64,000 nucleotides of DNA from the NCBI GenBank assembly GCA_963779495.1, contig CAVZYM010000005.1, positions 528,241 to 592,240 of the forward strand, given 5' to 3'. The position numbers and the translations under genes were made by a program. Of this stretch, positions 1 through 64,000 are shown one piece after another. The notes beneath the pieces were generated by a model. It was not told where the DNA came from and searched no databases. It worked only from the letters and a program-made list of their open reading frames with translations. Position 1 is the stretch's first letter, and each line of letters starts with the position of its first letter. Source of the stretch: an uncultured Pseudomonadota bacterium (GTDB taxonomy: Bacteria > Myxococcota_A > Polyangia > Fen-1088).

Positions 1-148
1 GGCGACGGCGCCGCGGCCGCAATCGCCCCGGGCGCGACAACCAGCAACGTCACGGCCGCGACCGCGATCGCGATCGCGGCCCGCGCCTCCCCGGCTTCTA
101 CAACCCCGGCGGCGACTCGCCCCTCCCGCGCGCAGCGCGGGGGTGCGG

Positions 149-1104
149 CTATTTTCTAACCCAGTCGATGAAGCGGCGAATGCCCTCTTCGATCGGAACC
201 TTGGGCGCGTAGCCGAGCGCCCGTCCTGCCAGCGAGACGTCGGCGAGCGTGTGGAGCATGTCGCCGGGCTGGGCGGGCAACCAGCGGACCTTCGCCTCCT
301 TGTCGAGCCCCGCCGACAGGAGATCGACCAGCCGCCGCAGCGACGTCGTGCGCGAGCCGCCCAGATTGTAGATCCGATAGCCGGAGGCGGCCCCGCGCGG
401 CTCGTCGATCGCCGCCATCACCCCGTCGATGATGTCGTCGATGAAGGTGTAGTCGCGCGAGCTGCTGCCGTCGCCGAACAGCTCGATCGGGCTGACCGGC
501 GCTGATCAGCCGGGCGAACTTGTGGATCGCCAGGTCGGGCCGCTGGCGGGGGCCGTAGACGGTGAAGAAGCGCAGGCAGGTGACGTCCAGCCCGTGGAGC
601 GTGATGGGCCGCGAACAGCGTCAGCTCGTTCGCGCGCTTGGTCGCCGCGTAGGGCGACAGCGGCGTCAGGCAGGGGTCCGACTCCTTGAACGGCGGCACG
701 CTGTCGCGGCCGTAGACCGACGACGACGACCCGAACACCATCCGGGTGACGCCGGCCGCGCGGGCAGCGTCGGCGACCCGCTGGGTACCGGTGACGTTGA
801 CGTCGGCGTAGCGCGCCGGATCGGCCAGCGAGGGTCTGACGCCCGCCAGCGCCGCCAGATGGACGACCGCGTCGGGGCGGCGCCCGGACAGCGCGCGCGC
901 CAGATCATCCGCCGAGCGAATGTCTCCCTCCACCAGCGTGAACCCGGGAACACGACGCAACGCCTCCAGGTTTCGCTCCTTGGCCGCGCGCGGATAGAAA
1001 CCGTCGAAGTTGTCGAACCCGATCACCTCGTCGCCGCGCCCACACAACCGTTCGGCGAGGTGTGAGCCGATGAACCCCGCCGCACCGGTCAGGAAGATGA
1101 GCAT
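149..1104 (-). CDS. NAD-dependent epimerase/dehydratase (UDP-glucose/UDP-glucuronate 4-epimerase family), interrupted by two apparent +1 frameshifts (~493 and ~603)
   Basis: N-terminal Rossmann motif [12 protein letters not shown] and catalytic YAATK in the 418..1134 ORF. The conserved C-terminus (IYNLG...WLPAQPGD...LGYAPK...[10 protein letters not shown]) is the separate 149..421 ORF. Re-translation shows the missing middle ([38 protein letters not shown] / [18 protein letters not shown]) is recovered by removing one g at each site. Confidence 0.8.
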
Positions 1105-1145
1105 CGTGGGCGCCAGAATATCGCCGAAGCGCATAAAATAGCGAC

Positions 1146-2135
1146 GTGCGCGCGCCCCGTGCTTTCGTCGCCGCCGGGCTGACCCTGATGACCGCCGCGT
1201 TCGGCTGCGACGCGCGCCTCTATCCCATCAAGGACGCGCCCCCGAGCGACGTCTCCTCCTGCCCGACCGAGATGGTCGGCTTCGCCACCTTCGAGGGCGG
1301 CACGACCGGCGGTGGCGCCGCCACGCCGGCGACGGTGACCACCGCCAGCGGCTTCCGGACCATCGCCGAGGCCGAGCCCCCCGCCGTGATCCAGGTGAAC
1401 GGCAACATCGCGCTCGACGATCGCGTGCGGGTCGCCTGGAACAAGACGATCATCGGCCTCGGCGACGCCTCGGGGTTCACCGGCGCGGGCCTCGACCTGA
1501 CCGACAGCGAGAACATCATCATCCGCAACCTGGTGATCACCAAGGCCGTCGACACCGATGCCATCACCGTGCAGCGGTCGCGGCACGTCTGGATCGATCA
1601 CTGCGATCTCTCCAGCGACCGCGACCACGACCAGGGCTACTACGACGGCCTGATCGATATCACCCACGCCTCCGACGACGTCACCGTGTCGTGGACGGAG
1701 CTGCACGATCACTACGACAGCGGCCTCGTCGGCCATTCGGTGGACAACGTCGACGAGGACAACGGCCACCTGACCGTCACCTACCACCACAACCGCTACG
1801 CGCAGGTCGAGACCGGCCCGCGCGTACGCTTCGGCAACGTGCACGTCTTCAACAACGTGTTCACCGACGTCACCCTCTACGCCGTGGCCTCGCAGATGGG
1901 GGCGGACGTCCTGGTCGAACGGAACGGGATCGACCGGGTCGCGACGCCGATCCTGACCCACTACGAAGATCCCGAGGACGGGGCCGCGCACGAGGAGGGG
2001 AACAGCTACCGGGGAAGCGGCGCCTCCGACATCACGATGGAGACGACCTGGACGCCCCCCTACGACTACATGCCCGATTCGGCCGACAGCGCCCGCGCGC
2101 TGGTCGACTTCTGCGCCGGCGTCGGCAAGCTATAG
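1146..2135 (+). CDS. Pectate lyase (PL1 family) lipoprotein
   Basis: Signal peptide plus lipobox (LTLMTAAFGC). PL1 motifs WIDH, vTVS and RVRFG (RxPxxR-like), and a parallel beta-helix-like Asn/Asp-rich sequence. Confidence 0.85.
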   Translation: MRAPRAFVAAGLTLMTAAFGCDARLYPIKDAPPSDVSSCPTEMVGFATFEGGTTGGGAATPATVTTASGFRTIAEAEPPAVIQVNGNIALDDRVRVAWNKTIIGLGDASGFTGAGLDLTDSENIIIRNLVITKAVDTDAITVQRSRHVWIDHCDLSSDRDHDQGYYDGLIDITHASDDVTVSWTELHDHYDSGLVGHSVDNVDEDNGHLTVTYHHNRYAQVETGPRVRFGNVHVFNNVFTDVTLYAVASQMGADVLVERNGIDRVATPILTHYEDPEDGAAHEEGNSYRGSGASDITMETTWTPPYDYMPDSADSARALVDFCAGVGKL

Positions 2136-2893
2136 CGGCGCGCGAAGGTCGAGCAGGAGCTCGACGTTCCCCTTGCCGCCGGTGATCGGCGAGACGGTGT
2201 CTGCGACGGCGGTGAACCCGAGCGCGACCGCCGCCGCCCGCACCTCGACCAGCGCCCGGGCCCGCGCCGCCTCGTCGCGCACGATGCCCCCCTTGCCGAC
2301 GTCGGCGCGGCCGACCTCGAACTGCGGCTTCACCAGCGCGATCACCGGCGCGCCGGGCTGGGCCAGCGGCGGCAGCGCCGGCAGCACCAGCTTGAGCGAG
2401 ATGAACGACACATCGATCACGACGACGCCGGCGCGCTCGGGCAAGAGGTCCGGTCCGCGCGAGCCGGATGTTGACCCGATCGAGCACGCGCACGCGCGGA
2501 TCGGAGGCGACCTTCCAGTCGAGCTGCCCCTGCCCGACGTCGACGCAGTAGACCCGCGCCGCCCCGCGCTGCAGCAGGCAATCGGTGAACCCGCCGGTCG
2601 AGGCGCCGACGTCCAGCGCGACCAGGCCGCTGACGTCGACCCCGAAGGTGTCGAGCGCGTGCGCCAGCTTGATCCCGCCCCGCGACACGTACGGCATCGG
2701 CGCCGAGCGCAGCCGCAGCTCGGCCGTCTCGTCGACCAGATCGCCCGCCTTGTCGACGGGGCGGTCGCCCGCCAGCACCTCGCCGGCCAGGATCAACGCC
2801 CGCGCCTTCTCGCGCGACGGCGCCAGCCCCTGCTCGACCAGGGCCAGATCGGCGCGGACGCCGCTTGGCCCGCGCCTGTTTGCCGTCGCCCAT
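2130..2893 (-). CDS. tlyA: TlyA-family 16S/23S rRNA 2'-O-ribose methyltransferase (hemolysin A-like), with apparent frameshifts (~2455 and ~2870)
   Basis: S4 domain (ADLALVEQGLAPSREKARALILAGEV) and FtsJ MTase motifs (VALDVGASTGGFTDCLLQRGA, VYCVDVGQGQL). The C-terminal part (VVVIDVSFISLKLVLPAL...) lies in a different frame (ORF 2130..2444). The N-terminal Met (MGDGKQARAKRR) is in a third frame. Confidence 0.75.
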
Positions 2894-3013
2894 GGGGGCG
2901 AGATGATAGCCCCACCGCACCGGGGCGGCACCGAACGCGGCGGCGAACGTCATTGCAAACCGGTCGCCCCTGCGTAGAATGTCGCCGCGCGCGACCCCCG
3001 GGTCGCGCGCGAT

Positions 3014-3086
3014 GGGGATGTAGCTCAGCTGGGAGAGCGCCTGAATCGCACTCAGGAGGCCGACGGTTCGATCCCGTTCATCTCCA
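3014..3086 (+). tRNA. tRNA-Ala (anticodon CGC)
   Basis: Cloverleaf folded by hand: acceptor GGGGATG/CATCTCC with G3:U70 Ala identity pair; D-arm GCTC-AGCTGGGA-GAGC; anticodon stem CCTGA/TCAGG with loop ATCGCAC (anticodon CGC); T-arm GACGG-TTCGATC-CCGTT; discriminator A. No encoded CCA. Confidence 0.85.
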
Positions 3087-3118
3087 CGAAAGTACTTAGG
3101 TTTTCTTCTGGAAAGTGC

Positions 3119-3152
3119 GTTTGAAACGATTCGCGGTCCAATCGTTTCAAAC
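3119..3152. repeat. Perfect 13-bp inverted repeat (gtttgaaacgatt / aatcgtttcaaac) with an 8-nt loop, AT-rich, immediately 3' of tRNA-Ala
   Basis: Read directly from the sequence. Composition contrasts sharply with the ~70% GC surroundings. Possible tRNA terminator or relic attachment/recombination site. Confidence 0.9.
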
Positions 3153-3154
3153 TC

Positions 3155-3375
3155 AGGAGGCGAGTCGGCCCCCCTCCAGCACGGTTATCACGCGGCGCTG
3201 CTGCGCTCCCGCCACCGCCTCGGGCTTCACGTAGCTCTGGATCGTCGTGGCGCTCGACTCGTGACCGAGCCGTTCTCCACCGCCAGCGTCGAGTAGAGGC
3301 CGCGCATGCCGTGCGCGGTCACCTTCGGCACGCCGGCCGCGTCGCAAATCCGGGTACGCCCTCGGGAAGACCTGA
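3155..3375 (-). pseudogene. Tyrosine recombinase (phage-type integrase) C-terminal remnant, ~70 codons, internally frameshifted
   Basis: Minus-strand translation gives box II-like HGMRGLYSTLAVENG (HxxR), then in another frame LGHESSATTIQSYVKPE with the catalytic Tyr (LGH...TT..Y signature). No N-terminal or core-binding region remains upstream. Confidence 0.7.
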
Positions 3376-3455
3376 ACACCGGCGCTCAGACGACGCGTGG
3401 CCGCCGGCGGCCGATTTTCGTCACAAAAGCCGCGGCCCAGAAACAGTAGGCGCTG

Positions 3456-4565
3456 GTGCCTGCGCGCATGCTGAGTTCGATTGTTGGAAGAGGCTGTTTC
3501 GTAGGCGCACCGGTTGGCCCGTGGATCGTGCTTGCCGCGGCGCTCGCGGCCTCGTGCGCCGCGGGAGAAGGCTCGGAGGCAACGGGCAATGCCGGGACCT
3601 CGGGGCCGAGCGGGGGCGCGGGCGGCGGCACCGCAGGCTCGAGCAAGGGCGGCGCCGGCGGGAACGCGGGCGCGGCGGGCCTCGCCTCGGCGGGAACGAC
3701 GGGCTCAGGCGTCGCCGGAAGCAGCGCCACGGGCGGCGGCGGGCTCGCCGGCGCGGCGGAAACGTCTGGCAGTGGCGGGGCGGGAGCCGTGGCGGGCGGT
3801 GGCACGGGCGGCGCCGGGAGAGGGGGCGCCGGGACCGCTGGCGCGGCGGGCGGCGGAGGGCTGCCGAGTGGCGGCAGCACCGGAAACGGCGGGCGGGCCG
3901 GCGGCGCCGGAGCTGGGGCTACTGCAGGCGTTGGCGGTCGTGGGGGAACCGGCGGCGCTGTCGGCGGTGCCGGCGGCACCGCGAGCGGTCCCTTCGTGTG
4001 CAATCAGGTCACCGGCGGAAAGCTGACCTACGAGTGGTTCGCGGCCGGGTTCGAAAACGTCGTCGACAACAAGCGCTGGCAAGCCAAATGGCGGGAGGAC
4101 GCCTACGTCGAAGAGTGGGCGGATCCGCAAAGCTCGTTCTGGACCGCGCAGATTAGTTCCGCCTGTGCGAACAACACCGCCACGCCCGACCGGGTGGTGT
4201 TCGGCACCGTGAGCTTCAAGTACAAGACCCAGACCGAGTGGCGTCAGGGCATCACACAAGCGGTGAACACGATCAAGGCGAAGTATCCCGGGCTGAAACG
4301 AATGGACCTCGTCACCCAGATCCGCGGCCCAAACAACATGCTCTGTCCGACGGCCCCCACGGCGGGCGAGACGATCGCGGTTCCACCGGAGCAGGACGCC
4401 GCGATGGGAGAGGTAGCCGCAGCGTTCCCCGGGTTCGTGTTCGTAGGCCCCAGGGTCCAGGCCCACTCGTGTTCGGAGTTCGTCGGCGGCGGCCCCCACC
4501 TGACCACCGCAGGCAACATGGCTAACGTGCAGCCGTTCGCCGACTACTTCGTCCAGGCACAATGA
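3456..4565 (+). CDS. Lipoprotein with a long Gly/Ala/Thr-rich low-complexity region and a C-terminal ~190-aa domain of unknown function
   Basis: Signal peptide plus lipobox (LAAALAASC), ~140 aa of G/A/T/S-rich repeats, then a diverse C-terminal domain. One of three Gly-rich lipoprotein paralogues in this window. Confidence 0.6.
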   Translation: MPARMLSSIVGRGCFVGAPVGPWIVLAAALAASCAAGEGSEATGNAGTSGPSGGAGGGTAGSSKGGAGGNAGAAGLASAGTTGSGVAGSSATGGGGLAGAAETSGSGGAGAVAGGGTGGAGRGGAGTAGAAGGGGLPSGGSTGNGGRAGGAGAGATAGVGGRGGTGGAVGGAGGTASGPFVCNQVTGGKLTYEWFAAGFENVVDNKRWQAKWREDAYVEEWADPQSSFWTAQISSACANNTATPDRVVFGTVSFKYKTQTEWRQGITQAVNTIKAKYPGLKRMDLVTQIRGPNNMLCPTAPTAGETIAVPPEQDAAMGEVAAAFPGFVFVGPRVQAHSCSEFVGGGPHLTTAGNMANVQPFADYFVQAQ

Positions 4566-4568
4566 GCG

Positions 4569-4814
4569 GTGTTCGTGTTGCCGTTCTTGTTGGGTGATCG
4601 ATTGGTGGCCCGCGTCGACCTGAAGAGCGACCGCAAGAAGGACCGCTTGCAGGTCATCGCGGTCCATGCCGAGGCCGGCATCCCGCTGCACGCCGCCGAA
4701 GCGCTCGCGGGCGAGCTTCGTTTGCTAGCCGACTGGTTGGGCCTCCCGAACATCGCCCTAGGCCGACCCGGGAACTTCGCAAAGGAGCTCGCTCGTCAGT
4801 TTCCGCGGACCTGA
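4569..4814 (+). pseudogene. Orphan 3' fragment (81 codons) of a ycaQ/alkZ-like glycosylase gene; ~92% nt identical to 8746..8981
   Basis: Protein [39 protein letters not shown]...ARQFPRT is near-identical to the C-terminus of the 7782..8981 product. No upstream coding continuation. Confidence 0.75.
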
Positions 4815-4940
4815 GCTGGTCGCGCTGGCTGCGGCTCTCGTGTGGCGTGTCAGGACGTCCTCACGCTCGGCGAAGGCGCCGAACCGGCCCTAGGCCATCG
4901 TGTAGACAAACTCCCCGAGCGGGCCCGCGAGCCCCCGGAC

Positions 4941-5819
4941 CTACGCTTGCGGCGCGGTCGTCATGACCCATACGCGTAAGACGCCTCGCAGGCGCTCGAG
5001 CGACGCGGGAGACAGGCCGAGCGCCTGGATTGACGAGAACGACGGCGTCTCGTCAACCTGACTGCGGACCCGGACGTTGAACCCGACACGGCCAAGGAAG
5101 GCCGCGAGGTCGTGATCATCCTCGAACGCCGAGGCGTCGACCTGACGTTGTGTAACCCCGGTGATTGCCTCGCGCAGTCGCACCCGCTCGGGCGGCAGGT
5201 CCTTCGCCTCCACTCTGAACGTGAAGTCAGGCGTGATCCAGGAGCCGCCTGCAAATTCCTCGAGCAGCCGGCGAATATTCGTCGCGAGCTGCTCCGTTTG
5301 CTCCTTCGACAGGTACATGATCAGCCCTTCGCACAGAACGGTGAGGGTCCGACTTCGGTCGAGGACGGCCGCGCTGGAGCGGACCTCGTCAAAGTCCAAC
5401 GCATCGGCGGCGACCACGACGTGCTGCGGGCTCCGCACGATGGCGTGGTGCTGCCGAACATCCTCGAGCAGACTGAGCTTCGCCGCGACGACGTCAGGCA
5501 GATCGGTCTCCACGTACCGGACCGCGCCGCTGCGGGTGAGATCGAGCCCGCGGAGCGAGTACCCGCTCGCGAGCTCGAGGACCTGAGACGCGCCGGACTG
5601 GAGGATCAGCTGCGTGATGCTCTTGTATCGGGCCTCGAACATCGGCGCGTAGAAGGTGAGCGTCTCGCGCTCCAACCCGTGCTCCCTCAGGATCTGATCG
5701 AAGGCGGCGTCGGCGCCGATTCGCTTCGCTACCTCCTGAGCGAACGGGATGTCCGAGAACTGGCGATAGTAGGCGGCGATCTTGGCTGTGACGCTGATGA
5801 GAGAGGAATCAGCGGGCAT
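4941..5819 (-). CDS. Class I SAM-dependent methyltransferase (LCM/TcmP-like O-methyltransferase family)
   Basis: LCM-like motifs: QVLELASGYSLRGLDL (GxGxD-type SAM pocket) and VETDLPDVVAAKLSLL (EVDxP...K). Length ~290 aa is typical. Confidence 0.55.
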   Translation of the reverse strand: MPADSSLISVTAKIAAYYRQFSDIPFAQEVAKRIGADAAFDQILREHGLERETLTFYAPMFEARYKSITQLILQSGASQVLELASGYSLRGLDLTRSGAVRYVETDLPDVVAAKLSLLEDVRQHHAIVRSPQHVVVAADALDFDEVRSSAAVLDRSRTLTVLCEGLIMYLSKEQTEQLATNIRRLLEEFAGGSWITPDFTFRVEAKDLPPERVRLREAITGVTQRQVDASAFEDDHDLAAFLGRVGFNVRVRSQVDETPSFSSIQALGLSPASLERLRGVLRVWVMTTAPQA

Positions 5820-5867
5820 GGCGCGAGGATAGCTGCCACGTCGGCCTTGGGAACGATTACCGCTCTT

Positions 5868-6803
5868 CTAGTTCGCGGCGCCGATCCGGACGTCGATCGT
5901 TCCTTCGGTGATCGTGGCGGTGGAGCCGGCCGCGATGGGATCGGACGTGCCGAGCGAGAAGGTCGCGACCAGTCCTCCGCCCCGGTCGAGAAACGTCGTG
6001 GCGTTGATGCTCAACTGGCTGCTGGTGAACGGGCCGCCGCTGCCGTCGCCGCCCACATAGAAGGCGCCGCCATTCTGGCTGATACCGGTCCTGTCGAACG
6101 CGACGGTGCCGCCGCTCTTGACGACCTCGAGGTCCAAGCGGTCGTACGGAGAGCCGTAGTTGTAGCCGCTGATCTGGTAGCGCGATCGGGTGCCGTCGCT
6201 CTTGTAGCCGCAGTCGAAGCGGGAGTTGAAAGATTTCATCACGCCGTTGACCCGGGCGGTGAGCGAGCCGATGCAGGGCCGATACTCGATCTTTCGGCCG
6301 TTCAGATCGTACATGCCCGACGGGCAGTACGGCCCGCCGGTGCCGAGCGACAGCGCTTCGACGTCGGGCGTGACGCTCGATTTGTAGACGAGCTTCCAGG
6401 TCTTCGTGCCCGCGCCGCCCGCCGGTAGACCGCCCGCGCAGAAGGCGATCACGTCGCTGCGGGGCGGACAGTTCGGGACGACGCCGGGCTGATAAAAGCA
6501 CGCCTCGTCGGCAGCCTGCTTCTGCGCGGCGGTGAGCGGGGGGGTGTCGGCGGCGGTCACGATGCACATCGTCTCGTAGCCCTGCTGCCAGAGCACCTCG
6601 CCGGCGTTGGTCTGCTGGCAGAAGTGCTCGCCCGCCGGGATCATCGCGGCGGTGAACGCATCGGTCGGTGGCGCCGCGGTGTCCATCACTGTGCCAGCGG
6701 TGTCCATCTCTGTGCCGCCGTCTTGCGGTGACGCACCCTTCGAACCGCCGCACCCGAGCGCGCCGAGCGCGATCGCCGAACAGACCCTCCCGATTGACCT
6801 CAT
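5868..6803 (-). CDS. Hypothetical lipoprotein
   Basis: Internal Met followed by signal plus lipobox (MRSIGRVCSAIALGALGCGG). Diverse composition, several Cys. Tandem with the methyltransferase gene downstream. Confidence 0.5.
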   Translation of the reverse strand: MRSIGRVCSAIALGALGCGGSKGASPQDGGTEMDTAGTVMDTAAPPTDAFTAAMIPAGEHFCQQTNAGEVLWQQGYETMCIVTAADTPPLTAAQKQAADEACFYQPGVVPNCPPRSDVIAFCAGGLPAGGAGTKTWKLVYKSSVTPDVEALSLGTGGPYCPSGMYDLNGRKIEYRPCIGSLTARVNGVMKSFNSRFDCGYKSDGTRSRYQISGYNYGSPYDRLDLEVVKSGGTVAFDRTGISQNGGAFYVGGDGSGGPFTSSQLSINATTFLDRGGGLVATFSLGTSDPIAAGSTATITEGTIDVRIGAAN

Positions 6804-6945
6804 TGAATACCCCCGAACCAGCGTCGCGCAGGGCGGTCCGCTCGTCAACGGCGCCCTCTTTCGGGGAGCGGAGCTACCCCTTGATCGGGACGCGAGGCGG
6901 CCCCGGCGCTATTGTCACCGTCGCACCGAGAGGGAGGTCAACCTG

Positions 6946-7701
6946 CGCACCAAGATAACGATCCTGTGCTTGGCAGCCGCAGCGGCGGCCGCCGGGAGCG
7001 TCGAAGCGGCCACGTGCCCGATCGCGGCCCAGGTCAGCGCGCGACGTCCCACCGTGGTGCTGGGCGAACCGATCGATCTCACGCTCGTCCTCAAGAACAC
7101 GGCCGCGGGCGCGATCGCGCTTCAAGCGCCCAGCGAAAAAACCGGCAGCGTGCGCCTTTCGATCGCCGAGGATGCCAATCCAACGGCGTTCCGCTCCTAC
7201 ATCGGGCCGGAGTGGGGAACCAAGGACGCCCGCCGACCGCCGGTGCGGCTGAAGAAGAACGGAGCGTTGCGGCTGACCCTTCACGTGCTCTCCAACGGCG
7301 TGCCCCGCGTCGCGAAACCCGATCCGAAAGAGATCAGCACGCCGTTCGCTTTCGGCGCCGCGGGTCGGTTCGTGGCGCGCGTCCGCTACGAAGACCGTTC
7401 CAACTGCCCCGACCAGCTGGTGGAGGCCACCGTCGCGATCCAGGTCGCAGCGCCTGCGGGGGAAGAGCTCGTCGTGTGGGACCGCATCAAGACCTGCGCC
7501 GCCTGCGCCCTTCTCTTGCACACGGCGGAGCTCGACCCGAACGATCGTGCGTCGCAGGACGCGGTCACTCTCTTCCGCCAGATCGTCGCGCAGCACCCGC
7601 GCACGCGCTACGCGAAATCAATCCGAACGGTTCTCAGCAAGATCGACAGCGACAATCGAGGCGACAGTGGGAACTATGGCGACGAGGATGATGGAGGCTA
7701 G
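6946..7701 (+). CDS. Hypothetical secreted protein, probable non-ATG (CTG) start
   Basis: No in-frame ATG/GTG. A strong SD (gagggagg) lies 5 nt before CTG, giving a textbook signal peptide MRTKITILCLAAAAAAAGSVEA|A. The downstream sequence looks like a real protein, and alternative frames are Arg-rich junk. Confidence 0.45.
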   Translation, partial: RTKITILCLAAAAAAAGSVEAATCPIAAQVSARRPTVVLGEPIDLTLVLKNTAAGAIALQAPSEKTGSVRLSIAEDANPTAFRSYIGPEWGTKDARRPPVRLKKNGALRLTLHVLSNGVPRVAKPDPKEISTPFAFGAAGRFVARVRYEDRSNCPDQLVEATVAIQVAAPAGEELVVWDRIKTCAACALLLHTAELDPNDRASQDAVTLFRQIVAQHPRTRYAKSIRTVLSKIDSDNRGDSGNYGDEDDGG

Positions 7702-7781
7702 ACGCCGCTCAGGCCGATGCGCTTGGGGCGGCCGCCTCGGTCTTCGCGTCATGCGAATCGTTCCCGCGACAACCCTTCGAA

Positions 7782-8981
7782 ATGAAGACCGAGAGTCTAT
7801 CGCTCCACGAAGCGCGCACCCGAGCGCTCGCCGCCCAGGGCTTCGACCGCAAACGTGGCACGGTCGATGCCAAGGCGGTCGAGCGCGTCGTGGCCGCGAC
7901 CCAGCTGTTTCAGATCGATTCGGTGAGCGTCGTGGTGCGGGCGCACTATCTGCCGCTCTACTCGCGGCTCGGCGTCTACGATCGCGGACTGCTCGACGAG
8001 GCGGCGTGGGGCTCGAAACGATCGCTGTTCGAATATTGGGCACATGAGGCCTCGCTCGTACCGTTCGCGATGCAGCCGCTGTTTCGCTGGCGCATGCGCC
8101 GCGCGGAGCTGGGTGTGGGCATCTGGAAGGTCCTCGCCGACTTCGGGCGTGCCAATCAGCGGCTCATCGCAGACATGCTGGCGCGGATCCGGAACGAGGG
8201 TCCCAAGGTCGCCGGTGATTTCGAGAAGCGCGTCACCAAGAGCTGGTTCTGGGGTTGGAGCAACGCCAAGCGCGGGCTCGAGTGGCTGTTCTGGTCGGGA
8301 AAGATCACGACGGCGACGCGTCGCTCATTCGAGCGCGTCTACGATCTGCCGGAGCGTGTGCTGCCCGCCGCCATCCTCGCGCTGCCGACGCCGAGCGACC
8401 ACGATGCCCACCTCGAGCTGACCCGCCGGGCCGTGCGGGCCCTCGGTGTCGCCAGCCGCCGCGACATCCGCGACTACTTTCGCACCTCTCTCGCGGACAC
8501 AGAGCCATGCATTGCCGAGCTCGTCGAAGCCGGCGAGCTGCTGCCGACGCGCATCGAGGGGCTGAGGGACGCGTACTACGTGCCGCGGGCCGCGCGCGCG
8601 CCCAAAGCACGTGACTACCAGGCTTTGCTCGCGCCGTTCGATCCGGTGGTCTGGCAGCGGCAGCGCACCCACGACCTGTTCGGCTTTCACTACAGACTCG
8701 AGATCTACACGCCGGCGCCGCTGCGCAAGCATGGCTACTACGTGTTGCCGTTCTTGCTGGGTGATCGATTGGTGGCCCGTGTCGATCTGAAGAGCGACCG
8801 CAAAAAGGACCGCTTGCAGGTCATCGCGGTCCACGCCGAGGCCGGCATCCCGCCGCACGCCGCCGAAGCGCTCGCGGGGGAGCTTCGTTTGCTTGCCGGC
8901 TGGTTGGGTCTCCCGAACATCGCCCTGGGCCGACGCGGGAACTTCGCAAAGGCGCTCGCTCGCCAATTCCCGCGGACCTGA
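7782..8981 (+). CDS. YcaQ/AlkZ-family winged-helix DNA glycosylase (interstrand-crosslink repair, DUF1006)
   Basis: ~400 aa with a catalytic Q-phi-D motif (LFQIDSV) as in E. coli YcaQ. Conserved RAHYLPLYSRLG and LFEYWAHEAS blocks. Confidence 0.8.
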   Translation: MKTESLSLHEARTRALAAQGFDRKRGTVDAKAVERVVAATQLFQIDSVSVVVRAHYLPLYSRLGVYDRGLLDEAAWGSKRSLFEYWAHEASLVPFAMQPLFRWRMRRAELGVGIWKVLADFGRANQRLIADMLARIRNEGPKVAGDFEKRVTKSWFWGWSNAKRGLEWLFWSGKITTATRRSFERVYDLPERVLPAAILALPTPSDHDAHLELTRRAVRALGVASRRDIRDYFRTSLADTEPCIAELVEAGELLPTRIEGLRDAYYVPRAARAPKARDYQALLAPFDPVVWQRQRTHDLFGFHYRLEIYTPAPLRKHGYYVLPFLLGDRLVARVDLKSDRKKDRLQVIAVHAEAGIPPHAAEALAGELRLLAGWLGLPNIALGRRGNFAKALARQFPRT

Positions 8982-8991
8982 GCGATCGTGG

Positions 8992-9429
8992 TCAGGGACC
9001 GGGAGGCGCGAGCGACAGCGGGGGCTGAGGCGTGAATCTCGCACGACGCGACGATGGCGGCCCGAAGGAGTCCATGTACGTCTTGCACCGGTTGACCTGA
9101 ATCACCCCGTAGATGGTAGAGACTGCGAACAGCGCGACCCCTGCGGAACCAACGATCTGCAGATCGGTCTTGTTCCAGCTGTGGTCGTTGTTGGGGTCGA
9201 ATTCGTAGGAGGATACGGCCTGAAGGGTCGCGACGAGCGTTGCCAGCCCCAAGAGGCCATCCAGAATTGGCAGGCTGGCCGTGGAGGTGCATTTGGGTAT
9301 CTCGTATCGTGGCGCCGCGCGCACTTCCTGTTCCGACGGGGGACCCGAGACGAACACGAAAGAACATCCGCCGGTCGTCAGCAGGCCGCCGAGCAAAGCC
9401 ACCAACGCCGCGCGCGCGCTCATCGACAC
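8992..9429 (-). CDS. Small hypothetical membrane lipoprotein
   Basis: Signal plus lipobox (LLGGLLTTGGC) and two further hydrophobic helices. Convergent with the ycaQ-like gene. Confidence 0.4.
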   Translation of the reverse strand: MSMSARAALVALLGGLLTTGGCSFVFVSGPPSEQEVRAAPRYEIPKCTSTASLPILDGLLGLATLVATLQAVSSYEFDPNNDHSWNKTDLQIVGSAGVALFAVSTIYGVIQVNRCKTYMDSFGPPSSRRARFTPQPPLSLAPPGP

Positions 9430-9700
9430 TCTCCCATAGTCGCCAGTCTATCTTCACGCTGCCGCCCGCGGATCCGGTTCACGCCGGTGGACGTGGTCTC
9501 GATGTAGGCGCCGTCGATGGTCTCGAAGACCGCCGACATCACCAACGTTTGCAACCTGAGTGCGTTGGGCGAAGGCCAATGATGCCCGTCGCCCGCGAAG
9601 AAGACAGGACTCCCGTTCGTCTCCACGAAAACACTGCTGTTCCGACTCTGCGCGGGCCCACGGATGCACCGTGCCCACGCGGCCGTGATACAAGGCGGCC

Positions 9701-10399
9701 ATGGGTGAGGGCCGGAGATTCGGAGTGGTCATGATGATCGCGGGCCTCGTCGCGAGCGGCCTCAGTGGCTGCAGCTCCTCGAAGTCCAGCTCGTTCGCGA
9801 GTTACTGGGCCGACGGCGACGAGTTGTGCGCGCACAGCGCCGCCTGCGGCTTCGGCGACAAGGCGACCTGCCTGGCCGGGTGGCCCACGGCCGCCGACAC
9901 CACCACCGCGCTCGACGACGCCGACGTCCCCGACGAGAGCATCGCGGCCTGCGAAGCGGCGACCCGGCTCCTCGACAAGTGCACGCTCGGTTTGTCGTGT
10001 GAAAACGATGACGTCGAGGCCTGCTCCCTCCAGCAGATGGCCTTCACCACCGAATGCGCGCTGGTTTTGTCCGCGATGGACCTCTTCTACAAGACCCACC
10101 CGCGGAGCATCTTCGCCGGGCCGTTCCAGGGCAGCTACGACGGTTCGGCGTCGGGCGGCTTCACCGGCTCCGTCCGCCACGACGGCCAGATCACGGCGAC
10201 GATCGAAACCCCGGACGGCCCGATCAGCGCGAGCGGATCGGTTTTTCTGTCGGGTGCGACCACCCTCTCCGCCACGGCGGACGGCGTCGCCTTGATGTTC
10301 ACAGGGACCCTGTACGGAACGACCGCCGAATTCTCCGGCGACGGGACCTGGACCGCCGGAGCGGACTCGGGCTACTGGACCCTCTCCTCCGGCCAGTAA
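9701..10399 (+). CDS. Hypothetical Cys-rich lipoprotein
   Basis: Signal plus lipobox (MMIAGLVASGLSGC). Acidic, Cys-containing ~230-aa protein. Confidence 0.5.
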   Translation: MGEGRRFGVVMMIAGLVASGLSGCSSSKSSSFASYWADGDELCAHSAACGFGDKATCLAGWPTAADTTTALDDADVPDESIAACEAATRLLDKCTLGLSCENDDVEACSLQQMAFTTECALVLSAMDLFYKTHPRSIFAGPFQGSYDGSASGGFTGSVRHDGQITATIETPDGPISASGSVFLSGATTLSATADGVALMFTGTLYGTTAEFSGDGTWTAGADSGYWTLSSGQ

Positions 10400-10420
10400 C
10401 CTGGCAGGCGCGGCGGTCGC

Positions 10421-11938
10421 TCAGGCCGCCAGGGAGTCGGGATCTCGTGGCGCGGGCGCGGGGGCGAGCCCCACCTGACGTCGTGCGAGGGTCAGGACCT
10501 CGGGCAAGAGGGCGCTAATGCGCGCCGCTGCCGGCTCGTGAATCCGCAGCGCCGCGAAGGCCGCCGAGACGCGCAGCAGCGCCGAGACGACGAAGAGGAT
10601 CTGCAGGTTGGCGAGCGGGTGGCCGAGCACGATCATCTGCCGCGGCAGGGCCACGGCCAGCGCCCCGCCGCAGGCGGTGGCGACGCTGAAGGCCAGGCCT
10701 CCCACCATCGCGATGGCCGCGATGTAGAACGGCCGCCCGCGCCGGGGGGTCGCCGTCGTCGGAACCACGAACATCGCCAGGTTGTGTCCGCCCCAGAGCA
10801 CGCCCGCGAGGAGCGCGTCGAACACCAGAGGCCACAAGAACGTCGGGGTGGGGAAGAGCCACACCAGCGGGATGGCGCTGATCCCGAACGCGCAGGCCGC
10901 GAGCACTGGCCTTGCCCCCAGGCGATCGATCACCCGTCCCCACAGCGGCGCCGTCAGCACGCGCGCCGCCGCCAGGGCGATGCCGTGCAACGCGACCAGC
11001 GTGAACCCCATCCGGAGGTTCTGGAGCATGAAGAGGGCGAAGAAGCCACCGGCGAGACCGACCGCCAGGTTCCAGGCGAGCACATAGACGAGCAGGCCGC
11101 GCGCCGCGCGATCGCGCAGGGGCGCCAGCGCGGCGGCGAGCGAGAACGGCGTCGCCTCGGCGGCCGGTGCCGGCTCGTGCTGGCGGAGCATCAGCGCGGT
11201 AGTCACGAGGCCGCTGGTCGACGCGCCGAGCTGGAGCAGGGCGAGCGCGGGACCGGTCCATCCGTGCGACCGGGCCCGGTCGAGCAGCAGCCCGGCGGCC
11301 GCGGAAGCGGCGGCGCCCGCGATGGTGCAGAGCGCTGTGCGACGCCCGAAGTAGCGGCCCCGGATCCGCCGCGGCACCAGGTCGCCCATCCACGACACCC
11401 AGGCGTTGTTGCCGAGCACGCCCAGGACCGCCGAGAGCGCCGCCACGGCGAGCAGGAGCGCCTGGCCCGTCCGTTCAGACGGCGCCAGCAGGGGAATGGC
11501 GAGGAGCGGCAGCATCACCTGGCGTGAGGTGGCCACCAGGACCACGGCCGCGCGGCGCCGGCCGAAGACCGAGGTCGTCCAGGCGGCCGGAAGCTGGAAG
11601 AGCTGCGCCATCTGCGGCAGCGCGACGACCAGACCGGTGAGCAAAGCGCTCGCATGCAGGTGCATCGCCCACCCCGTGAGGATGGCGCCGCCCGCGAAGG
11701 CGCTGACCACCTCGGCGATCAGCCCCTCGGCGGTGGAGGCGCGCAGCGACCGCCGCAGCCGGCTGGTCGAGGTGGCCCGCGCCTCGACCGCGTCGCTGGC
11801 CGGCGCACCCGCCAGCCCTGCCCCCGCGGCCGGGTCGGTGATCCCCGCCCGCGACGGGAGGACACCGGCGGCCAGCGTCGCCAGCGGCGAGAACAGGGAC
11901 CCCAGCTTGTGACGAGGACGGTGAAACTGCGACGCCAC
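10421..11938 (-). CDS. MFS transporter (start possibly downstream of the annotated Met)
   Basis: ~12 predicted hydrophobic helices. MFS-like GRR and DR.GRR loop motifs (FGRRRAAV, LGNNAWVSWMGDLVPRRIRGRYFGR). Confidence 0.75.
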   Translation of the reverse strand: MASQFHRPRHKLGSLFSPLATLAAGVLPSRAGITDPAAGAGLAGAPASDAVEARATSTSRLRRSLRASTAEGLIAEVVSAFAGGAILTGWAMHLHASALLTGLVVALPQMAQLFQLPAAWTTSVFGRRRAAVVLVATSRQVMLPLLAIPLLAPSERTGQALLLAVAALSAVLGVLGNNAWVSWMGDLVPRRIRGRYFGRRTALCTIAGAAASAAAGLLLDRARSHGWTGPALALLQLGASTSGLVTTALMLRQHEPAPAAEATPFSLAAALAPLRDRAARGLLVYVLAWNLAVGLAGGFFALFMLQNLRMGFTLVALHGIALAAARVLTAPLWGRVIDRLGARPVLAACAFGISAIPLVWLFPTPTFLWPLVFDALLAGVLWGGHNLAMFVVPTTATPRRGRPFYIAAIAMVGGLAFSVATACGGALAVALPRQMIVLGHPLANLQILFVVSALLRVSAAFAALRIHEPAAARISALLPEVLTLARRQVGLAPAPAPRDPDSLAA

Positions 11939-12020
11939 GGCCGACGCAAGATCACTTCGACACCTTGCGACGGCGCTTGAGGGCCGCCCTCACGCGCCAA
12001 GCTCGACCGCGTCGAGGCGC

Positions 12021-13094
12021 TCAGCCTCGGTCGGGCGCGTGGAGCATCCACTGCAGAAACGACCGCAAGGACCCCCGCTCCCCCTTCAGCAGCGATCGCC
12101 GGCGCTCGCGCGGGAACGAGGAGACGGGACGGGCGAGATCGCGCTGGGAAGGGTCGCTTCCGGAAAGCGCGCTCACCCGGCTCGCCAGCGGCGCGGCGCC
12201 GGGGCCGAGCCCGTAGCTGGCGCTCATGATCGCCAGCTGCTGGTCGTCGAGACCGTCGGTGCAGTCGTTGATGGGTCCCGTGCTCGGATACATGAGGTTG
12301 CGCTCGACCATCGTATGAACCAGGCCGCCGGTGTGTCCGAACTCGTGGGCGGTGATGAGGTCGTCGAGCTCGGGTTTGATGCCGCTCACCCGCTTGAGCA
12401 CGTCGTTCCCCATGACCATTATCGGCGAGAAGTTGGCGGGCAGGTCGATCCCCAACCAGGCCTGGGCCTCCGGCGAGGTTTCGCGGGCGAATTCCGCCAG
12501 CAGGGCCGGCGACACGGCGATTCCTGCCGTCGTATGATCGGGATCGTCGTCGGTGCCATCGGGATTTTCCACCTGCGGGACCACGATCAGATTCGTCACC
12601 GCGGCGCCGCCGTCGCTGTGGGCCTTCAGGAACTCGATGACGGGCCTGAAGCCGAAGTTGCCCGCCGCGGCGTATAGCCGCGCGAGCAATTCCGGATCGG
12701 CTTCGAGTGCCGCTTCATCCTCGAAATCGACGCCGGGAAACTGCTCCCTGAGCGCGACCATGAGCGCATCCTCGTCGGTGTCGAGCGCGTAGGTCATCGT
12801 CGTCGCCTGCGGCTGCTGGTCGGTGAAGAACGACAGCGAGTGGCGATGGTAGTAGTTCGCCAGCCCCTGAGCGATCGGTTTGACGGAACCGCCACCGTTG
12901 ACGTAGAGCCTCATGTGCCGCTCACCGGCGAGCCGCTGATCGACGGCGTTGCACGCCGCGTTCGCATACGGTTGGGGGGCGAAGTACGCCTCCAGGGCGG
13001 GCGGCCCCTCCGCACCGTCCGAACCGTCGCATCCAAATCCACTCACACCAACGACAACGACAATGACCGCCAGGAACCGGGATGATGTTCGCAT
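12021..13094 (-). CDS. Zinc metalloprotease lipoprotein (zincin, HExxHxxGxxH)
   Basis: Signal plus lipobox (VVVGVSGFGC) and HEFGHTGGLVH zinc-binding motif. The C-terminal ~50 aa are low-complexity and may hide a further frameshift. Confidence 0.7.
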   Translation of the reverse strand: MRTSSRFLAVIVVVVGVSGFGCDGSDGAEGPPALEAYFAPQPYANAACNAVDQRLAGERHMRLYVNGGGSVKPIAQGLANYYHRHSLSFFTDQQPQATTMTYALDTDEDALMVALREQFPGVDFEDEAALEADPELLARLYAAAGNFGFRPVIEFLKAHSDGGAAVTNLIVVPQVENPDGTDDDPDHTTAGIAVSPALLAEFARETSPEAQAWLGIDLPANFSPIMVMGNDVLKRVSGIKPELDDLITAHEFGHTGGLVHTMVERNLMYPSTGPINDCTDGLDDQQLAIMSASYGLGPGAAPLASRVSALSGSDPSQRDLARPVSSFPRERRRSLLKGERGSLRSFLQWMLHAPDRG

Positions 13095-13169
13095 GGGCGG
13101 ACTCTAGTGTCGCCGCCGTCCGCGTACCCATGGCAACCGTCACGAACCGGCGTCACAGCAACATAATTC

Positions 13170-13207
13170 CGCAATAACGTACCAAGCCTCTCGCAATAAC
13201 GTACCAA
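13170..13207. promoter_or_regulatory. Two AT-rich direct repeats CGCAATAACGTACCAA (22-bp spacing) in the promoter region of the metalloprotease gene
   Basis: Read from sequence. Lies in the 164-bp gap upstream of the minus-strand metalloprotease start. Neighbouring TTGGTGG-N16-CCACCAA inverted repeat at 13213..13242. Confidence 0.5.
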
Positions 13208-13257
13208 TCGACGTTGGTGGTGTGCATTGAGGCACGCCACCAATTCAAGGCCCGACC

Positions 13258-15062
13258 CTAGCGCCGGCGGTCCTTCTTGGCGACGGGCACCAACGCGATG
13301 TCGATCTTGGTCTCCGCTTCCCTGAGGTAGAGGGACTTGGTCCAGCGCTGGTAGCCGGGCAGTGACGCCTCGACGCGGACGGTTTCGAAGCGCATCAGGG
13401 CGACCTTGCGCGGCCGCGGGCCGATGGACCCTATCGGCCCGCCGTTCAGCTTGATCGTCGCGTGCGGCGGCGATGAGGTCACGAGCGCGGTCGCCCGCGG
13501 CCGCGCGAGCCGCTCGGTGACGATCGCGCTCTCGCCCGGCTTCGCGGTGATCGACCGGGTCACGTCCTGGTAGCGATCGTGTCTGACGGTCACGGCAGCG
13601 GCCCCGCAGGGAACGGAGGCGTGCGCGATCGGGCTGACGCCGAGCGCGAGCTCTCCCCACGACACCGTCGCCCCGGCCGGCGTGGTCGTCACCCGGGCCA
13701 CGCACCCTCCGGCGGCGCGAGCGCTGGGTGCCTCCGCCGGCGCGAGCTCGGGCGGAGCGACGGGCGCCGGCACTGCGACCGCCTGCACCGCGACGGCCGG
13801 CGCCGCGACCGCGGGCGCCGCGACGGGTGCGGGTTTCGCCCCCGACCGGAGCACCAGGCCCAGGAGCAGCCCACCCAGCGCGCAGGCCGCGAAGGGCGCC
13901 GCGCGACGGGCGATGCGCAGCGCGCGCGCGCGACGGTCTACCGGTTTGAGGATCGTCGCGGGACGGGGCGCGGCGGCCGGCGGCGGCGTCACGGGCTCGT
14001 CCACGACCACGTCTTCACCGGGGGCGTTGATGCCCGCCGCCGACGACCCGCCGTCGGTCTCGAGCAGCTGCAGCTCGATGAAGCTCGCCAGGTCCGCGCC
14101 GTCGAGATCGCTGAGCGGGTTCGCCGGCAGCGTGAAAGCGGCGCCGGGAACCCGCGCTTCCGGCTGCGTCGCCGGAGAGACCAGCGTCGGCTCCAGCTCC
14201 GGGGCAACCGGCGGAGGAACGACCACCGCCGGGGCCGGCGCCGCCGCGAATGGCATCGGGACGCCGATCATGGTCGCCGTCACCCTTGGCGCCAGCTTCG
14301 TCGCCCCGCTGGCCGCCACGTTGGGGGGCGCCGGCACGCTCTGCCGCGCCGCTGTCGACAGCGACATCACGTTGCCCATCGACGGACGTGGAGCCGCGAT
14401 CGGGGGCGCGGGCACGACGGCGGTCGGCCGCGCCACGCCCGGCGGCAAGGTGACGGGGGGCGGCACGGTCGCTGACGGCGGAACGATCGCGGGCGGCGGC
14501 ACGGTCGCGGGCGGCGGCACGGTCGCCGGCGGCGGCACGGTCGCGGGCGGCCGTGCGCTCGCGAGCGGCGGCACGGTCGCGGGCGGAGATCGGACCAGCG
14601 ACAGAGCCGGCGCGGTGACTTTGCGCGGGGGCGCGCTCTCAGCGGGCGGGCGCGGGGGCGGCGTGCGCTCGGACGGCGGGCGCGTCGCCTTGGCCGCGGA
14701 CGCCCCCCGCTCGAGCAGGCGAAGATGAATGCCGCGGCTGCGCGCGTCCATGTCGAGGAGCCGCAAGCGCATCAGCGCGCGCGACGGCCCACCGGGCGGA
14801 CCGGTCACCGGGGTCACCTCGCTGACCTCGCACCGGCCCGACATGATCACCGCCTGATCCTTCAAGCGGATCGTGAACCGCCCGGCGGTGCCGACCCCCG
14901 CGTTCGGAACCGCCGGCACCACGACATCGGTCTCCGTCGTGAAGCGGGCAAACCGCTCCACGAACTCGTCCGCCGAGGCACACTTCGTGGCCAGTTGGAT
15001 GACGGCCCCGTCAGCCCCCACCACGCATAAATCGGCGCCTCGACCACACCGATAAAGACCCA
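13258..15062 (-). CDS. Membrane protein with Pro-rich (PPATVPP)n linker, one TM helix and two C-terminal PEGA domains; N-terminal cytoplasmic domain possibly PilZ-like
   Basis: PEGA-like blocks (ATVSWGELALGVSP...TVRHDRYQD; ATIKLNGGPIGS...ASLPGYQRWTKSLYL). TM helix FAACALGGLLLGLVL. 15-nt tandem DNA repeats (ggcggcggcacggtcgc x4, ~14470..14540) encode PPATV. Start trimmed because the upstream gene ends at 15090. Confidence 0.6.
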
Positions 15063-15089
15063 CATCGCCCGCCACCCAACCGATCGGGA

Positions 15090-16196
15090 TCAGTCTGGCA
15101 ATCGGCCGGCCGCGAAGGCCGCTTCGATGTCGTCCCAGCGGTGAATGAAGTCGAACGCCTCCGATGACTCGCGGGGCAGGTGGCCCAGATACGCGAAGCG
15201 TTTGGTCGGAGGTAGTCCAGCTATCGACATCCTTGCGCCGGACGCGATCGGTTTGAGCCGCGGGAGATCCTTTGCCGTGGGCACGTCGCTCCGAGACCAC
15301 TCGAGGATTTCGACGGTCAGGTAAGGAACGGTGACATCACCCTCACGGAGCGTGCTGATCCCGCATATCGCCAGAGGCACGTAGCGTCCGGAGTCGCGTT
15401 TGAAGGCGACGACATCGCCAACCCACCAGCCCAATCCGTACATCGTGGGAAACAGCTCATCCGCCCCGAGCCACGAGCTTCCAATGACCTTGCGGTCGTC
15501 ATCGAGCACCGCGGGGACGGGCAAAACACCGAGACGCCGCAGGCGTGCCCTGGGGTACTGCCCCGGGCCATAGACCCCGAACGCGACCTGCGGATGTTCG
15601 CGAAACGTCGGTTCGATTTTCGCGGTTTTGAATCGCTTGATCGTCCGGCGCGACGGAACATCGGCCAGCTCGGCAACCGGTGGCACGGAATCGCTCACGA
15701 AATCAAATACCCGGACGCTGGGTGCGAGGCTGGCACCGGCGTTCTTGCACATGCCGCAAACCTGGAAGAAGGCGAAGCGACCATCCAGCAGCCGCCAGGC
15801 GTAGACCTCGCCCACCTTCATCGGTGTGACTGCGGCCCGCGGAACCTTCATCGGAACGGGCGGTGGCGGCTCCCGTTCCAGCTGGGCGCGGAGCTTGAGC
15901 AGAACCACCGCACGCGCCCGCTGATCCTTGGCGCTGGCCTCTGTCCAGCGTTTGAGGTCGGTTCCGTCCGAAACTATCCTCAAAGCCTGAGCGCGAACCC
16001 GGGGAACGATCCGGCCGCTGCGCCACTGCAGATCCGCCAGCACGAGTGTGACGACTGGGTCGTCCGAACCGTAGTCGTTGACGAAGCTCTCCGTCAGATC
16101 TTCGGCCGTGCGGCCCCAGCGCAGGCCCGTGTTCCAGTCCGAACGAATGTCACACGCGGTGTCGTCGGAATAGAGCCCGGTGCCCCAGGTTCCCAT
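15090..16196 (-). CDS. DUF4259 domain-containing protein
   Basis: N-terminus MGTWGTGLYSDDTACDIRSDW matches the DUF4259 signature (MGxWGTGxFDND). No other recognisable domains. Confidence 0.6.
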   Translation of the reverse strand: MGTWGTGLYSDDTACDIRSDWNTGLRWGRTAEDLTESFVNDYGSDDPVVTLVLADLQWRSGRIVPRVRAQALRIVSDGTDLKRWTEASAKDQRARAVVLLKLRAQLEREPPPPVPMKVPRAAVTPMKVGEVYAWRLLDGRFAFFQVCGMCKNAGASLAPSVRVFDFVSDSVPPVAELADVPSRRTIKRFKTAKIEPTFREHPQVAFGVYGPGQYPRARLRRLGVLPVPAVLDDDRKVIGSSWLGADELFPTMYGLGWWVGDVVAFKRDSGRYVPLAICGISTLREGDVTVPYLTVEILEWSRSDVPTAKDLPRLKPIASGARMSIAGLPPTKRFAYLGHLPRESSEAFDFIHRWDDIEAAFAAGRLPD

Positions 16197-16241
16197 GCGC
16201 CAAGGCTAGGTTACCTCTGCGTTCCCCTGCGATGTAAGTGG

Positions 16242-17201
16242 CTACGTCCGCTGCGCCTCTCGCCCCGCGACCGCCCGCAGCGTCACGGCCGCCCGGCGGG
16301 GCGGCTCGCGCGCGGCGATGTCGGAGAGGCTCATCACCCCCTCGAGCACGCCGTCGTCGCTGGTGATCATGAGACGGGAGACCTGGCGCTGGGCCATGAG
16401 CTCTTCGGCGACGACGACGTCGTCGTCGCGGCGGCAAGCGGCCGGGTCGCGGCTCATCACGTCGACCGCGCGGCAGATCGCCGGCGACAGGCCCTTGGCG
16501 AGGACGCGCACGACGAGGTCGCGGTCGGTGATCGCGCCGACGACCCGGCGCTGCCGATCGCACACCGGGAGGAAGCCGATGTTCGCCATGGTCATCAGCT
16601 CGGCGACGCGATCGATCGTGTCGTCCTCGGCGACGGTCCGGACCTCGCGCTTCATCAGGTCGGCGCAGCGGGCGGCCTGCTTGGCGGGCGCCGGGGGGCG
16701 GTGGCTCCCCTGCAGGCCAGGGACGGTGCCTGGGTGGACGTGGCGTTGCAGCTGATCGTCGACGCCGCGCACGCCGCGCACCCGGGCCACCTCGCGCACC
16801 ACGCGGTCGTGCTCGCGCTCGAGGATCTGGCCGCCGAGCACGGCCTCACCGTTCGCGACCAGGACCTCGATCGCGCCGGCGTGGGAGCAGACGCGGCCGA
16901 TGGCGGCCCGCACGCGCTCCTGGATCACTTCGTCGGCGGCCGCCTTGGGGCCGAACGCCGCGCGCAGGCGGGCGGCCAGGCCGTAGGCCCGGTTGGTGAC
17001 GACGCGCTGGGCGCGCCGCGCGCCCCGGTTGCCGGTGTGCGCGGCGTGCACCGCCTTGTCGCGGGCGCGGGCGCGGCGGGTTCGGCCGAGCGACGGATCG
17101 AGGAGGTAGGCGAGCGCCGCTCCGACGCCGACTCCGCCGAGCAGAGCCGGCCAATGACTCGTGCCCTCTGATTGCTTTGTGGTCCTGAACCGTGACCCCA
17201 T
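16242..17201 (-). CDS. Membrane-anchored BON-domain plus tandem CBS-pair protein
   Basis: TM helix (WPALLGGVGVGAALAYLL). BON-like segment (AAIGRVCSHAGAIEVLVANGEAVLGGQI...VREVARVRGVRGVDDQL). Two CBS motifs (DLMKREVRTVAEDDTIDRVAELM...; VDVMSRDPAACRRDDDVVVAEELM...). Confidence 0.7.
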   Translation of the reverse strand: MGSRFRTTKQSEGTSHWPALLGGVGVGAALAYLLDPSLGRTRRARARDKAVHAAHTGNRGARRAQRVVTNRAYGLAARLRAAFGPKAAADEVIQERVRAAIGRVCSHAGAIEVLVANGEAVLGGQILEREHDRVVREVARVRGVRGVDDQLQRHVHPGTVPGLQGSHRPPAPAKQAARCADLMKREVRTVAEDDTIDRVAELMTMANIGFLPVCDRQRRVVGAITDRDLVVRVLAKGLSPAICRAVDVMSRDPAACRRDDDVVVAEELMAQRQVSRLMITSDDGVLEGVMSLSDIAAREPPRRAAVTLRAVAGREAQRT

Positions 17202-17355
17202 CACGCACCTCCTCACCGTCAAAGGTGGATCCAGTTCGGCGTATGGGACGCCTGCTGGACCGGGCGGCGGACAGGTAAAGAAGCGGGGCCTTGTGAAGCG
17301 ACCGCGAGTTGCTGGGGCGCGCGCTGCTGAGCAGCGCATGTATGTGCTCGCCCAG

Positions 17356-18756
17356 CTAGAGCGTGTAGAGGAAGGCGACGAGGTCGCGCTTCTCCGCCTC
17401 CGTGAGGCGGGTCTCCATCACCAGGTTGAAGAACTCGACGGTGTCGTCGAGCGTGAGGAGTCGCCCGTCGTGCAGGTAGGGGGGCGAGTCCTTGATGCCG
17501 CGGAGCGGGAAGGTCTTGATCGGCCCGTCGGCGGTCGCGGTCATGCCGTTGATGTTGACCGGCTTGTAGAAACGCTCGGCGCGCAGGTTGTGCATCAGGT
17601 TGTCGGTGTAATAAGGGGGCGCGTGGCAGACGCCGCACTTGGCCTTGCCGAAGAACAGCGCCTCTCCGCGCATCTCTGGCTCTGCAGCGCGCTTCGGGTG
17701 CAGGCGGCCGTCGACGGTCAGCTTGGGCGCGGGCGGAAAGTCGAGCAGCTCCTGCAGCTCCGCCATGAAGTGGACCTGGCTGCCGCGCTCGAGGATGTTG
17801 ACGCCCTTCTTGGTGGCGATCACCGGATCGCCGTCGAAGTAGGCGGCGCGCTGCTCGAATTCGGTGAAGTCCTCGACGCTCTTCAGCGCGCGCTGCGAGC
17901 CGAACAGGCGCTGGATGTTCACGCCGCGCAGGCTCGGGGTATCGATCCGGTGGCGGAACGCCTGGGGGCGGGTATCGCCCGCCAGGTGGGTGGCGCCGTT
18001 GGTGTGGCCGTTGGCGTGGCAATCGAAGCAGGTGACGCCGCGGTGGGGCAGCGTCGAGCGCCGGTCCTCGGTGACGTTGAACTGCTGCTGCGGAAACGGC
18101 GTGAGCAGCAGCCGGAACCCCTCCAGCTGCTTCGGGTTCAAGAGCCCGTCGAACAGCGCAAAGAAGTTCATCAGCGTCACCAGCTGGCCGCGCGACACGT
18201 CGCCGAGGTCGGGGCGCGTGGTCAGGAAGATCGGCGGCGGAAACTCGGGCAGGAATGGATCGGGGATGTCGAAGTCGAGATCGAAGCGGGTCAGGTCCCG
18301 CCCCTCCTGCTTCTTGATCTCCTTGATGTGGAATTCGGGGAACAGCATCCCCCCCGCGGGATGGTTGGGATGGGGGAGCGGGTAGAAACCGGCGGGGAAG
18401 AGGTTCTTGTCGCGGATCTCCTCCGGGGTCATCGCCGCGAGCGAATCCCAGGTCACCCCTTTGGGAAGGCGCGCGCGCACGCCGGCCTGAACCGCCTTGC
18501 CCCGGAACATCTTGACCGCCTTGGCGGGACGGTTGGCAAGGTCGTAACGCTCGGCCAGCAAGGCATGCTGCCGCTTCATGATCGCCGCCTTCTCGGCGGT
18601 CAGTCGTTTGTGGAGGGTGGCGAAGTCCTCCGTCGGGACGACCGGCATGTAGCTGGTGGGCGGTGGCTTCTTCTCGTCCGAACGGGCAACGCCGGCGAGC
18701 AGCACCGTCGCGACGGACAACGAAGCAGCGACAACCAGCGCGCGCGTGAAGGTCAT
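17356..18756 (-). CDS. Di-heme cytochrome c peroxidase (CCP/MauG family)
   Basis: Signal peptide and two CxxCH heme motifs (CFDCHANGH; CGVCHAPPYY). ~465 aa. Confidence 0.85.
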   Translation of the reverse strand: MTFTRALVVAASLSVATVLLAGVARSDEKKPPPTSYMPVVPTEDFATLHKRLTAEKAAIMKRQHALLAERYDLANRPAKAVKMFRGKAVQAGVRARLPKGVTWDSLAAMTPEEIRDKNLFPAGFYPLPHPNHPAGGMLFPEFHIKEIKKQEGRDLTRFDLDFDIPDPFLPEFPPPIFLTTRPDLGDVSRGQLVTLMNFFALFDGLLNPKQLEGFRLLLTPFPQQQFNVTEDRRSTLPHRGVTCFDCHANGHTNGATHLAGDTRPQAFRHRIDTPSLRGVNIQRLFGSQRALKSVEDFTEFEQRAAYFDGDPVIATKKGVNILERGSQVHFMAELQELLDFPPAPKLTVDGRLHPKRAAEPEMRGEALFFGKAKCGVCHAPPYYTDNLMHNLRAERFYKPVNINGMTATADGPIKTFPLRGIKDSPPYLHDGRLLTLDDTVEFFNLVMETRLTEAEKRDLVAFLYTL

Positions 18757-18930
18757 GGTCCGGCCTTAGATGAGGTCGGACGTCCGCCGGTCAAGACGGG
18801 GACTCCCCTGGCCGGCAGGGGAAGCCAGGGCGATGCAATAAGGGCCTTCACGGGGAGCCGATGCGGCCCTCGTTTAGCGGCGATTGCCCGCTGACAGCGG
18901 CTGAACTTCCCCGGAACCGGGGAGCTCCGA

Positions 18931-19005
18931 GCGTATGTTCACAATTTATTGCGCTCGTTCACGATAATAGGCAGATTGTTCATACATGACCACAGTTGTT
19001 CACGA
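18931..19005 (+). promoter_or_regulatory. Phased array of four TGTTCA(C/T) direct repeats (18937, 18957, 18978, 18998; ~20.5-bp spacing) spanning the ietA-like start codon
   Basis: Read from sequence in the AT-rich 225-bp region upstream of 18986. GTTCACGAT 9-mer occurs twice. Two-helical-turn spacing suggests a transcription-factor operator array. Confidence 0.5.
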
Positions 19006-20134
19006 TCAGCTGCCACATGTTCTTGAACTCCTGAAAATAGTCGAAGGAGCGGTGAACGCAGATCGGGAAAAGGTCACTTCTTACACGGAGTTACTTGTCT
19101 CCAAGCTCGCTGCCGAGGGTCACAAGAACGTCGCCGATCGTCTTCAACGAGCCCTGCAGAGCTCTAAGACGAAGATGCTTGAACTCAGCCGACCGGGAAC
19201 CCGAGTTCCGGTCGACCAAGAGTCGCGCCTGGCTCTGGCGGATGAAGAACTCGTCCGACCAGGGGACGCGGTTGTCTTTGTATCTCCGGACGTCACAGCG
19301 TCGATCAGCGAATTCATTCGGTTCGTGGTCGCGTCCGATCGCCTCATCAGCCACGGCGTCGGCGTGTCGCCATCGATGCTTCTCTATGGCCCACCGGGCT
19401 GTGGAAAGACCGAACTGGCAAAGTACGTTGCGTCGCAACTGGGGTTGCCCCTGCTTACGGCACGATCCGATTCGCTAATCTCGTCGTTCCTGGGCAGCAC
19501 TGCCAAGAACCTCCGAGTCCTCTTCGAGCACGCGATGGCTCGCCCATGCGTTCTATTCCTCGACGAGTTCGACGCTCTCGCGAAGGCGCGCGATGACAAG
19601 AACGAACTCGGGGAGTTGAAGCGCGTTGTCGTCAGCCTTCTGCAGAACATCGACGCACTTGCATCAAAGACCGTGCTGCTAGCTGCAACCAACCACGACC
19701 ATCTACTGGACCCTGCGATCTGGCGCAGGTTCGCTTTCCGCCTAGAGATCGGCCTTCCAGAGCTTCAAGCAAGACGCGCCATGTTTCAACGCTTCTGCGG
19801 TGATCTAGCTGCAGGAAGCGAGGAGGACCTCGACCTATTCGCAGGCATTTCTGCGACGCTGAGCGGAGCTGACATTAAACAGGTCGCGGAAGACAGCAAA
19901 CGGAGTGCGATCCTGTCAGACAGGAATCGCATCGACACCGCCGAGGTCGTACGCCGCATTCTGCGTTACCGATTGCCCGACCTCGAGAAGGAGTTGGTCC
20001 CGCTGGAAGTGAAGGTAGCGGCTGCAAGGCGCTTGGACCCTGCTCTTTTGACCTACCGGCGCCTGTCAGAGGTATTCGGCATTTCTCTGGGACGTCTCTC
20101 CAAGCTTCTGCGAGAAGAGGTGGCGAATGGCTGA
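18986..20134 (+). CDS. AAA+ ATPase (IetA-like defence ATPase)
   Basis: Walker A GPPGCGKTELAK, Walker B VLFLDEFDAL, sensor-1 LLAATNHD, Arg finger WRRF. Low GC (~50-55%). Stop overlaps the start of the downstream subtilase by 8 nt (ATGGCTGA). Confidence 0.85.
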   Translation: MTTVVHDQLPHVLELLKIVEGAVNADREKVTSYTELLVSKLAAEGHKNVADRLQRALQSSKTKMLELSRPGTRVPVDQESRLALADEELVRPGDAVVFVSPDVTASISEFIRFVVASDRLISHGVGVSPSMLLYGPPGCGKTELAKYVASQLGLPLLTARSDSLISSFLGSTAKNLRVLFEHAMARPCVLFLDEFDALAKARDDKNELGELKRVVVSLLQNIDALASKTVLLAATNHDHLLDPAIWRRFAFRLEIGLPELQARRAMFQRFCGDLAAGSEEDLDLFAGISATLSGADIKQVAEDSKRSAILSDRNRIDTAEVVRRILRYRLPDLEKELVPLEVKVAAARRLDPALLTYRRLSEVFGISLGRLSKLLREEVANG

Positions 20135-22394
20135 GACAGAGCGCCGATTGCCAATCAAAGTCGTTCTAAACAGAGACGGAGATTGGTTCAGCCCGGACGG
20201 TGGCGGCGGTGGTCGCAAGATGTTCGGCGAGGTAACGCCCGACGTTCGGAGGAGTCTCTCTGAGCAATTGGCCAGCACCGCGAGGATTCTTCACATCGAC
20301 GAGACGGCACTACCCGCAGTCGGCCGGGTTGTCCTAAAACGTGACGCCCTCGCAAAGTCTCATCGGCCTGCAAAACTGTTTCGCGACACCTGTCCGATCA
20401 TCGGCGTCGGCCACCTCGGCGAGTTGTTTATCAGCCTGCGCCCCGGTCGGATTGAAGAGCTCATCAAGAGGATAGACGCCGACACCACCAAGGATGGTCA
20501 GGCAGATATCTCAACGATCGAGCAGATCCTTCCGCATGATCCGAACATCGCTACGGCGCCCGAGACCGTCGAAGAGTTGGCCGCTCGCGTAGACCGCTCG
20601 AGTGCCGCTCTCAAGGTCAAGCTGTTTCGGCATAACGACCCCAGTCTCGACAAGAGGATCCAGAACGCCTTCCTCGCCGAGCTCAGAACGCTCGACTTGG
20701 CTCCGCCCGAACCTATCGAGTACGCGAAGACACTGCGCATCTATCGCATCAGAAAGCCAACCGGCGAGGCCGTGCGGAGACTCGCACGCTTTGTAGGCTC
20801 CCAGAGCGTTTCGACATTCCCCATCTATAGATCGGTTAGGACGTCCGCTACTCGCGTACGGGCAGCGGAGGTGTCCGACTTCCCGAGTCCCGACCCCAGG
20901 CGAGACTACCCCGTGGTGGGACTCATCGACAGCGGAGTGAACGCTGGGGACGCTCTTCTTGCTCCTTGGATCGTGGCTCACGATGTCAACGTTCATCCTT
21001 CCGAGCAGGACCTTGAACATGGCAGCTTCGTCGCTGGTCTGTTGGTACATGGTCGGTTGCTGAATCAGAACGATCCGACTTTTCCCGACGGCCCCTGCAA
21101 GATCGTAGACGTCGTTGCTGTTCCGAAAGGGGGCATCTCGGAGGACCAGCTACTAACGATCATCGAAGACGCCGTCCCGAAGTATCCAAAGGCACGGGTC
21201 TGGAATCTCTCTGTGAACAGCATCGGTGGGTTGTGTCTAAATGACGCCTTCTCAGACTTCGCGGTAGCGCTCGACGAGATCCAGGCGAAATACGGCGTGC
21301 GGTTCGTGGTATCGGCAGGCAACTACGTGACGCCACCTCTGCGGGGTTGGCCAGCCGAGGACCTAGGCGAGGCTGATCGGATTTGCGCGCCGGCCGATTC
21401 CGTCCATGCGATCACCGTCGGCTCGATAGCCCATATCCATCGCCCAAATTCCAGAGTGAAGGCTGGTGAACCCTCTCCTTTCTCCCGTCGTGGTCCGGGC
21501 CCGGTTTATCTTCCCAAACCCGACCTTTCTCACTATGGCGGTAACTGCGACGCGGCACTCGGCTGCGTGCAGACAGGCGTGCTCTCCCTCGATGCCAATG
21601 GGGACGTGGCGGAAAGCATCGGGACAAGTTTTGCGACACCGCTCGTCACGTCGCTTTATGCCCACGTCCACGCTGAACTCACGGGGAAAGAGCCCCCGTC
21701 ACCAAGTCTGGTGAAGGCCCTGCTGATTCATTCAGCCTTGCTGTCGAAAGGCGCCCTGTCAGCAGTGGACATGAAGTACCGCGGTTTTGGGGTTCCCGGG
21801 GGGGTGCTGGAAGTCCTGTCGTGCACCAAGTCTGTGGCCACGCTGATCTTCGAACCGGACCTAATTTCAGGACTCGAATTCGAGAAGCTAGGCTTCCCCA
21901 TTCCCACCAGCCTCAGAGACAAGAACGGGAAAGTTCGGGGAGAGTTCGCCATCACGCTCGTGTACGACCCTCCATGCGACGCCTTGGGTGGGGCGGAGTA
22001 CTGCCGCTCGAACGTCGAGGTCTCGCTTGGCAGCTACGATGTGGGGACAGACGGCAAGCGACACCACAAGCGCCAAGTCCCTCCAGAGCCGGAAGATGTG
22101 AACAAGTTGTTCGAGCACGAGCTCCTCGAGCACGGGTTCAAATGGTCTCCAGTGAAGGTCTACCGCCGCTCGATCAGGCGCGGAATCCGCGGCGATACGT
22201 GGAGGCTCCATGTTTCGCTCCAGCATCGAAGCGGCTTTCAGACGCAGATTCCTCAGCGAATGGCGCTCATCGTGACGCTCGCCGACCCCAACGGGACAGC
22301 GCCTGTGTACGACGAAATCGTTACCCAGATGCATGCCAGCGGTTGGCTGACCCAAGATCTACAGGTCAAGAACAGAGTCCGGCTAGGAGTCTAG
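20127..22394 (+). CDS. Subtilisin-like serine peptidase, S8 family (IetS-like) with ~280-aa N-terminal region of unknown function
   Basis: Catalytic triad motifs in canonical order: VVGLIDSGV (Asp), HGSFVAGLL (His), SAGNY (oxyanion Asn), GTSFATPLV (Ser). 755 aa. Translationally coupled to the ATPase. Confidence 0.85.
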   Translation: MAETERRLPIKVVLNRDGDWFSPDGGGGGRKMFGEVTPDVRRSLSEQLASTARILHIDETALPAVGRVVLKRDALAKSHRPAKLFRDTCPIIGVGHLGELFISLRPGRIEELIKRIDADTTKDGQADISTIEQILPHDPNIATAPETVEELAARVDRSSAALKVKLFRHNDPSLDKRIQNAFLAELRTLDLAPPEPIEYAKTLRIYRIRKPTGEAVRRLARFVGSQSVSTFPIYRSVRTSATRVRAAEVSDFPSPDPRRDYPVVGLIDSGVNAGDALLAPWIVAHDVNVHPSEQDLEHGSFVAGLLVHGRLLNQNDPTFPDGPCKIVDVVAVPKGGISEDQLLTIIEDAVPKYPKARVWNLSVNSIGGLCLNDAFSDFAVALDEIQAKYGVRFVVSAGNYVTPPLRGWPAEDLGEADRICAPADSVHAITVGSIAHIHRPNSRVKAGEPSPFSRRGPGPVYLPKPDLSHYGGNCDAALGCVQTGVLSLDANGDVAESIGTSFATPLVTSLYAHVHAELTGKEPPSPSLVKALLIHSALLSKGALSAVDMKYRGFGVPGGVLEVLSCTKSVATLIFEPDLISGLEFEKLGFPIPTSLRDKNGKVRGEFAITLVYDPPCDALGGAEYCRSNVEVSLGSYDVGTDGKRHHKRQVPPEPEDVNKLFEHELLEHGFKWSPVKVYRRSIRRGIRGDTWRLHVSLQHRSGFQTQIPQRMALIVTLADPNGTAPVYDEIVTQMHASGWLTQDLQVKNRVRLGV

Positions 22395-22540
22395 TCTGAC
22401 GGGCGACACCGACGAAGGAGCGTCAGTTCTCATGGATTGCCGACGTCCCACAGGCCACAGTGCCTCGGTCGAAGCGTTGAGGGTCGTCGGCTAAGACCCG
22501 AAGAAGCCCGTTCAATGGCTCGAACTGGCGGGGAGACGAT

Positions 22541-24091
22541 ATGACGACGGAGGCGACAGACATTCACCGGCTGAACTCTGAGCAGATCCGTCTGTACCAG
22601 ATAATGGAAACCGATCCGGTGCGAGCCTTGACGGAGGCGAAGGGGCTTCATGACGACGGCCCGGGCGGTATGTGGACGCAGCTGAGGGGATGTGTCCTCG
22701 CAGAAGCCGGAGGCGCATCGAATGACAAGAGGCCTATCGAAGAAGCAATCGCGATATTCCGGGCGGCCTTGGCGAGAAAGCCCGACGATCCCATGGTCGC
22801 GTACAACTTGGCGAATGCGCTCGGAACACTTGCCAGATTGGACAAGACGGACCTTCCCAAGCGTTACCTGCAGACCTCAGCGTTGAGGCTGGAGAGTCGG
22901 GCCCTCTATGGTTCAGCCGCGAAGGCTCTCCGGAAGAAGCACGCACGGACTGCTACGCAATGCCTAACGAACGTAGGAAGCGCGCTCGACTACGCATTTC
23001 GTTGGATCGAGGCGTTCGAAGCCTACACCGACGCGCTGGCAGTCTACCCAGAGAATGGCGTTGCGTCGGGCGCTGCTGCCCAGGTGCTTTTCAGAGTGTC
23101 GCAAACAGGCCGGCAGCGCGGCTCAGAACATCTGCGCGCTGCGGCGCTGCGCCTGGCCTGGCACTCGCAACAGAATGTCGACACGGTAAGGGCGTTCGCA
23201 GGCGAAGGCGCCGTTCAAGCATTCCTTCGCTTGCCGAGCCGAGCAACAACACCACCACGCCCAATCAAAGCAGGGCTTTCAACGTACCAGCGTTTCGTTT
23301 CGCACCATCGGCTCGCGCTCTCGCCCGTGGTCGAGGGGCTGAAGTCTTTGCGCCGATGGGATGACATCCAAGTGACCGGCATACATGCGCACGGTAACGA
23401 AGGTCCCCATATGCCGCCATTGTTCGCGATGTTCAACCTGTTGAAAGGGGATTACTTGCTTGCGCGGGAACTACTATTCGAGGGCGTCCAGGAGAAACAT
23501 CGGGATACGGGCTGGTACGCCGACACGCTCGACTATGCTCTTTATGGCAGGAAGACATCTTGCCTTGTTCTCGCGCAGCGTTCGGCACTTGACTTGCTCG
23601 ATCGAATCGCTGTTGCGCTGAACGACTACCTGGACGTTGGCGTTTCACCGAATGACGTCCACTTCGTGCGCTTCTGGTTCGAGCCAAAGGCATCCAATTG
23701 GCGTAAGCCGATCTATGACGAAATCGATGCAGGGAATCCCGCCCTCATCGCCCTAGCGGAGATCGCTTCCGACCTCGGAAGCGTCGCGGTTGGCGAAGCC
23801 AAAGCTATTCCCTTGCTTTACCGACACCGTCATCTACGGAATTCGGGAACTCACCGCTTCACAACGCTTCACGATGTCGAGATCGGCGCCCATCGCCCCT
23901 CGCCCGCAATCGAGCACATGCGGCTGGATGACTTTCAACAGGCGGCCATCGATACACTGAAACTCGCCAGAGCAGCACTCTTCTATCTGGTCGAGGCAGT
24001 CGACTATCGTGAACTCCGTCTGGGGCACAGCGCGGGGGTGATGGGATCGCTACCCGTCGTGGGTCATCACCGCATTCGGGGACGCCGATAG
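22541..24091 (+). CDS. TPR-like repeat protein with C-terminal domain carrying an R-x4-H (HEPN-like) motif; function unknown
   Basis: N-terminal ~230 aa helical TPR-like repeats (AIAIFRAALARKPDDPMVAYNLANALG...). C-terminal LLYRHRHLRNSGTHRF contains RNSGTH (Rx4H) ~75 aa from the C-terminus in a predicted helical region. Low GC. 147-bp gap after the subtilase. Confidence 0.55.
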   Translation: MTTEATDIHRLNSEQIRLYQIMETDPVRALTEAKGLHDDGPGGMWTQLRGCVLAEAGGASNDKRPIEEAIAIFRAALARKPDDPMVAYNLANALGTLARLDKTDLPKRYLQTSALRLESRALYGSAAKALRKKHARTATQCLTNVGSALDYAFRWIEAFEAYTDALAVYPENGVASGAAAQVLFRVSQTGRQRGSEHLRAAALRLAWHSQQNVDTVRAFAGEGAVQAFLRLPSRATTPPRPIKAGLSTYQRFVSHHRLALSPVVEGLKSLRRWDDIQVTGIHAHGNEGPHMPPLFAMFNLLKGDYLLARELLFEGVQEKHRDTGWYADTLDYALYGRKTSCLVLAQRSALDLLDRIAVALNDYLDVGVSPNDVHFVRFWFEPKASNWRKPIYDEIDAGNPALIALAEIASDLGSVAVGEAKAIPLLYRHRHLRNSGTHRFTTLHDVEIGAHRPSPAIEHMRLDDFQQAAIDTLKLARAALFYLVEAVDYRELRLGHSAGVMGSLPVVGHHRIRGRR

Positions 24092-24140
24092 ACCGATCGA
24101 TGGCGTCATACTGCGCGCTGATCTCGTCGACTTACATATT

Positions 24141-26561
24141 TTGGGCTGGGCAGCACAACGCGATGACCCCCAGAATGGAAGGCACACGATGACTAACGCT
24201 GACAGTCTCCATCTGCCGCTAAACGTCGCGCGTGCGGTCATTCTCGGCGACGTCCAATTTCTCCGATTCGAGCAGTTCGCCAACGATCTCGTTTCAAAGA
24301 TCGAGGGAGATCGGCCGGTACTTTCGACCTCTCTCACCTATGATCGCGGCAGGGACGGAAAGACCATCGGCCCCGGACCCCGTGTCTACATCTGCTCATC
24401 GCTGAACGACATACCCGACGACAAGGCACTAGCCGATATCGACAAGATCGCCGCCTCTAAGGCGCCGGTCCAGCGGATCTATTTCTGCAGCTCCCAGAAA
24501 TTGACAGAGCATGCGGGAGATAGAATCGCTGCCCTCCTGCGAGCCAAGCTTGGTGACGATGTCTCTGTCGAGTTTCTTGGGGCATACCACTTGGCGGACT
24601 TCGCGGTCCGTTTCCCTGAGGTTGCCCACAAGTCCTACTCGGCCGAAATTGCCGACATCGTTCAGGCTTTCAAGCCATCTCACCAAGTAGATGAAGCTTC
24701 GCGCCTTGCGTTGGAACTCGCTCTCTGTACGGTTGGTCACGAGGATTCAGCCGCAATTCGGACAAGCGCATACGTTGCGTCACTGCGGAGCGTCCTCCTC
24801 GATGGAGTCCCGCGCAACGTCGCCGAATGCGCCCGCGATCTGGCCGCGCGGCTCAAGCTTGGGCGCAGTCTGCCGGGCACCGCAGTCAAGCTGTACTTGG
24901 ATACACTGGAGCAACAGCAAGATGTCACGGTTGTCAGCGATCGCTATGGCCTGACGGAAGCTGGTCGAGCCGCCACCGCCGCAGCGACAGGAGCGGCAGC
25001 CGAGGCGCTCATGAGGGGGCGTCGTGAAGTACGAGCTCAGATTGAACTCGAGCTGGGCTTCACTCTTGAGGACGGCCAATTTGCGACGATGTGGCGAACC
25101 CTACAGGACAAGCTTGCCTTGCTCTTCTACTCGCGAGGACGCGAGATGGTCGAAGGGGTAGCTGCTCTGCTGGGACAGAACGCCTCTTCCAGTGGCGCCG
25201 CGGGTGGACCCACGACACCGACGGCTGCCGAAGGGATGCATGGGCCGTTCTTCGCCAGAGCACTCGGTGACGCCGTAGCTGCAACTTGCTCTAGCCAAGA
25301 ACTAGCCGAACAGGTGCAGGTTGCTCTGTCGGATATTTTCTCCGAAGGAACGGGCGCGGCATTCGAGTGGTTGGTCGAAGTGTGTGCCGGCTTCGTGACT
25401 ATCTGCTCGCTCGGTCTTGAGGCTTCTTCGGGTCAAAAGATCCGCGATGCCGTCTCTCGAATCGCGCTCATCTATGATACCGACGTCCTTCTCTCGCTGC
25501 TGGGCGAAGCCGAACCAGATCACGCCGCCGTCGTAGAGATGACCCGACGATGGCGAGAACTCGGCGGCCAACTTCTCCTCGCCGACCCGGTCTTGCGGGA
25601 GACGGCATACCACGCGTGGATTTCCGAGAGAGATTTCAGGGAGGTGGACTCATGGTTGCCCGGATCTGACTTGGATCGATTGCGCTTTATTAAAAACGTC
25701 TTCGTGCGGTCGTTCGCGACACTGATCTCTCGTCAGCGGGCGCGAAGGAACCAGTGGCACACCTATATCTCTCAGTTCCGTGGAAGTTCGGACCACGATG
25801 CTAGGCGCCTGCACGCGCATGTGTCTTCCGAAAGTAAGGCAGGCGCGCTCCCTCGCATTCTCGAACACGAGTCGGGGTGGGAGCGTGATGTTTGGGACGC
25901 GTGTGAAGAACGCGCAGACCGCGGCGCTGCTGGCGACCGAGACCGGAAGATTAAAACCGACAAGGCCAGACGCGATGCAGAGCTCTACGTTTCGATGGTC
26001 CGGTATTCGGAAACCCTCCGGGATACCGAACTTGAGGGTCACTGCTTTCTCGTATCCTCGGCGCACCGCCTTGCGGACCTCGAGGCAGAGTTCCATCCTG
26101 GTGAACGGGCGCGCGTCCTATCGATCGGCGCTGTACTTCACATGTTGGCGTTGGTCCCGGGTGTCTCCGTTGGGTTAACGGCCCTCGGAAGTCTTCTCTT
26201 TGATGGAAGCTTCCACAAAGGCATGTCCGATCTCGGCATGGTTCTTCGCCGCGTCTTGAGGGATTCCGATGGATTCAGCATGCCTTGGGCCAGCCGGACG
26301 ACCCTCGAACGGGACATGCGAGCGCGGCTGGTCGCTCGCGCTGCTGAAGGAGGAGGTACCCACGCGGAGAAGGCCAAAAGAGCCAAAGAGATGGAGCATC
26401 AGGTCGTTAGCGGCGAAAAACCTGAAGCGACCGCGATGCTCATAAGGGAAGCCCTCGACCAAGTCGGCGCTGATACACGGATGGAGCGACAGCTCGCGGA
26501 GGCACATCGGCGCATCGCCGAACTTGAGGCAGCGGCCGCCCGTAAAACCAGAGAGAGCTAG
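24141..26561 (+). CDS. Large (806 aa) uncharacterised protein with a central PIN-like nuclease fold signature
   Basis: Segment SRIALIYDTDVLLSLLGE...LLLADPVLRETAYHAW resembles the PIN strand-1 Asp and the following Glu. No P-loop. Coiled-coil and charged C-terminus. Low GC. 50-bp gap after the TPR gene. Confidence 0.5.
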   Translation: MGWAAQRDDPQNGRHTMTNADSLHLPLNVARAVILGDVQFLRFEQFANDLVSKIEGDRPVLSTSLTYDRGRDGKTIGPGPRVYICSSLNDIPDDKALADIDKIAASKAPVQRIYFCSSQKLTEHAGDRIAALLRAKLGDDVSVEFLGAYHLADFAVRFPEVAHKSYSAEIADIVQAFKPSHQVDEASRLALELALCTVGHEDSAAIRTSAYVASLRSVLLDGVPRNVAECARDLAARLKLGRSLPGTAVKLYLDTLEQQQDVTVVSDRYGLTEAGRAATAAATGAAAEALMRGRREVRAQIELELGFTLEDGQFATMWRTLQDKLALLFYSRGREMVEGVAALLGQNASSSGAAGGPTTPTAAEGMHGPFFARALGDAVAATCSSQELAEQVQVALSDIFSEGTGAAFEWLVEVCAGFVTICSLGLEASSGQKIRDAVSRIALIYDTDVLLSLLGEAEPDHAAVVEMTRRWRELGGQLLLADPVLRETAYHAWISERDFREVDSWLPGSDLDRLRFIKNVFVRSFATLISRQRARRNQWHTYISQFRGSSDHDARRLHAHVSSESKAGALPRILEHESGWERDVWDACEERADRGAAGDRDRKIKTDKARRDAELYVSMVRYSETLRDTELEGHCFLVSSAHRLADLEAEFHPGERARVLSIGAVLHMLALVPGVSVGLTALGSLLFDGSFHKGMSDLGMVLRRVLRDSDGFSMPWASRTTLERDMRARLVARAAEGGGTHAEKAKRAKEMEHQVVSGEKPEATAMLIREALDQVGADTRMERQLAEAHRRIAELEAAAARKTRES

Positions 26562-26714
26562 AGTCTGCGGACAAAGACTTTGGCCCCCGTCAAGTTCGAC
26601 GGTTACCGACGTCCTACGAAATCGCACTCAGGACCGACGGGGTCCATCCGTCGCCACAGTGCCTGCCTTTTCTTCTCCCGAGCCGGTTTGAAACGGGCGG
26701 CTAGACGATCGCGC

Positions 26715-29700
26715 TTACTCGACGCGCGTCGTCTCGTCGATGACGCTGATGAGCTCGTTCGCGGCGCTCCGGATGGGATCGCCCTTGGGGAGGTCCTGGG
26801 CGGCGCGCTTCGCGAACATGATGGCGCGATCGCGCTCCCCTTTGCGGTACGCGATGCGGGCCTGCCGGAGGAAGGCGTCCGGCAGGGTGATGGGGCCGAC
26901 GACGTGGTTGGCGACGATGAGCCGCAGGACCTTCAAGGCGAGGTCGACGTCCCCGGCGGCCTCGGCGCGTTCGACCAGCACGGCCATGATCTCCCCGTTC
27001 TTCTTGTCGGCGTCGACGGCCCGCGCGAGCGCCGCCAGCTCCCCCTTCTGATCGCCGGCCTGCGCGGCGAGGCGCGCCAGGCGCGCGTGGAGCAGCGCGA
27101 GCGCCGGGGAGGCCATGCCCTTGTGGGCGGCGACGAACGGCTTGAGCAGCTCGGCCGCCTCGGCGAGGGAGCCCATGAGGGCGTGGGCGTCCGACGTCAG
27201 CAACGCCGTTTCCTCGTCGCGCGGGCGAATGGCCACGGCCTCGGTGAGGGCCGCGAGGGCCATCGGGCCGTCGCCGAGCTCCAGCGAGAGCCCGCCCGCG
27301 CGGCGGAGCAGCTGGAAGCGCACGGTCTCGTCCTCCGAGCGGCTCGCGGTCTCGTACAGCAGGGCCGCCAGCTTGCGCTGTTCGCCCGCCCCTTCGTAGA
27401 GGTGCCCGAGCAGATCGATCAGCGCCTGCTGGCCGGGGTCGCCGGCGACGAGCTGCTCGATGGCCGCCATCGCGTCGGGGGTCCGATTCGCGCGCCCCGC
27501 CAGCTCGACCAGCCGGTTGGCCGCGGCGACCTGCGCCTCGCCGCTCGTGAGGCGCATCAGGTGGTAGGTCGCGTCGACGGCGCCCGCGACGTCGCCCTCC
27601 GCCTCCGCGAGGTCGGCGGCCAGCTGCATCGTGTCGGCGTCAGGTTCGCTGCTCTCGAGCACGTCTCCGACGAGCTCGCGCGCGGTCACGACGTCGCCCC
27701 GGCGGCGGGCCAGGTCGGCCAGCTCCAGCGTCACGGCGCGCAGCTCGCCAGGCGAGCCGGCCTTCGCGGCCGCCGCGCGCCACAGCTGAAGTGCGCCCGC
27801 CAGCGTCTCGGCGACGGCGTCGGGCGAGAGGTCGTGAACGCCCCGCAGCACGGCGACGGCGGCGCGGTGATCTCCGCGCGCGCTTTCCAGCTCCGCCAGC
27901 AGGAGCGACAGCGACAGCCGCCGCGCCGGATCCGCTGCGGCGGCGCCCGCCGGCCCCGCGAGGGCGGCGGTCACCTCGGCCACGGCGGCGCTGACGTCAC
28001 CCACGGTGACCAGCGCGCGCGCGAGGCGTTCGACGACCTCCGCGTTCTCGGGCGCGCGCGACCGGGCGAGCTGAAGCAGCGTCGTGGCGCCCGCCGGATC
28101 CGCGAGCTCCGTCTGTCGAAGCGTCGCCGCCTCGAGGAGCCAGGCGAGGGCATCCGCCGCGTCCGTCTCACGAACGGCGCGGTCCGCAAGCAGCTCGGCG
28201 AGCAACGACCAGGACTGCCTGGCCCGATAGAGGCGTTCGAGCTCCTGCGCGATCCCAGCGTCGGCGGGCGCCAGCGCGCGCCCCCGTTCGAGCACGCGCC
28301 GGACGGCCGGCGCGTCGCCGAGCTCGGTCCAGATGGCGGCGATCTCGCGGACCAATCCGGCCGCCTCCGGCCCCGTCTCCAGGGCGAGGAGCTCCTCCAT
28401 GCGCTGGGCGTGCTCGGGCGTCGCTTGCTTCCCCTGCCCTTGCAGCGCGAGGAGCTTCCTGAGCAGATCTCCCCGCCCGCGGGCGATGCCCAGCGCCCGC
28501 TCGTAAAGGGCAGCGGCGCGTTCGGGCTCGGCGCCTTCGAGCCGGGCGCCCAGCTGCAGCGCCGCCTCCGCCACCCCGTTCTGATCGCCGGCCTCGCAGG
28601 CCGCCTCGAACATCTGCTCGAGCAGATCGACGATGTCGCCCGACGCGCCGGTGCGCTCGTAATAGCCCGCCAGCAAGGCGAGGGCCTCGGGGTGCCGCCG
28701 CTCCTCGAGCAGCACGTCGCGCAGGATGTCGGCGGCCGCGGCGTCGCGGTCGTCGGCGGCCAGGAGAACGCGGGCGCGAGACAGACGGAGCTGATTGCGC
28801 TGCGCCACGTCGGGCAGCATCGGCAGCGTCTCTCCCACGACGCGCTCCAACCCGACGCGATCCTGCAGGGCGATGTAGTGCTCGAGCAACGGACGCCAGA
28901 TGGTCTCATCGCCCGGCGAGGCCGACCGCAGCCGTTCGAGGAGCGAGGCGCCCAGGCGGTGATTGCTCGCCCGCGCGGCCCGGCCCGCGAGATCGCGCGC
29001 CAGCGCCGTGAAACGCTCGGGCTCGACGACCTCCGTCTCGGCCGCGCGTTCGAGCGCGCGGGCCGCGCCCTCGAGAATCGCCCGCCGCCCGCCGGCGGGC
29101 AATCAGCTCCAGCGAGGCCCAGGCGGCGTCGCGCCGCCCCGTGGGCTCCTTCACCGCGACCTCCGCCAGCCTCAGCAGCAGAGGTTCGACACGCTCGGAC
29201 TCGCCGAGGGCGACGGCCAGGTCCACCGCCTCGCGGGCCTCGGCCACCGTCACCGAAGGCGTCGCGGCGCGACGTTCGAGATAGTCGAGCAACAGGCGCT
29301 CGTCTCCCGACTTGCGCGCAATCCGTTCGTAGAGAGGGAGGACCTTGACCTGCTCTGTCTGCGGCAGGCCGGCGGCCTCCACCAGCGCCGAGGCCCGATC
29401 GAGGTCGGGGCTCTTCTCCAGGGCGGCGGACAGCTTCGCCACGCCGGCGTCGCGCGTGGTCTCGCGCGGAAGCTCGATGGCCGCGGCCCGGTAGAGCGCC
29501 TCCGCCGCGTCGTCGGCCGTCGCCGCCTCGGCCGCCAGCTCCTCCAGCCGCGCGACGATGCGATCGCACTCGGCGTCGTCGCCGCGCTTGCCGGCCAGCC
29601 GGGCCAGGCCCGAGAGGACGACGAACGACCGGGGCTCGACCTCCTCGGCGCGGCGATGGAGCTCCAGCGCGCGCGCGTCATCCTCGAAGTCGCGCTCGGC

Positions 29701-32700
29701 GATCTCGGCGACCCGCAGCAACAGCGCCGCCGCGACGCCCGTTTCGGCCTTGCGGCGCCGCCGTTCGACCAGCGCCAGCAGCCGATCGGCGAGCGCCTCG
29801 GTCTTCCCCGCCTCGCGTCCCAGCGTGAGCAGAGGCTCGTGGAACGGCACGCGCTCGGGCGCGCCTTCGACGGCCAGGAGCTGCGCCTCGAAGGCTTCGG
29901 CCAGACGACCCTGGCCGCGCAAGCTCTCCGCCAGCTCGGCGTGGACGTCGGCCTGCGCAAGCGTCCCGGCGGTCCGGGCGAGGCGCTTTTCGAAAAGGCG
30001 CCCGAGGACGTCGTGGTCACCGCGCGCGAGCAGCCCTTGCTGGAGACGGCGCGCCTCCTCCGGGTCCTCGATGGCCGCCGCCAGGGCAGACTCGAGCAGC
30101 TCGTCGGCCTCGCCGCCGTCGCCGCGCTTGCGTGCCAGGCCAAACAGCCGCAGCAGAATCTCCGTCGCCGCCAAGGCTGTCGGTCCGCCTCCGTCGACCG
30201 CATCGCCCTCCGCCCGCCGCACGAGCAGCGCGCGGTAGGCGCGCTCGGCCTGCGCGACCGCGCCGGCTTCCTCGGCCACCTCGGCGAGCTGACGCAAGAT
30301 CCCCAGGTTCGAACCGTCCATCGACGACGCCAGCTCCAGCTGTTCGAGCGCGAGAGGAAGGTCCCCCTCCGCGCGCGCCAGCTCGCCGAGGCGTTGGTGG
30401 AGCGCGGCGCGCTTGCGGCTCTTGCGCCAGCCGGCCTGCTCGACGAGGGTGAGCAGCTCTTTCCGGGCGTCCACGCGGCGGTCGGACTGGGCCAAGCCGT
30501 CGGCCAACGCCAGGCGCAGCCCCTCGTCGCGCGGCAACAGGCGCACGGTGCGTTCCAGGACGGGGACCGCACGCGCCAGCATCCCCAGGCGGGTGTAGGT
30601 CTCGGCCGCCTCGCGGGCGCGGGTCACAATCAGCGCCTCGTCGTCGGTGTGCTCGCATCCGTCGGCCAGCACGCGGGCCAGCGGCTCCCAGGCCGCCGCC
30701 TCGCGGTAGAGACCGGCCAGGCGCTCGCGCAGGGCGTCGGCCCGCGGCTCGTCCGCCAGCGCGCGCTCCAGGCAAGCGACGGCGCGGTGGCGCTGGCCGG
30801 CCGCGAGATGAGCGGTCGCCAGCGTGCTGGCAATCTCCGCGCGCGCAGACCCTTCGGTCATGGCGAGGCGTCGTTCGAGCCAGCGCGCCGCCGCGGTCGC
30901 CTCGCCGGCGTCCAGGGCCAGGCGCCCCAGCGCGTCGAACGCCTCGGTGGTGGCATCGAGCTCGGCGACCTGCTCCCAGGCCGCCGCGGCCCGGGGCCGA
31001 TCGCCCAGCGTCTTCTCGGCCAGGCGCGCCAGCTCCGACCACAGCGCGGCCGAGGGGGACGGCTGGCCCTCCTCGGCCAGAATCCGCGCCTGCTGCTCGT
31101 AGACACCGGCCAGCTCCGCCGGCTTGCCCTTCCCCAGCAGGACCTCCGCCAGCCGCTGCACGGTCGCGGCGTGCCCTGGCCGTTCGGCGAGGTTCGCGCG
31201 CAGGACGTCGGGGGCGCTGCTCCGCTGCTCGAGCAGCCCGCCCACCCGAACGATCTCGAGCCGCAGCGCCAGCCGGCGTTCACTGCCCGTCGTCGCTTCC
31301 AGCTCGGCCAGCCGCAGGGACGCGGCATCGGCGAAGCGGCGCTCGCTCTCGTAGAGGCGCGCCAAGGCCTCGCGCGCGACGTCGTCGGCCGGCGCCTCCT
31401 CGTGCAGCGAGCGCCAAATCCGGACGGCGCCCGCCACGTCGGCGAGAGGGCCTTCGGTCAGCTCCGCCGCGCGGCGCAGCCAGCCCCGGCGGGTCTCGGT
31501 GGCGGCGGGCAGGCGCGCGCCCTCGAGCAGCAACGCGGTCGCGCGGCGCAGGCGGTCGGGCCCGCCCGCGGCGACGTGCAGACGAACGCTCTCGTCGATC
31601 GCGTGCGTCGCGGCCTCGACGGCCGCGCCCGCGGCGGGTCCGCCCAGGTGCGCCAGGCGCAGGGCGCGCTCGGCGAGACGCCCCAGGAAATCCAGGGCCA
31701 ACCGCTCGTCGGACCTGGCCATCGCCACGCCCGCCGCCTCCCTCAAGAACTCGAGGTCGTTCGGTTGCTCGACCGAGAGCCGCTCGAGCGTTTCGAGCAG
31801 CCCGTCGGCGCCACGCGCGCGCTGAAGCTCGGCACGCTGCCTCAGCGTCGGCACGTGGCCCGGCTCGGCGGAGAGCGCCCGGGCCAGCGCCGCGTCGGCC
31901 GCCGCTGCGTCCTGGCAGTCCATCAGAGTGGCGGCGACGCGCGCGTGAAGCTCGCGGCGCGCGCCCGGTTCCAGGTCGCCCGCCTGATCGACGGCGCGGG
32001 CCAGGGCGGCCGCGGCCGCCGGCAGCTTCCCGGCCTCGCGCGACAGCGACTCGAAGAGGGGAAGCAGCACGGTCTCGCGCGTCGACGGTGACACCGCGGC
32101 GTCGACGATCAGGCCGGCGGCCGCCGTCAGATCGCCCATACGGACGGCGACCCCCAGCAGGCGGCGTCGCGGCCCGAGGCGTTCCGGCGTGATCGCGAGC
32201 GCGGCTTCGTAGCAGGCGCGCGCGCCCACCATGTCGGCCACGTGCTCCTCGAGCAACGTGCCGCGGCGCTCATGAAGGTGGGCGAGCGGCAGCGGCGGTA
32301 GACCGCCGACGTCGATGGCCGCCGCCAGCGCGTCGGCCGCGCGGGCATGGCCGCCCGTCGCCTCGGCCAACCGCAGGACCTCCCGCTCGAGAGCGAGGCT
32401 CCGGCCCGCGAGGGGCAGCGCCTGGCACAACCACTCGAAGGCACGCGCGCGATCGGACGCCCGCTCCTCCGCCAGCGCGGCCGACTCTTCCAGCAGCCGC
32501 GCGCGCGCGTCCGCCGACTGCAGCGCCGCCAGCCGGTGCGGGACCAGATCCAGCAGCAGCTGCCAGGCGTCCGTCCGCTCCGCCGCCCGGTAGAGCGGCT
32601 CTGACGCCAACGGGGCCAGGCTCGCATCGGCCAGCAGGGCCGTCAGGCCTGCCCGCGCGCCCTCGTGGGCGGGCTCGACCTCCAGCGCGCGCCCGTACCA

Positions 32701-34613
32701 CACGATCGCCCCGCGGGCGTCGTCCAGCCGTTCGCGCAGCGTGTCGCCGAGGCGCGCGAGACGGTCGGCGTGCACGCGCCGGTCCACACCCGCGCGCTGC
32801 CCGAGAAGCTCGCCCAGCTCCGCGAAGCGCCCGCTCTCCGCGTACAGACCGACGAGCGCGTCCACGCTCTCCGCGTCCTCGCCGAACCGGGTCGCGATCT
32901 CGCGCCAGGCCTCCACGGCGCACGGCAGGTCCCGCGTCCGGGTGTGGGCCAGGGTCGCGATCTCGACGAGGTCCGCACGCACCTGGTGCGCGCCGGGCGA
33001 GGAGCCGACCCGCCTGCGCAGCAAATCAATCAGCGCCGGCCAGCGTTCGCCCTCGATCAGCAGCGTGCGAATCGCCGCCAGCGCCTCGGCGTCGGCCGGA
33101 TCGACGGCGAGACGGCCCTGCCACGAAGCGATCGCGCGGTCGAGGTCGCCGCGCTCGCGCGCCAGCTTCGCCACCAGCGCCCAGACGATCCGCTTGTCCG
33201 CGGTCTTGGGCTCGAGGGCGGCCAACCGTTCGAGGACGTCCAGCCGCTTCTCCGTCTCGTCCAGCTCGTGGTGGAGCTCCTCCAGCCGGCGCAGCGCCTC
33301 GAGCTTGATCTCCAGGGAAGCGGCAGCTTCGGCCGCCGCCGCGGCGAACAGGGCAGCCGCCTCGGCCTTGTGCCCAAGCTGGCGGTCCTCGACCCGCGCG
33401 GCGCGCATGATCAGCTCGACACGTCGTTCGTCCGCCGCGCACGCGCGCGCCGCGATCGCCAGCCCCCGGGCCAGGCCGGCCCGATCTCCGCTCAGCTCGG
33501 CGAGCTGGCGCAGGCGGTCCTCAATCTCGCGGTCCTCGGGCGCCAGGGCCACCAGGGCGACGTACTGCTCCAGCGCGCCGGCAAGATCGCCCAGGGAGCG
33601 AAGCCGCTCACCGCACTCTCGCCGCAGCGCCTGGTGACGCTCCCCCGTCGAGAAACCGATCGCCACCGCCAGCAGCTCGGGCATGTGCGTCGCGCGCCCG
33701 GCCGCGTCCAGACGGCCGCGAAGCGCGTCCAGCGCGGTCAGGCGCGTCTCGGCCGACCCCCGCTGGTCGACGAAGACCTGTTCCAGCCGCTCGGCGAGGG
33801 CCGCGTCCACCGCGGGCCCGCCCAGCAAGGGGCGGAGCACCGCCAGGGCGTCATCTGGTTGGCCCAGCTCCGTGTGCAGCGTCCCGGCCAGACGCAAGCG
33901 TTGCTCGCGGGCCTCTTCGCCGGTGAGCCCCTCGAGGCGAAGGCGCCAGACGGCGCAGAGCTCGCTCCAGCGCCGATCGCGCTCCAGCAGCCGCTCCAGC
34001 GAGGACGCGACCTGGGCGTCCGTGGGGCGCATGCGGAACAACGTGTCGAGGTACCCGATGGCACGCCCGGGATCGCGCGTGAAGTCCTTCGCGATCCGGG
34101 CCGCCTCCCCCAGCAGCTCGGCGCGCCGTTCGTCCCCCCGCCCGGCCGCGAGGCGGGCATCGTAGCTGTCGAGGACGTCACCCCAGCGCTCGGCCATCGT
34201 CAGCGCGACGACCAGCGGCCGAAAGGCCCAGTCGGAATCGGGCGCCGCCGAGAGCACCGTCCGCAGGACGTCGATCGACTCGGGCGCGTTCTCGCCGAAG
34301 CAGTCCGCCGCGAACCGGGCGGCGCGGCGCGCCAGGATCTCGTGCAGGGGCCTGGGCAGATCTCTCCCCAGCTGGGCCCGATAAAACTCCAGCAGGCCGC
34401 GCGCCTGCGCCTCGTTGGCCGCGACCGTCTCCTCCAGGCGGCTCCAGGGCGCCTCGTTGCCGGGCTGCCGGATCGCGTCGTTCAGCGCCTCGTCGAACGC
34501 CTCGTCGACCACCGTCGCTTGGGCCGCGGCCGGGGCCTGAACCCGCGCCTCGACCTGACCTGACCCCGACCCGCGCAACTCGATCCGACCCGTGGCACGC
34601 TTTGCAGCCATCA
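26715..34613 (-). CDS. Giant (~2,630 aa) TPR/alpha-solenoid repeat protein; single gene split by an apparent frameshift near 29100
   Basis: ORFs 28906..35259 and 26715..29102 overlap in adjacent frames within a GC run (cgccggcgggcggcgggcg). Both are Ala/Leu/Arg/Glu-rich helical repeats with recurring GDxxxA...LxRA TPR-like periodicity. True start is ATGATG at 34613 (GGAG SD), because upstream codons are antisense to a real plus-strand lipoprotein gene. Confidence 0.7.
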
Positions 34614-34705
34614 TTTGCTCCTTGGGGAGCCACGGGAATCGGCCGATCCGGCTCAGTCGTTTAGCCCTATCTGTAGATAGGGTCGGTTCCGCTACACTCG
34701 CGCAC

Positions 34706-35251
34706 ATGAGGGTGCGGAATCCGGGGGCGGCTATCTTCTTGCTGACGACGGTGGCGGGGAGCTGCGCGCACCAGGCGCCGTCGACGCCTTCCGCCGATCC
34801 GTACGTCGCGACCGGCGTCGCGGCGATCGACGCGTGGATCGATCGCATTCCCATCTGCGCGCCGGCGACCGAGATGAAGCTGGCGCTGTATTCGCCGGAC
34901 GCGACCTTCGTCAAGGTCCGCGGCCCGCTCACGCTGGCGACGAACCCCGCGTGCACGAGCAAGCCCTGCGTCGGTGAGTGCTGCAAAAGCTGCACGCCCA
35001 CCTGGGTCGTGGTCCCGGACTGGACCGAAGGGCCGGCTCGCGAGCTCGCCCTCCAGAAGTCGGGCACGGAGCAGCCGATGGCGGCCAGCGTGAAGGACTG
35101 CAAGCTGCCCGAGGTGCGTGAGCGGATTCGCAAGCCCAACGTCGTCGTCAGCGGCTGGCTCGAGAACGATCCCGTGCAACCGAAGATCGTCCGCGCGTCG
35201 ATCTGCGTGGTGAAGCCGCCGCCCGCGCCGCCGCAGCCGCTCGAAAAATAG
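34706..35251 (+). CDS. Hypothetical Cys-rich lipoprotein
   Basis: Internal Met MRVRNPGAAIFLLTTVAGSC (signal plus lipobox). Diverse composition with CxxC (CVGECCKSC). Confidence 0.5.
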   Translation: MRVRNPGAAIFLLTTVAGSCAHQAPSTPSADPYVATGVAAIDAWIDRIPICAPATEMKLALYSPDATFVKVRGPLTLATNPACTSKPCVGECCKSCTPTWVVVPDWTEGPARELALQKSGTEQPMAASVKDCKLPEVRERIRKPNVVVSGWLENDPVQPKIVRASICVVKPPPAPPQPLEK

Positions 35252-35307
35252 CGCGACATCCGCGTCAGGCGGCGTTCGGTGACGGCGCGTGCGGGCGCCG
35301 TCGCCGA

Positions 35308-35844
35308 TCACGCCCGCCAATGGGCGCCGAACGATCTGTTCATCGCGAGCACCACGGCCCACCCGACCAGCACGCCGACGGTGACGTCGCTGGCGTAGTG
35401 AACGCCCAGGTACACGCGCGTGGCGGCGACGAGCAGAGGGACGAGGAGGGCGAGCCAGCGCGCGGTGCGGCTTTCGAGCTGCTCGCGCAGCAGCGTGTAG
35501 GCGCAGGCCGCCAGCGCCGCGTGGTGGCTGGGGAAGGACCAGCCGTGCACCCGCGCCAGCCAGAAGCTCTCGTCCGGGCGGTGGCGGTGCGTGACCGCCT
35601 TGAGCACCACCACGAGGGTGCCCGTCACCATCCAGCTCACCACCGCCACCAGAGCGGCCCTCCGATCGCCGCGCCAGGAAGCGGCCAGCGCCAGCGCGAT
35701 GACCACCAGCAGGGTGACGCGCCACGAGCCCAGCTCGGTGAGCCCCCGGACGATGCCGGTGACGAACGGCGCGCGCAGCTCGACGGCGAACCGCGTGACC
35801 GCGTCGTCGAGGCCGGCGATGCCGTGCGCGAGTTGCGAATCCAT
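35308..35844 (-). CDS. PAP2-family phosphatase (phosphatidic acid phosphatase type 2 / undecaprenyl-diphosphatase-like)
   Basis: PAP2 motifs KAVTHRHRP (KxxxxxxRP), PSHH (PSGH), TRVYLGVHYASD (SRxxxxxHxxxD). Multiple TM helices. Confidence 0.8.
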   Translation of the reverse strand: MDSQLAHGIAGLDDAVTRFAVELRAPFVTGIVRGLTELGSWRVTLLVVIALALAASWRGDRRAALVAVVSWMVTGTLVVVLKAVTHRHRPDESFWLARVHGWSFPSHHAALAACAYTLLREQLESRTARWLALLVPLLVAATRVYLGVHYASDVTVGVLVGWAVVLAMNRSFGAHWRA

Positions 35845-35853
35845 CGGATTTGA

Positions 35854-36375
35854 ATGTGCGCCCTATACTGGGGCGCCGTGAGGAGCCTGCTCGTCGTCGC
35901 AATCGGGGTCGTGCTGGGGTGCGCGCACGCGACCTCACCCCCGCCGCCGCCCTCCTCGCCCAGCCGGTTGCTGGGGGAGGCCCTGCCGGCGTTTCGCCGT
36001 CCCACGCTGCAGGGCGGGGCCTTCGACACCAGCGAGGCCTCGGGTCGGGTACTGGTCGTCGACTTCTTCGCGGACTATTGCCGCCCCTGCCAGCGGACAC
36101 TCCCCGCGCTGGAGGCCCTGCACCGCGCCCACCCAGAGCTGGCGATCGTCGGGGTCTCTCTGGACGACGACGCGCGGGGCGCCGCGAAGGCGATTGGCCG
36201 GCACAAGCTGACGTTCCCGGTGGTGCACGACAGCGGCAACGTGCTGGCCGGGCGCTTCCGGGTGACCGAGCTGCCGTGTGCGTTCGTGGTCGGCGGCGAC
36301 GGCCGGATCCGCTGGGTCGCCGGACCGGGGCAACCCGACGACGCGCTCGGCCGCGCGGCTTTGACGACGCCCTGA
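35854..36375 (+). CDS. TlpA-like thiol:disulfide oxidoreductase (thioredoxin/redoxin fold)
   Basis: N-terminal hydrophobic anchor (VVAIGVVLGCAHATSPPPPPSSP, possible lipobox LGC), CRPC active site (FFADYCRPCQ), typical ~170 aa length. Confidence 0.8.
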   Translation: MCALYWGAVRSLLVVAIGVVLGCAHATSPPPPPSSPSRLLGEALPAFRRPTLQGGAFDTSEASGRVLVVDFFADYCRPCQRTLPALEALHRAHPELAIVGVSLDDDARGAAKAIGRHKLTFPVVHDSGNVLAGRFRVTELPCAFVVGGDGRIRWVAGPGQPDDALGRAALTTP

Positions 36376-36436
36376 GGCCCCCAAGGGCCCCGACGGCCTC
36401 AGGCCCGGCGCCGAATCCGACGACATGTAGACCCGA

Positions 36437-37721
36437 CATGGGTGGGACAACCGCGCGTCTGGGGTGGTGGGGTATCTGGGTCGGGGCGCTGGCCGCGGCG
36501 TGCGCCGCGGAGTCCCCGGGAATGCGGGCGAGCGGGCTCTTGCCGCGGGCTCCGGCGGAGGGGGGGCGATGCCGCGTGGCCGCGAGCCAGTCCACCCCGC
36601 TGGTGACGGAATGGCCCGCCTCCGAGAAGGCGAACCTCGAGGTCCTGTTGCGCACGGGGGCGGTCGCCGTGGCCTATTCGGGGTGCAGCATGCGGGTGCT
36701 GCCGGAGTGCCGCGTGCGCGGCGTCTACCAGTGGACGCGCACGACGCCTTCGACCGATTCGCTGGAGATCAACGACGCCGACGAGCTGTTCGCGAAGCTT
36801 CCGCTCGGCGCCCCTTCGCTCGAAGGTGAGCTGAAACGGTCGGGCAAGCTGTCGGTTCAGACGATGGTGTCGGGCCAGCTGCGCCTCGACGGTGCCGCGC
36901 CCGGCGACATCCCCAAGGAGGGCCCGTGCGCGCAGGCGACGCACGTGGTCTCCGCGCTGTCGCTGGGGGCGTTCGCGCTGAAGGCGGGCGGCTCACGGAA
37001 CGCGAGCGCCGGCGTCAGCTTCGGTGGGATCGGTGAGGCGGGCGTGAAGCGCGACCGTTCGGCCGACCTGCTGCGGTCCGCGGGCGACTTCGATAGCTGC
37101 GGCCAGAGCAACGCGCAGGGCCCCCACGCCAACTGCGCGTCGCCCATCCAGGCTTTCCTCTCGCCCATCCCCGGGCGCACCGAGGAGGAAGGGCCGCCGG
37201 GAACGACGAAGGTCGACTTCGTGTCGGCCAATCCCTCCAGCCGCTGGGACGTCTACGCCGATGACAAGGTGATCTGCACGACCCCCTGCACCCAGTGGGT
37301 CAGCGCCGAACGGCCGGTGATGCTGCGCGCCCGCGAAGAGGCGTTCCTGGCGGCGCCGGACAAGGTGCAGGTCCCGAACCTGCTCGCGCACGGCGGTGGG
37401 CACCTGCAGCTTCAGGCGCACCCGACCTCGCGGGGCAAGCTGGCCGCCGGCATCACCTTCACTGCCTTCTCGGGCATGGCGGTGCTCGCCGGCGTCACGC
37501 TCACCTCCGTCGGCTGCCTGGCCGACAGAGGGGACGGGCTCTGCGTCGGCGGCGTGATCACGCTGGCGGCAGGAGCCCCCCTGCTGGCGGGGAGCATCTG
37601 GCTGATCTTCGATTCGATGCCGAAGGCCGAGCTCGTCCCGCACGACGGCGGGACGCTTTACGTCCGCGCGCCCAGACCGCGGTTGCTCTGGGGGCCGGGC
37701 TTCGTCTCCGGGACCTTCTAG
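36437..37721 (+). CDS. Hypothetical secreted protein with C-terminal transmembrane helices
   Basis: Start MGGTTARLGWWGIWVGALAAACAAE (signal). The 623-aa ORF 35850..37721 is split because its 5' part is out of frame with the thioredoxin gene. Confidence 0.5.
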
Positions 37722-38052
37722 CCGCCCTGTCGCCGCGCCATCGCCACGGCGCGTCGCCGCAAGTCCCTGACACTACGGCGGAATCACGAGACATCGCACC
37801 GGGGATGCGGTCCGTTCGCGCCCCGGCACCGTGAGCACCCGCCGCCGGTCGCCGCCCGGGCGCGGCCTCCGCGCGGCGATGCGATCCGCCCCCCAGCGCG
37901 CGGGAATACTCTGTGACGTGCGGTGTCTTTTCTGACCTCGTTTTTCGGGTTGAGGACACTAAGCGCGTGGGTGCGACAGTACTAAGTGATGTCTGTGTTG
38001 GCGCTTCGGTTCGTGTTGGCGATCGGACGAAGAATCTGGTCGGATCGGCGGG

Positions 38053-39190
38053 GTGAAGCAGCACGTGAGTGAGCGGGGGAACGAGGACAGCGTCAGCGCG
38101 ATCGGCGCGGGCACGATGCTCGGCAAGTATCGCGTCGTACGCCTCATCGGCGCCGGCGCCATGGGGGCGGTTTACGAGGGCGCGGACGACGCCGGTCAGG
38201 GCGTGGCGATGAAGGTCCTCGGTCGCCGCTTCGCCACGGTGCCCAAGGCCCGCGAAAGATTTTTGCGCGAGGCGCAGATCGCGATCCGCGTGCGCCACCC
38301 CAACATCGTCGACGTGACCGAGGCGGTCGACGAAGGCGAACACGCCTATCTGGTGATGGAGCTGCTGCGCGGTGAGGATCTCGCGCAACGGCTCGAACGT
38401 TCGGGGTCGATCCCGGCGCACGAGGCGGTGGATATCCTGCTTCCCCTCTGCGACGCGATCGCGGCTGCGCATCAGGCAGGCGTCACCCACCGCGACCTCA
38501 AGCCTCAGAACATCTTCCTCGCGACGGGCCAAGGGGCGCAGGAGACGCAAGCGCCGCAGCCCAAGGTCCTCGACTTCGGGATCTCGATCGTGGAGGGGTC
38601 CGATGGGACCAAGGGCGGCGCCCTCGTCGGGTCCCCCTGCTACCTCGCCCCCGAGCAGGTCGTGAGCAGCGGCTCGGCGGGGCCGGCGAGCAATCAGTAT
38701 TCGCTCGGCGTGATCGCCTACGAGTGCCTGACGGGCCAGCGCCCCTTCGATGGCGACAGCCTCGACGCCGTGCTGCAGGCCATCACCGCGGGTGCGCCGC
38801 GGCCCCCCCGCGCCCTGCAACCGGCGCTTCCCGCCGAGCTCGAGGCCGTCGTCCTGCGGGCCATGAGCCTCGAGCCGTCCCAGCGATTCGCCTCGGTGAC
38901 CGACCTCGGGCGAGCCCTGCGGCCGTTTGCATCGCAGAAGACCGATGGCGCGGCCGCGACCGTGGACCAGCGAGGGTCGTCGGATCCGGAGCTGCGTTCG
39001 GCCCGGAAGCGGCGGCCCACGTCGCCCGCGATCGAGGTGGAGGCGGCGACGCGCAGCCCGTTCGTACGGACCCTGCCGCCCGAGAACCCCGACATGGCGG
39101 CGGCGGCGGACGAGGTTTCGGAGGCGCTCGACGACCATGCCGCCGTGCTGTCCCTGAGACGGGCGAGCCTCACCGAATCGCTTCGCCTCG
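38053..39190 (+). CDS. Eukaryotic-like Ser/Thr protein kinase (catalytic domain plus linker); 3' end unresolved, probably continues by frameshift into 39191..40876
   Basis: Hanks motifs: GAGAMGAVY, VAMK, HRDLKPQN, DFG, APE. Frame 1 has no stop until 43152 but becomes Arg/Gly-rich junk after ~39150, so a frame change is required. Confidence 0.75.
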
Positions 39191-40876
39191 GTGATGGCCA
39201 GCAAGTGGACCCGCCGCGTGGGAGGGGGCGCGATCGCGATAGGCGTCGTGGCGCTGCTGGTGACACGGGCAGGCTCCGGGCCGACGCCCGCGGTGAGCGT
39301 ATCGACGTCGATGCCCACCTCCAACGTGTCCATCGTGACCCCGACGGCGACCGAGGCGCCGGCCGCCCCGACGATGGCGGCCCCGACCGCGGCGTTGGCG
39401 GTCCCTCCCAGGAAGCCGACGCCTGGCGCGGCGGCCGCGCCATCTACATTCGCCGCGCCCGCCGAAGTGGCCGCGGCGCCGGAGGCCGCGCCACCGACGT
39501 CCGGCCCACCGGCGCCGACGCCCGTGGCGGAGGCGAACCCGACCGAGAGCCCGCCGGAGCCGAGCGTTCTGACGCGGACGCCGACGCCGAACCCGACCCC
39601 GAAGAGCGCGCGGGCGCAGACGCTCCCGACGGAGAAGGCGAGCGCCGTGGAGAAGGCGAGCGCCGTGGAGAAGGCTGTAGAGGAAGACCAGGGGGAATCG
39701 GAATACATCCAAGGAAGAGCGTCGCGCCCCGCGCGGTTCCGACGCGGGACCAAAACGGCGGGTTGTGCCGCTGCTCGATTGACGGGGGACGAAGTGAACC
39801 GGACGTTAGGAAGACTGTTGGCGGCGGCGCTGCTCCTGCTCGCCTTCGCGCGGCCAGCCGGCGCGGCAAGCTCCTGGGAGGAGGCCGAGGCGCTCATCCG
39901 CCAGGCTTTGCAACTGCGCGCCCAGAACAAGCCCGATCGCGCGTTACCCCTGCTCGAACAGGCCTATCGGACGGCGCGAACGGCCCGGACCGCGGCCCAC
40001 CTCGGGCTCTGCGAGCTCGAGCTCGGGGCTTTCGTCGCGGCGGAGCGGTACCTGACGGAGGGGCTGGCGACGCCCGACCACCCGTGGATCGCGAAGAACA
40101 AGAGCACGCTCGAGCAGCAGCTCGCGCACGCCAAGACGAACATCGGCGAGCTGGCCATCTCGGGCTCGCCGGCCGGCGCGGAGCTCTGGGTGAACGGCAA
40201 CCGCGCCGGCAAGCTGCCGCTGGCCGTGGCCCTCCGGCTGGACAAGGGACGCGTCGAGGTACAGGTGCGCGCCCCCGGGCATCTGCCGGCGACCGACAGC
40301 GTGACCATCGTCGGCGGGAAGCAGGAACGGCGCACGTACGCGCTGGCACCCGATCCCGCGATCGCGCGCGCGCCGGCCCCGCAGGAGGCCGATCACACCG
40401 GCCCGCTGGCGCCGCCGCCCTTCGTCGCCCCGACGGCCGCGGCCACGGCGACCGTCGAGGCGGCCCCGGCCGATCCCGAAAGCCCGCGCCGCAGGATGCG
40501 GACCGCCGCCTGGATTGCCGGCGGAGCCGCGGTCGGCGCGCTGTTGCTCGGGACGGTCGAGGCGTTCCAGGTCGCGAGCGCGCGCGACGCGTTCAACAAT
40601 CACATGGGCACGGTCGGGGGTGTCTACGGCAAGGACTGCGGCACCGGCAGCCTGTCCCCCGCCTGCAAACCGCTGAAGGACGACTACGATCGCGCGGTCA
40701 CGCTGTCGGTCGTGGGTTTCGCCACGGCCGGAGCGCTGGCCGCGGGCGCGTCCGTGTTGTGGGTGCTGTCGTCCCCAAATCACAGCCTCCGGGCGGAGCC
40801 GACGGCCTCCGCGCGGGCGCTGACCTGTGTCCCCGATCCCTCGGGGCGGGGTGTCGCCTGCAGCCTTCGCTTTTGA
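39191..40876 (+). CDS. Membrane protein with TM helix, Pro/Ala/Thr-rich region, TPR-like segment and PEGA domain; likely the C-terminal portion of the upstream kinase
   Basis: TM (GGGAIAIGVVALLV), PT-rich low complexity with tandem KASAVE repeat, PEGA-like block (AELWVNGNRAGKLPLAVALRLDKGRVEVQVRAPGHLPATDSVTIVGG), second TM near the C-terminus. Frame opens 36 nt upstream of its Met. Confidence 0.5.
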   Translation: MMASKWTRRVGGGAIAIGVVALLVTRAGSGPTPAVSVSTSMPTSNVSIVTPTATEAPAAPTMAAPTAALAVPPRKPTPGAAAAPSTFAAPAEVAAAPEAAPPTSGPPAPTPVAEANPTESPPEPSVLTRTPTPNPTPKSARAQTLPTEKASAVEKASAVEKAVEEDQGESEYIQGRASRPARFRRGTKTAGCAAARLTGDEVNRTLGRLLAAALLLLAFARPAGAASSWEEAEALIRQALQLRAQNKPDRALPLLEQAYRTARTARTAAHLGLCELELGAFVAAERYLTEGLATPDHPWIAKNKSTLEQQLAHAKTNIGELAISGSPAGAELWVNGNRAGKLPLAVALRLDKGRVEVQVRAPGHLPATDSVTIVGGKQERRTYALAPDPAIARAPAPQEADHTGPLAPPPFVAPTAAATATVEAAPADPESPRRRMRTAAWIAGGAAVGALLLGTVEAFQVASARDAFNNHMGTVGGVYGKDCGTGSLSPACKPLKDDYDRAVTLSVVGFATAGALAAGASVLWVLSSPNHSLRAEPTASARALTCVPDPSGRGVACSLRF

Positions 40877-40893
40877 AACCTCAGGAGAGTGTG

Positions 40894-43152
40894 ATGGGCA
40901 TGGGTAACCGGGTACTCGCTTGCTTGCTTCTGGTCTCGTCGGCGATCGCTTGCGGTGGCTTGCGCTACGCGCCCGACCTTTCCGACGGCGGAGGTAGCGC
41001 GGGCACTGGCGGTGGGCCCGGCGGCCGCGGCGGCGGGCCCGGCGGCCGCGGCGGCACAGGCGCGACGGTAGGCGACGGCGGAATCGACGGGCCCCCCTGC
41101 CCCGCAGGCGGCGCCTGTACGCCGACGTCCAACCCGTGTCACGTCGGAACCACGACCTGCGGGTCCAGCGGCCCCAGCTGCACGGACACCCAGCAGCCCA
41201 AGGCGAACGGCACCTCCTGCGGCGAGGACGGGGTCTGCAGCAACGGCGTTTGCACAGCCTGCTTCGCCGGCACCGCCTGCTCCGTGACCGGGAAACCGTG
41301 CCGCTCCGGCGCCATCTCCTGCGCGACGGGCGAGCCGGTCTGCACCGAGGTGAACAATCAACCGAACGGCAGCTCCTGCGGAGCCGGCATGGTGTGCCAG
41401 GCGGGACAGTGCGCCGCCTGTCAGGCGGGCGCCGCGTGCACCCCCACCAGCAACCCGTGCCACCAGGGGACGCTGTCGTGCACGACCGGAACCCCGCAGT
41501 GCACCGACGCGGGAACGAACGCGCCCGCGGGAACGGCCTGCGGAACCAACCGGTTCTGTAACGCGACCGGAACCTGCGGCGGCGACTGCATCGTGGGCGC
41601 GAGCTGCGCCATCGCCGGCAAACCCTGCCGCACCGGCACGACCACCTGCAACACGGGCGCGCCCATCTGCGTGGAATCGGGGAACGTCCAGAACGGCACC
41701 AGCTGCGGAACCAACCTGGTGTGCAGCGCCGGCACCTGCACCTCGTGCACGGCGGGGATGACCTGCGCGCCGACCAACCCCTGCCACGCCGGCGTCATGG
41801 CCTGCTCCCCCGCCATCAGCTGCACCGACACCACCGTGAATCTGGTCAACGGCAGCACCTGTGGAACCAACAAGGTCTGCAACGCCGGCACGTGCGTCAA
41901 CTGCACGGTGGGCACCACCTGCCAGCCGACCAACCTTTGTCGGACCGGAGCGACGTCGTGCGTGACCGGCTCATCGGTCTGCGCCGAGACCGGAAATCGG
42001 CCCAACGGCACGTCCTGCGGAACGAACCAGGTGTGCAACGCCGGCGCGTGCGTCCCCTGCACGGCCGGCGGCGCGTGCATGCCCAGCAACCCCTGTCACA
42101 ACGGGACGCTCAGCTGCAGCACCGGTACCTCGATGTGCCTCGACAGCGGGACGCTGCTGGCCGACGGCAAGACCTGCGGGACGAACCTCGTCTGCAAGAC
42201 CGGGAGCTGCGTCCCCTGCACCGCCGGAACGACCTGCTCGCCGACCAACCCCTGCAAGACGGGACGGACCTCCTGCACGACCGGGTCCTCCGTCTGCGCC
42301 GAAAGCGGCAACAGGCCGGTGGGGACGATGTGCGGCGCCGCGCAGTCGTGCACGGATGGGGAGCTGACGTCGGCCGGCATGTGCGACGCGATGCAGGCGT
42401 GCGTCACCACGATGACCAGCTGTCAGGGCGCCTGCAACGCCGCCGGGACGGACTGCGTCGGATGCCCCGTCGGGCAGACGATGTGCCCGGGCGGGTGCAA
42501 GAACCTCACGAACGATCCCGACAACTGCGGAGGCTGCGGAGACGCCTGCGCAGGCCCGCCAGTCGTCGGCTCGGGGTCGGCCGTCTGCAACAACACGGAC
42601 TGCGACCTCATCTGCAACATCGGGTACCTCGCGTGCAGCAACAACCCCTATTGCCAGGTCAGGAGCTGGGGCTTCGAGGAGGACACGACGGCCGGCTTCC
42701 ACGTCGTGGGCGGCGGCGGCTCGAGCGCGGTGAAGTCCGTCTCGACCTCCACCTCCGTCAGCCACGGCGGCGGTAGGTCGCTCGCGATCGCGATCGATGC
42801 CAAGGGCTCGGCGCGCCGGTTCGAGGTCGGGATCGACCTGTGCGACGGCGGCTACATCCCGGCCATGGGACAGAACGTGAGCGCGTGGTTCTATCTCAGC
42901 CCCGCCTCGGCGTCCGTGCCCGCCCCTCACCCGGACTCGCTTGCGGGCGAGCACCTCTACACGAGCGCGGGCGAGGGCGGCAACACGACCAGCCCGCTGC
43001 CGGTCGGAACCTGGTTCCGGGTCCAGACGCCGATCGCGAGCGTGGGGAATCGCCTCGAATCCTTCTCCCTCGAGGGGCTCTTCGACAGCGACGGCACCAA
43101 CGACTTCGACTGGGCCGGCGTCGTCTACGTGGACGACATCACCATCCAGTAG
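40894..43152 (+). CDS. Cys-rich repeat lipoprotein: ~9 tandem ~45-50-aa Cys modules plus C-terminal ~190-aa domain
   Basis: SD aggagag, then GTG-ATG. Signal plus lipobox (LLVSSAIACGG). Gly-rich linker. Repeated module C-x-P-(T/S)-N-P-C-H-x-G-T-x-S-C-x-T-G-x-x-x-C-x-(D/E)-x-G-x-x-x-N-G-T-S-C-G-T-N-x-V-C-x-A-G-x-C-V-x-C. Confidence 0.7.
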   Translation: MGMGNRVLACLLLVSSAIACGGLRYAPDLSDGGGSAGTGGGPGGRGGGPGGRGGTGATVGDGGIDGPPCPAGGACTPTSNPCHVGTTTCGSSGPSCTDTQQPKANGTSCGEDGVCSNGVCTACFAGTACSVTGKPCRSGAISCATGEPVCTEVNNQPNGSSCGAGMVCQAGQCAACQAGAACTPTSNPCHQGTLSCTTGTPQCTDAGTNAPAGTACGTNRFCNATGTCGGDCIVGASCAIAGKPCRTGTTTCNTGAPICVESGNVQNGTSCGTNLVCSAGTCTSCTAGMTCAPTNPCHAGVMACSPAISCTDTTVNLVNGSTCGTNKVCNAGTCVNCTVGTTCQPTNLCRTGATSCVTGSSVCAETGNRPNGTSCGTNQVCNAGACVPCTAGGACMPSNPCHNGTLSCSTGTSMCLDSGTLLADGKTCGTNLVCKTGSCVPCTAGTTCSPTNPCKTGRTSCTTGSSVCAESGNRPVGTMCGAAQSCTDGELTSAGMCDAMQACVTTMTSCQGACNAAGTDCVGCPVGQTMCPGGCKNLTNDPDNCGGCGDACAGPPVVGSGSAVCNNTDCDLICNIGYLACSNNPYCQVRSWGFEEDTTAGFHVVGGGGSSAVKSVSTSTSVSHGGGRSLAIAIDAKGSARRFEVGIDLCDGGYIPAMGQNVSAWFYLSPASASVPAPHPDSLAGEHLYTSAGEGGNTTSPLPVGTWFRVQTPIASVGNRLESFSLEGLFDSDGTNDFDWAGVVYVDDITIQ

Positions 43153-43160
43153 ACCGCAGG

Positions 43161-44446
43161 TTACCCCCCGAAGAGCTGGCGCGCCCGGGCGGCCAGGCCC
43201 CAGGCGACCGAGGTCAGCTCTTCGCCGCCGGCCAGCTTGGCCTCGCCGAAGCGGTCGGCGAGGCGGCGGCGCACCGCCGGCACCAGCGACGAGCCGCCGG
43301 TGGCGAACACCGAATCGACGTCGCCCGGGGCGACCCCCGCGCGCGCGAGCACGGTGCTCACCACCGCGTCGACGGCGTCCAGCTCGTCGGCGATCCAGCT
43401 CTCGAAATCGCCGCGCGCGAGCGCCAGGTCCAGGTCCAGCTCGCCGTACGCCAGCCTCGCCTGCTCGGCCGCCGACAGCGCCAGCTTGCCGCGCTCGACG
43501 GCCTGGTGCAGCGGCAGGCCCAGATCGTCGTGCACGACGCGCACCAGCCGGGCGATGCGTTCGGGGGCCAGGGCCCCCTGCTCCAGGCGATCGAGCAGGC
43601 GCATCGTGTCGGCGTCCTTGAGGAACGACAGGTGATGCCAGCGGCGCAGCCGTGAGAAGAGCCAGCTCGGCACCGGCGTGACGGCGCCCAACTCGTCGCG
43701 GTAGGTCGTGCCCTGGCCCAGCGCCGGCGCCACCCGCGCGTCGATGATGCGCGCGTCGAAGCTGTCGCCGCCGATCGCCAGGCCGCCGGTGGCGAGGATG
43801 GCCTTCGCGTCGCCGGGACCGACCCGCGGACCGACCCGCACCAGCGAGAAGTCGCTGGTGCCGCCGCCGAAGTCGGCGACCAGGAGCAGCTCGTGGTGAT
43901 CCAGGCGCGCGGCGTAGCGCAGCGCGGCCGCGATCGGCTCGAATTCGAACACCACCTCGGAGAAGCCGGCCAGCTCGAGCGCGGCGCGCATGCGCGACAC
44001 CGCGCGTGCGTCATCGTCCTCCGCGCCGGCGCCCCAGTAACGGACCGGCCGGCCGACGACCGCGCGCGCCCGTCCCCAGCTCCGCGCCGACGCCCGCCCG
44101 CAGGCCGCGCAGGAATGCGGCGATCAGCGCCTCCAGCGTCCAGGTGCGGCCGACGATCATGGTGCGGGTGAAGGACGCGCTGGCCAGGTGCGACTTGATC
44201 GACTGCACCAGGCGCCCCTCGCCTTCGGCCTCCACGTAGCGATCGATGGCCGGCGCGCCGGCGTGCACCGGACCGTTGGGCTCGAAGTAGAGCACCGTGC
44301 GCCAGGTGGTCGTCGCGCCGCCGCGACCCGGGCAGCCGCGCCAGCCGGACCGGTCCGTCCTCGTCGGCCAGCGCGACGGCGGTGTTGGTGGTGCCGAAGT
44401 CGATGCCGACGAAAGGAACCGCGCGCGCGGCGGCGGGGGAGCTCAT
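43161..44446 (-). CDS. Hsp70-family (actin-like ATPase, YegD/HscC-like) protein with two apparent frameshifts (~44070, ~44320)
   Basis: N-terminal phosphate-1 motif VGIDFGTTNTAVA. Connect-2 motif VADFGGGTSDFSLV in the 43161..44000 ORF. The middle segment (LYFEPNGPVHAGAPAIDRYVEAEGEGRLVQSIKSHL) is a third-frame ORF (44011..44295). Confidence 0.7.
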
Positions 44447-44537
44447 GGGTCCCGCATGCTGGACAGTCCGCGGCCCATTTTCAAAACATAACTTTCGAAG
44501 CAGCGGCGAAGGCGTCTCCTCCGATAAGCTCGGCGCC

Positions 44538-47041
44538 TTGCAGCTCGTGGTCGCCGAGAAGCCGTCCGTCGCGCGAGATCTCGCGCGCGTGCTGGCCGTG
44601 CGCGGCGCCGGCAGGCACGCCATCGAGGGCAGCAAGGTCGTCCTGACCTGGTGCATCGGACACCTCGTCGAGCTCGAGGAGCCCGCCGCCTACGACGCGC
44701 GCTGGAAGGCGTGGCGCCTCGACACGCTGCCCATGCTGCCGGACACCTTCAAGCTGCGGCCCGTGCCCCAGACGCACGATCAGCTCCGGGCCGTCTCCGG
44801 GCTGCTGCGCGACCGGCGCTTCACGGAGGTCGTCAACGCCTGTGATGCGGGGCGCGAGGGCGAGCTCATCTTTCGCTACGTCTACGACCTGGCCGGTAGC
44901 CGCCTGCCGATCCGGCGCCTGTGGATCTCCTCGCTGACCGACGACGCGATCCGGGCGGGCTTCGCCGGCCTGCGACCGGGCGCCGACTTCGACGCGCTCG
45001 CGGCCGCGGCGCGCTGCCGCTCGGAGGCCGACTGGCTCGTGGGGATGAACGCCACGCGCGCCGTCACGGTCAGCTCGCGCTTTGCCGCGCCACGCCCGCG
45101 CGCGCCGCAGCCGCAGCCGCAGGGCCGCGGCCGGCGCGGGCAGAGCGACTCGCCGCTCTACTCGATCGGCCGCGTGCAGACGCCCACCCTCGCGATCGTC
45201 GTGCGTCGGGAGCAGGAGATCCGCGGGTTTTCGCCGCGCGACTACTGGGAGATCCGCGGGGTCTTCACGCCCGCCGGCGCCGCGAGCGGGCGGATCACAA
45301 GGTCACGGCCATGTGGGGCGCCACGCCGCCCGGCGGCAAGACGGTCCGCTCGCGGCTGGGCGAACGCGCCTTCGCCGACGCCGTCGTCGCGCGCGACGAG
45401 CCGCTCGGCGCCGCCGCTTCGCCGCACGGGCCGATCGTCGCGCGGCTGCGGCAACGACGGACGAAGGAGCCGCCGCCGCTGCTGTTCGACCTGACTTCAC
45501 TGCAGCGAACCGCCAACCGACGCTACGGCCTCTCCGCCACCGCGACGCTCGCGGCGGCCCAGTCGCTCTACGAGCGGTTCAAGATCCTCACCTACCCGCG
45601 CACCGACTCGCGCCACCTCACCAACGATCTGGCGAAGGAGCTGCCCAAGCTCTTCACGGCCCTCGCCGCCGTGCCGGACTACGCGCCCCACGCCGCGCCG
45701 CTGCTCGCGACGCCGCCCGTGCGCTCGCGCCGCGTGTTCGACGACGGCAAGGTTTCGGACCACCATGCGATCATCCCCACGGGCAAGTCGTTCAACCTCG
45801 ACGACCTGCCTCGCGACGAACGACGCGTCTTCGACCTGGTGGCGCGGCGGTTCCTGGGCGCGTTCCACCCCGACGCCGAGTTCGCGCTCACCGACGTCGT
45901 GATCCGCGTCGGCGCCGCCGGGTCCGACGGCCCCGCGTCCGAGGCGGGGTCCGACGCGCTGCCCGACCTCGACGACGCGCCCCTGCCGACGCTCCCGGCG
46001 CCTCCCGACCATTTTTACGCGCGCGGACGGGTGCGTCTCGTCGCGGGCTGGCAAGCGGTCGCGCAGCTGGAGGGCGACCGGAAACGCGACGGAGATGGGG
46101 TCGCGGACGCGCCCACGCTGCCGCCCCTCGCGGAGGGGCAGCGACTCGACGGGACCTTCGAGGTGCTGACGAAGCAGACGCGACCGCCGCCGCGCCACAC
46201 GGAGGCGACGCTGCTCGGGGCCATGGAATCGGCCGGCCGCGACATCGCCGACGAGGAGCTGCGCGCCGCCATGCGCGACTCGGGCCTGGGCACGCCGGCG
46301 ACGCGGGCCGCGACGATCGAGACGCTGATCAAGCGAACGTTCGTCGCGCGCGACGCCAAGAACCTGGTGCCGACGGAGATGGGCATCGCGCTCATCGAGG
46401 CGCTCCCCGTCAAGAGCCTGGGCTCGCCCGAGCTGACGGGCGCCTGGGAGGCGCGCCTCACGCGCGTGGCGCGCGGCCAGGAGACGCGCGCCGCCTTCAT
46501 GGCGGACATCACGCGCTATGTCGGCGAGGTCGTGACGGCCATCCGCGGCGGCGCGGGGATCGTCAAGACGGGCGCGCCCCCGCCCCGCCCCGCGCCCGCG
46601 ACCTCGACCGCCGCACGCACCGCGCGATCCGACAGCTCTGCCGCCGGCCCGAAGACCAAGCCCGCAAAGCCCGCACAGACGAAGCCCGGCAAAAGCACGA
46701 AGCCCGCGACGACGGCGACGGCGACGACGACGACCGCGCTGCCGTGTCCGCGTTGCAAGCAGGGTCGCCTCGTCGCCGGCAACCGCGGCTGGGGTTGCTC
46801 GCGCTGGCGCGAAGGCTGCGCGTTCGTGATCTGGTTCGAGCTCGCCGGCCAGCGCATCTCCGACGCCGAGATCGGCGCCCTCGTGTCGAAGGGCAAGACC
46901 CGCCGCCGCACGTGGCGCGCCCCCGATGGCGCCGAGATCAACGGCCGCCTCGTGCTGGATCTGACCGCCGCGCGCGAGGCGGGCGCGGCGCGCCTCGAGA
47001 CGACGACGACGAACCGGGGTGGTTCGTCAGCCTCGGACTGA
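44538..47041 (+). CDS. topB: DNA topoisomerase III (type IA), apparent frameshift ~45290; probable TTG start
   Basis: TOPRIM (LVVAEKPSVARDLA, CDAGREGELIF). Active-site Tyr motif ILTYPRTDSRHL. GRVQTPTLA. C-terminal zinc ribbon CPRCKQGRLV...CSRWREGC. N- and C-halves lie in different frames. Confidence 0.8.
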
Positions 47042-47047
47042 TCTCAC

Positions 47048-47809
47048 GTGGTGAACGTCCTCGCGGCCCTGGTGGCGCTGGTTCCCGTGCTGTCGCCGGA
47101 GCTCCTGATCCCGCCGGACCAGCGTGCGCTGGCGTCCGAGCTGGCGCGGCTCGAAACGTTCATGCCGGGCACCGCGCTGTCGGCGCTGGTGAACGGACCG
47201 GAGGAGGAGGTCGCGGGCTACGTCCCCGGCGATGCGCGGTTCCGGAGCACGCGCGACGGCGAGTTCCTGCGATCGTGGATAGGGCGCGAATTGACCGCGC
47301 GCGGGGTCGGCCAAGCTGACGTTCCCTGGGCGGTCCTGTTCGCGATCCGGCGGCGGCATCGCGGCGAGTCGGTGGGGCTCGACCTCGTCGCGGCGGCTGC
47401 CCGGGGGCCGCACGCGCGGATCCGTACCTCGTGGCACGCCGTACGCAACGGCGTCGTCACCCAGGCCGACGGGATCGAGATCCTGGACCAGGTTCGCTTC
47501 GACAAGAACGTGGCAGTGCCGTCGGCCGGAGAAGAGGCGCTGCTCGACGCGATAGCAGCGACGCTGGTGGCCAACCCTGCGCTCAGCCTGCTCGAGCTTC
47601 GTGGCCACGCGGATCCCGACGAAAGCGGGGCCGAGGCGCTGGCGCAGAGACGCGCAGCGGCCGTTCGCGACGAGATGGTTCGCCGTGGCGTCGCCGGAAC
47701 CCGCCTGGCGCCGGCCGCCGAGGTACCGGCGCGGGGCCGGCGCCGGTCCAAGAACGCGACCCGGTACGTCGAGCTCCTGAACATCCGCGTGGGCCACGGC
47801 GGGCCGTAG
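47048..47809 (+). CDS. OmpA/MotB-family peptidoglycan-associated protein
   Basis: C-terminal OmpA-like block IEILDQVRFDKNVAVPSAGEEALLDAIAATLVANPALSLLELRGHADPDESG...LAQRRAAAVRDEMVRRGV. Confidence 0.7.
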   Translation: MVNVLAALVALVPVLSPELLIPPDQRALASELARLETFMPGTALSALVNGPEEEVAGYVPGDARFRSTRDGEFLRSWIGRELTARGVGQADVPWAVLFAIRRRHRGESVGLDLVAAAARGPHARIRTSWHAVRNGVVTQADGIEILDQVRFDKNVAVPSAGEEALLDAIAATLVANPALSLLELRGHADPDESGAEALAQRRAAAVRDEMVRRGVAGTRLAPAAEVPARGRRRSKNATRYVELLNIRVGHGGP

Positions 47810-47852
47810 GCCCGCGTCGCGAAAGCCCGGGATGCGGTAGGCTGGCGAAGGT

Positions 47853-48356
47853 ATGGCGCGGTCACATGTGGCGGTCGCCGTCGCGTTCGTGCTCACCACG
47901 GTGGTCGCGTACCAGATCGGCCGGCGGCGCGCGCCCGAGCCGGCCGAGCCGGCCCGTTACGACGACAGCGCCGGTGAAAGCGAAGGCGAACGCGAGGCCG
48001 ATCCGACGCCCACCGCGCCGGCTGCCATCGCGCGCGAGGCAGACGCCGCCTCGCCGATCATCATCCTGGCCCCGCCCCCACCGCCGCGCCCGCCGCGGGA
48101 CATCTTGATCGTGGGGAAGCGGCCGGGATCGGTCGCCGACGAGCCTGCGGTACCGGAGCCCGAGCCGCCGCCCGTCGTCGCTCGCGAACCCGCGGCTCCG
48201 GCACCCGCACCTTCCGCGGTGTTGAACCCGGAGGTCACGCACTCGACCTTCGATGAGGAGGACAAGGTCGATCGCCATCCGGTCCCCGACCGCGGATCGG
48301 TGACCCGATCGAGCTTTGACGACAACGCTCACCTCGATCACCACCCTGTCCCATGA
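47853..48356 (+). CDS. Hypothetical membrane-anchored Pro-rich protein
   Basis: N-terminal TM (VAVAFVLTTVVAY) followed by a PPPPPRPP and Pro/Glu-rich tail. Confidence 0.4.
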   Translation: MARSHVAVAVAFVLTTVVAYQIGRRRAPEPAEPARYDDSAGESEGEREADPTPTAPAAIAREADAASPIIILAPPPPPRPPRDILIVGKRPGSVADEPAVPEPEPPPVVAREPAAPAPAPSAVLNPEVTHSTFDEEDKVDRHPVPDRGSVTRSSFDDNAHLDHHPVP

Positions 48357-48374
48357 TCTTGTAGTCGCGCCTCC

Positions 48375-50073
48375 TCACCCCACCGCTTTCGCGAGATTTG
48401 CGGCGCCAGCCAGGGGGGACGTCACCTCAGCCAAGGCGCTGACGTACGCGACCAGCGCGCGCGGATCGGTCAGATCGCCCCAGCCCGAGTCATCGGCGCC
48501 CGCCCGCGGAACGCTCAAGGTCCCGCTGATCATCACCTGGCTGCCCGGGCCTTCGCCGCCGCCCCATCCGGTCTCATCCGCGCCGCCCGCTCGCCCCAGC
48601 TCATCTCCGAGCTCTCCCAGCCATTCGTCGATGCCGAAGCCCAGAGCGCCGTCCTCGTCGCCGGCAACGAAGCCGCTCCGAAGGCCGTTGAGCAGCTCGG
48701 AGAAGATGTCGCCGTGACGGTGCCCCGTGCCCTCCCAAGGCCGTGGCGGCGCTTCGTCGCCGCCGCCCCCTTCGTCACTCGGCCTTCCGCCGCCCTTGTC
48801 GCCGCCGTCGTCCGGCGCGTCGGGCTGGTCCGGCTCTGCCGGGTCGTTCGGATCCTTGTCGTCGTCCTTGTCCTTGTCGTCTTCCTTGTCCTTGTCGTCG
48901 TCCTTGTCCTTGTTCTCTTCGTCCCCCTCGTTGGAGGGGGGCGCGCCCGCCGGCGTACCACCACCGGGCGTGCCACCACTGCCGGCAGCACCGCCGGTCT
49001 GGCCGCCGACCACGGGTATGGTCCCGTCGCTCGTGACGTTTCCATTCGCATCGACCGTGGTGACATGCTCTTGGCCGTTACCGTGCTTGTCGACGGTGCG
49101 GGTGACTAGCGTGACGCTGCCGTCGGCGTGTTCGGTCCGCTCGCTGTAGGAGGAATTCCCCTCCTTGTCGGTGCCGCCGAAGGTCGTCTCGCGATCGCCC
49201 AGGTTGTCATGGCTGACCCGGGAGAACTCGCTCGAGCCGTCAGCGTGGCTGGTGCCGTTTATCGTGTATTCGGTCTGGGTACCGCCGTGGGTCTCGGTGC
49301 CCATCTCGACCCAGCTCGAGCTGTCGCCGTTCTTGCCGGGCACGGTGATTGTGATCCAGCTGGTAAAGACACCGCCCTGGTCGCTGGTCCCGACCTGGCT
49401 GGAATATCCCTCGCCCTCATCCCAGGTGTACGTCTTGTTGATCCCTTCGCCGCGAATGACGGCCTTGGGCTGGCCGCCCGACGCGCCCCCGCCCGTTGCG
49501 ATCACGCCGCTCGATTGGGGGCCGTCCCAGACCACCCGCGGTCCGCCGTCACCGGCGTCGGTCGCGGCGAATTGAACGGCCCCGACATCGGCACCCGCCG
49601 GATCGGAATACCTTCCGGTGAGCGCCCCGCCCCGGATCTCGCTGGAAGGCCGAGGTCCACAGCAGGGCACCGTCGCGATCCCGGCTCTCCCCCTCGTATC
49701 GCCCTGGCCCGACGACCCGATACGTGGTCGTACGCCCCGGGCGCACGTCGACCTGGCTCCAGGTGCCGCGCCCCCCCGACGACACCTTCCAGGTCTCGGT
49801 GCGCGTCAGTCCCGGCCTTGTCACCAGCCACTGCAGCTCCAGCCGACGTTCGCGATCACCTCGCAGCAGCGAGGTCGTGACCGCGACGCCTCCGCGCACC
49901 GCACGTCGCCTGGAGATCCGCTCCTCGAAGCCGTAGCTCGTCACGCCGACGACGCGCATAGCGTTGCGCCCGTCGTGCTGGACGAACGCGCCCGCGCCCG
50001 AAGACGCATCGTGCGCGCACACCGTGTAGGCACCGTTTCGTTTCAACACGAGTTTCACCAGCTGATGGCTCAT
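48375..50073 (-). CDS. Hypothetical protein with an acidic (KD)n low-complexity repeat; probable frameshift ~49600
   Basis: ORFs 49549..50073 and 48375..49670 overlap in adjacent frames. Asp/Lys tract DKDDDKDKEDDKDKDDDKD is encoded by a gtccttgtcgtc-type tandem DNA repeat (~48840..48930). Gly/Thr-rich beta-type N-terminal region. Confidence 0.4.
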
Positions 50074-50145
50074 GAATCCCCTCCCAACGCGATTGACTCA
50101 GGTGGAACGCACGCGACGACGCTCGTTTTTTCGGCTGCGGTTCCG

Positions 50146-51292
50146 CTACGGGCCGACGGCGATGCCGAACGGCAGGTCGATCATCTCCAGTGCTCGGCTC
50201 GGAGCGACGTCTCCGTCGGCGTCCTGGGGATAGACCGTCACGATTCCCATTCGCGAGGCGCGCCCGTAGCTGAGGATGTACATGCTGCCGGCCTTGTCGA
50301 AGGCGATCGCCAGCGGGTAATTGAGCAGCGTGGCGGGGCCCGTCAGCAAGGACGACGGCTTCAGCACGGAGTAGTTGTCCGTGGGGTTTGCCAGGGTCAC
50401 CTCGTAGGTGCCCACCGTGTCGGGAGAAGACCAGACCATCGTCAGCTTACCGTCGGGGCGAAACCTGACGGCGGTCGGTGGGCTGGCCTACGGCCCGGCC
50501 CATCAGATTGACGTTGCCCCCGGAATCTTGGCCGCCGAGGCAGGCGTCGATGTCGGTTCCCGCGCAATGAAAGGCGCCGTCAACGGGCTTCGGAACCTTG
50601 AGGCACCTACCTACCTGGGACGCCGCTCCGCAACCGATAGGGGCGACCGGTGACCAGCTCCATGCACCCAGGACGGTTGCCGCGAAGAAGTCTCCAATCA
50701 ACGCGCCGGGTGGCACCTGGGTCTGGTAAGGGTCGTTGAACATGAACACGCGGGTGTCGGCCGCGTCGCTCGACTTGGTCCACCCGACCACCGTCGGAGT
50801 CAACGTGTTCGAGATGCCCCGCGGATGGAAGCCGGACGCGAAGGTGAAGAACGGTTCGACATCTCCATTCGCCCCAGGTGGAAATACGGTGACGTCTCGG
50901 TCGAAGTTCACGACGTAGAGAGCGCCGAACCTGTCCACCTCCAGCGACTGGGGGTTCGCGAGCCTGGTCTTGGGGCCCTTGATCACGCGGGACGGCTGAT
51001 TCGATGCGCCGGGCCCGATGTCGTAGACGTAGATCGCCGCGTCTGTCTGGGAGGGCACGTAGATGTGCTCGTCGAAGACGGGGACGAGCGAGGAGCCGCC
51101 CGCGCCGCCGGGCCCGGTGGCCCCCATCCCCGCCGTCCCCTCCGCCGCCGGCGGCCCACCGCCGTTCGCGCTCCCGTCGGCGCGGTCCACGGGTGTGTCG
51201 CCTTCTGGGGGACAGGCGACCGACACCGCGCTGGCCAGGAGACAGACCATCAGGCCGTACGTCTCTCTCGTGCTCCTCATGGGATTGCTCAT
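50146..51292 (-). CDS. Secreted beta-propeller-like repeat protein (NHL/SMP-30-like repeats); probable frameshift ~50445
   Basis: Signal (MRSTRETYGLMVCLLASAVSVAC). Repeated ...G.LYVVN.D..V.VF-type blades. The C-terminal blades (NYPLAIAFDKAGSMYILSY; IVTVYPQDADGD) lie in the separate 50146..50439 ORF. Confidence 0.5.
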
Positions 51293-51428
51293 GGCAATCC
51301 CATTTGCACACCAGAGGCCACAGCGCCGGGGGCGGAAGGATGCCTGCTGGCACCGGCTGCCTGGGCACCCGCGGCGCAGGTTGAGCATCGTTTGCGCAAT
51401 CGCGCTTGCGGGCCACAATCGTGTCCGC

Positions 51429-52286
51429 GTGCCGCCGCTATCCCTCCTCGGTTTCAGCACCGCCGGCGTCGAGACCTCGATCGAGGTTCCCACCCTCGGT
51501 CTCGTCCTCGACCTCGGGCGCTGCTCGCGCACTGCCGTCAACCACCCGGTCGTCCTCGTCAGCCACGGCCACCTCGATCACGTGGGGGCCGTGGTTCAGC
51601 ACGCGGCCCGACGGGCGATGATGAAGATGGGCGAGAGCGTCTACGTCGTGCCGGCGGTGATCGCCCCCGACGTGGAGCGGCTGTTCGGCGCGGCCGAAGC
51701 CCTGGACGGCGGCGCAGTCCCGCGCCGGATCATTCCGCTCGCCGCGGGCGAAGAGCTCCCGCTCGGCAAGAACCGCTTCGTCCGCCCGTTCCCGACGTTC
51801 CACCGCGTCCCCAGCCAGGGGTACACGGTCTGGGAGCGGCGGAGCCGGCTGCGGAACGAGCTGCGCCACCTCGACGGCGCTGCCCTGGGGCAGATGCGGC
51901 GTGCCGGCCAGGCGATCGACGAGACGCACGAGGTTCCCCTGCTGTCGTTCACCGGCGACACGCGCGTCGAGGTGCTCGAGCAGACGCCCGAGCTGCAGCG
52001 GACGGAGACCCTGATCATCGAGGCGAGCTTCCTCGACGATCGCGTCGCCGTGGCGGACGCCCGCCAGATGGGCCACATCCACCTCGACGAGCTGGCCGCG
52101 CGCAAAGAGCTGTTGCCACCGCACGACGTCGTGCTCCACCACTTCTCGGCGCGCTACGGCTCTGAAGAGGTCGCCCGCCTTTGCGCCGAACGCCTGCCGG
52201 AGGAGCTGGCGGCCCGCGTCCGCCTCCTCGGTCCCGCGCCGCGGAGCGCCCCGGACGGCAGTGGCGCTCCGCACCTGGCGCGCTAG
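51429..52286 (+). CDS. MBL-fold metallo-hydrolase (RNase Z/ElaC-like)
   Basis: HxHxDH motif (VSHGHLDHVGA). GTG start chosen in frame. Further His/Asp ligands (HRVPSQGY, DTRVEV, HHFSARY). Confidence 0.7.
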   Translation: MPPLSLLGFSTAGVETSIEVPTLGLVLDLGRCSRTAVNHPVVLVSHGHLDHVGAVVQHAARRAMMKMGESVYVVPAVIAPDVERLFGAAEALDGGAVPRRIIPLAAGEELPLGKNRFVRPFPTFHRVPSQGYTVWERRSRLRNELRHLDGAALGQMRRAGQAIDETHEVPLLSFTGDTRVEVLEQTPELQRTETLIIEASFLDDRVAVADARQMGHIHLDELAARKELLPPHDVVLHHFSARYGSEEVARLCAERLPEELAARVRLLGPAPRSAPDGSGAPHLAR

Positions 52287-52468
52287 GCACGCCTGACCAC
52301 CGCCCCTCGCGCAAATCGCAAGAACGTACAATCCGCCCGCCAGCGCCGGGCCTACAACGTTCACGTACGACCCAACGGATGCGGGTGGCGTAGCGGGGCG
52401 ACGTCCACTGATTGACCGGGCTGGGTTGCCGTTGTTCGACACGCCCCGCTCAACAGAGGGAGAGCATC

Positions 52469-53239
52469 ATGCGCAGAGCACTGTCAGCACTACCCGTGTG
52501 TCTTGGTTTCGTGGCGCTCGCCGGTTGCGGCATGCCGCAAGGCGAGGGTGAAGCGGACGAGAGCGGTGAGGCGGTCGAAGAGGTCGAGCAGGTGACCGGG
52601 GCGCTGCTCGGCTCCCCCCGGATCGCCTGTCCCATCGCGATGCGGCTCACGGGACCCGGCCCTGTTCAGGATATCGGCCCCGGCGGCCTCGCGAGGCCGA
52701 TTCGCGCGAGCCTGACGAGCGCCGGGCTGACGTGCGCGGCTTCCGGCGCCGCGATCCCCGTCGACACCTTCACGACGCCGCCTGCGCCCTTCAGCCTCGG
52801 CCTTGGGCAGCAGCTGAGCTGGAGCATCAGCGGCCCTCGCGTCACCTTCGCCATCAAGACCGCCTCGATAACGGTCGGCACCTCGTCGTTCACCTGCCCC
52901 AACGAAATTTATACCGTAGCGGCCAGCACCCAATGGAGCATCCCGCAGGTGAGCGTCACCGCGACGCCGTCGGTGACCAGGAGCGGCAGCACCGTCGCCG
53001 TGACCTGCGCGTACAACATGCCGGCGTCGTCGGCTCGGGTAACGCGGCCGGCGCCCGCTGGCATCACCTGGGCGGCGGGCTCCGGCTTCTATACCAGCTC
53101 GGATTTGACGACGGCCGAGAAGACGCAGATTTGCAGCCCCCAGTGCAACACCAGCTGCACCAGCGGCTTCACCGGCGGCCACACCGAGGGCATCGCCGAG
53201 TGCATCAACTCCTGCATCGCGAGCTGCATCCGCAGGTAA
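52469..53239 (+). CDS. Hypothetical Cys-rich lipoprotein
   Basis: Signal plus lipobox (LPVCLGFVALAGCG), acidic linker, Thr/Ser-rich beta-type domain, C-terminal CxxxC cluster. Confidence 0.5.
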   Translation: MRRALSALPVCLGFVALAGCGMPQGEGEADESGEAVEEVEQVTGALLGSPRIACPIAMRLTGPGPVQDIGPGGLARPIRASLTSAGLTCAASGAAIPVDTFTTPPAPFSLGLGQQLSWSISGPRVTFAIKTASITVGTSSFTCPNEIYTVAASTQWSIPQVSVTATPSVTRSGSTVAVTCAYNMPASSARVTRPAPAGITWAAGSGFYTSSDLTTAEKTQICSPQCNTSCTSGFTGGHTEGIAECINSCIASCIRR

Positions 53240-53680
53240 GTGACCCCTCGCCCGCCGGCTACGGCCGGCGGCATACTGAGCCCGATGGGGGACTCGCATG
53301 CGATCGAACGACTGCGAACGGCGCTGATCGAGCTCTTGCCCCGGAGCTGCACGGTGACCGATGGGCCCACGACGTTCTTCTGCAGCGACGAGGTCGCCGT
53401 CGCTGCGAAGATCTTCGTGTCGACCGAGCGCGGCGCGCGCATCGCCGTGATCGCCGGGCCGGCCCGCGACATGGTCGTCGGGGTCTGGCTCGGATACGAC
53501 CTCGCCGACGAGATCTGGGCGGTCGACGCCGACGCGGGTCAGGTCGAACAGATCGGCAAGGGCAGCGACGAGCGACGCGTCCTGCACGCCGTTGACCAGC
53601 TGCGCAGCTTCGCGGTTCCGCAGCTGGTCGTCGCTCTGGAGACGATCCTGGTGCCGGCGCCCGGGCCGCCGGCGACCTAG
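53240..53680 (+). CDS. Hypothetical protein
   Basis: ORF with protein-like composition between the lipoprotein and sulfatase genes. No recognisable motifs. Start uncertain (alternative Met at 53285). Confidence 0.3.
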   Translation: MTPRPPATAGGILSPMGDSHAIERLRTALIELLPRSCTVTDGPTTFFCSDEVAVAAKIFVSTERGARIAVIAGPARDMVVGVWLGYDLADEIWAVDADAGQVEQIGKGSDERRVLHAVDQLRSFAVPQLVVALETILVPAPGPPAT

Positions 53681-56115
53681 TGCCGGGCCTGCTCGGCGGC
53701 GGCCTGCGCCTTCTTCACCTCCGCCTTCTGCTCCGGCGTCAGTGGTTCGTCCTCTAGCGTGATCTCGACCTTCTTCATCTTGCCGGTGAACCGGTAGGGC
53801 GACTTGTAGTCGGCGCTGACGGGAGAGCCGGTGTCGCAGCCGATGTCGAACGTCTCGTCGGCCGAGAAGCGCGCGAACTCCGTCTTGTCGACGCGGCCGG
53901 TGCCGACCTCCTTGCCGTTGACCAGCAGCTTGACGCTGCCCCCCTTGCCGAACCCGCCACCGTCGTAGGCGAACTCCATGCGGATCGTGCAGGGGCCCAC
54001 CGGCAGCGGCGTGGCGCCGGTGATCCGGTAGCGATCCGCCGTGAAGCAGTTGTACTCGTACACCGGCTTGCGGTTCTTCACGTAGAGCGTGAAGCCGCCG
54101 ACGATGCCCCCCTCCGCCACCAGCACGCCGTCGCCGCCGTCCGCCGGCATGTCGACGTGCGCGGTGATCGTGTGCGACCGGTTCTTGATGTTGGGCGCGC
54201 AGCTCTCCGCCACCCGGAACGTCCCGGCGTAGTACGTGAAGTCTTTTCGCCCCTCGATGAGGCTCGGGCGCATCGCGGGATCCGCCCGTTCCATGAAGCG
54301 ATCGTCGAGCGGCAGCACGTTGTATTTGCCAGCCTCCGCCATGAACAGCTCCTGCAGCTGTTTCAGCTTCAGCGGCTCCTTCGCCGACAGATCGGCGTAC
54401 TCGCTGAAGTCGTCGTCGATGTTGTAGAGCTCCCAGGTGTCCTGATCGAAGTCGACGGTGCCGGGCGCCCAGGGAAGCCGGCCGTGGAAGCAGGCCGCCA
54501 CCCATCCGTCGTGATAGATGGCGCGGTTGCCGAACATCTCGAAGTACTGGGTCCGGCGGGTCCCTTTCACGTCGGCGTCGTCGAAGCTGTAGGCGATGCT
54601 GACCCCCTCGATCGGGCGCTGGGCCACCCCATTCACCGACGTCGGCTCCGGGATGCGGGCCGCCTCCAATATGGTCGGCGCGATGTCGATGACGTGGTGG
54701 AACTGCGTGCGGATGCTGCCCGCGCCGTTGATGTGCGACGGCCAGGAGACCACCAGCGGGTTGCGCGTGCCACCAAAGTGCGAGGCGAGCTGCTTGCCCC
54801 ACTGGAACGGCGTGTTCATCGCCCAGGCCCAGCCGACCGGGTAGTGGTTGTAGGCGGTGGGACCGCCGATCTCGTCCAGCTTGGACATCAGCAGCTTGGG
54901 GTCTTCGGTCCCCCCCGCCAGCGTCACCATCTCGTTGAACGCGCCGTGCAGGCCCCCCTCGAGCGACGCGCCGTTGTCGCCGATCAGCCAGAACACCAGC
55001 GTGTTGTCGGTCTGGCCGATCTCGTCCAGCGTGTCGAGCAGGCGCCCGACCTCGTGGTCGGTCTGGGCGGTGTACGCGGCGAACGTCTCCATCAGGCGCG
55101 CGGCCACCTTCTTCTGGTCAACGGTCAAGGAGTCGTAGGCCGGGATCTGCTCGGGCCGCGGCGTCAGGTTCGTGTCCGCCGGGATCACCCCCAGCTTGAG
55201 CTGCCGCTTGAAGGTCTCCTCGCGGTACTTGTCCCAGCCCTGATCGAACTGCCCTTTGAACTTCAGGGCCCACTCCTTGGGGACGTGGTGGGGCGCGTGG
55301 GTGGCGCCGGGCGCGTAGTAGACGAAGAACGGCCGGTCGGGCGTGACCGACTTCTGCTGATGGATGTACTGGATCGCGCGGTCGGCGAGCGCCTCGTTCA
55401 GTGTGTAGTTGCCTTCGCGGCCGGGCGGGATCTCCATCTCGACCGGCCGGGTGTCCTCGTACAGGGCCGGCTGCCACTGGTTCGACTCGCCGCCGATGAA
55501 ACCGTAGAAGTGGTCGAACCCCTGCATCGTCGGCCAGCGATCGAACGGCCCCGACACGCTGGTCTCCCAGTCGGCGATGTTGTGGTTCTTGCCGAAGAAC
55601 GCGGTGCTGTAGCCGTTCTGGCGCAGCGTCTCCGCGGTCATCGCGCAGCTCTTGGGGATCTGGCCGGTGTAGCCGGGGAAGCTGTCGCCGAGCTCGGTGA
55701 TGTTGCCGGTGGCGCAGCTGTGATGGTTGCGGCCCGTGAGCAACGCCGCCCGCGTCGGCGAGCAGAGGGCGGTCGTGTGGAACCGCGTGTACCGCAGGCC
55801 GCGCTTGGCGAGGCGTTCGAGGTTGGGCGTCGGGATCTGCCCGCCGAAGGTCGACCAGCTGCCGAAGCCGGCGTCGTCGATCACGATCAGCAGCACGTTC
55901 GGCGCGCCGTCCGGGGCCTTGACGACGGGGAACGACCCCATCGTCGAGTCCTTGTAGGTCGTGCCGATGACGCCGTCGAACTTGGGAGCCGGGGCAGGTA
56001 GCACCACGTGCCCGCGCGGCGCGGCCGCCTCCGGTGTCTTCTCGACCACCGGGTGACCGTTGCCGCCGTTGCCCTTGCTCCCGTTGCGCTTCATCATGCG
56101 CTCGAAGGTGGCCAT
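53677..56115 (-). CDS. Arylsulfatase (formylglycine-dependent sulfatase family), large form
   Basis: Sulfatase signature CSPTRAALLTGRNHH (C-x-P-x-R). N-terminal metal-binding LLIVIDDAGFG. ~810 aa. Confidence 0.85.
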   Translation of the reverse strand: MATFERMMKRNGSKGNGGNGHPVVEKTPEAAAPRGHVVLPAPAPKFDGVIGTTYKDSTMGSFPVVKAPDGAPNVLLIVIDDAGFGSWSTFGGQIPTPNLERLAKRGLRYTRFHTTALCSPTRAALLTGRNHHSCATGNITELGDSFPGYTGQIPKSCAMTAETLRQNGYSTAFFGKNHNIADWETSVSGPFDRWPTMQGFDHFYGFIGGESNQWQPALYEDTRPVEMEIPPGREGNYTLNEALADRAIQYIHQQKSVTPDRPFFVYYAPGATHAPHHVPKEWALKFKGQFDQGWDKYREETFKRQLKLGVIPADTNLTPRPEQIPAYDSLTVDQKKVAARLMETFAAYTAQTDHEVGRLLDTLDEIGQTDNTLVFWLIGDNGASLEGGLHGAFNEMVTLAGGTEDPKLLMSKLDEIGGPTAYNHYPVGWAWAMNTPFQWGKQLASHFGGTRNPLVVSWPSHINGAGSIRTQFHHVIDIAPTILEAARIPEPTSVNGVAQRPIEGVSIAYSFDDADVKGTRRTQYFEMFGNRAIYHDGWVAACFHGRLPWAPGTVDFDQDTWELYNIDDDFSEYADLSAKEPLKLKQLQELFMAEAGKYNVLPLDDRFMERADPAMRPSLIEGRKDFTYYAGTFRVAESCAPNIKNRSHTITAHVDMPADGGDGVLVAEGGIVGGFTLYVKNRKPVYEYNCFTADRYRITGATPLPVGPCTIRMEFAYDGGGFGKGGSVKLLVNGKEVGTGRVDKTEFARFSADETFDIGCDTGSPVSADYKSPYRFTGKMKKVEITLEDEPLTPEQKAEVKKAQAAAEQARH

Positions 56116-56189
56116 CGGCGGCCCATCCGGGCGATCGGGCCAGGGCTTTGCGGCCGGGTCTTACGCGGGGTTGACCCGGGGCGCGCCGG

Positions 56190-56387
56190 CTACCGCGCCA
56201 GCCAGGGCACGCCGACGAGCCTCAGCGTCGCCAGCAACCCCGCCGCAAGCACCGACGCGGCGCCCGCCGCGAACACGCGCTTCACCCGTCGTCGACCCCG
56301 GTTCTCTTCCAGCCTCGCCACCATCCGTTCGACGATCTGCGCTCGTCGATCCACCACCTTCATGTCCGCGTTCGCCTTCTGCACCAT
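56190..56387 (-). CDS. Possible small membrane protein
   Basis: MVQKANADMKVVDRRAQIVERMVARLEE... with a C-terminal hydrophobic helix (VFAAGAASVLAAGLLATL). Weak evidence only. Confidence 0.25.
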   Translation of the reverse strand: MVQKANADMKVVDRRAQIVERMVARLEENRGRRRVKRVFAAGAASVLAAGLLATLRLVGVPWLAR

Positions 56388-56600
56388 CTCGATCAGCGGC
56401 GACCCCGCCACCCCCTGACCACTTCCCCATTCGCTCCCACGTTCCACGATCTCTTTTCTCCTCTCGCGTGCCTGTGAACCATCGCGGCCTCTCGCCGCGG
56501 TTGGTGCTCATATCATGACGGGCCGATGGTTAAGAATGGGTTTCGAGCGCGCGAAAAGCGTGTACACGCGCCGGAATTCTGAGTCGGGCCTGATGCGGAA

Positions 56601-57590
56601 TCAGGACGGCGGCGGGCAGGTGACGATGGGATAGCCCAGGGGGGTGCTGCAGTTTCTTCCGCAGGTGACGTCCGCGAGGCACGTGCAGCTGGTCGGGCTG
56701 GCGCCGCAGGCCGCGGGAAGCGGTCGGCAGGCGGAGAAGTACGGTGGGTCGAAGGTCCCGACGCGCTTCACCTCGCAGTAGTGCGTCGTGCGGTCGCAGC
56801 CCGTGCAGCTACCGAGAATCCCGCCGTCGCCGGCGACGGCGCAGGCATTGGTGGGATCGACGTGGACGCTGAAGGCCTGGCGCGCGCAGGTGTTGTAGTG
56901 AGACGTGCCGTCGCAGCCACAGACGGGCATCTCCAGATACGAACAGCCGTTCGGCGGGACGATGCAGTGACCCGCCAGCGTGGGCCCGTCGCAGGCGCTG
57001 GGCGTGTCGCGTTCGCAGAAGGATCCCGACGGGCAGGGGACGCTGTCGCTGCAGGGGGCGCCACCCGCGCCGCTCGAGCCGCCCCGGCCGCCGGTGCCCG
57101 CGACGTTCCCCGTTCCCCCTCGCCCACCGCCGCCGGTCCCCGCCGAGGCGCCGCCGCTCCCCGCCGAGGCGCCGCCGATCCCCGCGGCGCCGCCGCCGGT
57201 CCCCGCCACGGAGCCCCCCCGGCCGCCGATGTTCGCTCCGCCGGCTCCCGCCGCTGCCCCGCCCGTCCCGGTTGTGCCGGCGACCGAGCCGGCCGCCCCG
57301 CCCGCCCCAGTCGTACCGGCTGTCGCGCCCGCGATCCCGGCCACCCCGCCCGTCCCGGTCGTACCGGCTGTCGCGCCGGCGGCTCCTACCGCCCCGCCGC
57401 GCCCGGTCGTACCAGCGGTCGAACCGGCGGCGCCTGCCTTCCCGCCCGACCCGGTGGTACCGGCGATCGAGCCGGCGGCCCCGGCCGCGGCGTCCGTGGC
57501 GCTTCCGCCGGAACCGCCGCAGCCGAAGGCGAGCAGCGCCGCGGGGAGGACGATCGTCGCGACGCGCGAGAAGCGATGAGGCGAGGTCAT
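56601..57590 (-). CDS. Gly-rich repeat lipoprotein with C-terminal Cys-rich domain
   Basis: Signal plus lipobox (LLAFGCGG). ~150 aa of AG(T/S)TG..GG.AG ~10-aa repeats. C-terminal domain with ~16 Cys. Paralogous in style to 3456..4565 and 63250..end. Confidence 0.6.
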   Translation of the reverse strand: MTSPHRFSRVATIVLPAALLAFGCGGSGGSATDAAAGAAGSIAGTTGSGGKAGAAGSTAGTTGRGGAVGAAGATAGTTGTGGVAGIAGATAGTTGAGGAAGSVAGTTGTGGAAAGAGGANIGGRGGSVAGTGGGAAGIGGASAGSGGASAGTGGGGRGGTGNVAGTGGRGGSSGAGGAPCSDSVPCPSGSFCERDTPSACDGPTLAGHCIVPPNGCSYLEMPVCGCDGTSHYNTCARQAFSVHVDPTNACAVAGDGGILGSCTGCDRTTHYCEVKRVGTFDPPYFSACRPLPAACGASPTSCTCLADVTCGRNCSTPLGYPIVTCPPPS

Positions 57591-57640
57591 GTCGGCTCTG
57601 ATGACGTGACCCTCGGGAAACGGGTCACGATACCGCGACC

Positions 57641-57705
57641 CGCGAAGCTACTTCTGCGCGAAAGCTACTTCTGCGCGAAGCTACTTCTGCGCGAAGCTAC
57701 TTCTG
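57641..57705. repeat. Four tandem copies of a 16-17-bp unit CGCGAAGCTACTTCTG; preceded by an 8-bp-stem GC hairpin (57604..57628)
   Basis: Read from sequence. Units at 57641, 57657, 57674 and 57690. The array encodes the last ~14 codons (RSEVASRRSSFAQK) and the stop of the fpr gene in shifting phases, and lies upstream of the Gly-rich lipoprotein gene. Confidence 0.9.
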
Positions 57706-58471
57706 AACGAACGCGCGCTCGATGACGTAGTGTCCCTTGCCGTCGCTGCGACCCCTCCTCGAAGCCGCGCGCTTCGAGCAGCGCGACGGTGTCGGCCAGC
57801 ATCGCGGGGCTGCCGCAGATCATCACGCGATCGTGCGCGGGATCGAGCGGCGGCAGGCCGAGATCGGCCGGCAGCTTGTCGGTCGCCAGCAGGTCGGTGA
57901 GGCGGCCCTGGTTGCGAAACGCCTCGCGCGTGACGGTGGGGTAGTAGCGGAGCTTCTGCTTGACGTCCTCGCCCACCAGCTCGTGAGCGGGAAGCTCGTT
58001 CTCGATGTAGTCGCGGTAGCCGAGATCGCTGACGTGCCGGACGCCGTGCGCGAGGACCACCACCTCGAAGCGTTCGTACGCATCCGGATCGCGGACGATG
58101 CTCATGAACGGCGCCAGGCCGGTGCCGCTGCCCAGCAGGTAGAGCCGCTTGCCCGGCAGCAGGTGGTCGAGGATCAGCGTCCCGGTCGGCTTGCGGCCGA
58201 CGAGGATCGGATCGCCGGGCTGGATGTGCTGCAGGCGGGAGGTGAGCGGGCCGTCCGGCACCTTGATGCTGTAGAACTCGAGGTGCTCGTCGTAGTTGGC
58301 GCTCGCGAAGCTGAAGGCGCGCAGCAGCGGGCGCCCCTCCACCTCGAGCCCCAGCATCACGAAGTGGCCGTTGCGGAAGCGCAGCCCCGCGTTCCGGGTG
58401 GTCGTGAAGCTGAACAGGGTGTCGTTCCAGTGGTGGACGCTGAGGACGCGCTCTTCGCTGACGGTGCTCAT
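57665..58471 (-). CDS. fpr: Ferredoxin--NADP(+) reductase (bacterial Fpr, subclass I-like)
   Basis: FAD-binding RAFSFAS (RxYS) and NADP-binding GSGTGLAPF. ~268 aa including a repeat-encoded C-terminal extension beyond the expected ...ERAFVEK-like end. Confidence 0.85.
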   Translation of the reverse strand: MSTVSEERVLSVHHWNDTLFSFTTTRNAGLRFRNGHFVMLGLEVEGRPLLRAFSFASANYDEHLEFYSIKVPDGPLTSRLQHIQPGDPILVGRKPTGTLILDHLLPGKRLYLLGSGTGLAPFMSIVRDPDAYERFEVVVLAHGVRHVSDLGYRDYIENELPAHELVGEDVKQKLRYYPTVTREAFRNQGRLTDLLATDKLPADLGLPPLDPAHDRVMICGSPAMLADTVALLEARGFEEGSQRRQGTLRHRARVRSEVASRRSSFAQK

Positions 58472-58548
58472 GGTGTGGCGTGAGTTCTAGGCGAGCTTCA
58501 CTAATTTGAAAAACAGGTTATTCTGTATCCGTATTCGGTAACACCGAT
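58472..58548. promoter_or_regulatory. Divergent fpr-lysR intergenic region with LysR-type T-N11-A box (TTCACTAATTTGAA, ~58518..58531)
   Basis: AT-rich 77-bp gap between divergent genes. Palindromic TTCA-N6-TGAA matches the LTTR consensus architecture. Confidence 0.45.
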
Positions 58549-59428
58549 ATGCGATACACCCTGCGTCAGCTCGAGGTCTTCCTGGCGGTGGCCCGGACGG
58601 GGAGCGTCAGCCGGGCGGGCCAGGAGCTCGGCCTGTCGCAGTCGGCCACCAGCAGCTCGCTCGCCGATCTCGAGCGGCAGTTCGATCTGCAGCTGTTCGA
58701 CCGGATGGGCAAGCGGCTGCGGCTCTCCGCGCGCGGCGCGGGGCTCCGCGGCCAGGCCGAGGCGGTCCTGGAGCTCGCGCGCGATCTCGAGCGCGGCCTC
58801 GAGAGCCGCGCGGTCGAGCAGCGCCTTCGCGTCGGCGCGACGCTGACCATCGGCAACTACGTGGCCGTGCCGCTGGTGGCGCGGTTCATGCGCGAGCATC
58901 CGGCGATCGGGCTGACCCTCGAGGTCGCCAACACGGAGCAGATCGCCCGCCAGGTGGCGAACTTCGAGCTCGACGTCGGCCTCGTCGAGGGCGAGGTCGA
59001 GCACCCCGACCTCGAGACGACGGCCTGGCGCGACGATCAGCTGGTCGTGTTCTGCGGCGCGCAGCATCCCCTGGCACGCAAAGCGCCAGCTCACCGACCA
59101 GGATCTGCTCTCCGCGCCCTGGATCGTGCGCGAGCGCGGCTCGGGCACGCGGCAGGCGTTCGACCGGGCGATGCGCGGCCTGCTCCCCCAGCTTCGGGTG
59201 GCGCTCACGCTCGGCCAGACGGAGGCGATCAAGCGCGCGGTCGAGGCCGGCCTCGGGCTCGGCTGCGTCTCTCGCATCGCGCTGGAGGACGCGTTCGAGC
59301 GCGGCACGCTCAAGCCGTGTCGCGTCCCGCACCGCGACTTCCGCCGGCAGTTCTACTTCCTGCTGCACAAGCGCAAGCAGCGCGCCCCCGGGGTCGACCG
59401 CTGGCTCGCCTTCTGCCGCGAGGCGTGA
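58549..59428 (+). CDS. LysR-family transcriptional regulator, apparent frameshift ~59085
   Basis: N-terminal HTH (VSRAGQELGLSQSATSSSLADLE). The C-terminal co-inducer domain continues in ORF 59126..59428 (WIVRERGSGTRQAFD...). Junction at LARK/QLTDQDLLSAPW. Confidence 0.75.
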
Positions 59429-59456
59429 GGAGGCGCGCCGGGCACGAACGCGCGCG

Positions 59457-60614
59457 CTACGGCTCGAGGTAGCGCCACAGCCCCGTGGCCCACATCGAGC
59501 CGACGAAGATGGACTGCGTACCGTCCGACGTCACCGCGACGCTGTTCGGGCCCCACACCAGGCCAAACGGCAGCGTGGCGTCCTTCGTCCAGGCACCCGT
59601 GTCGCCCGGCTGGGGCGCGGTCTGATACTGCGGCCCGCCCTCGTCGATGCCGCAGCTGGCGCAGGCCCAGCCCCACATCCCGTAGACCATCTTGGAGGTG
59701 CCCCACACGACGGAGACGTTGCCGTCGGTGACGCGGGTCCAGGTAGAGCCGAGGTCGGTGCTCCGGTAGATGCCGTTGCCCATCGGCGCGCCACCGCCGC
59801 CGATGAAGAGCGTGCGCCCGGTCTGATAGAGCTGCGAGCAGCCGTGGGCGTGGTTCAGCCCCTCGAGACCCTTGGGCTTCGTCCAGGTCGCACCGCCGTC
59901 GCTGGTCATGATGGCCGAGGCGCCGTTTTGCGCGATGGCGAACCAGGTCTTCCGTGTCGTCGCGGCGCCCGTCTCGACGAAGAACGGGAACCACGACACG
60001 CCGCCCGCGGGCCAGCCGGAGCCCGACGTGAACTTCCAGGTCTCGCCGCCGTCGGTCGACTCGGCCATCTTGTCGGCCTCGTGGAAGCCGGTGATGAGGT
60101 GCGTGGCGTCGTGGGGATCGACGACGATCGAGTAGAAGCTCGAGTCGTATTTCTCGGGCAGCGTGCCCGTGAGCGTGAACGTCAGCCCGCCGTCCGTCGA
60201 CTTGAAGACCTTCTCGTCTCCGTTGACGTTGGCCATCCACAGCGTCGCCGGCGTCGTGCCCCCGACGGCCAGCACGTGCCCGAGCGCGAGGTACGGCGGG
60301 TTGGGCGTGCTGTCGAGCCGGGCCCAGGTCAGGCCGTAGTCGGTCGACTTCCAGATCGAGCCGTAGCCGCCGACGTAGAGATCGCTCGGGCGCGCCGGAT
60401 CGACCCGGATGTTCCCGACGCCGAAGCCGCTCGACCCCGTGAACAGCGAGGCGGGCATCTCGGGCGACGTCACGTTCTCCCAGACGCCGGGCGTGCCCAT
60501 CGCGGGTGGGAGCGCGCCGCCACCGTCGGGTGTCTGGGTATTGCTGCCGCAACCCAAACCCACGACCACGACCAGCGCGAGCGCGACCGAGCCCAACACC
60601 TGGCGCCTGTTCAT
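59457..60614 (-). CDS. BNR/Asp-box repeat lipoprotein (sialidase/GH74-like beta-propeller)
   Basis: Signal plus lipobox (LALVVVVGLGCG). Five S-x-D-x-G-x-T-W Asp-boxes (STDYGLTW, STDGGLTF, STDGGETW, SDGGATW, STDLGSTW). Confidence 0.75.
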   Translation of the reverse strand: MNRRQVLGSVALALVVVVGLGCGSNTQTPDGGGALPPAMGTPGVWENVTSPEMPASLFTGSSGFGVGNIRVDPARPSDLYVGGYGSIWKSTDYGLTWARLDSTPNPPYLALGHVLAVGGTTPATLWMANVNGDEKVFKSTDGGLTFTLTGTLPEKYDSSFYSIVVDPHDATHLITGFHEADKMAESTDGGETWKFTSGSGWPAGGVSWFPFFVETGAATTRKTWFAIAQNGASAIMTSDGGATWTKPKGLEGLNHAHGCSQLYQTGRTLFIGGGGAPMGNGIYRSTDLGSTWTRVTDGNVSVVWGTSKMVYGMWGWACASCGIDEGGPQYQTAPQPGDTGAWTKDATLPFGLVWGPNSVAVTSDGTQSIFVGSMWATGLWRYLEP

Positions 60615-60792
60615 GGGCTTGCCCGCAGCAAGAAGGACGCCACGCCGCGCAACCTCAATCGTCGCCGAACGTGCGGTCGTGGTCGCGTCTCCGGGCCTCT
60701 TGTTGCGCAACCCGGTTGCGCAACAACGAGGCTGATCATCGACCGCCGCACCGCCGAGCTGCGACGCGCATCCATGAAGGTAGACTTGGGTC

Positions 60793-61416
60793 GTGAACTT
60801 CTTTGGCCATGCGGTCGCGGCGCGCCTGGTGGACGACGCGCCGGCGTTCGTGCTGGGAGCGATGGCGCCCGACCTCCTACCCCTCTGCGGTGCCGTCGCC
60901 GGCGCTGAAACGTCGCCGGAGGTCGGGGCGGGAGAGGCGCATCACCGGTCCGTGGACGCGATCTTTCACGCCAGCCCGGCCTTCGGAGCTCTGCAGGCGT
61001 GGGCGACGGGCGAGCTTCGCCAGCGCGGCCTTCCGCGGGGCGCGGCGCGCGGAGCCGCGCACATCGGCATCGAGCTGTTCCTCGACGGCGCGTTGGCGCG
61101 CGATACCAGCGCCCGCGACGGCTATCTCCGGTGTCTGCGCGACGCGGAGACCACCCGCGCGCCGTTCGTCTGGGAGGACGACGTTTCCCGCCAGCGCTGG
61201 TGGAGCCTGGTCCTGCGGCTTCGCACCGGCACCATCCCCGACGCGTACCGCGACCCCGACTTCGTCGGCGCTCGGATCATCGGGGCGCTGGCCCGGCGCC
61301 CGCGCCTCGCCCTCCCCGACGCCGACGCGGCGACTTTGCACGCGTTCTTGCCGGCGCTCGCCGCGCGGGTCACGTCCGAGGCACCGTCGCTGGTCGACGC
61401 CGTCATCACCGGGTGA
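60793..61416 (+). CDS. Hypothetical protein (weak resemblance to AcpH-type ACP phosphodiesterase N-terminus)
   Basis: GTG start. N-terminus MNFFGHAVAARLV resembles AcpH MNFLAHLHLA, but the rest was not verifiable. Confidence 0.3.
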   Translation: MNFFGHAVAARLVDDAPAFVLGAMAPDLLPLCGAVAGAETSPEVGAGEAHHRSVDAIFHASPAFGALQAWATGELRQRGLPRGAARGAAHIGIELFLDGALARDTSARDGYLRCLRDAETTRAPFVWEDDVSRQRWWSLVLRLRTGTIPDAYRDPDFVGARIIGALARRPRLALPDADAATLHAFLPALAARVTSEAPSLVDAVITG

Positions 61417-63208
61417 CGAGGCAGCCCCGGTAGCGGGTGACGACGTCCGCGCGCGCGGCGGCGAGATCGGACCGCTCGGCCGGATCCGATTCCAGGTCGT
61501 AGAGCTGTGGGCGGCCGCTCTCCTCGTCGAGGATCAGCTTCCAGCGCCCGTCGCGGAGGCCCGCCCAGCGCCGCCCCTGCTCGGTCGAGAAGCGCGCCGG
61601 CCGTGGCCGCGCGTCCAGCAGCGACTGCCCCTCGTACTGCAGCGGCGGGCGCAACCCGGCCAGCGCCAGCGTGGTGGGCGCCAGATCGAGCAGGCTCGCC
61701 AGCTGAGGCTGCCGCCGCTCCCCCGCCAGGGCGCCCGGCGCCGCGACGAAGAACGGCACGCGCACGTTCTCCTCGTAGACGAACAGCGCGTGCGCGATGT
61801 TCGCGGGGTGTTCGCGGAAGGCCTCGCCGTGATCACCGACCACCACATAGACGACGCGGTCGTCGAGCTTGCGCGCGCGCAGACCCTCGCGCAGCCGGCC
61901 GAACGAGTCATCGGCGATGTGAACGTCGTTCGCGTACTCGTCGGCCTCCGTCACCTCGGGGAACGGCCGCGGCGCCGTGCCCGGTGCGTGGTACGGATGG
62001 TGCCCCGCTATCGGCATGAACACGGCGAAGAACCGCTGCCCCGCGGGCAGCGCGTCCACGAACGCGAGCAACGCGTCCGCGGTGGCGCGATCGTCGACGC
62101 CGAAGCTCGAACGGTGGGGGCTGACGATCGTCTCGGCGTCGCGCAGCTCGTGAAACCCGCGCCCCTCGACCACGGCGCGCATCCCCAGATAGAGGAACCA
62201 GCCCGAGTGGAAGAGCCCGGTCCGGTAGCCGGCGCGCGCCATCTCCTCGGCGATGGGCACGCAGCCGATGCGGCCGACCGCGTAGTCCGACGCCTCGGTC
62301 CCGGACGGCGGCTCGCGAGAGCAGAGCATCGAGAACAGCCCCTTGATGCTCTCGGGATAGGCGGTGTACGCGCGGTCGAACACCACGGCGTCCCGCGCCA
62401 GGGCCGCCAGGTTGGGCGCGGTTTCTCGGGGGTTGCCGTAGATCGACAGCGCCCGCGCGCGGACCGACTCGAGGATCACCCACACGACGGAGCGATCGCG
62501 CGCGAGGCCGGCCAGCGTGGACGGCGGCAGGACCAGCGGCGCGTCGTCGCCGCTGCGACAGACCGGGGCTGAGAGCGCGGGGCGCGCCGGCCGCCGGGCC
62601 CCGAACCAGCGGGCCGCGGCGGTCTCGACCAGCGCCAGCACGGCGTTGCGGTGCAACCCGGTGGTCTCGCTGCGCCGGATGGCAACCGGCCCCAGCGCCA
62701 GCAACCCCGCGGTCACGAGCCCGATCGCCAGCAGGGGACGGCGGCCCGGGGCGACGCGCGGCCGCGCCCAGCGTGCGAAGGCCAGCCCACCGGCGATCAG
62801 CGCCAGCGGCAAGCCCAGGTTGGGTAGCGTCGCGTAGCGCGCGATCGAATCGCCGAGCGCGCTCCCGGTCGCGTGCAGGAAGCCATAGGTCAGCGGCAGC
62901 GACAGCAGGCGCGCGATCGGAACATTGATCGCGATCCAGACGGTGAGCACGACGAAGACGGCGGCGACGGCGCCCCCGGCCAGGCGCTCCCCACGGGGTC
63001 CGCGGGCGCGGCCGGCCACCGCGACGAACAGGGCGAAAACCGTCGCCAGCCGCAGGTCCTCGGTGACGAGGGCGAGCGCTCCCCAGCCGCCGACGATCCC
63101 GGTCCGGCCGTCGTCGACGACGCGCAGGCCCAGCAGCGCCAGCTTGGCGCTGACCGCCACGACCAGCAGCGCCAGCCACCACCCGAACACTCTGGTGTAA
63201 GCTCTCAC
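61406..63208 (-). CDS. Membrane-anchored sulfatase-family protein (LTA synthase / phosphoglycerol- or phosphoethanolamine-transferase-like, alkaline phosphatase superfamily)
   Basis: Five N-terminal TM helices, then a sulfatase domain (VVWVILESVRARA; HSGWFLY; VVVGDHGEAF). 600 aa. Confidence 0.75.
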   Translation of the reverse strand: MRAYTRVFGWWLALLVVAVSAKLALLGLRVVDDGRTGIVGGWGALALVTEDLRLATVFALFVAVAGRARGPRGERLAGGAVAAVFVVLTVWIAINVPIARLLSLPLTYGFLHATGSALGDSIARYATLPNLGLPLALIAGGLAFARWARPRVAPGRRPLLAIGLVTAGLLALGPVAIRRSETTGLHRNAVLALVETAAARWFGARRPARPALSAPVCRSGDDAPLVLPPSTLAGLARDRSVVWVILESVRARALSIYGNPRETAPNLAALARDAVVFDRAYTAYPESIKGLFSMLCSREPPSGTEASDYAVGRIGCVPIAEEMARAGYRTGLFHSGWFLYLGMRAVVEGRGFHELRDAETIVSPHRSSFGVDDRATADALLAFVDALPAGQRFFAVFMPIAGHHPYHAPGTAPRPFPEVTEADEYANDVHIADDSFGRLREGLRARKLDDRVVYVVVGDHGEAFREHPANIAHALFVYEENVRVPFFVAAPGALAGERRQPQLASLLDLAPTTLALAGLRPPLQYEGQSLLDARPRPARFSTEQGRRWAGLRDGRWKLILDEESGRPQLYDLESDPAERSDLAAARADVVTRYRGCLVTR

Positions 63209-63249
63209 TGTTCGCTGGAAGGGTGCGTCACCCGTGTTGGGAGGTTGCC

Positions 63250-64000
63250 ATGCCTAGACTTACTTGTCTCCGCGCCATCGGTCTTGCGAGCGCGCTGCTC
63301 GCCGTCACCGCGGCCGGCAGCGCGCGGGCGAGCACGGCGAACAGCGTCTACGTCGCCGCGTCCAGCGTCGAGATGTTGCCGGACGACGCGTCCGCGACGT
63401 CGGTCGTCATCCACGGCGCGTTCATCTTGCTCACGGGCAACGCAACCTGGACCGCCCCGCAGTGCGGCTACATGCATTTCAAGTGTCCAACCGGCAGCGA
63501 GGCGATGTGCCGGATGCAGTGGAAAGACGTGCGCGAGATCGGCGGCAGCGGCAACACATGTGCCGGATTCGGAACGTTCAACGTGATCACGACAGCGACG
63601 ATCCGTTCGGAAGGAACGGCCCTCGCATCTCCCGACAGCTGGGACCTCGGGATGGGCGTCGCCACGGGCTCCAGCCTCGACGGTATGTGTCCGAAGGCAA
63701 AGACGATGGTGACGACGTGCGGGAAGCCGACGGGCAGCGGCGGCGCGGGCGGCGGCGGCAGCGCGGGCGCGGGCGGCGCGGGAATCGGCGGCAACGTCGG
63801 CGCCGCGGGCGCGACGGGATCCGGCGGCGCCGCGGGTGCGGCAGACCCGACGGGTGCCGCGGGCACGACCGGCGCCGCGGGCACGACGGGCACCGCGGGC
63901 ACGACGGGCGCTGCGGGCACGACGGGTGCCGCGGGCACGACCGGCACAGCGGGCACGACCGGGGCTGCGGGCGCGCTGGGCGCCGCGGGCGCGATTGGCG
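63250..64000 (+). CDS. Secreted protein with C-terminal GTTGAAG hexapeptide repeats (3' partial, runs off window)
   Basis: ATG at 63250 with signal peptide MPRLTCLRAIGLASALLAVTAAGSARA. Cys-containing ~140-aa domain, then (G-T/A-T-G-A-A)n repeats to the window end. Absent from the ORF track because no stop lies within the window. Confidence 0.6.
   Translation, partial: MPRLTCLRAIGLASALLAVTAAGSARASTANSVYVAASSVEMLPDDASATSVVIHGAFILLTGNATWTAPQCGYMHFKCPTGSEAMCRMQWKDVREIGGSGNTCAGFGTFNVITTATIRSEGTALASPDSWDLGMGVATGSSLDGMCPKAKTMVTTCGKPTGSGGAGGGGSAGAGGAGIGGNVGAAGATGSGGAAGAADPTGAAGTTGAAGTTGTAGTTGAAGTTGAAGTTGTAGTTGAAGALGAAGAIG

Follow-up and report, generated by a model that had tools for sequence, protein, structure and literature searches.

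A divergent ietAS pair and two predicted nuclease genes in a probable, horizontally acquired bacterial defence islet

Introduction

[quoted passage not shown] The pair was first described as a plasmid-stabilising toxin-antitoxin module (summarised in PMC13069673), and the family is known from phages and plasmids. In ietHAS (Liu-DS4), IetAS comes with an essential SNF2 helicase (PMC13069673), which sets a precedent for this pair working with an added gene. The TPR-HEPN proteins of the LA2681 family (PF18733) were described by Anantharaman et al. 2013 (PMC3710099); a literature search found no experimental studies on this family.

The locus described here brings members of both families together. 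It lies in the window (the whole 64-kb stretch of DNA that was analysed), between positions 18890 and 26714, and had been marked in the first-pass annotation as a low-GC, four-gene island that might have been acquired horizontally and take part in defence or conflict.

Results

Composition, borders and gene layout

The GC content of the 18890-26714 segment was recomputed as 0.592, compared with 0.710 for the rest of the window, where no 7.8-kb stretch falls below 0.675. The third-position GC content (GC3) is 0.645, 0.688, 0.658, and 0.638 in genes 1 to 4, as against 0.914 in the left neighbour gene and 0.920/0.893 in the right one. Composition is thus far from uniform, and the sharp drop noted in the first-pass annotation stands, although its range of ∼50 to 58% was slightly low: 500-nt windows across the island span 0.56 to 0.62. 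The low-GC stretch extends from ∼18.9 to ∼26.7 kb, with a sharp transition, and an independent assembly of the same stretch (L001, starting at 18750) crosses the left junction. The island is of foreign composition and contains four plus-strand open reading frames (18986-20134, 20127-22394, 22541-24091, and 24141-26561), which encode the following genes.

18986..20134, plus strand: ietA (gene 1), AAA+ ATPase, 382 aa
20127..22394, plus strand: ietS (gene 2), S8 subtilase, 755 aa, overlapping ietA by 8 nt
22541..24091, plus strand: gene 3, 516 aa, with an N-terminal TPR region and a C-terminal LA2681-type HEPN domain
24189..26561, plus strand: gene 4, 790 aa from ATG 24189 (the upstream TTG 24141 would give 806 aa)

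Genes 2 and 3 are separated by 146 nt. The homologues of gene 4 favour ATG 24189 as its start, which leaves a 97-nt gap behind gene 3. The co-directional arrangement and the 8-nt overlap reported earlier hold, with a later start likelier for the last gene. The stretches between the four genes show no obvious terminator or promoter, so that co-transcription and functional coupling at this locus are conceivable. An Rfam search for structured RNAs in the island returned only two sub-threshold matches that were judged to be due to chance. As had been stated before, no integrase or transposase was found within the island; nor was an integrase found beside it.

The protein encoded to the left of the island shows weak matches to MauG/MbnH-type di-haem proteins and zero Pfam matches, so its earlier label, "cytochrome c peroxidase," is approximate. 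The right-hand TPR gene looks frameshifted, as had been noted for genes outside the island: its open reading frames 26715-29102 and 28906-35259 lie in different frames and overlap.

A divergent but complete IetAS pair

Both proteins encoded by the first two genes match the IetAS profiles over essentially their full lengths. Residues 11 to 378 of the 382 in IetA align with positions 3 to 371 of the 374 in the PADLOC profile PDLC02196 (3e-132), and residues 5 to 752 of the 755 in IetS align with positions 3 to 748 of the 749 in PDLC02197 (6e-255); the latter match takes in the non-catalytic N- and C-terminal regions of IetS. The NCBIfam scores are 436 bits for IetA (IteA, NF042959) and 734 bits for IetS (IteS, NF042956), under the curated equivalog cutoffs of 510 and 900, respectively. 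Because the matches are full length, scores below these cutoffs point to a divergent member of the family and not to another family. IetA also matches Pfam AAA (1.3e-31) and PHROG 3757 (2.5e-103), whereas IetS matches Pfam Peptidase_S8 (3.3e-25) and PHROG 3964 (5e-146).

The catalytic motifs are intact in both proteins: Walker A (GPPGCGKT, residues 135 to 142) and Walker B (VLFLDE, 189 to 194) in IetA, the catalytic triad D268, H298, and S501 and the oxyanion residue N360 in IetS. The adjacent and co-directional pairing, with ietA upstream of ietS, recurs in the related loci L007, L141, L111, L179, and L181. By these profile matches and motifs, genes 1 and 2 make up a full IetAS pair, though a divergent one. 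IetS-like genes were also found on 119 plasmids, among which rhizobial or Agrobacterium plasmids are numerous.

The start of ietA is covered by a repeat array.

18937..19004, plus strand: four direct GTTCAC(A/G) repeats, starting at 18937, 18958, 18978, and 18998, ∼20 to 21 nt apart

The ietA start codon, at 18986, falls inside the array. Three IetAS modules with only 75 to 83% DNA identity share the four repeats unchanged, whereas the spacers diverge, and DNA homology to both relatives starts exactly at the array (18936/18937). The motif TGTTCAYR occurs in the window 12 times, three of them within the array, against 2.5 occurrences expected. This array is a putative operator/promoter, a conserved candidate that offers a handle on possible autoregulation. 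A promoter-like motif, TTGCGC-17 nt-CAGATT, ends ∼8 nt ahead of the ietA ATG, and no Shine-Dalgarno sequence is visible there; the ietA mRNA may therefore be leaderless. The repeats were also considered as a general trait of IetAS, which was rejected, as they are missing upstream of distant ietA genes.

Gene 3, a TPR-HEPN protein of the LA2681 family

The protein encoded by gene 3 matches the Pfam domain HEPN_LA2681 (PF18733) with 150 bits against a cutoff of 27 (7.2e-44), residues 289 to 489 covering positions 5 to 203 of the 204 in the profile. Its TPR_19 match (25.5 bits) is just above the cutoff of 25. The Rx4H motif corresponds to R433-N-S-G-T-H438, and an alignment of 43 homologues shows R433, T437, and H438 without variation. 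Searches of PADLOC, NCBIfam, and PHROG gave no matching model for this protein, which is predicted to be an RNase.

In the locus survey, homologues of gene 3 were found directly downstream of varied defence genes or plasmid genes, and relatives were also found beside integrases. The defence genes upstream were those for CBASS Cap4-type effectors (11 loci), type IIG restriction-modification enzymes (4), a CBASS exonuclease (3), and IetAS (2); a relative with 73% identity comes after an Mrr_cat gene. Three independent lineages have IetAS in the vicinity of an LA2681 HEPN gene: one is represented by this window and L007, the others by L141 and L111. Such proximity could mean more than common residence in islands.

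Gene 4, a member of an unnamed family

The gene 4 product can be divided into a restriction-endonuclease-like region (residues 1 to 165), a winged helix (∼187 to 290), a helical linker, a PIN-like region (∼425 to 640), and a C-terminal coiled coil. The assignment of the N-terminal domain as restriction-endonuclease-like has modest support. Within the PIN-like region, D430, D432, E442, E471, D596, and S624 are invariant, and the acidic residues follow the PIN order. The protein itself has no Pfam match at E≤0.1, nor at E≤1; PIN domains appear at the level of the family, where 9 of the 27 homologues match PF01850 (best, 3.6e-6) and 9 of the 27 match PIN_3. The family profile aligned with VapC26 from the PDB (E of 0.037) over the first PIN motif. 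A Foldseek search gave a bacterial PRORP with a probability of 0.82. The full-length protein retrieved nothing from the PDB at E≤0.001. Of the product calls in the first-pass annotation, the AAA+ ATPase, the S8 subtilase, and the TPR protein with an Rx4H motif were thus borne out, and "PIN-like" is backed for gene 4 at the family level only.

Assignment of gene 4 to a known defence protein was rejected, as it matches no model in PADLOC, NCBIfam, PHROG, or Pfam; the PADLOC search recognised IetA and IetS and left genes 3 and 4 without a model. Homology of its N terminus to the Mrr_cat gene that precedes the gene 3 relative was likewise rejected when hhalign found nothing. The family comprises at least 343 clusters at 50% identity and is uniform, its members being ∼780 aa in length and combining restriction-endonuclease-like, winged helix, and PIN-like domains. 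A relative with 78% identity comes after a DUF499-like gene; those with 30 to 39% identity stand alone, some amid insertion sequences, others flanked by prophage packaging genes on one side and an integrase on the other. No homologue of gene 4 was found on plasmids.

Reshuffling of the modules in related loci

In L007, genes 3 and 4 are swapped relative to the window (IetA-IetS-gene 4-gene 3). The two loci share three separate blocks of DNA homology, with 82.7, 79.4, and 75.8% identity, separated by spacers of unrelated sequence. L179 and L180 encode 80%-identical IetAS with neither gene 3 nor gene 4, the homology block corresponding to 18936-22384. In L181, whose IetS is 54% identical, an integrase is followed by IetAS and then by other defence-type genes, again with neither gene 3 nor gene 4. 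An 812-aa gene upstream of ietA in L179 was considered as a third position of gene 4 and rejected, as tblastn showed no similarity.

Judged by this comparison of loci, the four genes are probably not one system but three separable modules. The earlier remark that they look like an operon rested on their common direction and short gaps; taken to mean a single unit, it is the weaker point of the first-pass annotation. The permuted copies of the islet provide a clean small example of defence cassettes that are shuffled and cut at gene boundaries.

A tRNA-Ala relic at the right end

26608..26665, plus strand: degenerate copy of the 3' half of tRNA-Ala(CGC) at the right end of the island, an att-type scar

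After the core of this relic, AATCGCACTCAGGA at 26620-26633, come CCGACGG and a hairpin resembling a T arm. The same 14-mer occurs in the real tRNA-Ala at 3044-3057, and these are its only two matches in the window, against 0.02 expected. At the same position in L007, 30 nt reproduce tRNA-Ala 3043-3072 exactly, with sequence other than tRNA on their 5' side. The intact tRNA-Ala (3014-3087) is 15.8 kb from the island, with host-like genes in between. A single 23-kb element reaching from this tRNA to 26665 was rejected: there is no integrase by the tRNA, and the intervening genes have host-like GC3 and ordinary functions.

No second copy of the tRNA repeat was found at the left end, no intact tRNA adjoins the island, and no direct or inverted repeats of ≥9 nt are common to both borders. 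A scan of genome contigs for an empty site, using the left flanking di-haem protein, yielded 80 loci from many phyla with 69 to 78% identity, none of which was syntenic and none of which had the island genes.

Discussion

Proposed origin and function

The locus is likely to be a small, horizontally acquired defence islet in which three independent modules follow one another head to tail. The proposal of a horizontally acquired defence or conflict island is upheld by the GC and GC3 values, the full-length IetAS matches, the contexts of LA2681 HEPN genes, and the tRNA-Ala fragment. The first module would be a self-contained ietAS cassette, composed of the putative four-GTTCAC promoter/operator, IetA, and IetS, the two genes being translationally coupled. 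If it works like the IetAS pairs already characterised, the IetS protease would be the toxic effector, held back by the IetA ATPase until infection. In the second, single-gene module, the TPR region would serve as the sensor of a trigger and the Rx4H site of the HEPN domain as the active site for RNA cleavage. The third, also a single gene, combines restriction-endonuclease-like, winged helix, and PIN-like regions and would bind and cleave nucleic acid. For genes 3 and 4, we infer an anti-phage role, as well as the trigger and effector roles outlined here. The islet probably came on an element that integrated into tRNA-Ala, the integrase having since been lost and a decayed tRNA fragment left behind.

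Alternatives

An integrated system, in which IetAS would act as the sensor or regulator, with the HEPN RNase and the PIN-like nuclease as downstream effectors that its protease would switch on or set free, appears unlikely. It would account for the co-directional genes with short gaps and no obvious internal terminator, for the occurrence of all four genes together in two arrangements, and for the LA2681 HEPN gene a few genes from IetAS in the distant loci L141 and L111, and the essential third gene recruited by IetAS in ietHAS (PMC13069673) provides a parallel. However, the 80%-identical IetAS does without both extra genes, close relatives of gene 3 (73%) and of gene 4 (78%) are accompanied by other genes, not by IetAS, and most gene 4 relatives stand alone. 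Besides, gene 3 relatives trail many unrelated defence genes, with CBASS greatly outnumbering IetAS among them, genes 3 and 4 do not keep a fixed order, and the spacers show no relationship to one another.

A slightly less probable reading is that the main role of ietAS here is addiction, as a toxin-antitoxin module stabilising the mobile element or island, rather than phage defence, and that genes 3 and 4 are similar selfish toxins. The plasmid-stabilising origin of the pair (PMC13069673) and the 119 plasmids with IetS-like genes agree with it, and the operator-like repeats over the ietA start fit toxin-antitoxin-style autoregulation. Against this stand the measured phage protection by IetAS and its variants, the neighbourhoods of related loci, where defence genes and integrases occur in place of plasmid maintenance functions, and the lack of an evident antitoxin partner for gene 3 or gene 4; the addiction and defence roles of ietAS are, moreover, mutually compatible. 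That the region is native, its lower GC reflecting local constraints or an assembly chimera, is highly improbable, even though the island lacks an integrase and flanking direct repeats, no empty site was found for comparison, and indel errors occur elsewhere in the assembly. The GC3 shift of ∼0.25 is uniform in all four genes and ends at gene borders, the independent assembly L001 argues against a chimera at the left junction, related copies sit in unrelated flanks, and a tRNA fragment marks the right end.

Significance

With IetAS already known and two separately mobile predicted nuclease genes behind it, the islet qualifies as a fairly ordinary small defence island, one that adds a divergent member from a high-GC host to the IetAS family. 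Its sole part that is possibly new is gene 4. Two candidates can be flagged for defence-gene discovery, the gene 4 family, which has no Pfam, PADLOC, NCBIfam, or PHROG model, and the LA2681 TPR-HEPN proteins, whose members, as the survey adds, are usually located just downstream of varied defence genes. It is quite possible, if short of probable, that gene 4 represents an undescribed family of single-gene anti-phage or anti-mobile-element nucleases and that, separately, the LA2681 TPR-HEPN protein is a promiscuous "tail" effector or back-up module behind many defence operons (CBASS, type IIG restriction-modification, and IetAS).

Comparison with known systems

Like islands and integrative elements that target tRNA genes, this locus has a foreign composition and a partial copy of a tRNA 3' half at one end, and relatives adjoin tyrosine recombinases; unlike them, it has no integrase, no repeat copy at the left end, and no adjacent intact tRNA. 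Gene 4 shares with PIN nucleases (VapC toxins and PRORP/HARP-type enzymes) the conserved acidic residues in PIN order but encodes a 790-aa multidomain protein in which the PIN-like domain is inserted and for which an antitoxin partner is not evident. Its N terminus may be akin to the Mrr/FokI-type effector domains of the restriction endonuclease fold, such as those at the N terminus of Avs4 and in type ISP enzymes. Gene 3 has the TPR fusion, the HEPN family, and the Rx4H motif of the LA2681 proteins and is a member of that family with no material difference.

In contrast to ietHAS, there is no helicase here; the extra genes encode a HEPN protein and a PIN-like protein, both dispensable as neighbours in close relatives. 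The two-gene build of IetAS, with the ATPase first, full-length profile matches, and intact catalytic residues, is the same, whereas the pair described here is divergent, falling below the NCBIfam equivalog cutoffs, carries a lineage-specific array of four GTTCAC repeats over its start codon, and resides in a high-GC chromosome with two predicted nuclease genes stacked behind it.

Composition and borders of the island

The low-GC segment at ~18.9 to 26.7 kb is a small defense island with a new, divergent IetAS system. The first-pass annotation, which proposed a horizontally acquired defense or conflict island here, was essentially right, as judged from the shift in GC and GC3, the identity of the IetAS genes, and a tRNA-Ala relic at the right end. 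The features of this region are as follows:

17356-18756 (-), left flanking gene, di-heme type protein, 466 aa
18757-18936, spacer between the di-heme gene and the ietA repeats
18937-19004, four GTTCAC(A/G) direct repeats, 20 to 21 nt apart, spanning the ietA ATG
18986-20134 (+), gene 1, ietA
20127-22394 (+), gene 2, ietS
22541-24091 (+), gene 3, TPR-HEPN protein, 516 aa
24189-26561 (+), gene 4, 790 aa (most likely start)
26715-35259 (-), right flanking gene, giant TPR protein

In a 500-nt sliding profile, GC is 0.56 to 0.62 over ~18.75 to 26.75 kb, compared with 0.63 to 0.75 to the left and 0.73 to 0.78 to the right, and in 2-kb windows the island is the deepest GC trough of the 64-kb window. 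Over the interval originally delineated (18890-26714), GC is 0.592 versus 0.710 in the rest of the window, where no equally long stretch falls below 0.675. The trough reported initially is therefore real, with a value nearer 58 to 60% than the 50 to 58% first given. Codon usage, proposed as a check by the same annotation, splits cleanly: GC3 is 0.645, 0.688, 0.658, and 0.638 in genes 1 to 4 versus 0.914 in the left neighbor and 0.920/0.893 on the right. The four plus-strand open reading frames (ORFs) were also correctly recognized, except for the start of the last one, which is most likely ATG 24189 and not TTG 24141: the former is where 26 homologues and an independent gene call begin.

An independent assembly of the same stretch (L001) is 99.97% identical over 18750-25672; since it also spans these positions, the left island junction is not peculiar to one assembly. 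This junction must lie within 18757-18936, and homology to related islands begins only at 18936/18937. The spacer itself is GC-rich; within it, GGGGACTCCCC and CCCCGGAACCGGGG are short perfect palindromes. Relative to the window, L001 has a 1-nt indel in a G run at 25430, which truncates gene 4. In the giant TPR gene, an apparent frameshift leaves two ORFs of 795 and 2117 aa that lie in different frames and overlap by ~200 nt at 28906-29102. Given this frameshift and the indel at 25430, homopolymer indel errors are likely in one or both assemblies.

At the right end, AATCGCACTCAGGA lies 57 nt past the gene 4 stop codon and is identical to part of the real tRNA-Ala(CGC) gene of the window (3014-3087). 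It occurs only twice in the 64 kb, versus 0.02 occurrences expected, and is followed on its 3′ side by a decayed T-arm-like hairpin. In the equivalent place of the related locus L007, the island ends with an exact 30-nt copy of the tRNA 3′ half, the 5′ side of which is not tRNA. Elements that integrate into a tRNA gene usually leave such a scar, an incomplete 3′ half of the tRNA at one end of the island. Both an integrase and a left-hand repeat are missing from the window island.

The IetA-IetS pair

A PADLOC comparison, another check suggested in the initial annotation, matched genes 1 and 2 over their full lengths to the IetA (3e-132) and IetS (6e-255) profiles. The best NCBIfam matches are the anti-phage ATPase IteA and the peptidase IteS, with scores (436 and 734, respectively) that are under the curated equivalog cutoffs of 510 and 900. 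Each protein also matches a PHROG family, and IetS-like genes are carried by 119 plasmids. The Walker A and B motifs of IetA and the Asp268-His298-Ser501 triad of IetS are intact, and the two genes overlap by 8 nt.

Experiments have shown IetAS to be both a toxin-antitoxin-like pair and an anti-phage system, in which the protease activity is needed and the ATPase acts as the antitoxin (PMC13069673); synergy data are also available (10.1101/2022.08.21.504612). By analogy, we take it that the IetAS of the window would work like the characterized one: IetA would keep IetS restrained, and infection would free IetS proteolysis, which would stop growth or phage development.

All of the four GTTCAC(A/G) repeats over the ietA start are unchanged among three IetAS modules sharing only 75 to 83% identity, and the spacers between the repeats differ. 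A TTGC element and a CA-A-T element, both conserved and separated by 17 nt, lie between the repeats; the pair ends ~8 nt 5′ of the ietA ATG, before which no Shine-Dalgarno sequence was seen. The repeats were not found upstream of distant ietA genes. From this arrangement we infer that the ietA promoter may be autoregulated and possibly leaderless, which would agree with the toxin-antitoxin behavior that has been reported for this system (PMC13069673).

The TPR-HEPN protein

Gene 3 encodes TPR repeats followed by a HEPN domain of the LA2681 type (PF18733, 7e-44), whose Rx4H motif (R433-H438) is invariant across 43 homologues. This fusion was catalogued in 2013 (PMC3710099), and no experimental study of it was found in the literature searched. 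In 80 metagenomic loci with gene 3 homologues, the homologue is usually located directly 3′ of a variable defense gene and in the same direction. The upstream partners include a CBASS SAVED-endonuclease effector (11 loci, median gap of 37 nt), a type IIG restriction-modification enzyme (4 loci), and a CBASS exonuclease effector (3 loci); IetAS is a partner in 2 loci, L141 and L111. Plasmid-borne relatives have a different upstream partner each time. Judging from this context, the TPR region might recognize a trigger, upon which the HEPN site would cut RNA.

One LA2681 TPR-HEPN clade, ~37% identical to gene 3 and found in metagenomic loci L104, L111, L114, L115, L117, L126, L136, and L169, belongs to a conserved CBASS-type operon that encodes, in this order, a CapP/RmrA-like protein, a protein of 169 aa, a Cap4 SAVED-endonuclease, the TPR-HEPN protein, and a 436-aa DACNV-sensor protein.

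The gene 4 family

The product of gene 4 had no match in Pfam, PADLOC, NCBIfam, or PHROGs. A word-indexed search returned 29 relatives, and an exhaustive profile search of 1.84 billion representatives revealed 343 family clusters (E ≤ 1e-30), nearly all of ~770 to 790 aa and aligned end to end. Domains were assigned at the family level: Pfam PIN was matched by 9 of 27 members (best E value, 3.6e-6), and at the DtD..EpdH motif the profile of the family can be aligned with VapC26. Residues D430, D432, E442, E471, and D596 are invariant. These sequence data provide reasonable support for a predicted PIN domain; an endonuclease fold is assigned tentatively. The protein would bind nucleic acid through a winged helix and would cut it with the PIN-like, and perhaps also an endonuclease-like, domain. 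For genes 3 and 4 alike, the trigger, substrate, and defense role suggested here are drawn from genomic context.

One system or separate modules

The closest relatives of all four proteins are in L007 (93% identity for IetA, 90% for IetS, 86% for gene 4, and 78% for gene 3), where the order is IetA-IetS-gene 4-gene 3. Its DNA aligns with the window in three distinct blocks (82.7, 79.4, and 75.8% identity) that stop at gene borders, and the spacers are unrelated. In loci L179 and L180, IetAS that is 80% identical in protein sequence occurs with neither gene 3 nor gene 4; the DNA homology again covers 18936-22384, and a convergent gene begins 7 nt past ietS. Directly upstream of IetAS, these two loci encode a co-directional 812-aa protein (L179, 4022-6460; L180, 3226-5664). 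This protein has no Pfam match, is unrelated to gene 4 by tblastn, and may represent a further cassette. In L181 (IetS 54% identical), a tyrosine recombinase precedes IetAS and other defense-type genes follow. The other two genes are similarly found apart: a 73%-identical gene 3 relative is preceded by an Mrr_cat/NA-iREase1 gene, and a 78%-identical gene 4 relative comes after a DUF499-like gene, with no IetS there. Gene 4 relatives at 30 to 39% identity are solitary in unrelated neighborhoods, such as an insertion-sequence-rich stretch, and one is located between portal/terminase genes and an integrase on a viral contig.

It is therefore unlikely that the four genes form one integrated system, and the simplest reading of these comparisons is three cassettes that move and recombine independently within defense islands. 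IetAS does recur near LA2681 HEPN genes, in the order Cap4-HEPN-two genes-IetA-IetS in L111 and tyrosine recombinase, IetA, IetS, HEC-08/DUF3644, LA2681 HEPN, and PLD/DrmC-like nuclease in L141 (2583-10859). This recurrence is roughly what co-residence in islands would give, because CBASS is a far commoner partner. L141 is a compact island in a low-GC organism and the second example of HEPN genes located after IetAS, HEC-08/DUF3644 being a HEPN-type family as well.

Elsewhere in the window

The left flanking 466-aa protein contains two CxxCH motifs and has no Pfam match and only weak MauG/MbnH-type NCBIfam matches. It is 69 to 78% identical to proteins from widely different phyla, among them Myxococcota, Planctomycetota, Legionella, Nitrospira, and Bacteroidota; such conservation across phyla is unusually high for a protein that no Pfam model matches. 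A 368-aa gene at 15090-16196 (-), with no Pfam or NCBIfam match, has a GC3 of 0.76 versus ~0.9 in its neighbors, and the broader stretches at 4 to 10 kb and 49 to 56 kb have a GC of 0.65 to 0.68 versus ~0.72. All of these are possible further acquired segments.

Comparison with known systems

What is shown for the locus proteins is their domain identities and conserved catalytic residues. The gene 4 family, and the tendency of LA2681 HEPN genes to close many defense operons, are testable leads rather than findings. Half of the locus is already resolved by PADLOC-type annotation as IetAS, and the TPR-HEPN architecture of gene 3 is likewise a known one.

Follow-up and report, generated by a model that had tools for sequence, protein, structure and literature searches.

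A divergent IetAS-like gene pair with a candidate operator array on a low-GC islet of an uncultured Pseudomonadota bacterium

The stretch of DNA analysed here (64,000 nucleotides from an uncultured Pseudomonadota bacterium, hereafter the window) contains two adjacent plus-strand genes, of which the first encodes an AAA+ ATPase and the second a subtilisin-like protease. This is the gene order expected of IetAS in the sense of PADLOC and DefenseFinder. The features discussed below are:

17356-18756, minus strand: upstream neighbour gene, of host composition and without a Pfam domain
18937-19003, plus strand: operator-like array of four direct repeats GTTCA(C/T), over the putative ietA promoter and start codon
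18986-20134, plus strand: ietA, encoding a 382-aa long-form IetA, a classical-clade AAA+ ATPase and antitoxin partner (role known from relatives)
19388-19411, plus strand: IetA Walker A, GPPGCGKT (aa 135-142), invariant
19481-19495, plus strand: IetA pore loop 1, SSFLG (aa 166-170); S166, S167, L169 and G170 invariant, position 168 F or Y
19553-19573, plus strand: IetA Walker B, LFLDEFD (aa 190-196); L190-E194 (LFLDE) invariant
19685-19732, plus strand: IetA sensor-1, ATNH (N236), followed by the arginine fingers R247/R248 (WRRF) of the second region of homology, invariant
20003-20128, plus strand: IetA C-terminal three-helix tail (aa 340-381), motif [FY]T[YV]RRLxxxFxxSxGxVSxLL, predicted helix-turn-helix (HTH) DNA-binding domain
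20127-20134, plus strand: 8-nt overlap ATGGCTGA of the ietA stop and ietS start, suggestive of translational coupling
20127-22394, plus strand: ietS, encoding a 755-aa IetS, a subtilisin-like (S8) serine protease and toxin/effector partner (role known from relatives)
20928-21629, plus strand: IetS catalytic residues D268 (20928-20930), H298 (21018-21020), oxyanion-hole N360 (21204-21206) and S501 (21627-21629)

The ORF coordinates and the sharing of stop and start codons given in the first-pass annotation were borne out. The junction reads gcgaATGGCTGAgac, the ietS ATG (at 20127) and the ietA TGA (20132-20134) both fall within the overlap, and a Shine-Dalgarno-like GAGG lies 8-11 nt 5' of the ietS start. 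At homologous loci the two genes overlap by up to 4 nt or lie up to approximately 7 nt apart.

Assignment of the pair to IetAS, originally proposed from architecture and motifs, is supported by the PADLOC profiles, which match both proteins over their full length: IetA, PDLC02196, E-value 3e-132, 439.6 bits, residues 11-378 on profile positions 3-371 of 374; IetS, PDLC02197, E-value 6e-255, 846 bits, residues 5-752 on positions 3-748 of 749. The corresponding Pfam matches are AAA (1.3e-31) and Peptidase_S8 (3.3e-25). In NCBIfam, the sole specific full-length matches are IteA_antiphage (NF042959) and IteS_antiphage (NF042956; NCBI spelling), and these full-length alignments fall short of the equivalog cutoffs (IetA 436.1 vs 510 bits, IetS 734.4 vs 900). 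On these scores the pair would be left out of the narrow IteA/IteS equivalog set, and the PGAP names would be "ATP-binding protein" and "S8 family peptidase". Homologues comprise hundreds of collinear IetS proteins of 740-760 aa and thousands of IetA proteins. A scan of genome contigs returned one relative only (locus L003), and the others were drawn from viral contigs and exact-protein look-ups. IetS shares 39% identity with a protein of a Dongshaea plasmid that PGAP names IteS, and identity to the E. coli prophage variants is 35-43%. A DNA search for the PGAP-named iteS of E. coli found other variants (L097-L099) but not the named gene.

IetAS is reportedly an anti-phage system (Gao et al. 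2020), and the IetAS pair of the Agrobacterium Ti plasmid pTiC58 is said to have been described by Yamamoto et al. (2009). With anti-phage IetAS the window pair shares gene order and architecture, i.e. an IetA of ~370-385 aa extended by a C-terminal tail, and an IetS of ~750 aa in which accessory domains flank the S8 core on both sides. It also resembles pTiC58 IetAS/SgiAT in that an AAA+ ATPase antitoxin is followed by a subtilisin-like protease toxin. Alignment to validated IetAS proteins had been proposed as a check on the assignment; for the pTiC58 pair, whose genes we located from the plasmid record, it revealed homology, but of a distant kind. The ATPase core of pTiC58 IetA aligns over 309 aa (33% identity, E-value 3e-41), yet that protein is the 328-aa short form with neither the HTH-like tail nor an upstream repeat array. 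For pTiC58 IetS (836 aa) the S8 core alone aligns (24% identity) and the accessory domains differ; it reaches 43 bits on PDLC02197, compared to 846 for IetS of the window. Judged by these alignments, the window pair appears to lie outside the founding pTiC58/SgiAT clade, as a related member of the superfamily. The comparisons support placing it within the anti-phage clade, on a divergent branch and not next to any system that has been tested. Because of the sub-cutoff scores and the low identity to both pTiC58 (33% and 24%) and E. coli (35-43%) relatives, neither activity nor trigger specificity can be transferred with confidence. Another relative, ietHAS (Liu-DS4), combines IetAS with a SNF2-family helicase and needs its protease activity for defence (PMC13069673). 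The locus has the IetA and IetS components in common with it, but the helicase domain is absent from the neighbouring ORFs.

IetA consists of an N-terminal three-helix bundle (aa 12-59), an AAA+ core (aa ~100-335) and a C-terminal three-helix tail (aa 340-381). The Walker A, Walker B, sensor-1 and arginine-finger motifs claimed for the ATPase proved to be a complete set, invariant across the 38 homologues over which all IetA motifs were judged. The AF2 model (pLDDT 86.8) has FtsH, Rpt, p97 and AFG3L2 as its top Foldseek matches, and a sequence search of the PDB found the D2 domain of p97 at 8e-56. The aromatic-hydrophobic-Gly pore-loop motif is a mark of substrate-threading AAA unfoldases. From the model, IetA is predicted to be a hexameric pore-loop protein unfoldase of the FtsH/p97/Rpt type.

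The C-terminal tail of IetA (~45 aa), which the first-pass annotation had missed together with the C-terminal beta-sandwich of IetS (~180 aa), is modelled as helices 340-350, 357-364 and 368-381. Pfam matches among 26 family members are sub-threshold and weak, but consistent: Sigma70_r4 in 14, HTH_Tnp_4 in 13 and HTH_23 in 12, with a best E-value of 5e-5 for HTH_23. A profile of IetA tails also matches an AsnC HTH in the PDB. From the sub-threshold Pfam matches and the AF2 model, the tail of long-form IetA is predicted to be helix-turn-helix-like. Short-form IetA proteins, including that of pTiC58, lack it.

IetS comprises an N-terminal alpha/beta region (aa 1 to ~255), the S8 core (aa ~261-565) and a C-terminal beta-sandwich (aa ~570-745). 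The D-H-N-S constellation recognized in the first-pass annotation is indeed present, and alignments A1 and A2 show it to be invariant across 34-35 homologues, so that in both proteins all catalytic and Walker residues are conserved. The extra N-terminal domain noted there also exists, although approximately 255-260 aa, and not ~280, precede the S8 domain. It has no match in Pfam, and includes the conserved stretch ALAKSHRP (74-81); another, GFKWSPVKVY (670-679), lies in the beta-sandwich. A phmmer search of IetS against the PDB gave zero matches, but the AF2 model (pLDDT 89.5, pTM 0.91) retrieved with Foldseek ProN-Tk-SP (3afg), KP-43 (1wmd), pro-subtilisin E (3whi), EpiP and furin/Kex2 with its P-domain as top matches, with up to 613 aligned columns. 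IetS shares with these pro-subtilases the order of an N-terminal alpha/beta module, S8 core and C-terminal beta-sandwich. Sequence identity to them is just 10-20%, however, and the N-terminal region of ~255 aa is far bigger than an I9 propeptide of ~70-80 aa. On the modelled fold, IetS may follow the plan of a pro-subtilase, in which the N-terminal region would resemble a prodomain and the beta-sandwich behind the S8 core a P-domain. By inspection, no membrane-spanning or signal segment is predicted in the model of either IetA or IetS. Lacking a signal peptide, IetS is therefore predicted to be cytoplasmic.

The four repeats in front of ietA occupy positions 18937-18942, 18957-18962, 18978-18983 and 18998-19003, with a spacing of 20, 21 and 20 nt, and the last of them constitutes the Val-His codons 5-6 of ietA. 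The forward strand of the window contains only 23 GTTCAY sites in 64 kb, including the four of the array, and none of 2000 dinucleotide shuffles reached four copies. The same array was found at six homologous loci (L003, L093, L006, L008, L012 and L015), where the GTTCA cores are the sole invariant columns of alignment A5, and it is kept in relatives at 48-93% identity. Arrays of at least three copies occur at 18 of 28 long-form ietA loci and at 0 of 8 short-form loci (Fisher p = 0.003), compared to a background of 6/1387 random windows and 2/99 other (control) promoters. In this comparison long and short forms were classed by protein length, in place of an HTH profile of the closest clade, which was too narrow for divergent tails and gave p = 0.08. 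The repeat word differs by clade (GTTCA, CTTCA, CGTTC, ATAAC, AAACG), as expected if it co-evolved with a DNA-binding domain. About one third of long-form loci lack an array of at least three copies, among them L097 and L098 from E. coli prophages; such an array was found in none of the three E. coli variants L097-L099. The short-form branch (pTiC58/P4-satellite) has neither tail nor array. A scan of positions 18600-26800 yielded no passing plus-strand sigma-70 promoter, and terminator-like matches in the same region were no commoner than in shuffles. The promoter reading TTCACA-19 nt-GATAAT for ietA is non-canonical.

The array probably allows IetA to switch off its own operon, in a manner like that of type II antitoxins, with the C-terminal HTH tail of the long form binding the four GTTCA(C/T) repeats, which are two helical turns apart. 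The locus resembles type II toxin-antitoxin operons in its antitoxin-first order, overlapping toxin gene, predicted antitoxin HTH and candidate operator repeats over the promoter and start codon. They differ in that their antitoxins are small and labile whereas IetA is a large ATP-driven AAA+ machine, and in that their operators are palindromic, in contrast to the three or four direct repeats with a 20-21-nt period predicted for IetA. We give roughly even weight to a more specific possibility, namely that long-form IetA is a DNA-binding AAA+ unfoldase whose oligomer docks its HTH tails on the 3-4 repeats along one face of the DNA, so that transcription of the operon reports free IetA. It is an equally open bet, as part of the same reading, that engagement of IetA by a phage trigger or by IetS lifts repression, whether to renew the supply of antitoxin or to commit the cell to releasing the protease. 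We met no report of a DNA-binding or autoregulating IetA in the searchable literature. Alternatively, the repeats could be bound by a host factor rather than by IetA, and conservation of the fourth repeat could be due in part to protein-level selection on Val-His, as this repeat is coding.

The pair lies in an islet of ~8 kb whose GC content is 0.593, whereas the flanks reach 0.696 and 0.744; GC3 is 0.64-0.69 against 0.85-0.95. By this composition, the islet is foreign and was apparently acquired by horizontal transfer into a high-GC genome, probably that of a Myxococcota-like (delta-proteobacterium-like) host for which no phages are known. Around it we found neither an integrase gene nor convincing repeats, direct or inverted, at its flanks, and there is no tRNA gene beside it, the only one in the window being tRNA-Ala at 3014-3087. 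Besides ietA and ietS the islet carries a TPR-HEPN gene and a gene for a 791-aa protein, which appear to be unrelated cargo. The latter protein belongs to a widespread ~780-aa family without annotation and is a candidate single-gene defence factor. At all six homologous loci whose gene order was read (L001, L003, L006, L008, L010 and L012), the AAA gene lies directly 5' of the S8 gene while the neighbours differ each time, and often include restriction-modification (R-M), AbiEii or RadC genes. IetS is likewise downstream at most of ~30 loci on viral contigs. The constant order of the two genes amid variable neighbours at the six loci therefore argues for a self-contained two-gene module.

In characterized relatives IetS is a toxic protease and IetA the ATPase that neutralises it (PMC13069673; PMC5006074). 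Homologues from E. coli and from B. cereus were shown to protect against phages, and IetAS was found to act by abortive infection, which can be triggered by the product of the SPbeta gene yosG (bioRxiv 10.1101/2022.08.27.505566), but its mechanism has been described as unknown (PMC13069673, NAR 2026). We propose that IetA, at the expense of ATP, would keep IetS harmless, whether by unfolding it, by sequestering it or by holding its prodomain. Once a phage infects, one of its products would draw IetA away or inhibit it, and the freed IetS would cut essential proteins of the cell or the phage, so that the infection is stopped and the cell is lost. The reverse logic may also apply, with IetS activated by IetA.

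It could be argued that ietAS mainly serves addiction (post-segregational killing) and in this way stabilises the mobile islet that carries it, with phage defence secondary or absent. The family was first found as a plasmid-stability toxin-antitoxin system in pTiC58, and SgiAT stabilises Salmonella genomic island 1 (SGI1) (PMC13069673; PMC5006074); in addition, the pair rides an acquired low-GC islet, and the predicted antitoxin autoregulation is typical of addiction modules. We nevertheless consider this rather unlikely, though not remote: by PADLOC and NCBIfam the proteins of the window belong to the anti-phage clade and not to the pTi clade, as the contrasting IetS scores on PDLC02197 illustrate, relatives are found grouped with R-M and Abi genes and also at prophage defence hotspots, and an islet devoid of integrase, tRNA and flanking repeats presents no obvious excising element to be stabilised. 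The same pair could fill both roles.

That all four islet genes form a single cooperative system, in which the HEPN RNase and the 791-aa protein would serve IetAS as additional effectors or sensors, seems improbable to us. They are co-oriented within a compositionally uniform islet and recur together on contigs L002 and L093, but these are close relatives (86-100% identity), so the co-occurrence is not independent, and at L093 the last two genes are in reverse order. The four-gene system was rejected on the grounds that both extra genes are absent at L003, whose ietAS pair is 80% identical, and at all more distant pairs. Moreover, the 791-aa protein has distant homologues that occur on their own, and the extra genes are set off by gaps of 146 and ~95 nt, in contrast to the 8-nt overlap of ietA and ietS. 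Least credible, to the point of being hardly worth entertaining, is a housekeeping two-component ATP-dependent protease or an accessory of type VII secretion (T7SS; EccA plus mycosin) or lanthipeptide processing (LanP-like), even though IetA is a classical pore-loop AAA unfoldase closest to FtsH, Rpt and p97, and IetS resembles EpiP and other processing subtilases in structure. The first-pass annotation had named a better match to a proteasome-accessory or secretion-related ATPase/subtilase pair as evidence against IetAS; these models score far lower. For IetA the T7SS EccA model (TIGR03922) gives 36.5 bits (cutoff 466.65), proteasome ATPases ~110 (cutoff 500) and FtsH 108 (cutoff 600), and ESX, proteasome and lanthipeptide genes are absent nearby, on which grounds the T7SS, proteasome-accessory and lanthipeptide assignments were each rejected. 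A housekeeping role is also ill suited to the foreign islet composition, the patchy distribution and the presence in prophages and satellites, and the two models, by inspection, offer no membrane-spanning or signal segment.

We therefore hold, with good confidence, that the locus is a complete IetAS module of two genes, to all appearances intact, which belongs to the anti-phage clade and was horizontally acquired, with the mechanism and autorepression proposed above. It is a real but ordinary copy of a known pair: IetAS is already catalogued among defence systems, and standard tools would flag the copy in the window. The case illustrates that the strict equivalog cutoffs of NCBI miss divergent yet complete IetAS members. 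The combination of repeat array and HTH tail provides a concrete, cheap hypothesis for the control of IetAS and offers a way of dividing IetAS into two forms, one long and autoregulated, the other short, and the reading of IetA as an FtsH/p97-type unfoldase and of IetS as a pro-subtilase-like protease would narrow the plausible modes by which the toxin is restrained.

The pair consists of two open reading frames lying exactly where the first-pass annotation had placed them:

18986-20134, + strand: ietA, open reading frame of 382 aa
20127-22394, + strand: ietS, open reading frame of 755 aa

The claimed overlap of stop and start is real: at the junction (gcgaATGGCTGAgac) the ATG of ietS and the TGA of ietA have 8 nt in common, and a GAGG element lies 8–11 nt 5' of the ietS ATG. 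Pfam searches identified an AAA domain in IetA (aa 131–256, E 1.3e-31) and a Peptidase_S8 domain in IetS (aa 261–540, E 3.3e-25). Both motif sets that had been called complete are indeed so, and each residue is invariant: Walker A (GPPGCGKT), Walker B (LFLDE), sensor-1 (N236) and the arginine fingers (R247/R248) in an alignment of IetA with 37 homologs, and D268, H298, N360 and S501 of the subtilase in alignments of IetS with 33–34 homologs. The N-terminal extension of the protease is also present, but it spans about 255–260 aa before the S8 core rather than the ~280 aa proposed. The C-terminal beta-sandwich of IetS and the C-terminal helical tail of IetA had been missed.

The assignment of the pair to the IetAS system was borne out by end-to-end matches of both proteins to the PADLOC profiles (IetA, PDLC02196, E 3e-132; IetS, PDLC02197, E 6e-255). 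The sole specific full-length matches in NCBIfam are IteA_antiphage (436 bits) and IteS_antiphage (734 bits), scores that stay below the equivalog cutoffs of 510 and 900 bits, respectively. The competing ATPase families, namely proteasome-activating nucleotidase, FtsH and the T7SS protein EccA, all score far below their own NCBIfam cutoffs and were rejected as its identity. The ietHAS variant was likewise ruled out, as there is no helicase at the window locus. The founding pair maps to 97873-98859 and 98863-101373 of pTiC58 (NC_003065). Its IetA is 33% identical to the window protein over the ATPase and its IetS 24% identical, in the S8 core only; against the IetS profile (PDLC02197) the pTiC58 protease scores 43 bits and the window protein 846. 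Given these scores and identities, we place the window pair in the anti-phage clade of the catalogs and not in the Ti-plasmid clade. The IteS named by PGAP on a Dongshaea plasmid is 39% identical to the window IetS, and IetAS variants from E. coli prophages are 35–43% identical to the window pair. IetS homologs number in the hundreds and are collinear (740–760 aa), and those of IetA number in the thousands; phages encode members of the family as well (phrog_3757 and phrog_3964), and viral contigs gave 161 confirmed matches. Judged by sequence, the window pair is a divergent member of a known defense and toxin-antitoxin family, and ordinary as a finding.

We compared the gene neighborhoods of relatives on a plasmid (L001), in a MAG whose proteins are 80% identical to those of the window (L003), and at four metagenomic or genomic loci with ~50% identity (L006, L008, L010 and L012). 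In all six the AAA gene lies directly 5' of the S8 gene, with a spacing from a 4-nt overlap up to a gap of ~7 nt, while the neighbors vary and often include MmeI-type restriction-modification, AbiEii, RadC or SNF2-methylase genes. The unit conserved at these loci is the two genes. At least three distinct variants are present in E. coli chromosomes; one lies within a Rac-like prophage, another beside the portal gene of a P2-like prophage, and the third in a P4-like satellite, where IetA is of the short form (328 aa):

L097, 4614-8076: IetAS variant, E. coli chromosome
L098, 1119-4525: IetAS variant, E. coli chromosome
L099, 3539-6900: IetAS variant, E. coli chromosome

These three positions are recognized defense hotspots. 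PGAP labels all three variants only as "AAA family ATPase / S8 family peptidase"; with such generic names, IetAS is under-reported by genome annotation.

In the model of IetA (pLDDT 86.8), a classical AAA+ core is preceded by a three-helix bundle at the N terminus and followed by a three-helix unit at the C terminus. According to sequence and fold searches, the core groups with p97 D2, FtsH, the proteasomal Rpt subunits and AFG3L2. Pore-loop-1, SS[F/Y]LG, is kept throughout (S166, S167, L169 and G170 are invariant, and position 168 is F or Y), which points to a substrate-threading unfoldase. The model of IetS is compact (pLDDT 89.5, pTM 0.91). A phmmer search found no relative of IetS in the PDB by sequence; its best fold matches are subtilase structures that retain propeptides and C-terminal beta-domains (ProN-Tk-SP, KP-43, pro-subtilisin E, EpiP and furin/Kex2). 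Outside the S8 core, IetS has two strongly conserved motifs, ALAKSHRP (aa 74–81) and GFKWSPVKVY (aa 670–679), which likely mark surfaces for regulation or partner binding.

The 5' region and the start of ietA carry four operator-like repeats, spaced by 20, 21 and 20 nt:

18937: start of GTTCA(C/T) repeat 1
18957: start of GTTCA(C/T) repeat 2
18978: start of GTTCA(C/T) repeat 3
18998: start of GTTCA(C/T) repeat 4

They account for four of only 23 forward-strand GTTCA(C/T) sites in the 64 kb, and for four of the five in the low-GC islet that contains the pair. Dinucleotide shuffles of the region never yielded four periodic copies (0/2000), and three copies in only 8 cases. The same array lies 5' of ietA at L093, L003, L006, L008, L012 and L015, relatives whose proteins are 48–93% identical to those of the window, and the GTTCA cores are the only invariant columns in the alignment of these upstream regions. 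When exact 5-mers of any sequence were searched de novo in chains with 19–23-nt spacing, we detected three or more copies at 18 of 28 loci with long-form ietA (360 aa or more), four copies at 7 of them, and three or more at none of 8 short-form loci (340 aa or less, pTiC58 included; long vs short, Fisher p = 0.003). In the same loci, such chains were found in 6 of 1387 random windows and in 2 of 99 intergenic regions upstream of other genes. The two positive control regions (of 99; loci L013-L041 and others) contain 4 and 5 copies at 19–23 nt, and may be iterons, or operators that belong to other genes of mobile elements. The repeat word varies by clade (GTTCA, CTTCA, CGTTC, ATAAC, AAACG). About a third of the long-form loci lack such an array; this group includes the prophage variants of E. 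coli, where only two TTTGTnTCAC-like copies occur, ~40 nt apart.

Repeat 4 (18998-19003) coincides with codons 5–6 of ietA, Val-His. Across IetA homologs the N-terminal extension is variable, and no other residues in it are conserved (columns ~15–17 of alignment A3); in the window, L003 and L093 the two are encoded by GTTCA(C/T). The repeat probably explains the conserved "VH" dipeptide, and a DNA-level constraint seems to shape the protein sequence at this point.

Long-form IetA differs from the short form by a C-terminal tail with the motif [FY]T[YV]RRLxxxFxxSxGxVSxLL. Matches of single tails to HTH families are sub-threshold but consistent: Sigma70_r4 in 14 of 26, HTH_Tnp_4 in 13 of 26 and HTH_23 in 12 of 26 (best E among the last, 5e-5). 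A profile of the tail also matches an AsnC HTH in the PDB. The tail would, we infer, bind this array and keep the operon repressed. In the literature searched, we found no paper that connects IetAS to any HTH, operator or structure.

The pair is part of an islet of four co-oriented genes (~18757-26714, ~8 kb) with a GC content of 59% (left and right flanks, 70% and 74%) and a third-position GC of 0.64–0.69, against 0.85–0.95 in the surrounding genes. The flanking genes encode host-type proteins (PEGA, CBS, giant TPR). Searches of the islet turned up neither an integrase nor terminal repeats, and no tRNA was seen next to it. Directly to its right lie two very large minus-strand ORFs, 28906-35259 (2117 aa) and 26715-29102 (795 aa, predicted start), of host composition (GC3 about 0.9), with weak TPR matches only and a coordinate overlap of ~200 nt. 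The other two islet genes are:

22541-24091, + strand: TPR + LA2681-like HEPN gene (516 aa; N-terminal TPR, C-terminal HEPN PF18733, E 7e-44)
24186-26561, + strand: gene for a 791-aa protein, in the same low-GC islet

The TPR-HEPN protein has the Rx4H active-site motif (RNSGTH, aa 433–438) and is not recognized by PADLOC; its gene is probably a stand-alone defense or toxin gene of the RNase type. The 791-aa protein has no match in Pfam, PADLOC, NCBIfam or PHROGs. An exhaustive phmmer search retrieved a family of 387 representative clusters, 204 of them at E<=1e-30, nearly all collinear and 760–790 aa long. Its distant homologs stand alone in unrelated contexts, and it is a candidate single-gene defense or mobile-element cargo. 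All four islet genes recur in L093 (1-9297) with 86–93% protein identity and the last two swapped, which points to cassette-like shuffling of defense genes; both extra genes are absent from the L003 pair and from all distant pairs. On account of the swap, these absences and the stand-alone homologs of the 791-aa protein, we interpret the cargo of the islet as three independent modules.

E. coli IetAS alone gives only modest protection, and it can synergize with Zorya II. In relatives, toxicity of the protease is neutralized by the ATPase; in one study, constructs with mutated ietA were unobtainable (PMC13069673; PMC5006074). Their defense acts by abortive infection, and expression of yosG of SPbeta is enough to sicken cells carrying Bacillus IetAS (bioRxiv 10.1101/2022.08.27.505566). 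The molecular mechanism has been explicitly termed unknown (PMC13069673). In the account that we prefer, extrapolated from these relatives and from the modeled fold, an IetA hexamer would use ATP and its pore loops to hold a zymogen-like IetS inactive, a phage product would block or divert IetA, and the freed IetS would degrade essential proteins, aborting the infection. To judge from the conservation statistics, IetA would also repress its own operon by contact between the HTH and the array. The pairing of the HTH-like tail with the conserved operator-like array is a modest new, testable detail on IetAS.

Follow-up and report, generated by a model that had tools for sequence, protein, structure and literature searches.

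Two genes lying directly 3′ of a clear IetA/IetS pair in the 64,000-nucleotide stretch of DNA analyzed here (the window) are probably unrelated, self-contained single-gene nuclease cassettes, stacked behind IetAS in a small horizontally acquired defense island. Gene 1 encodes, by sequence, a TPR plus HEPN protein of the LA2681 family with a conserved Rx4H motif, and gene 2 encodes a multidomain protein from a widespread family that is unannotated. Each gene would act alone, in a putative anti-phage or abortive-infection role, and their adjacency would then reflect defense-island clustering rather than a functional pair. The original prediction had described the two genes as a candidate module that was not part of any recognized system. 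This was half right, as the gene 2 family is indeed unannotated, but protein 1 falls within a Pfam family known since 2013. The two solo genes beside IetAS thus provide an example of defense-island adjacency mistaken for a system.

The low-GC island and its IetAS pair

The island (18937–26561, + strand) spans ~7.6 kb and stands out in the composition profile with a GC content of 0.59, compared with 0.72–0.75 around it. Per-gene values give the same picture: the four + strand genes of the island have GC contents of 0.58–0.60 and the flanking genes 0.74–0.75, so that both studied open reading frames do sit, as described, in one low-GC block beside an ATPase/protease pair. Position 18937 is where homology to a related island (L003, see below) begins. 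A repeat search found no convincing direct or inverted repeats flanking the island borders, no integrase was found at the island, and no tRNA was found near it, the sole tRNA being located at 3014–3087. Positions 18000–27500 contain no match to Rfam families, and the 3′ intergenic region folds no better than its shuffles (z = −0.95). Because no terminator is predicted between the genes, they could be cotranscribed.

The ATPase/protease pair corresponds to IetA and IetS in PADLOC. The IetA-like protein, a 382-residue AAA+ ATPase (18986–20134, + strand), is a context gene outside the claimed pair and matches PADLOC IetA (3e-132) and Pfam AAA (1e-31); the IetS-like protein, a 755-residue S8 subtilase (20127–22394, + strand), matches PADLOC IetS (6e-255) and Pfam Peptidase_S8 (3e-25). 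The two genes overlap by 8 nt. Scores against the NCBIfam models IteA (436 bits) and IteS (734 bits) fall under the respective cut-offs of 510, an equivalog cut-off, and 900. IetAS comprises two genes and is reportedly the defense system of Gao et al. 2020. Although both studied genes share an island with these clear IetA and IetS homologues, neither is a member of IetAS by homology or by conserved association.

The TPR–HEPN protein of gene 1

Gene 1 (22541–24091, + strand) starts with an ATG 146 nt downstream of ietS, has its own ribosome-binding site (GGGGAG), and encodes a 516-residue protein that is present in identical form in NCBI. Its N-terminal part contains a TPR region (residues ~61–172; 22721–23056, + strand) recognized by Pfam TPR_19 (1.7e-5) and other TPR models, and the family profile matched consensus TPR proteins in the PDB, with the best stretch at residues 139–178. 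This is followed by a HEPN_LA2681 domain (PF18733) at residues 289–489 (23405–24007, + strand), which covers positions 5–203 of the 204 in the profile with E = 7.2e-44 and 150 bits, compared with a cut-off of 27. The Rx4H HEPN signature noted in the original prediction, RNSGTH, is located at residues 433–438 (23837–23854, + strand) within YRHRHLRNSGTHRF (residues 427–440). In an alignment of 45 homologues extending down to 33% identity, R433, T437, and H438 are invariant. As judged from sequence, these matches are well above chance, and the TPR and HEPN assignments for this protein were correct. No Walker A motif was found in protein 1, and it has no match among PADLOC models.

Searches for the TPR–HEPN family yielded 78 homologues and 117 genomic matches. 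The 2013 HEPN survey lists the LA2681 family as HEPN proteins with a conserved motif, “fused to TPR” (PMC3710099). Gene 1 shares with this family the full domain model, the conserved Rx4H, and the TPR fusion, and shows no structural difference from it. Literature searches found no experimentally shown activity or role for the LA2681 family and no TPR–HEPN system beyond that survey, and a sequence search of the PDB found no solved structure of a family member. The family, previously seen only in the 2013 computational survey, appears here as a solo gene in variable defense and mobile-element contexts. By analogy with other HEPN proteins, the gene 1 product would be a metal-independent RNase with an Rx4H active site that forms upon dimerization, and the TPR array may serve as its protein-binding or sensing part.

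The multidomain protein of gene 2

The original prediction gave protein 2 as 806 residues without a P-loop. Indeed, no Walker A motif was found in it, but its length requires correction. The longer open reading frame (24141–26561), which starts with TTG, is present in the sequence; most likely, however, it is 16 codons too long and gene 2 starts at ATG 24189 (24189–26561, + strand), giving a protein of 790 residues. A Shine-Dalgarno-like sequence (GGAAGG) lies 5′ of this ATG, the homology of gene 2 to the related island begins at position 24205, and the 790-residue form is the exact protein on record in NCBI/ENA. Measured from ATG 24189, the gap between gene 1 and gene 2 is 97 nt and contains no open reading frame.

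The gene 2 protein has no match in Pfam, NCBIfam, PADLOC, or PHROG models. An exhaustive profile search (E ≤ 1e-3) nonetheless recovered 794 cluster representatives at 50% identity, with members of ~780 residues. This overturned the impression from a word-indexed search, which had returned 8 relatives, that the family is very rare; a further word-indexed search with an 87-sequence profile found no additional relatives. The family is widespread, and with its ~800 clusters it was unmodeled in all four collections. In plasmid and phage collections gene 2 has no match by tblastn.

A structural model built from 87 sequences (pLDDT 90.5, pTM 0.88) replaced a first model from only 8 homologues (pLDDT 72, pTM 0.38), which had produced no significant Foldseek match in the PDB. 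The protein is best explained as a restriction-endonuclease-like domain, a PadR/MarR-type winged helix, a helical linker, a VapC-like PIN domain with a helical insert, and C-terminal helices, in that order. All 87 aligned sequences share E28, D52, K79, D83, D430, E471, and D596, and 86 of the 87 share D56. The original prediction had correctly guessed a PIN-like protein but missed the N-terminal domain and the winged helix. Among 62 family members, the four most frequent Pfam families were PIN_3 (18), HTH_45 (13), PIN (12), and Mrr_cat (7), the PIN_3, PIN, and Mrr_cat matches being weak. A profile search of the PDB with gene 2 gave no significant match, with VapC26 and winged-helix proteins among the non-significant ones, and a literature search found no restriction-endonuclease plus PIN architecture.

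The N-terminal domain (residues ~11–141; 24219–24611, + strand) is a putative PD-(D/E)xK domain that resembles Mrr and MspJI. Its best Foldseek matches are MspJI (probability 1.00, E 0.04), EcoT38I, Can2, and the Avs4 nuclease; MspJI and EcoT38I rank first with probabilities of 0.96–1.00, but with E values of only 0.04–0.2, and weak matches to Mrr_cat (PF04471) are likewise sub-threshold (Pfam E ≥ 0.004). As in the Mrr/MspJI type IV, modification-dependent enzymes, this domain is combined with a winged helix (residues ~187–255; 24747–24953, + strand), and the helix-1 Glu (E28) and the D-x3-D motif (D52 and D56) are conserved. However, the catalytic D...(D/E/Q)xK motif is represented only by its Asp part. 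The xK strand position, canonically (E/Q)xK, is C/A-x-S/T, and the invariant lysine, K79, lies eight residues on, on the next helix; D83 is also conserved. This domain may thus serve for binding and not act as an enzyme. Gene 2 also differs from these enzymes in its additional PIN domain, and the domain order in Mrr is the reverse of that in gene 2.

The PIN domain (residues ~425–654; 25461–26150, + strand) adopts a three-layer α/β/α fold that superposes on known PIN nucleases and contains a large helical insertion at residues ~480–615. The stretch ALIYDTDVLLSLLGE (residues 426–440) and LRETAYHAW (residues 469–477), proposed to hold the first acidic strand and the following Glu, contain D430 on strand 1 and E471 on the helix after strand 2, the two canonical PIN positions that are invariant in the 87 homologues; D432, E442, D596, and S623/S624 are also conserved. 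After strand 3, S-S takes the place of [ST]xD, with the third and fourth acidic positions not assignable from sequence. The Pfam PIN profile gives no match to the window protein at E ≤ 1, and one relative exceeds its cut-off (24.7 vs. 23.6 bits). Compared with VapC-type PIN toxins such as Mycobacterium tuberculosis VapC26 (PDB 5x3t), the gene 2 PIN sits within a 790-residue multidomain protein, carries an insertion of roughly 130 residues, and has no adjacent VapB-type antitoxin gene. A VapBC-type toxin–antitoxin pair was accordingly rejected, given the size and several domains of the protein, the empty 97-nt upstream gap, and the lack of a conserved neighbor. The charged C terminus described in the original prediction corresponds to long helices in the model (residues 664–790; 26175–26558, + strand), with 18 K/R and 16 D/E in residues 701–790, and is possibly an oligomerization or regulatory element.

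Because no antitoxin gene lies beside gene 2, we infer that its product is self-inhibited, a nucleic-acid-binding enzyme that would be held inactive inside one polypeptide. Cleavage of RNA or structured nucleic acid would fall to its PIN domain, and binding or cutting of DNA to its N-terminal domain. Tentatively, and with somewhat less than even confidence, the 790-residue protein could represent a widespread, undescribed single-protein immune or conflict system that joins a DNA module resembling restriction endonucleases to a winged helix and a PIN RNase in a self-controlled polypeptide. With predicted domains, invariant candidate catalytic residues, and a likely start codon, gene 2 is directly testable as a single-gene defense or toxin candidate.

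Independence of the two families and alternative readings

None of 80 genomic loci of gene 1 relatives (54 flanked by ≥3 kb in both directions) contained a gene 2, IetA, or IetS relative, and none of 80 metagenomic loci of gene 2 relatives (50 with ≥2 kb on at least one flank; scanned with a 30-sequence query) contained a TPR–HEPN, IetA, or IetS relative. Within 10 kb, no IetA or IetS relative occurs in the 160 loci of these surveys, which started from the gene 1 and gene 2 families. Neither family has a conserved neighbor, as no neighbor family appears in more than 4 loci. The two families are thus independent, and they co-occur only in the lineage of the window. Here, the gene order is IetA-IetS-HEPN-790, whereas in the sole related island, represented by three sequencing runs (L003, L004, and L005), it is IetA-IetS-790-HEPN. 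The gene borders are exactly where homology between the islands is interrupted, and genes 1 and 2 have swapped places as separate cassettes. All four genes are kept in both islands, and a lineage-specific functional link is therefore possible.

The neighbors of both families are variable and include many mobile-element and defense genes, among them integrases, resolvases, transposases, type I R-M, AbiEii, AbiZ, DUF4238, SIR2_2, Ymh-HEPN, a DrmMI-like methylase, and P2-type capsid genes. This bears on the best surviving, though still unlikely, alternative to two defensive nuclease cassettes, namely that the genes are not defensive: they would be selfish genes that serve mobile elements in addiction or maintenance, or gene 2 would be a regulator of the winged-helix type whose nuclease scaffold has degenerated. 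The resolvases, integrases, transposases, and capsid genes fit this view, as do the ordinary housekeeping genes that make up many of the gene 2 neighbors, the missing canonical catalytic positions in the gene 2 N-terminal domain, and the absence of PADLOC matches. However, neither nuclease-like domain of gene 2 nor the gene 1 Rx4H shows any variation at its putative catalytic residues, and an enzymatic function is therefore favored. Moreover, viral contigs rarely carry either family (1 and 2 loci among 2.9 million contigs), gene 2 lacks plasmid and phage matches, and a recognized defense system adjoins both genes here.

Slightly less probable is that, in this lineage, IetAS uses one or both genes as accessories or effectors, such as nucleases that IetS would release or activate. 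The four genes share one low-GC block and have stayed together in both islands despite rearrangement. Variants of IetAS in which an additional gene is essential also exist, and how IetAS counters phages is stated to be unknown (PMC13069673). In that variant, ietHAS, the added gene is an SNF2 helicase and not a nuclease. Contrary to the suggestion that the pair serves the Iet-like genes, neither family adjoins IetAS in the 160 other loci. The association is seen in two related islands only, and it may therefore reflect one inherited event; in addition, gene 1 is separated by 146 nt from ietS, and the genes move as separate cassettes. Activation of one of the two nucleases by the IetS protease would supply IetAS with its hitherto missing effector, but this is improbable and less likely than the single-protein reading of gene 2.

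The weakest alternative, an obligate abortive-infection module pairing a TPR-sensor/HEPN RNase with a PIN nuclease as originally predicted, is very unlikely: the genes are adjacent on the same strand, 97 nt apart with no predicted terminator, and both are kept in the related island, but the surveys gave 0/80 in each direction, the gene order is swapped, the gene 2 family is large, each family typically occurs without the other, and close relatives have other neighbors. In these, a protein 2 relative with 78% identity is encoded adjacent to and 3′ of a DUF499-like gene, and a protein 1 relative with 73% identity 3′ of an Mrr_cat/NA-iREase1 gene.

The low-GC IetAS island

The composition profile reveals a block of GC ~0.59 at roughly 18.9-26.6 kb of the window, which has a GC of ~0.72; per-gene GC is 0.58-0.60 for the four genes of the block compared with 0.74-0.75 for the flanking genes. 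All four ORFs in the block are on the + strand. The first two, at 18986-20134 (+; 382 aa; PADLOC IetA, 3e-132) and 20127-22394 (+; 755 aa; PADLOC IetS, 6e-255), are by sequence unambiguous homologues of the ATPase/protease defense pair IetA and IetS. Both score far above the PADLOC models and both are below the NCBIfam equivalog cut-offs (IteA, 436 bits vs 510; IteS, 734 vs 900), and they therefore represent a divergent IetAS in a GC-rich host. Neither an integrase nor a tRNA is present at the borders of the island.

The third ORF, gene 1 (22541-24091, +; 516 aa), encodes a TPR-HEPN protein, and the fourth, gene 2, extends in its longest form from a TTG start over 24141-26561 (+; 806 aa). The motifs quoted in the original prediction are all found at the positions it gave, and neither the gene 1 nor the gene 2 protein has a P-loop. 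The second of its ORFs is real, but the proposed length of 806 aa is probably too great: the most likely start of gene 2 is ATG 24189, which gives a 790-aa product. This ATG is preceded by a GGAAGG sequence, homology to the related island (the one other known locus with all four genes) starts only at 24205, and an NCBI/ENA record contains the exact 790-aa protein. Gene 2 residue numbers refer to this 790-aa form.

The TPR-HEPN protein

Gene 1 matches Pfam PF18733 (HEPN_LA2681) across the whole model (E=7e-44) and several TPR models; no PADLOC model matches it. Our literature search found no paper on the LA2681 HEPN family after the 2013 computational survey that described it; given the Pfam match, gene 1 thus adds a member to a family already known from computation. 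A PDB search with a 45-homologue profile matched consensus TPR proteins and no solved HEPN structure. In the 45-homologue alignment R433, T437, and H438 of the RNSGTH sequence are invariant, and thus the Rx4H motif on which a HEPN assignment had been proposed is conserved. By analogy with characterized HEPN proteins, gene 1 probably encodes a TPR-controlled RNase.

Domain structure and conserved residues of the 790-aa protein

Gene 2 has no match among the models of Pfam, NCBIfam, PADLOC, or PHROG. A word-indexed protein search returned only eight relatives, whereas an exhaustive HMMER profile search recovered 794 cluster representatives at E≤1e-3 (308 at E≤1e-30), so that the indexed search, used by itself, would have made the family look far rarer than it is. 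Family members are mostly full length (~770-790 aa).

The AlphaFold model of gene 2, built from an 87-sequence alignment, is confident (pLDDT 90.5, pTM 0.88). Foldseek ranked the restriction enzymes MspJI and EcoT38I first for the N-terminal domain (prob 0.96-1.00, E 0.04-0.2), with further matches to Can2 and to the nuclease at the N terminus of Avs4. A Pfam scan of 62 family members, in which PIN_3 (18), HTH_45 (13), PIN (12), and Mrr_cat (7) were the commonest matches, all weak and with one member passing the PIN gathering score, agrees with the fold searches. Together these analyses therefore give the order of gene 2 as a restriction-endonuclease-like domain (residues ~11-141), a winged helix (~187-255), a helical linker, a PIN domain (~425-654) with a helical insertion ~130 residues long, and helices at the C terminus.

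Among the 87 sequences, E28, D52, K79, and D83 of the N-terminal domain are invariant and D56 is present in 86. In contrast to the canonical (E/Q)xK strand of restriction endonucleases, the corresponding position in gene 2 reads C/A-x-S/T, with an invariant Lys eight residues later. In the PIN domain D430, E471, and D596 are invariant, D432 and E442 are each present in 85 of the 87 sequences, and S623/S624 are always, or nearly always, S/T. The PIN-like strand (DTD) and the Glu of LRETAYHAW singled out in the original prediction correspond to D430 and E471 and are thus borne out. However, the third and fourth acidic positions of a canonical PIN domain are not recognizable by sequence in gene 2; D596 is placed on the helix preceding strand 3. 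By analogy with characterized PIN proteins, gene 2 probably encodes a self-restrained nuclease that binds nucleic acid. Its family is unannotated but widespread and combines known folds; we did not find this arrangement described in the literature.

Neighborhoods, cassette order, and the rest of the window

The survey of TPR-HEPN genes covered 80 genomic loci, which come from many phyla and include at most 10 kb of flanking sequence per side (54 of them have at least 3 kb on both). IetA, IetS, or gene 2 relatives occur in none of the 80, and no neighbor family recurs in more than four. The genes directly beside them change, and include integrases, type I R-M, AbiEii, DUF4238, SIR2_2, Ymh-type HEPN, IrrE-like peptidases, DUF4917, and DUF2971. 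A gene 1 relative at 73% identity (locus L166) lies directly after a Mrr_cat/NA-iREase1 gene; the upstream protein (2583-3596; 337 aa; DUF8426, Mrr_cat, and NA-iREase1 matches) is a nuclease-type neighbor unlike those of the window. Five proteobacterial loci (L063, L073, L074, L077, and L084; ~8825-9974 in each) carry a ~340-360-aa gene just upstream of TPR-HEPN on the same strand, which could be a sub-lineage-specific partner. Four immediate neighbors in the survey match DUF4917 (best E 1e-162), and these may or may not be the genes of the five loci.

The gene 2 family was surveyed in 80 metagenomic loci, 50 with at least 2 kb on one or both sides. Again, IetA, IetS, or TPR-HEPN relatives were found in 0/80, and no neighbor recurs in more than four loci. 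Neighbors include many ordinary genes, together with resolvases, integrases, transposases, P2-type capsid genes, and a few defense genes (DrmMI-like methylase, mad6/mad8, AbiZ, and AbiEii); a relative at 78% identity sits after a DUF499-like gene. Viral contigs rarely carry either family (1 and 2 loci), and plasmid and phage collections gave no match to gene 2.

The related island, which three sequencing runs yielded (L003, positions 1-9297; L004; and L005), shares the four genes with window 18937-26561 at 76-83% nucleotide identity. Its order is IetA-IetS-790-HEPN, compared with IetA-IetS-HEPN-790 in the window, which an independent contig confirms, and nucleotide homology between the two breaks at gene borders. 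At the sequence level, the swapped last two genes are a clean example of cassette shuffling within a defense island.

On the best reading of these data, gene 1 and gene 2 are solo nuclease cassettes, each independent of the other, that lie stacked downstream of IetAS in a small island acquired by the host; this context makes a defense or abortive-infection role for both plausible. There may be a lineage-specific link to IetAS, because all four genes are retained in both islands of the lineage, and IetAS variants requiring an extra gene exist (ietHAS, PMC13069673), though the wider locus surveys lend it no support. An obligate gene 1-gene 2 pair, as a reading of the candidate novel two-gene system originally predicted, is disfavored, since the families lie apart in both sets of 80 loci and, with the order swapped in the related island, form no conserved unit.

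Elsewhere in the window, an AlkZ-like DNA glycosylase gene (7782-8981, +; Pfam PF06224, E=2e-65) lies within a somewhat lower-GC stretch (0.65-0.68) that starts after tRNA-Ala (3014-3087), where none of the ORFs tested is an integrase. A PEGA-domain protein is encoded at 13258-15300 and, taken with the large TPR ORFs described next, suggests that the host resembles a myxobacterium. Downstream of the island, where GC is ~0.75, very large overlapping ORFs with TPR matches are located on the - strand at 28906-35259 (2117 aa) and 26715-29102 (795 aa).
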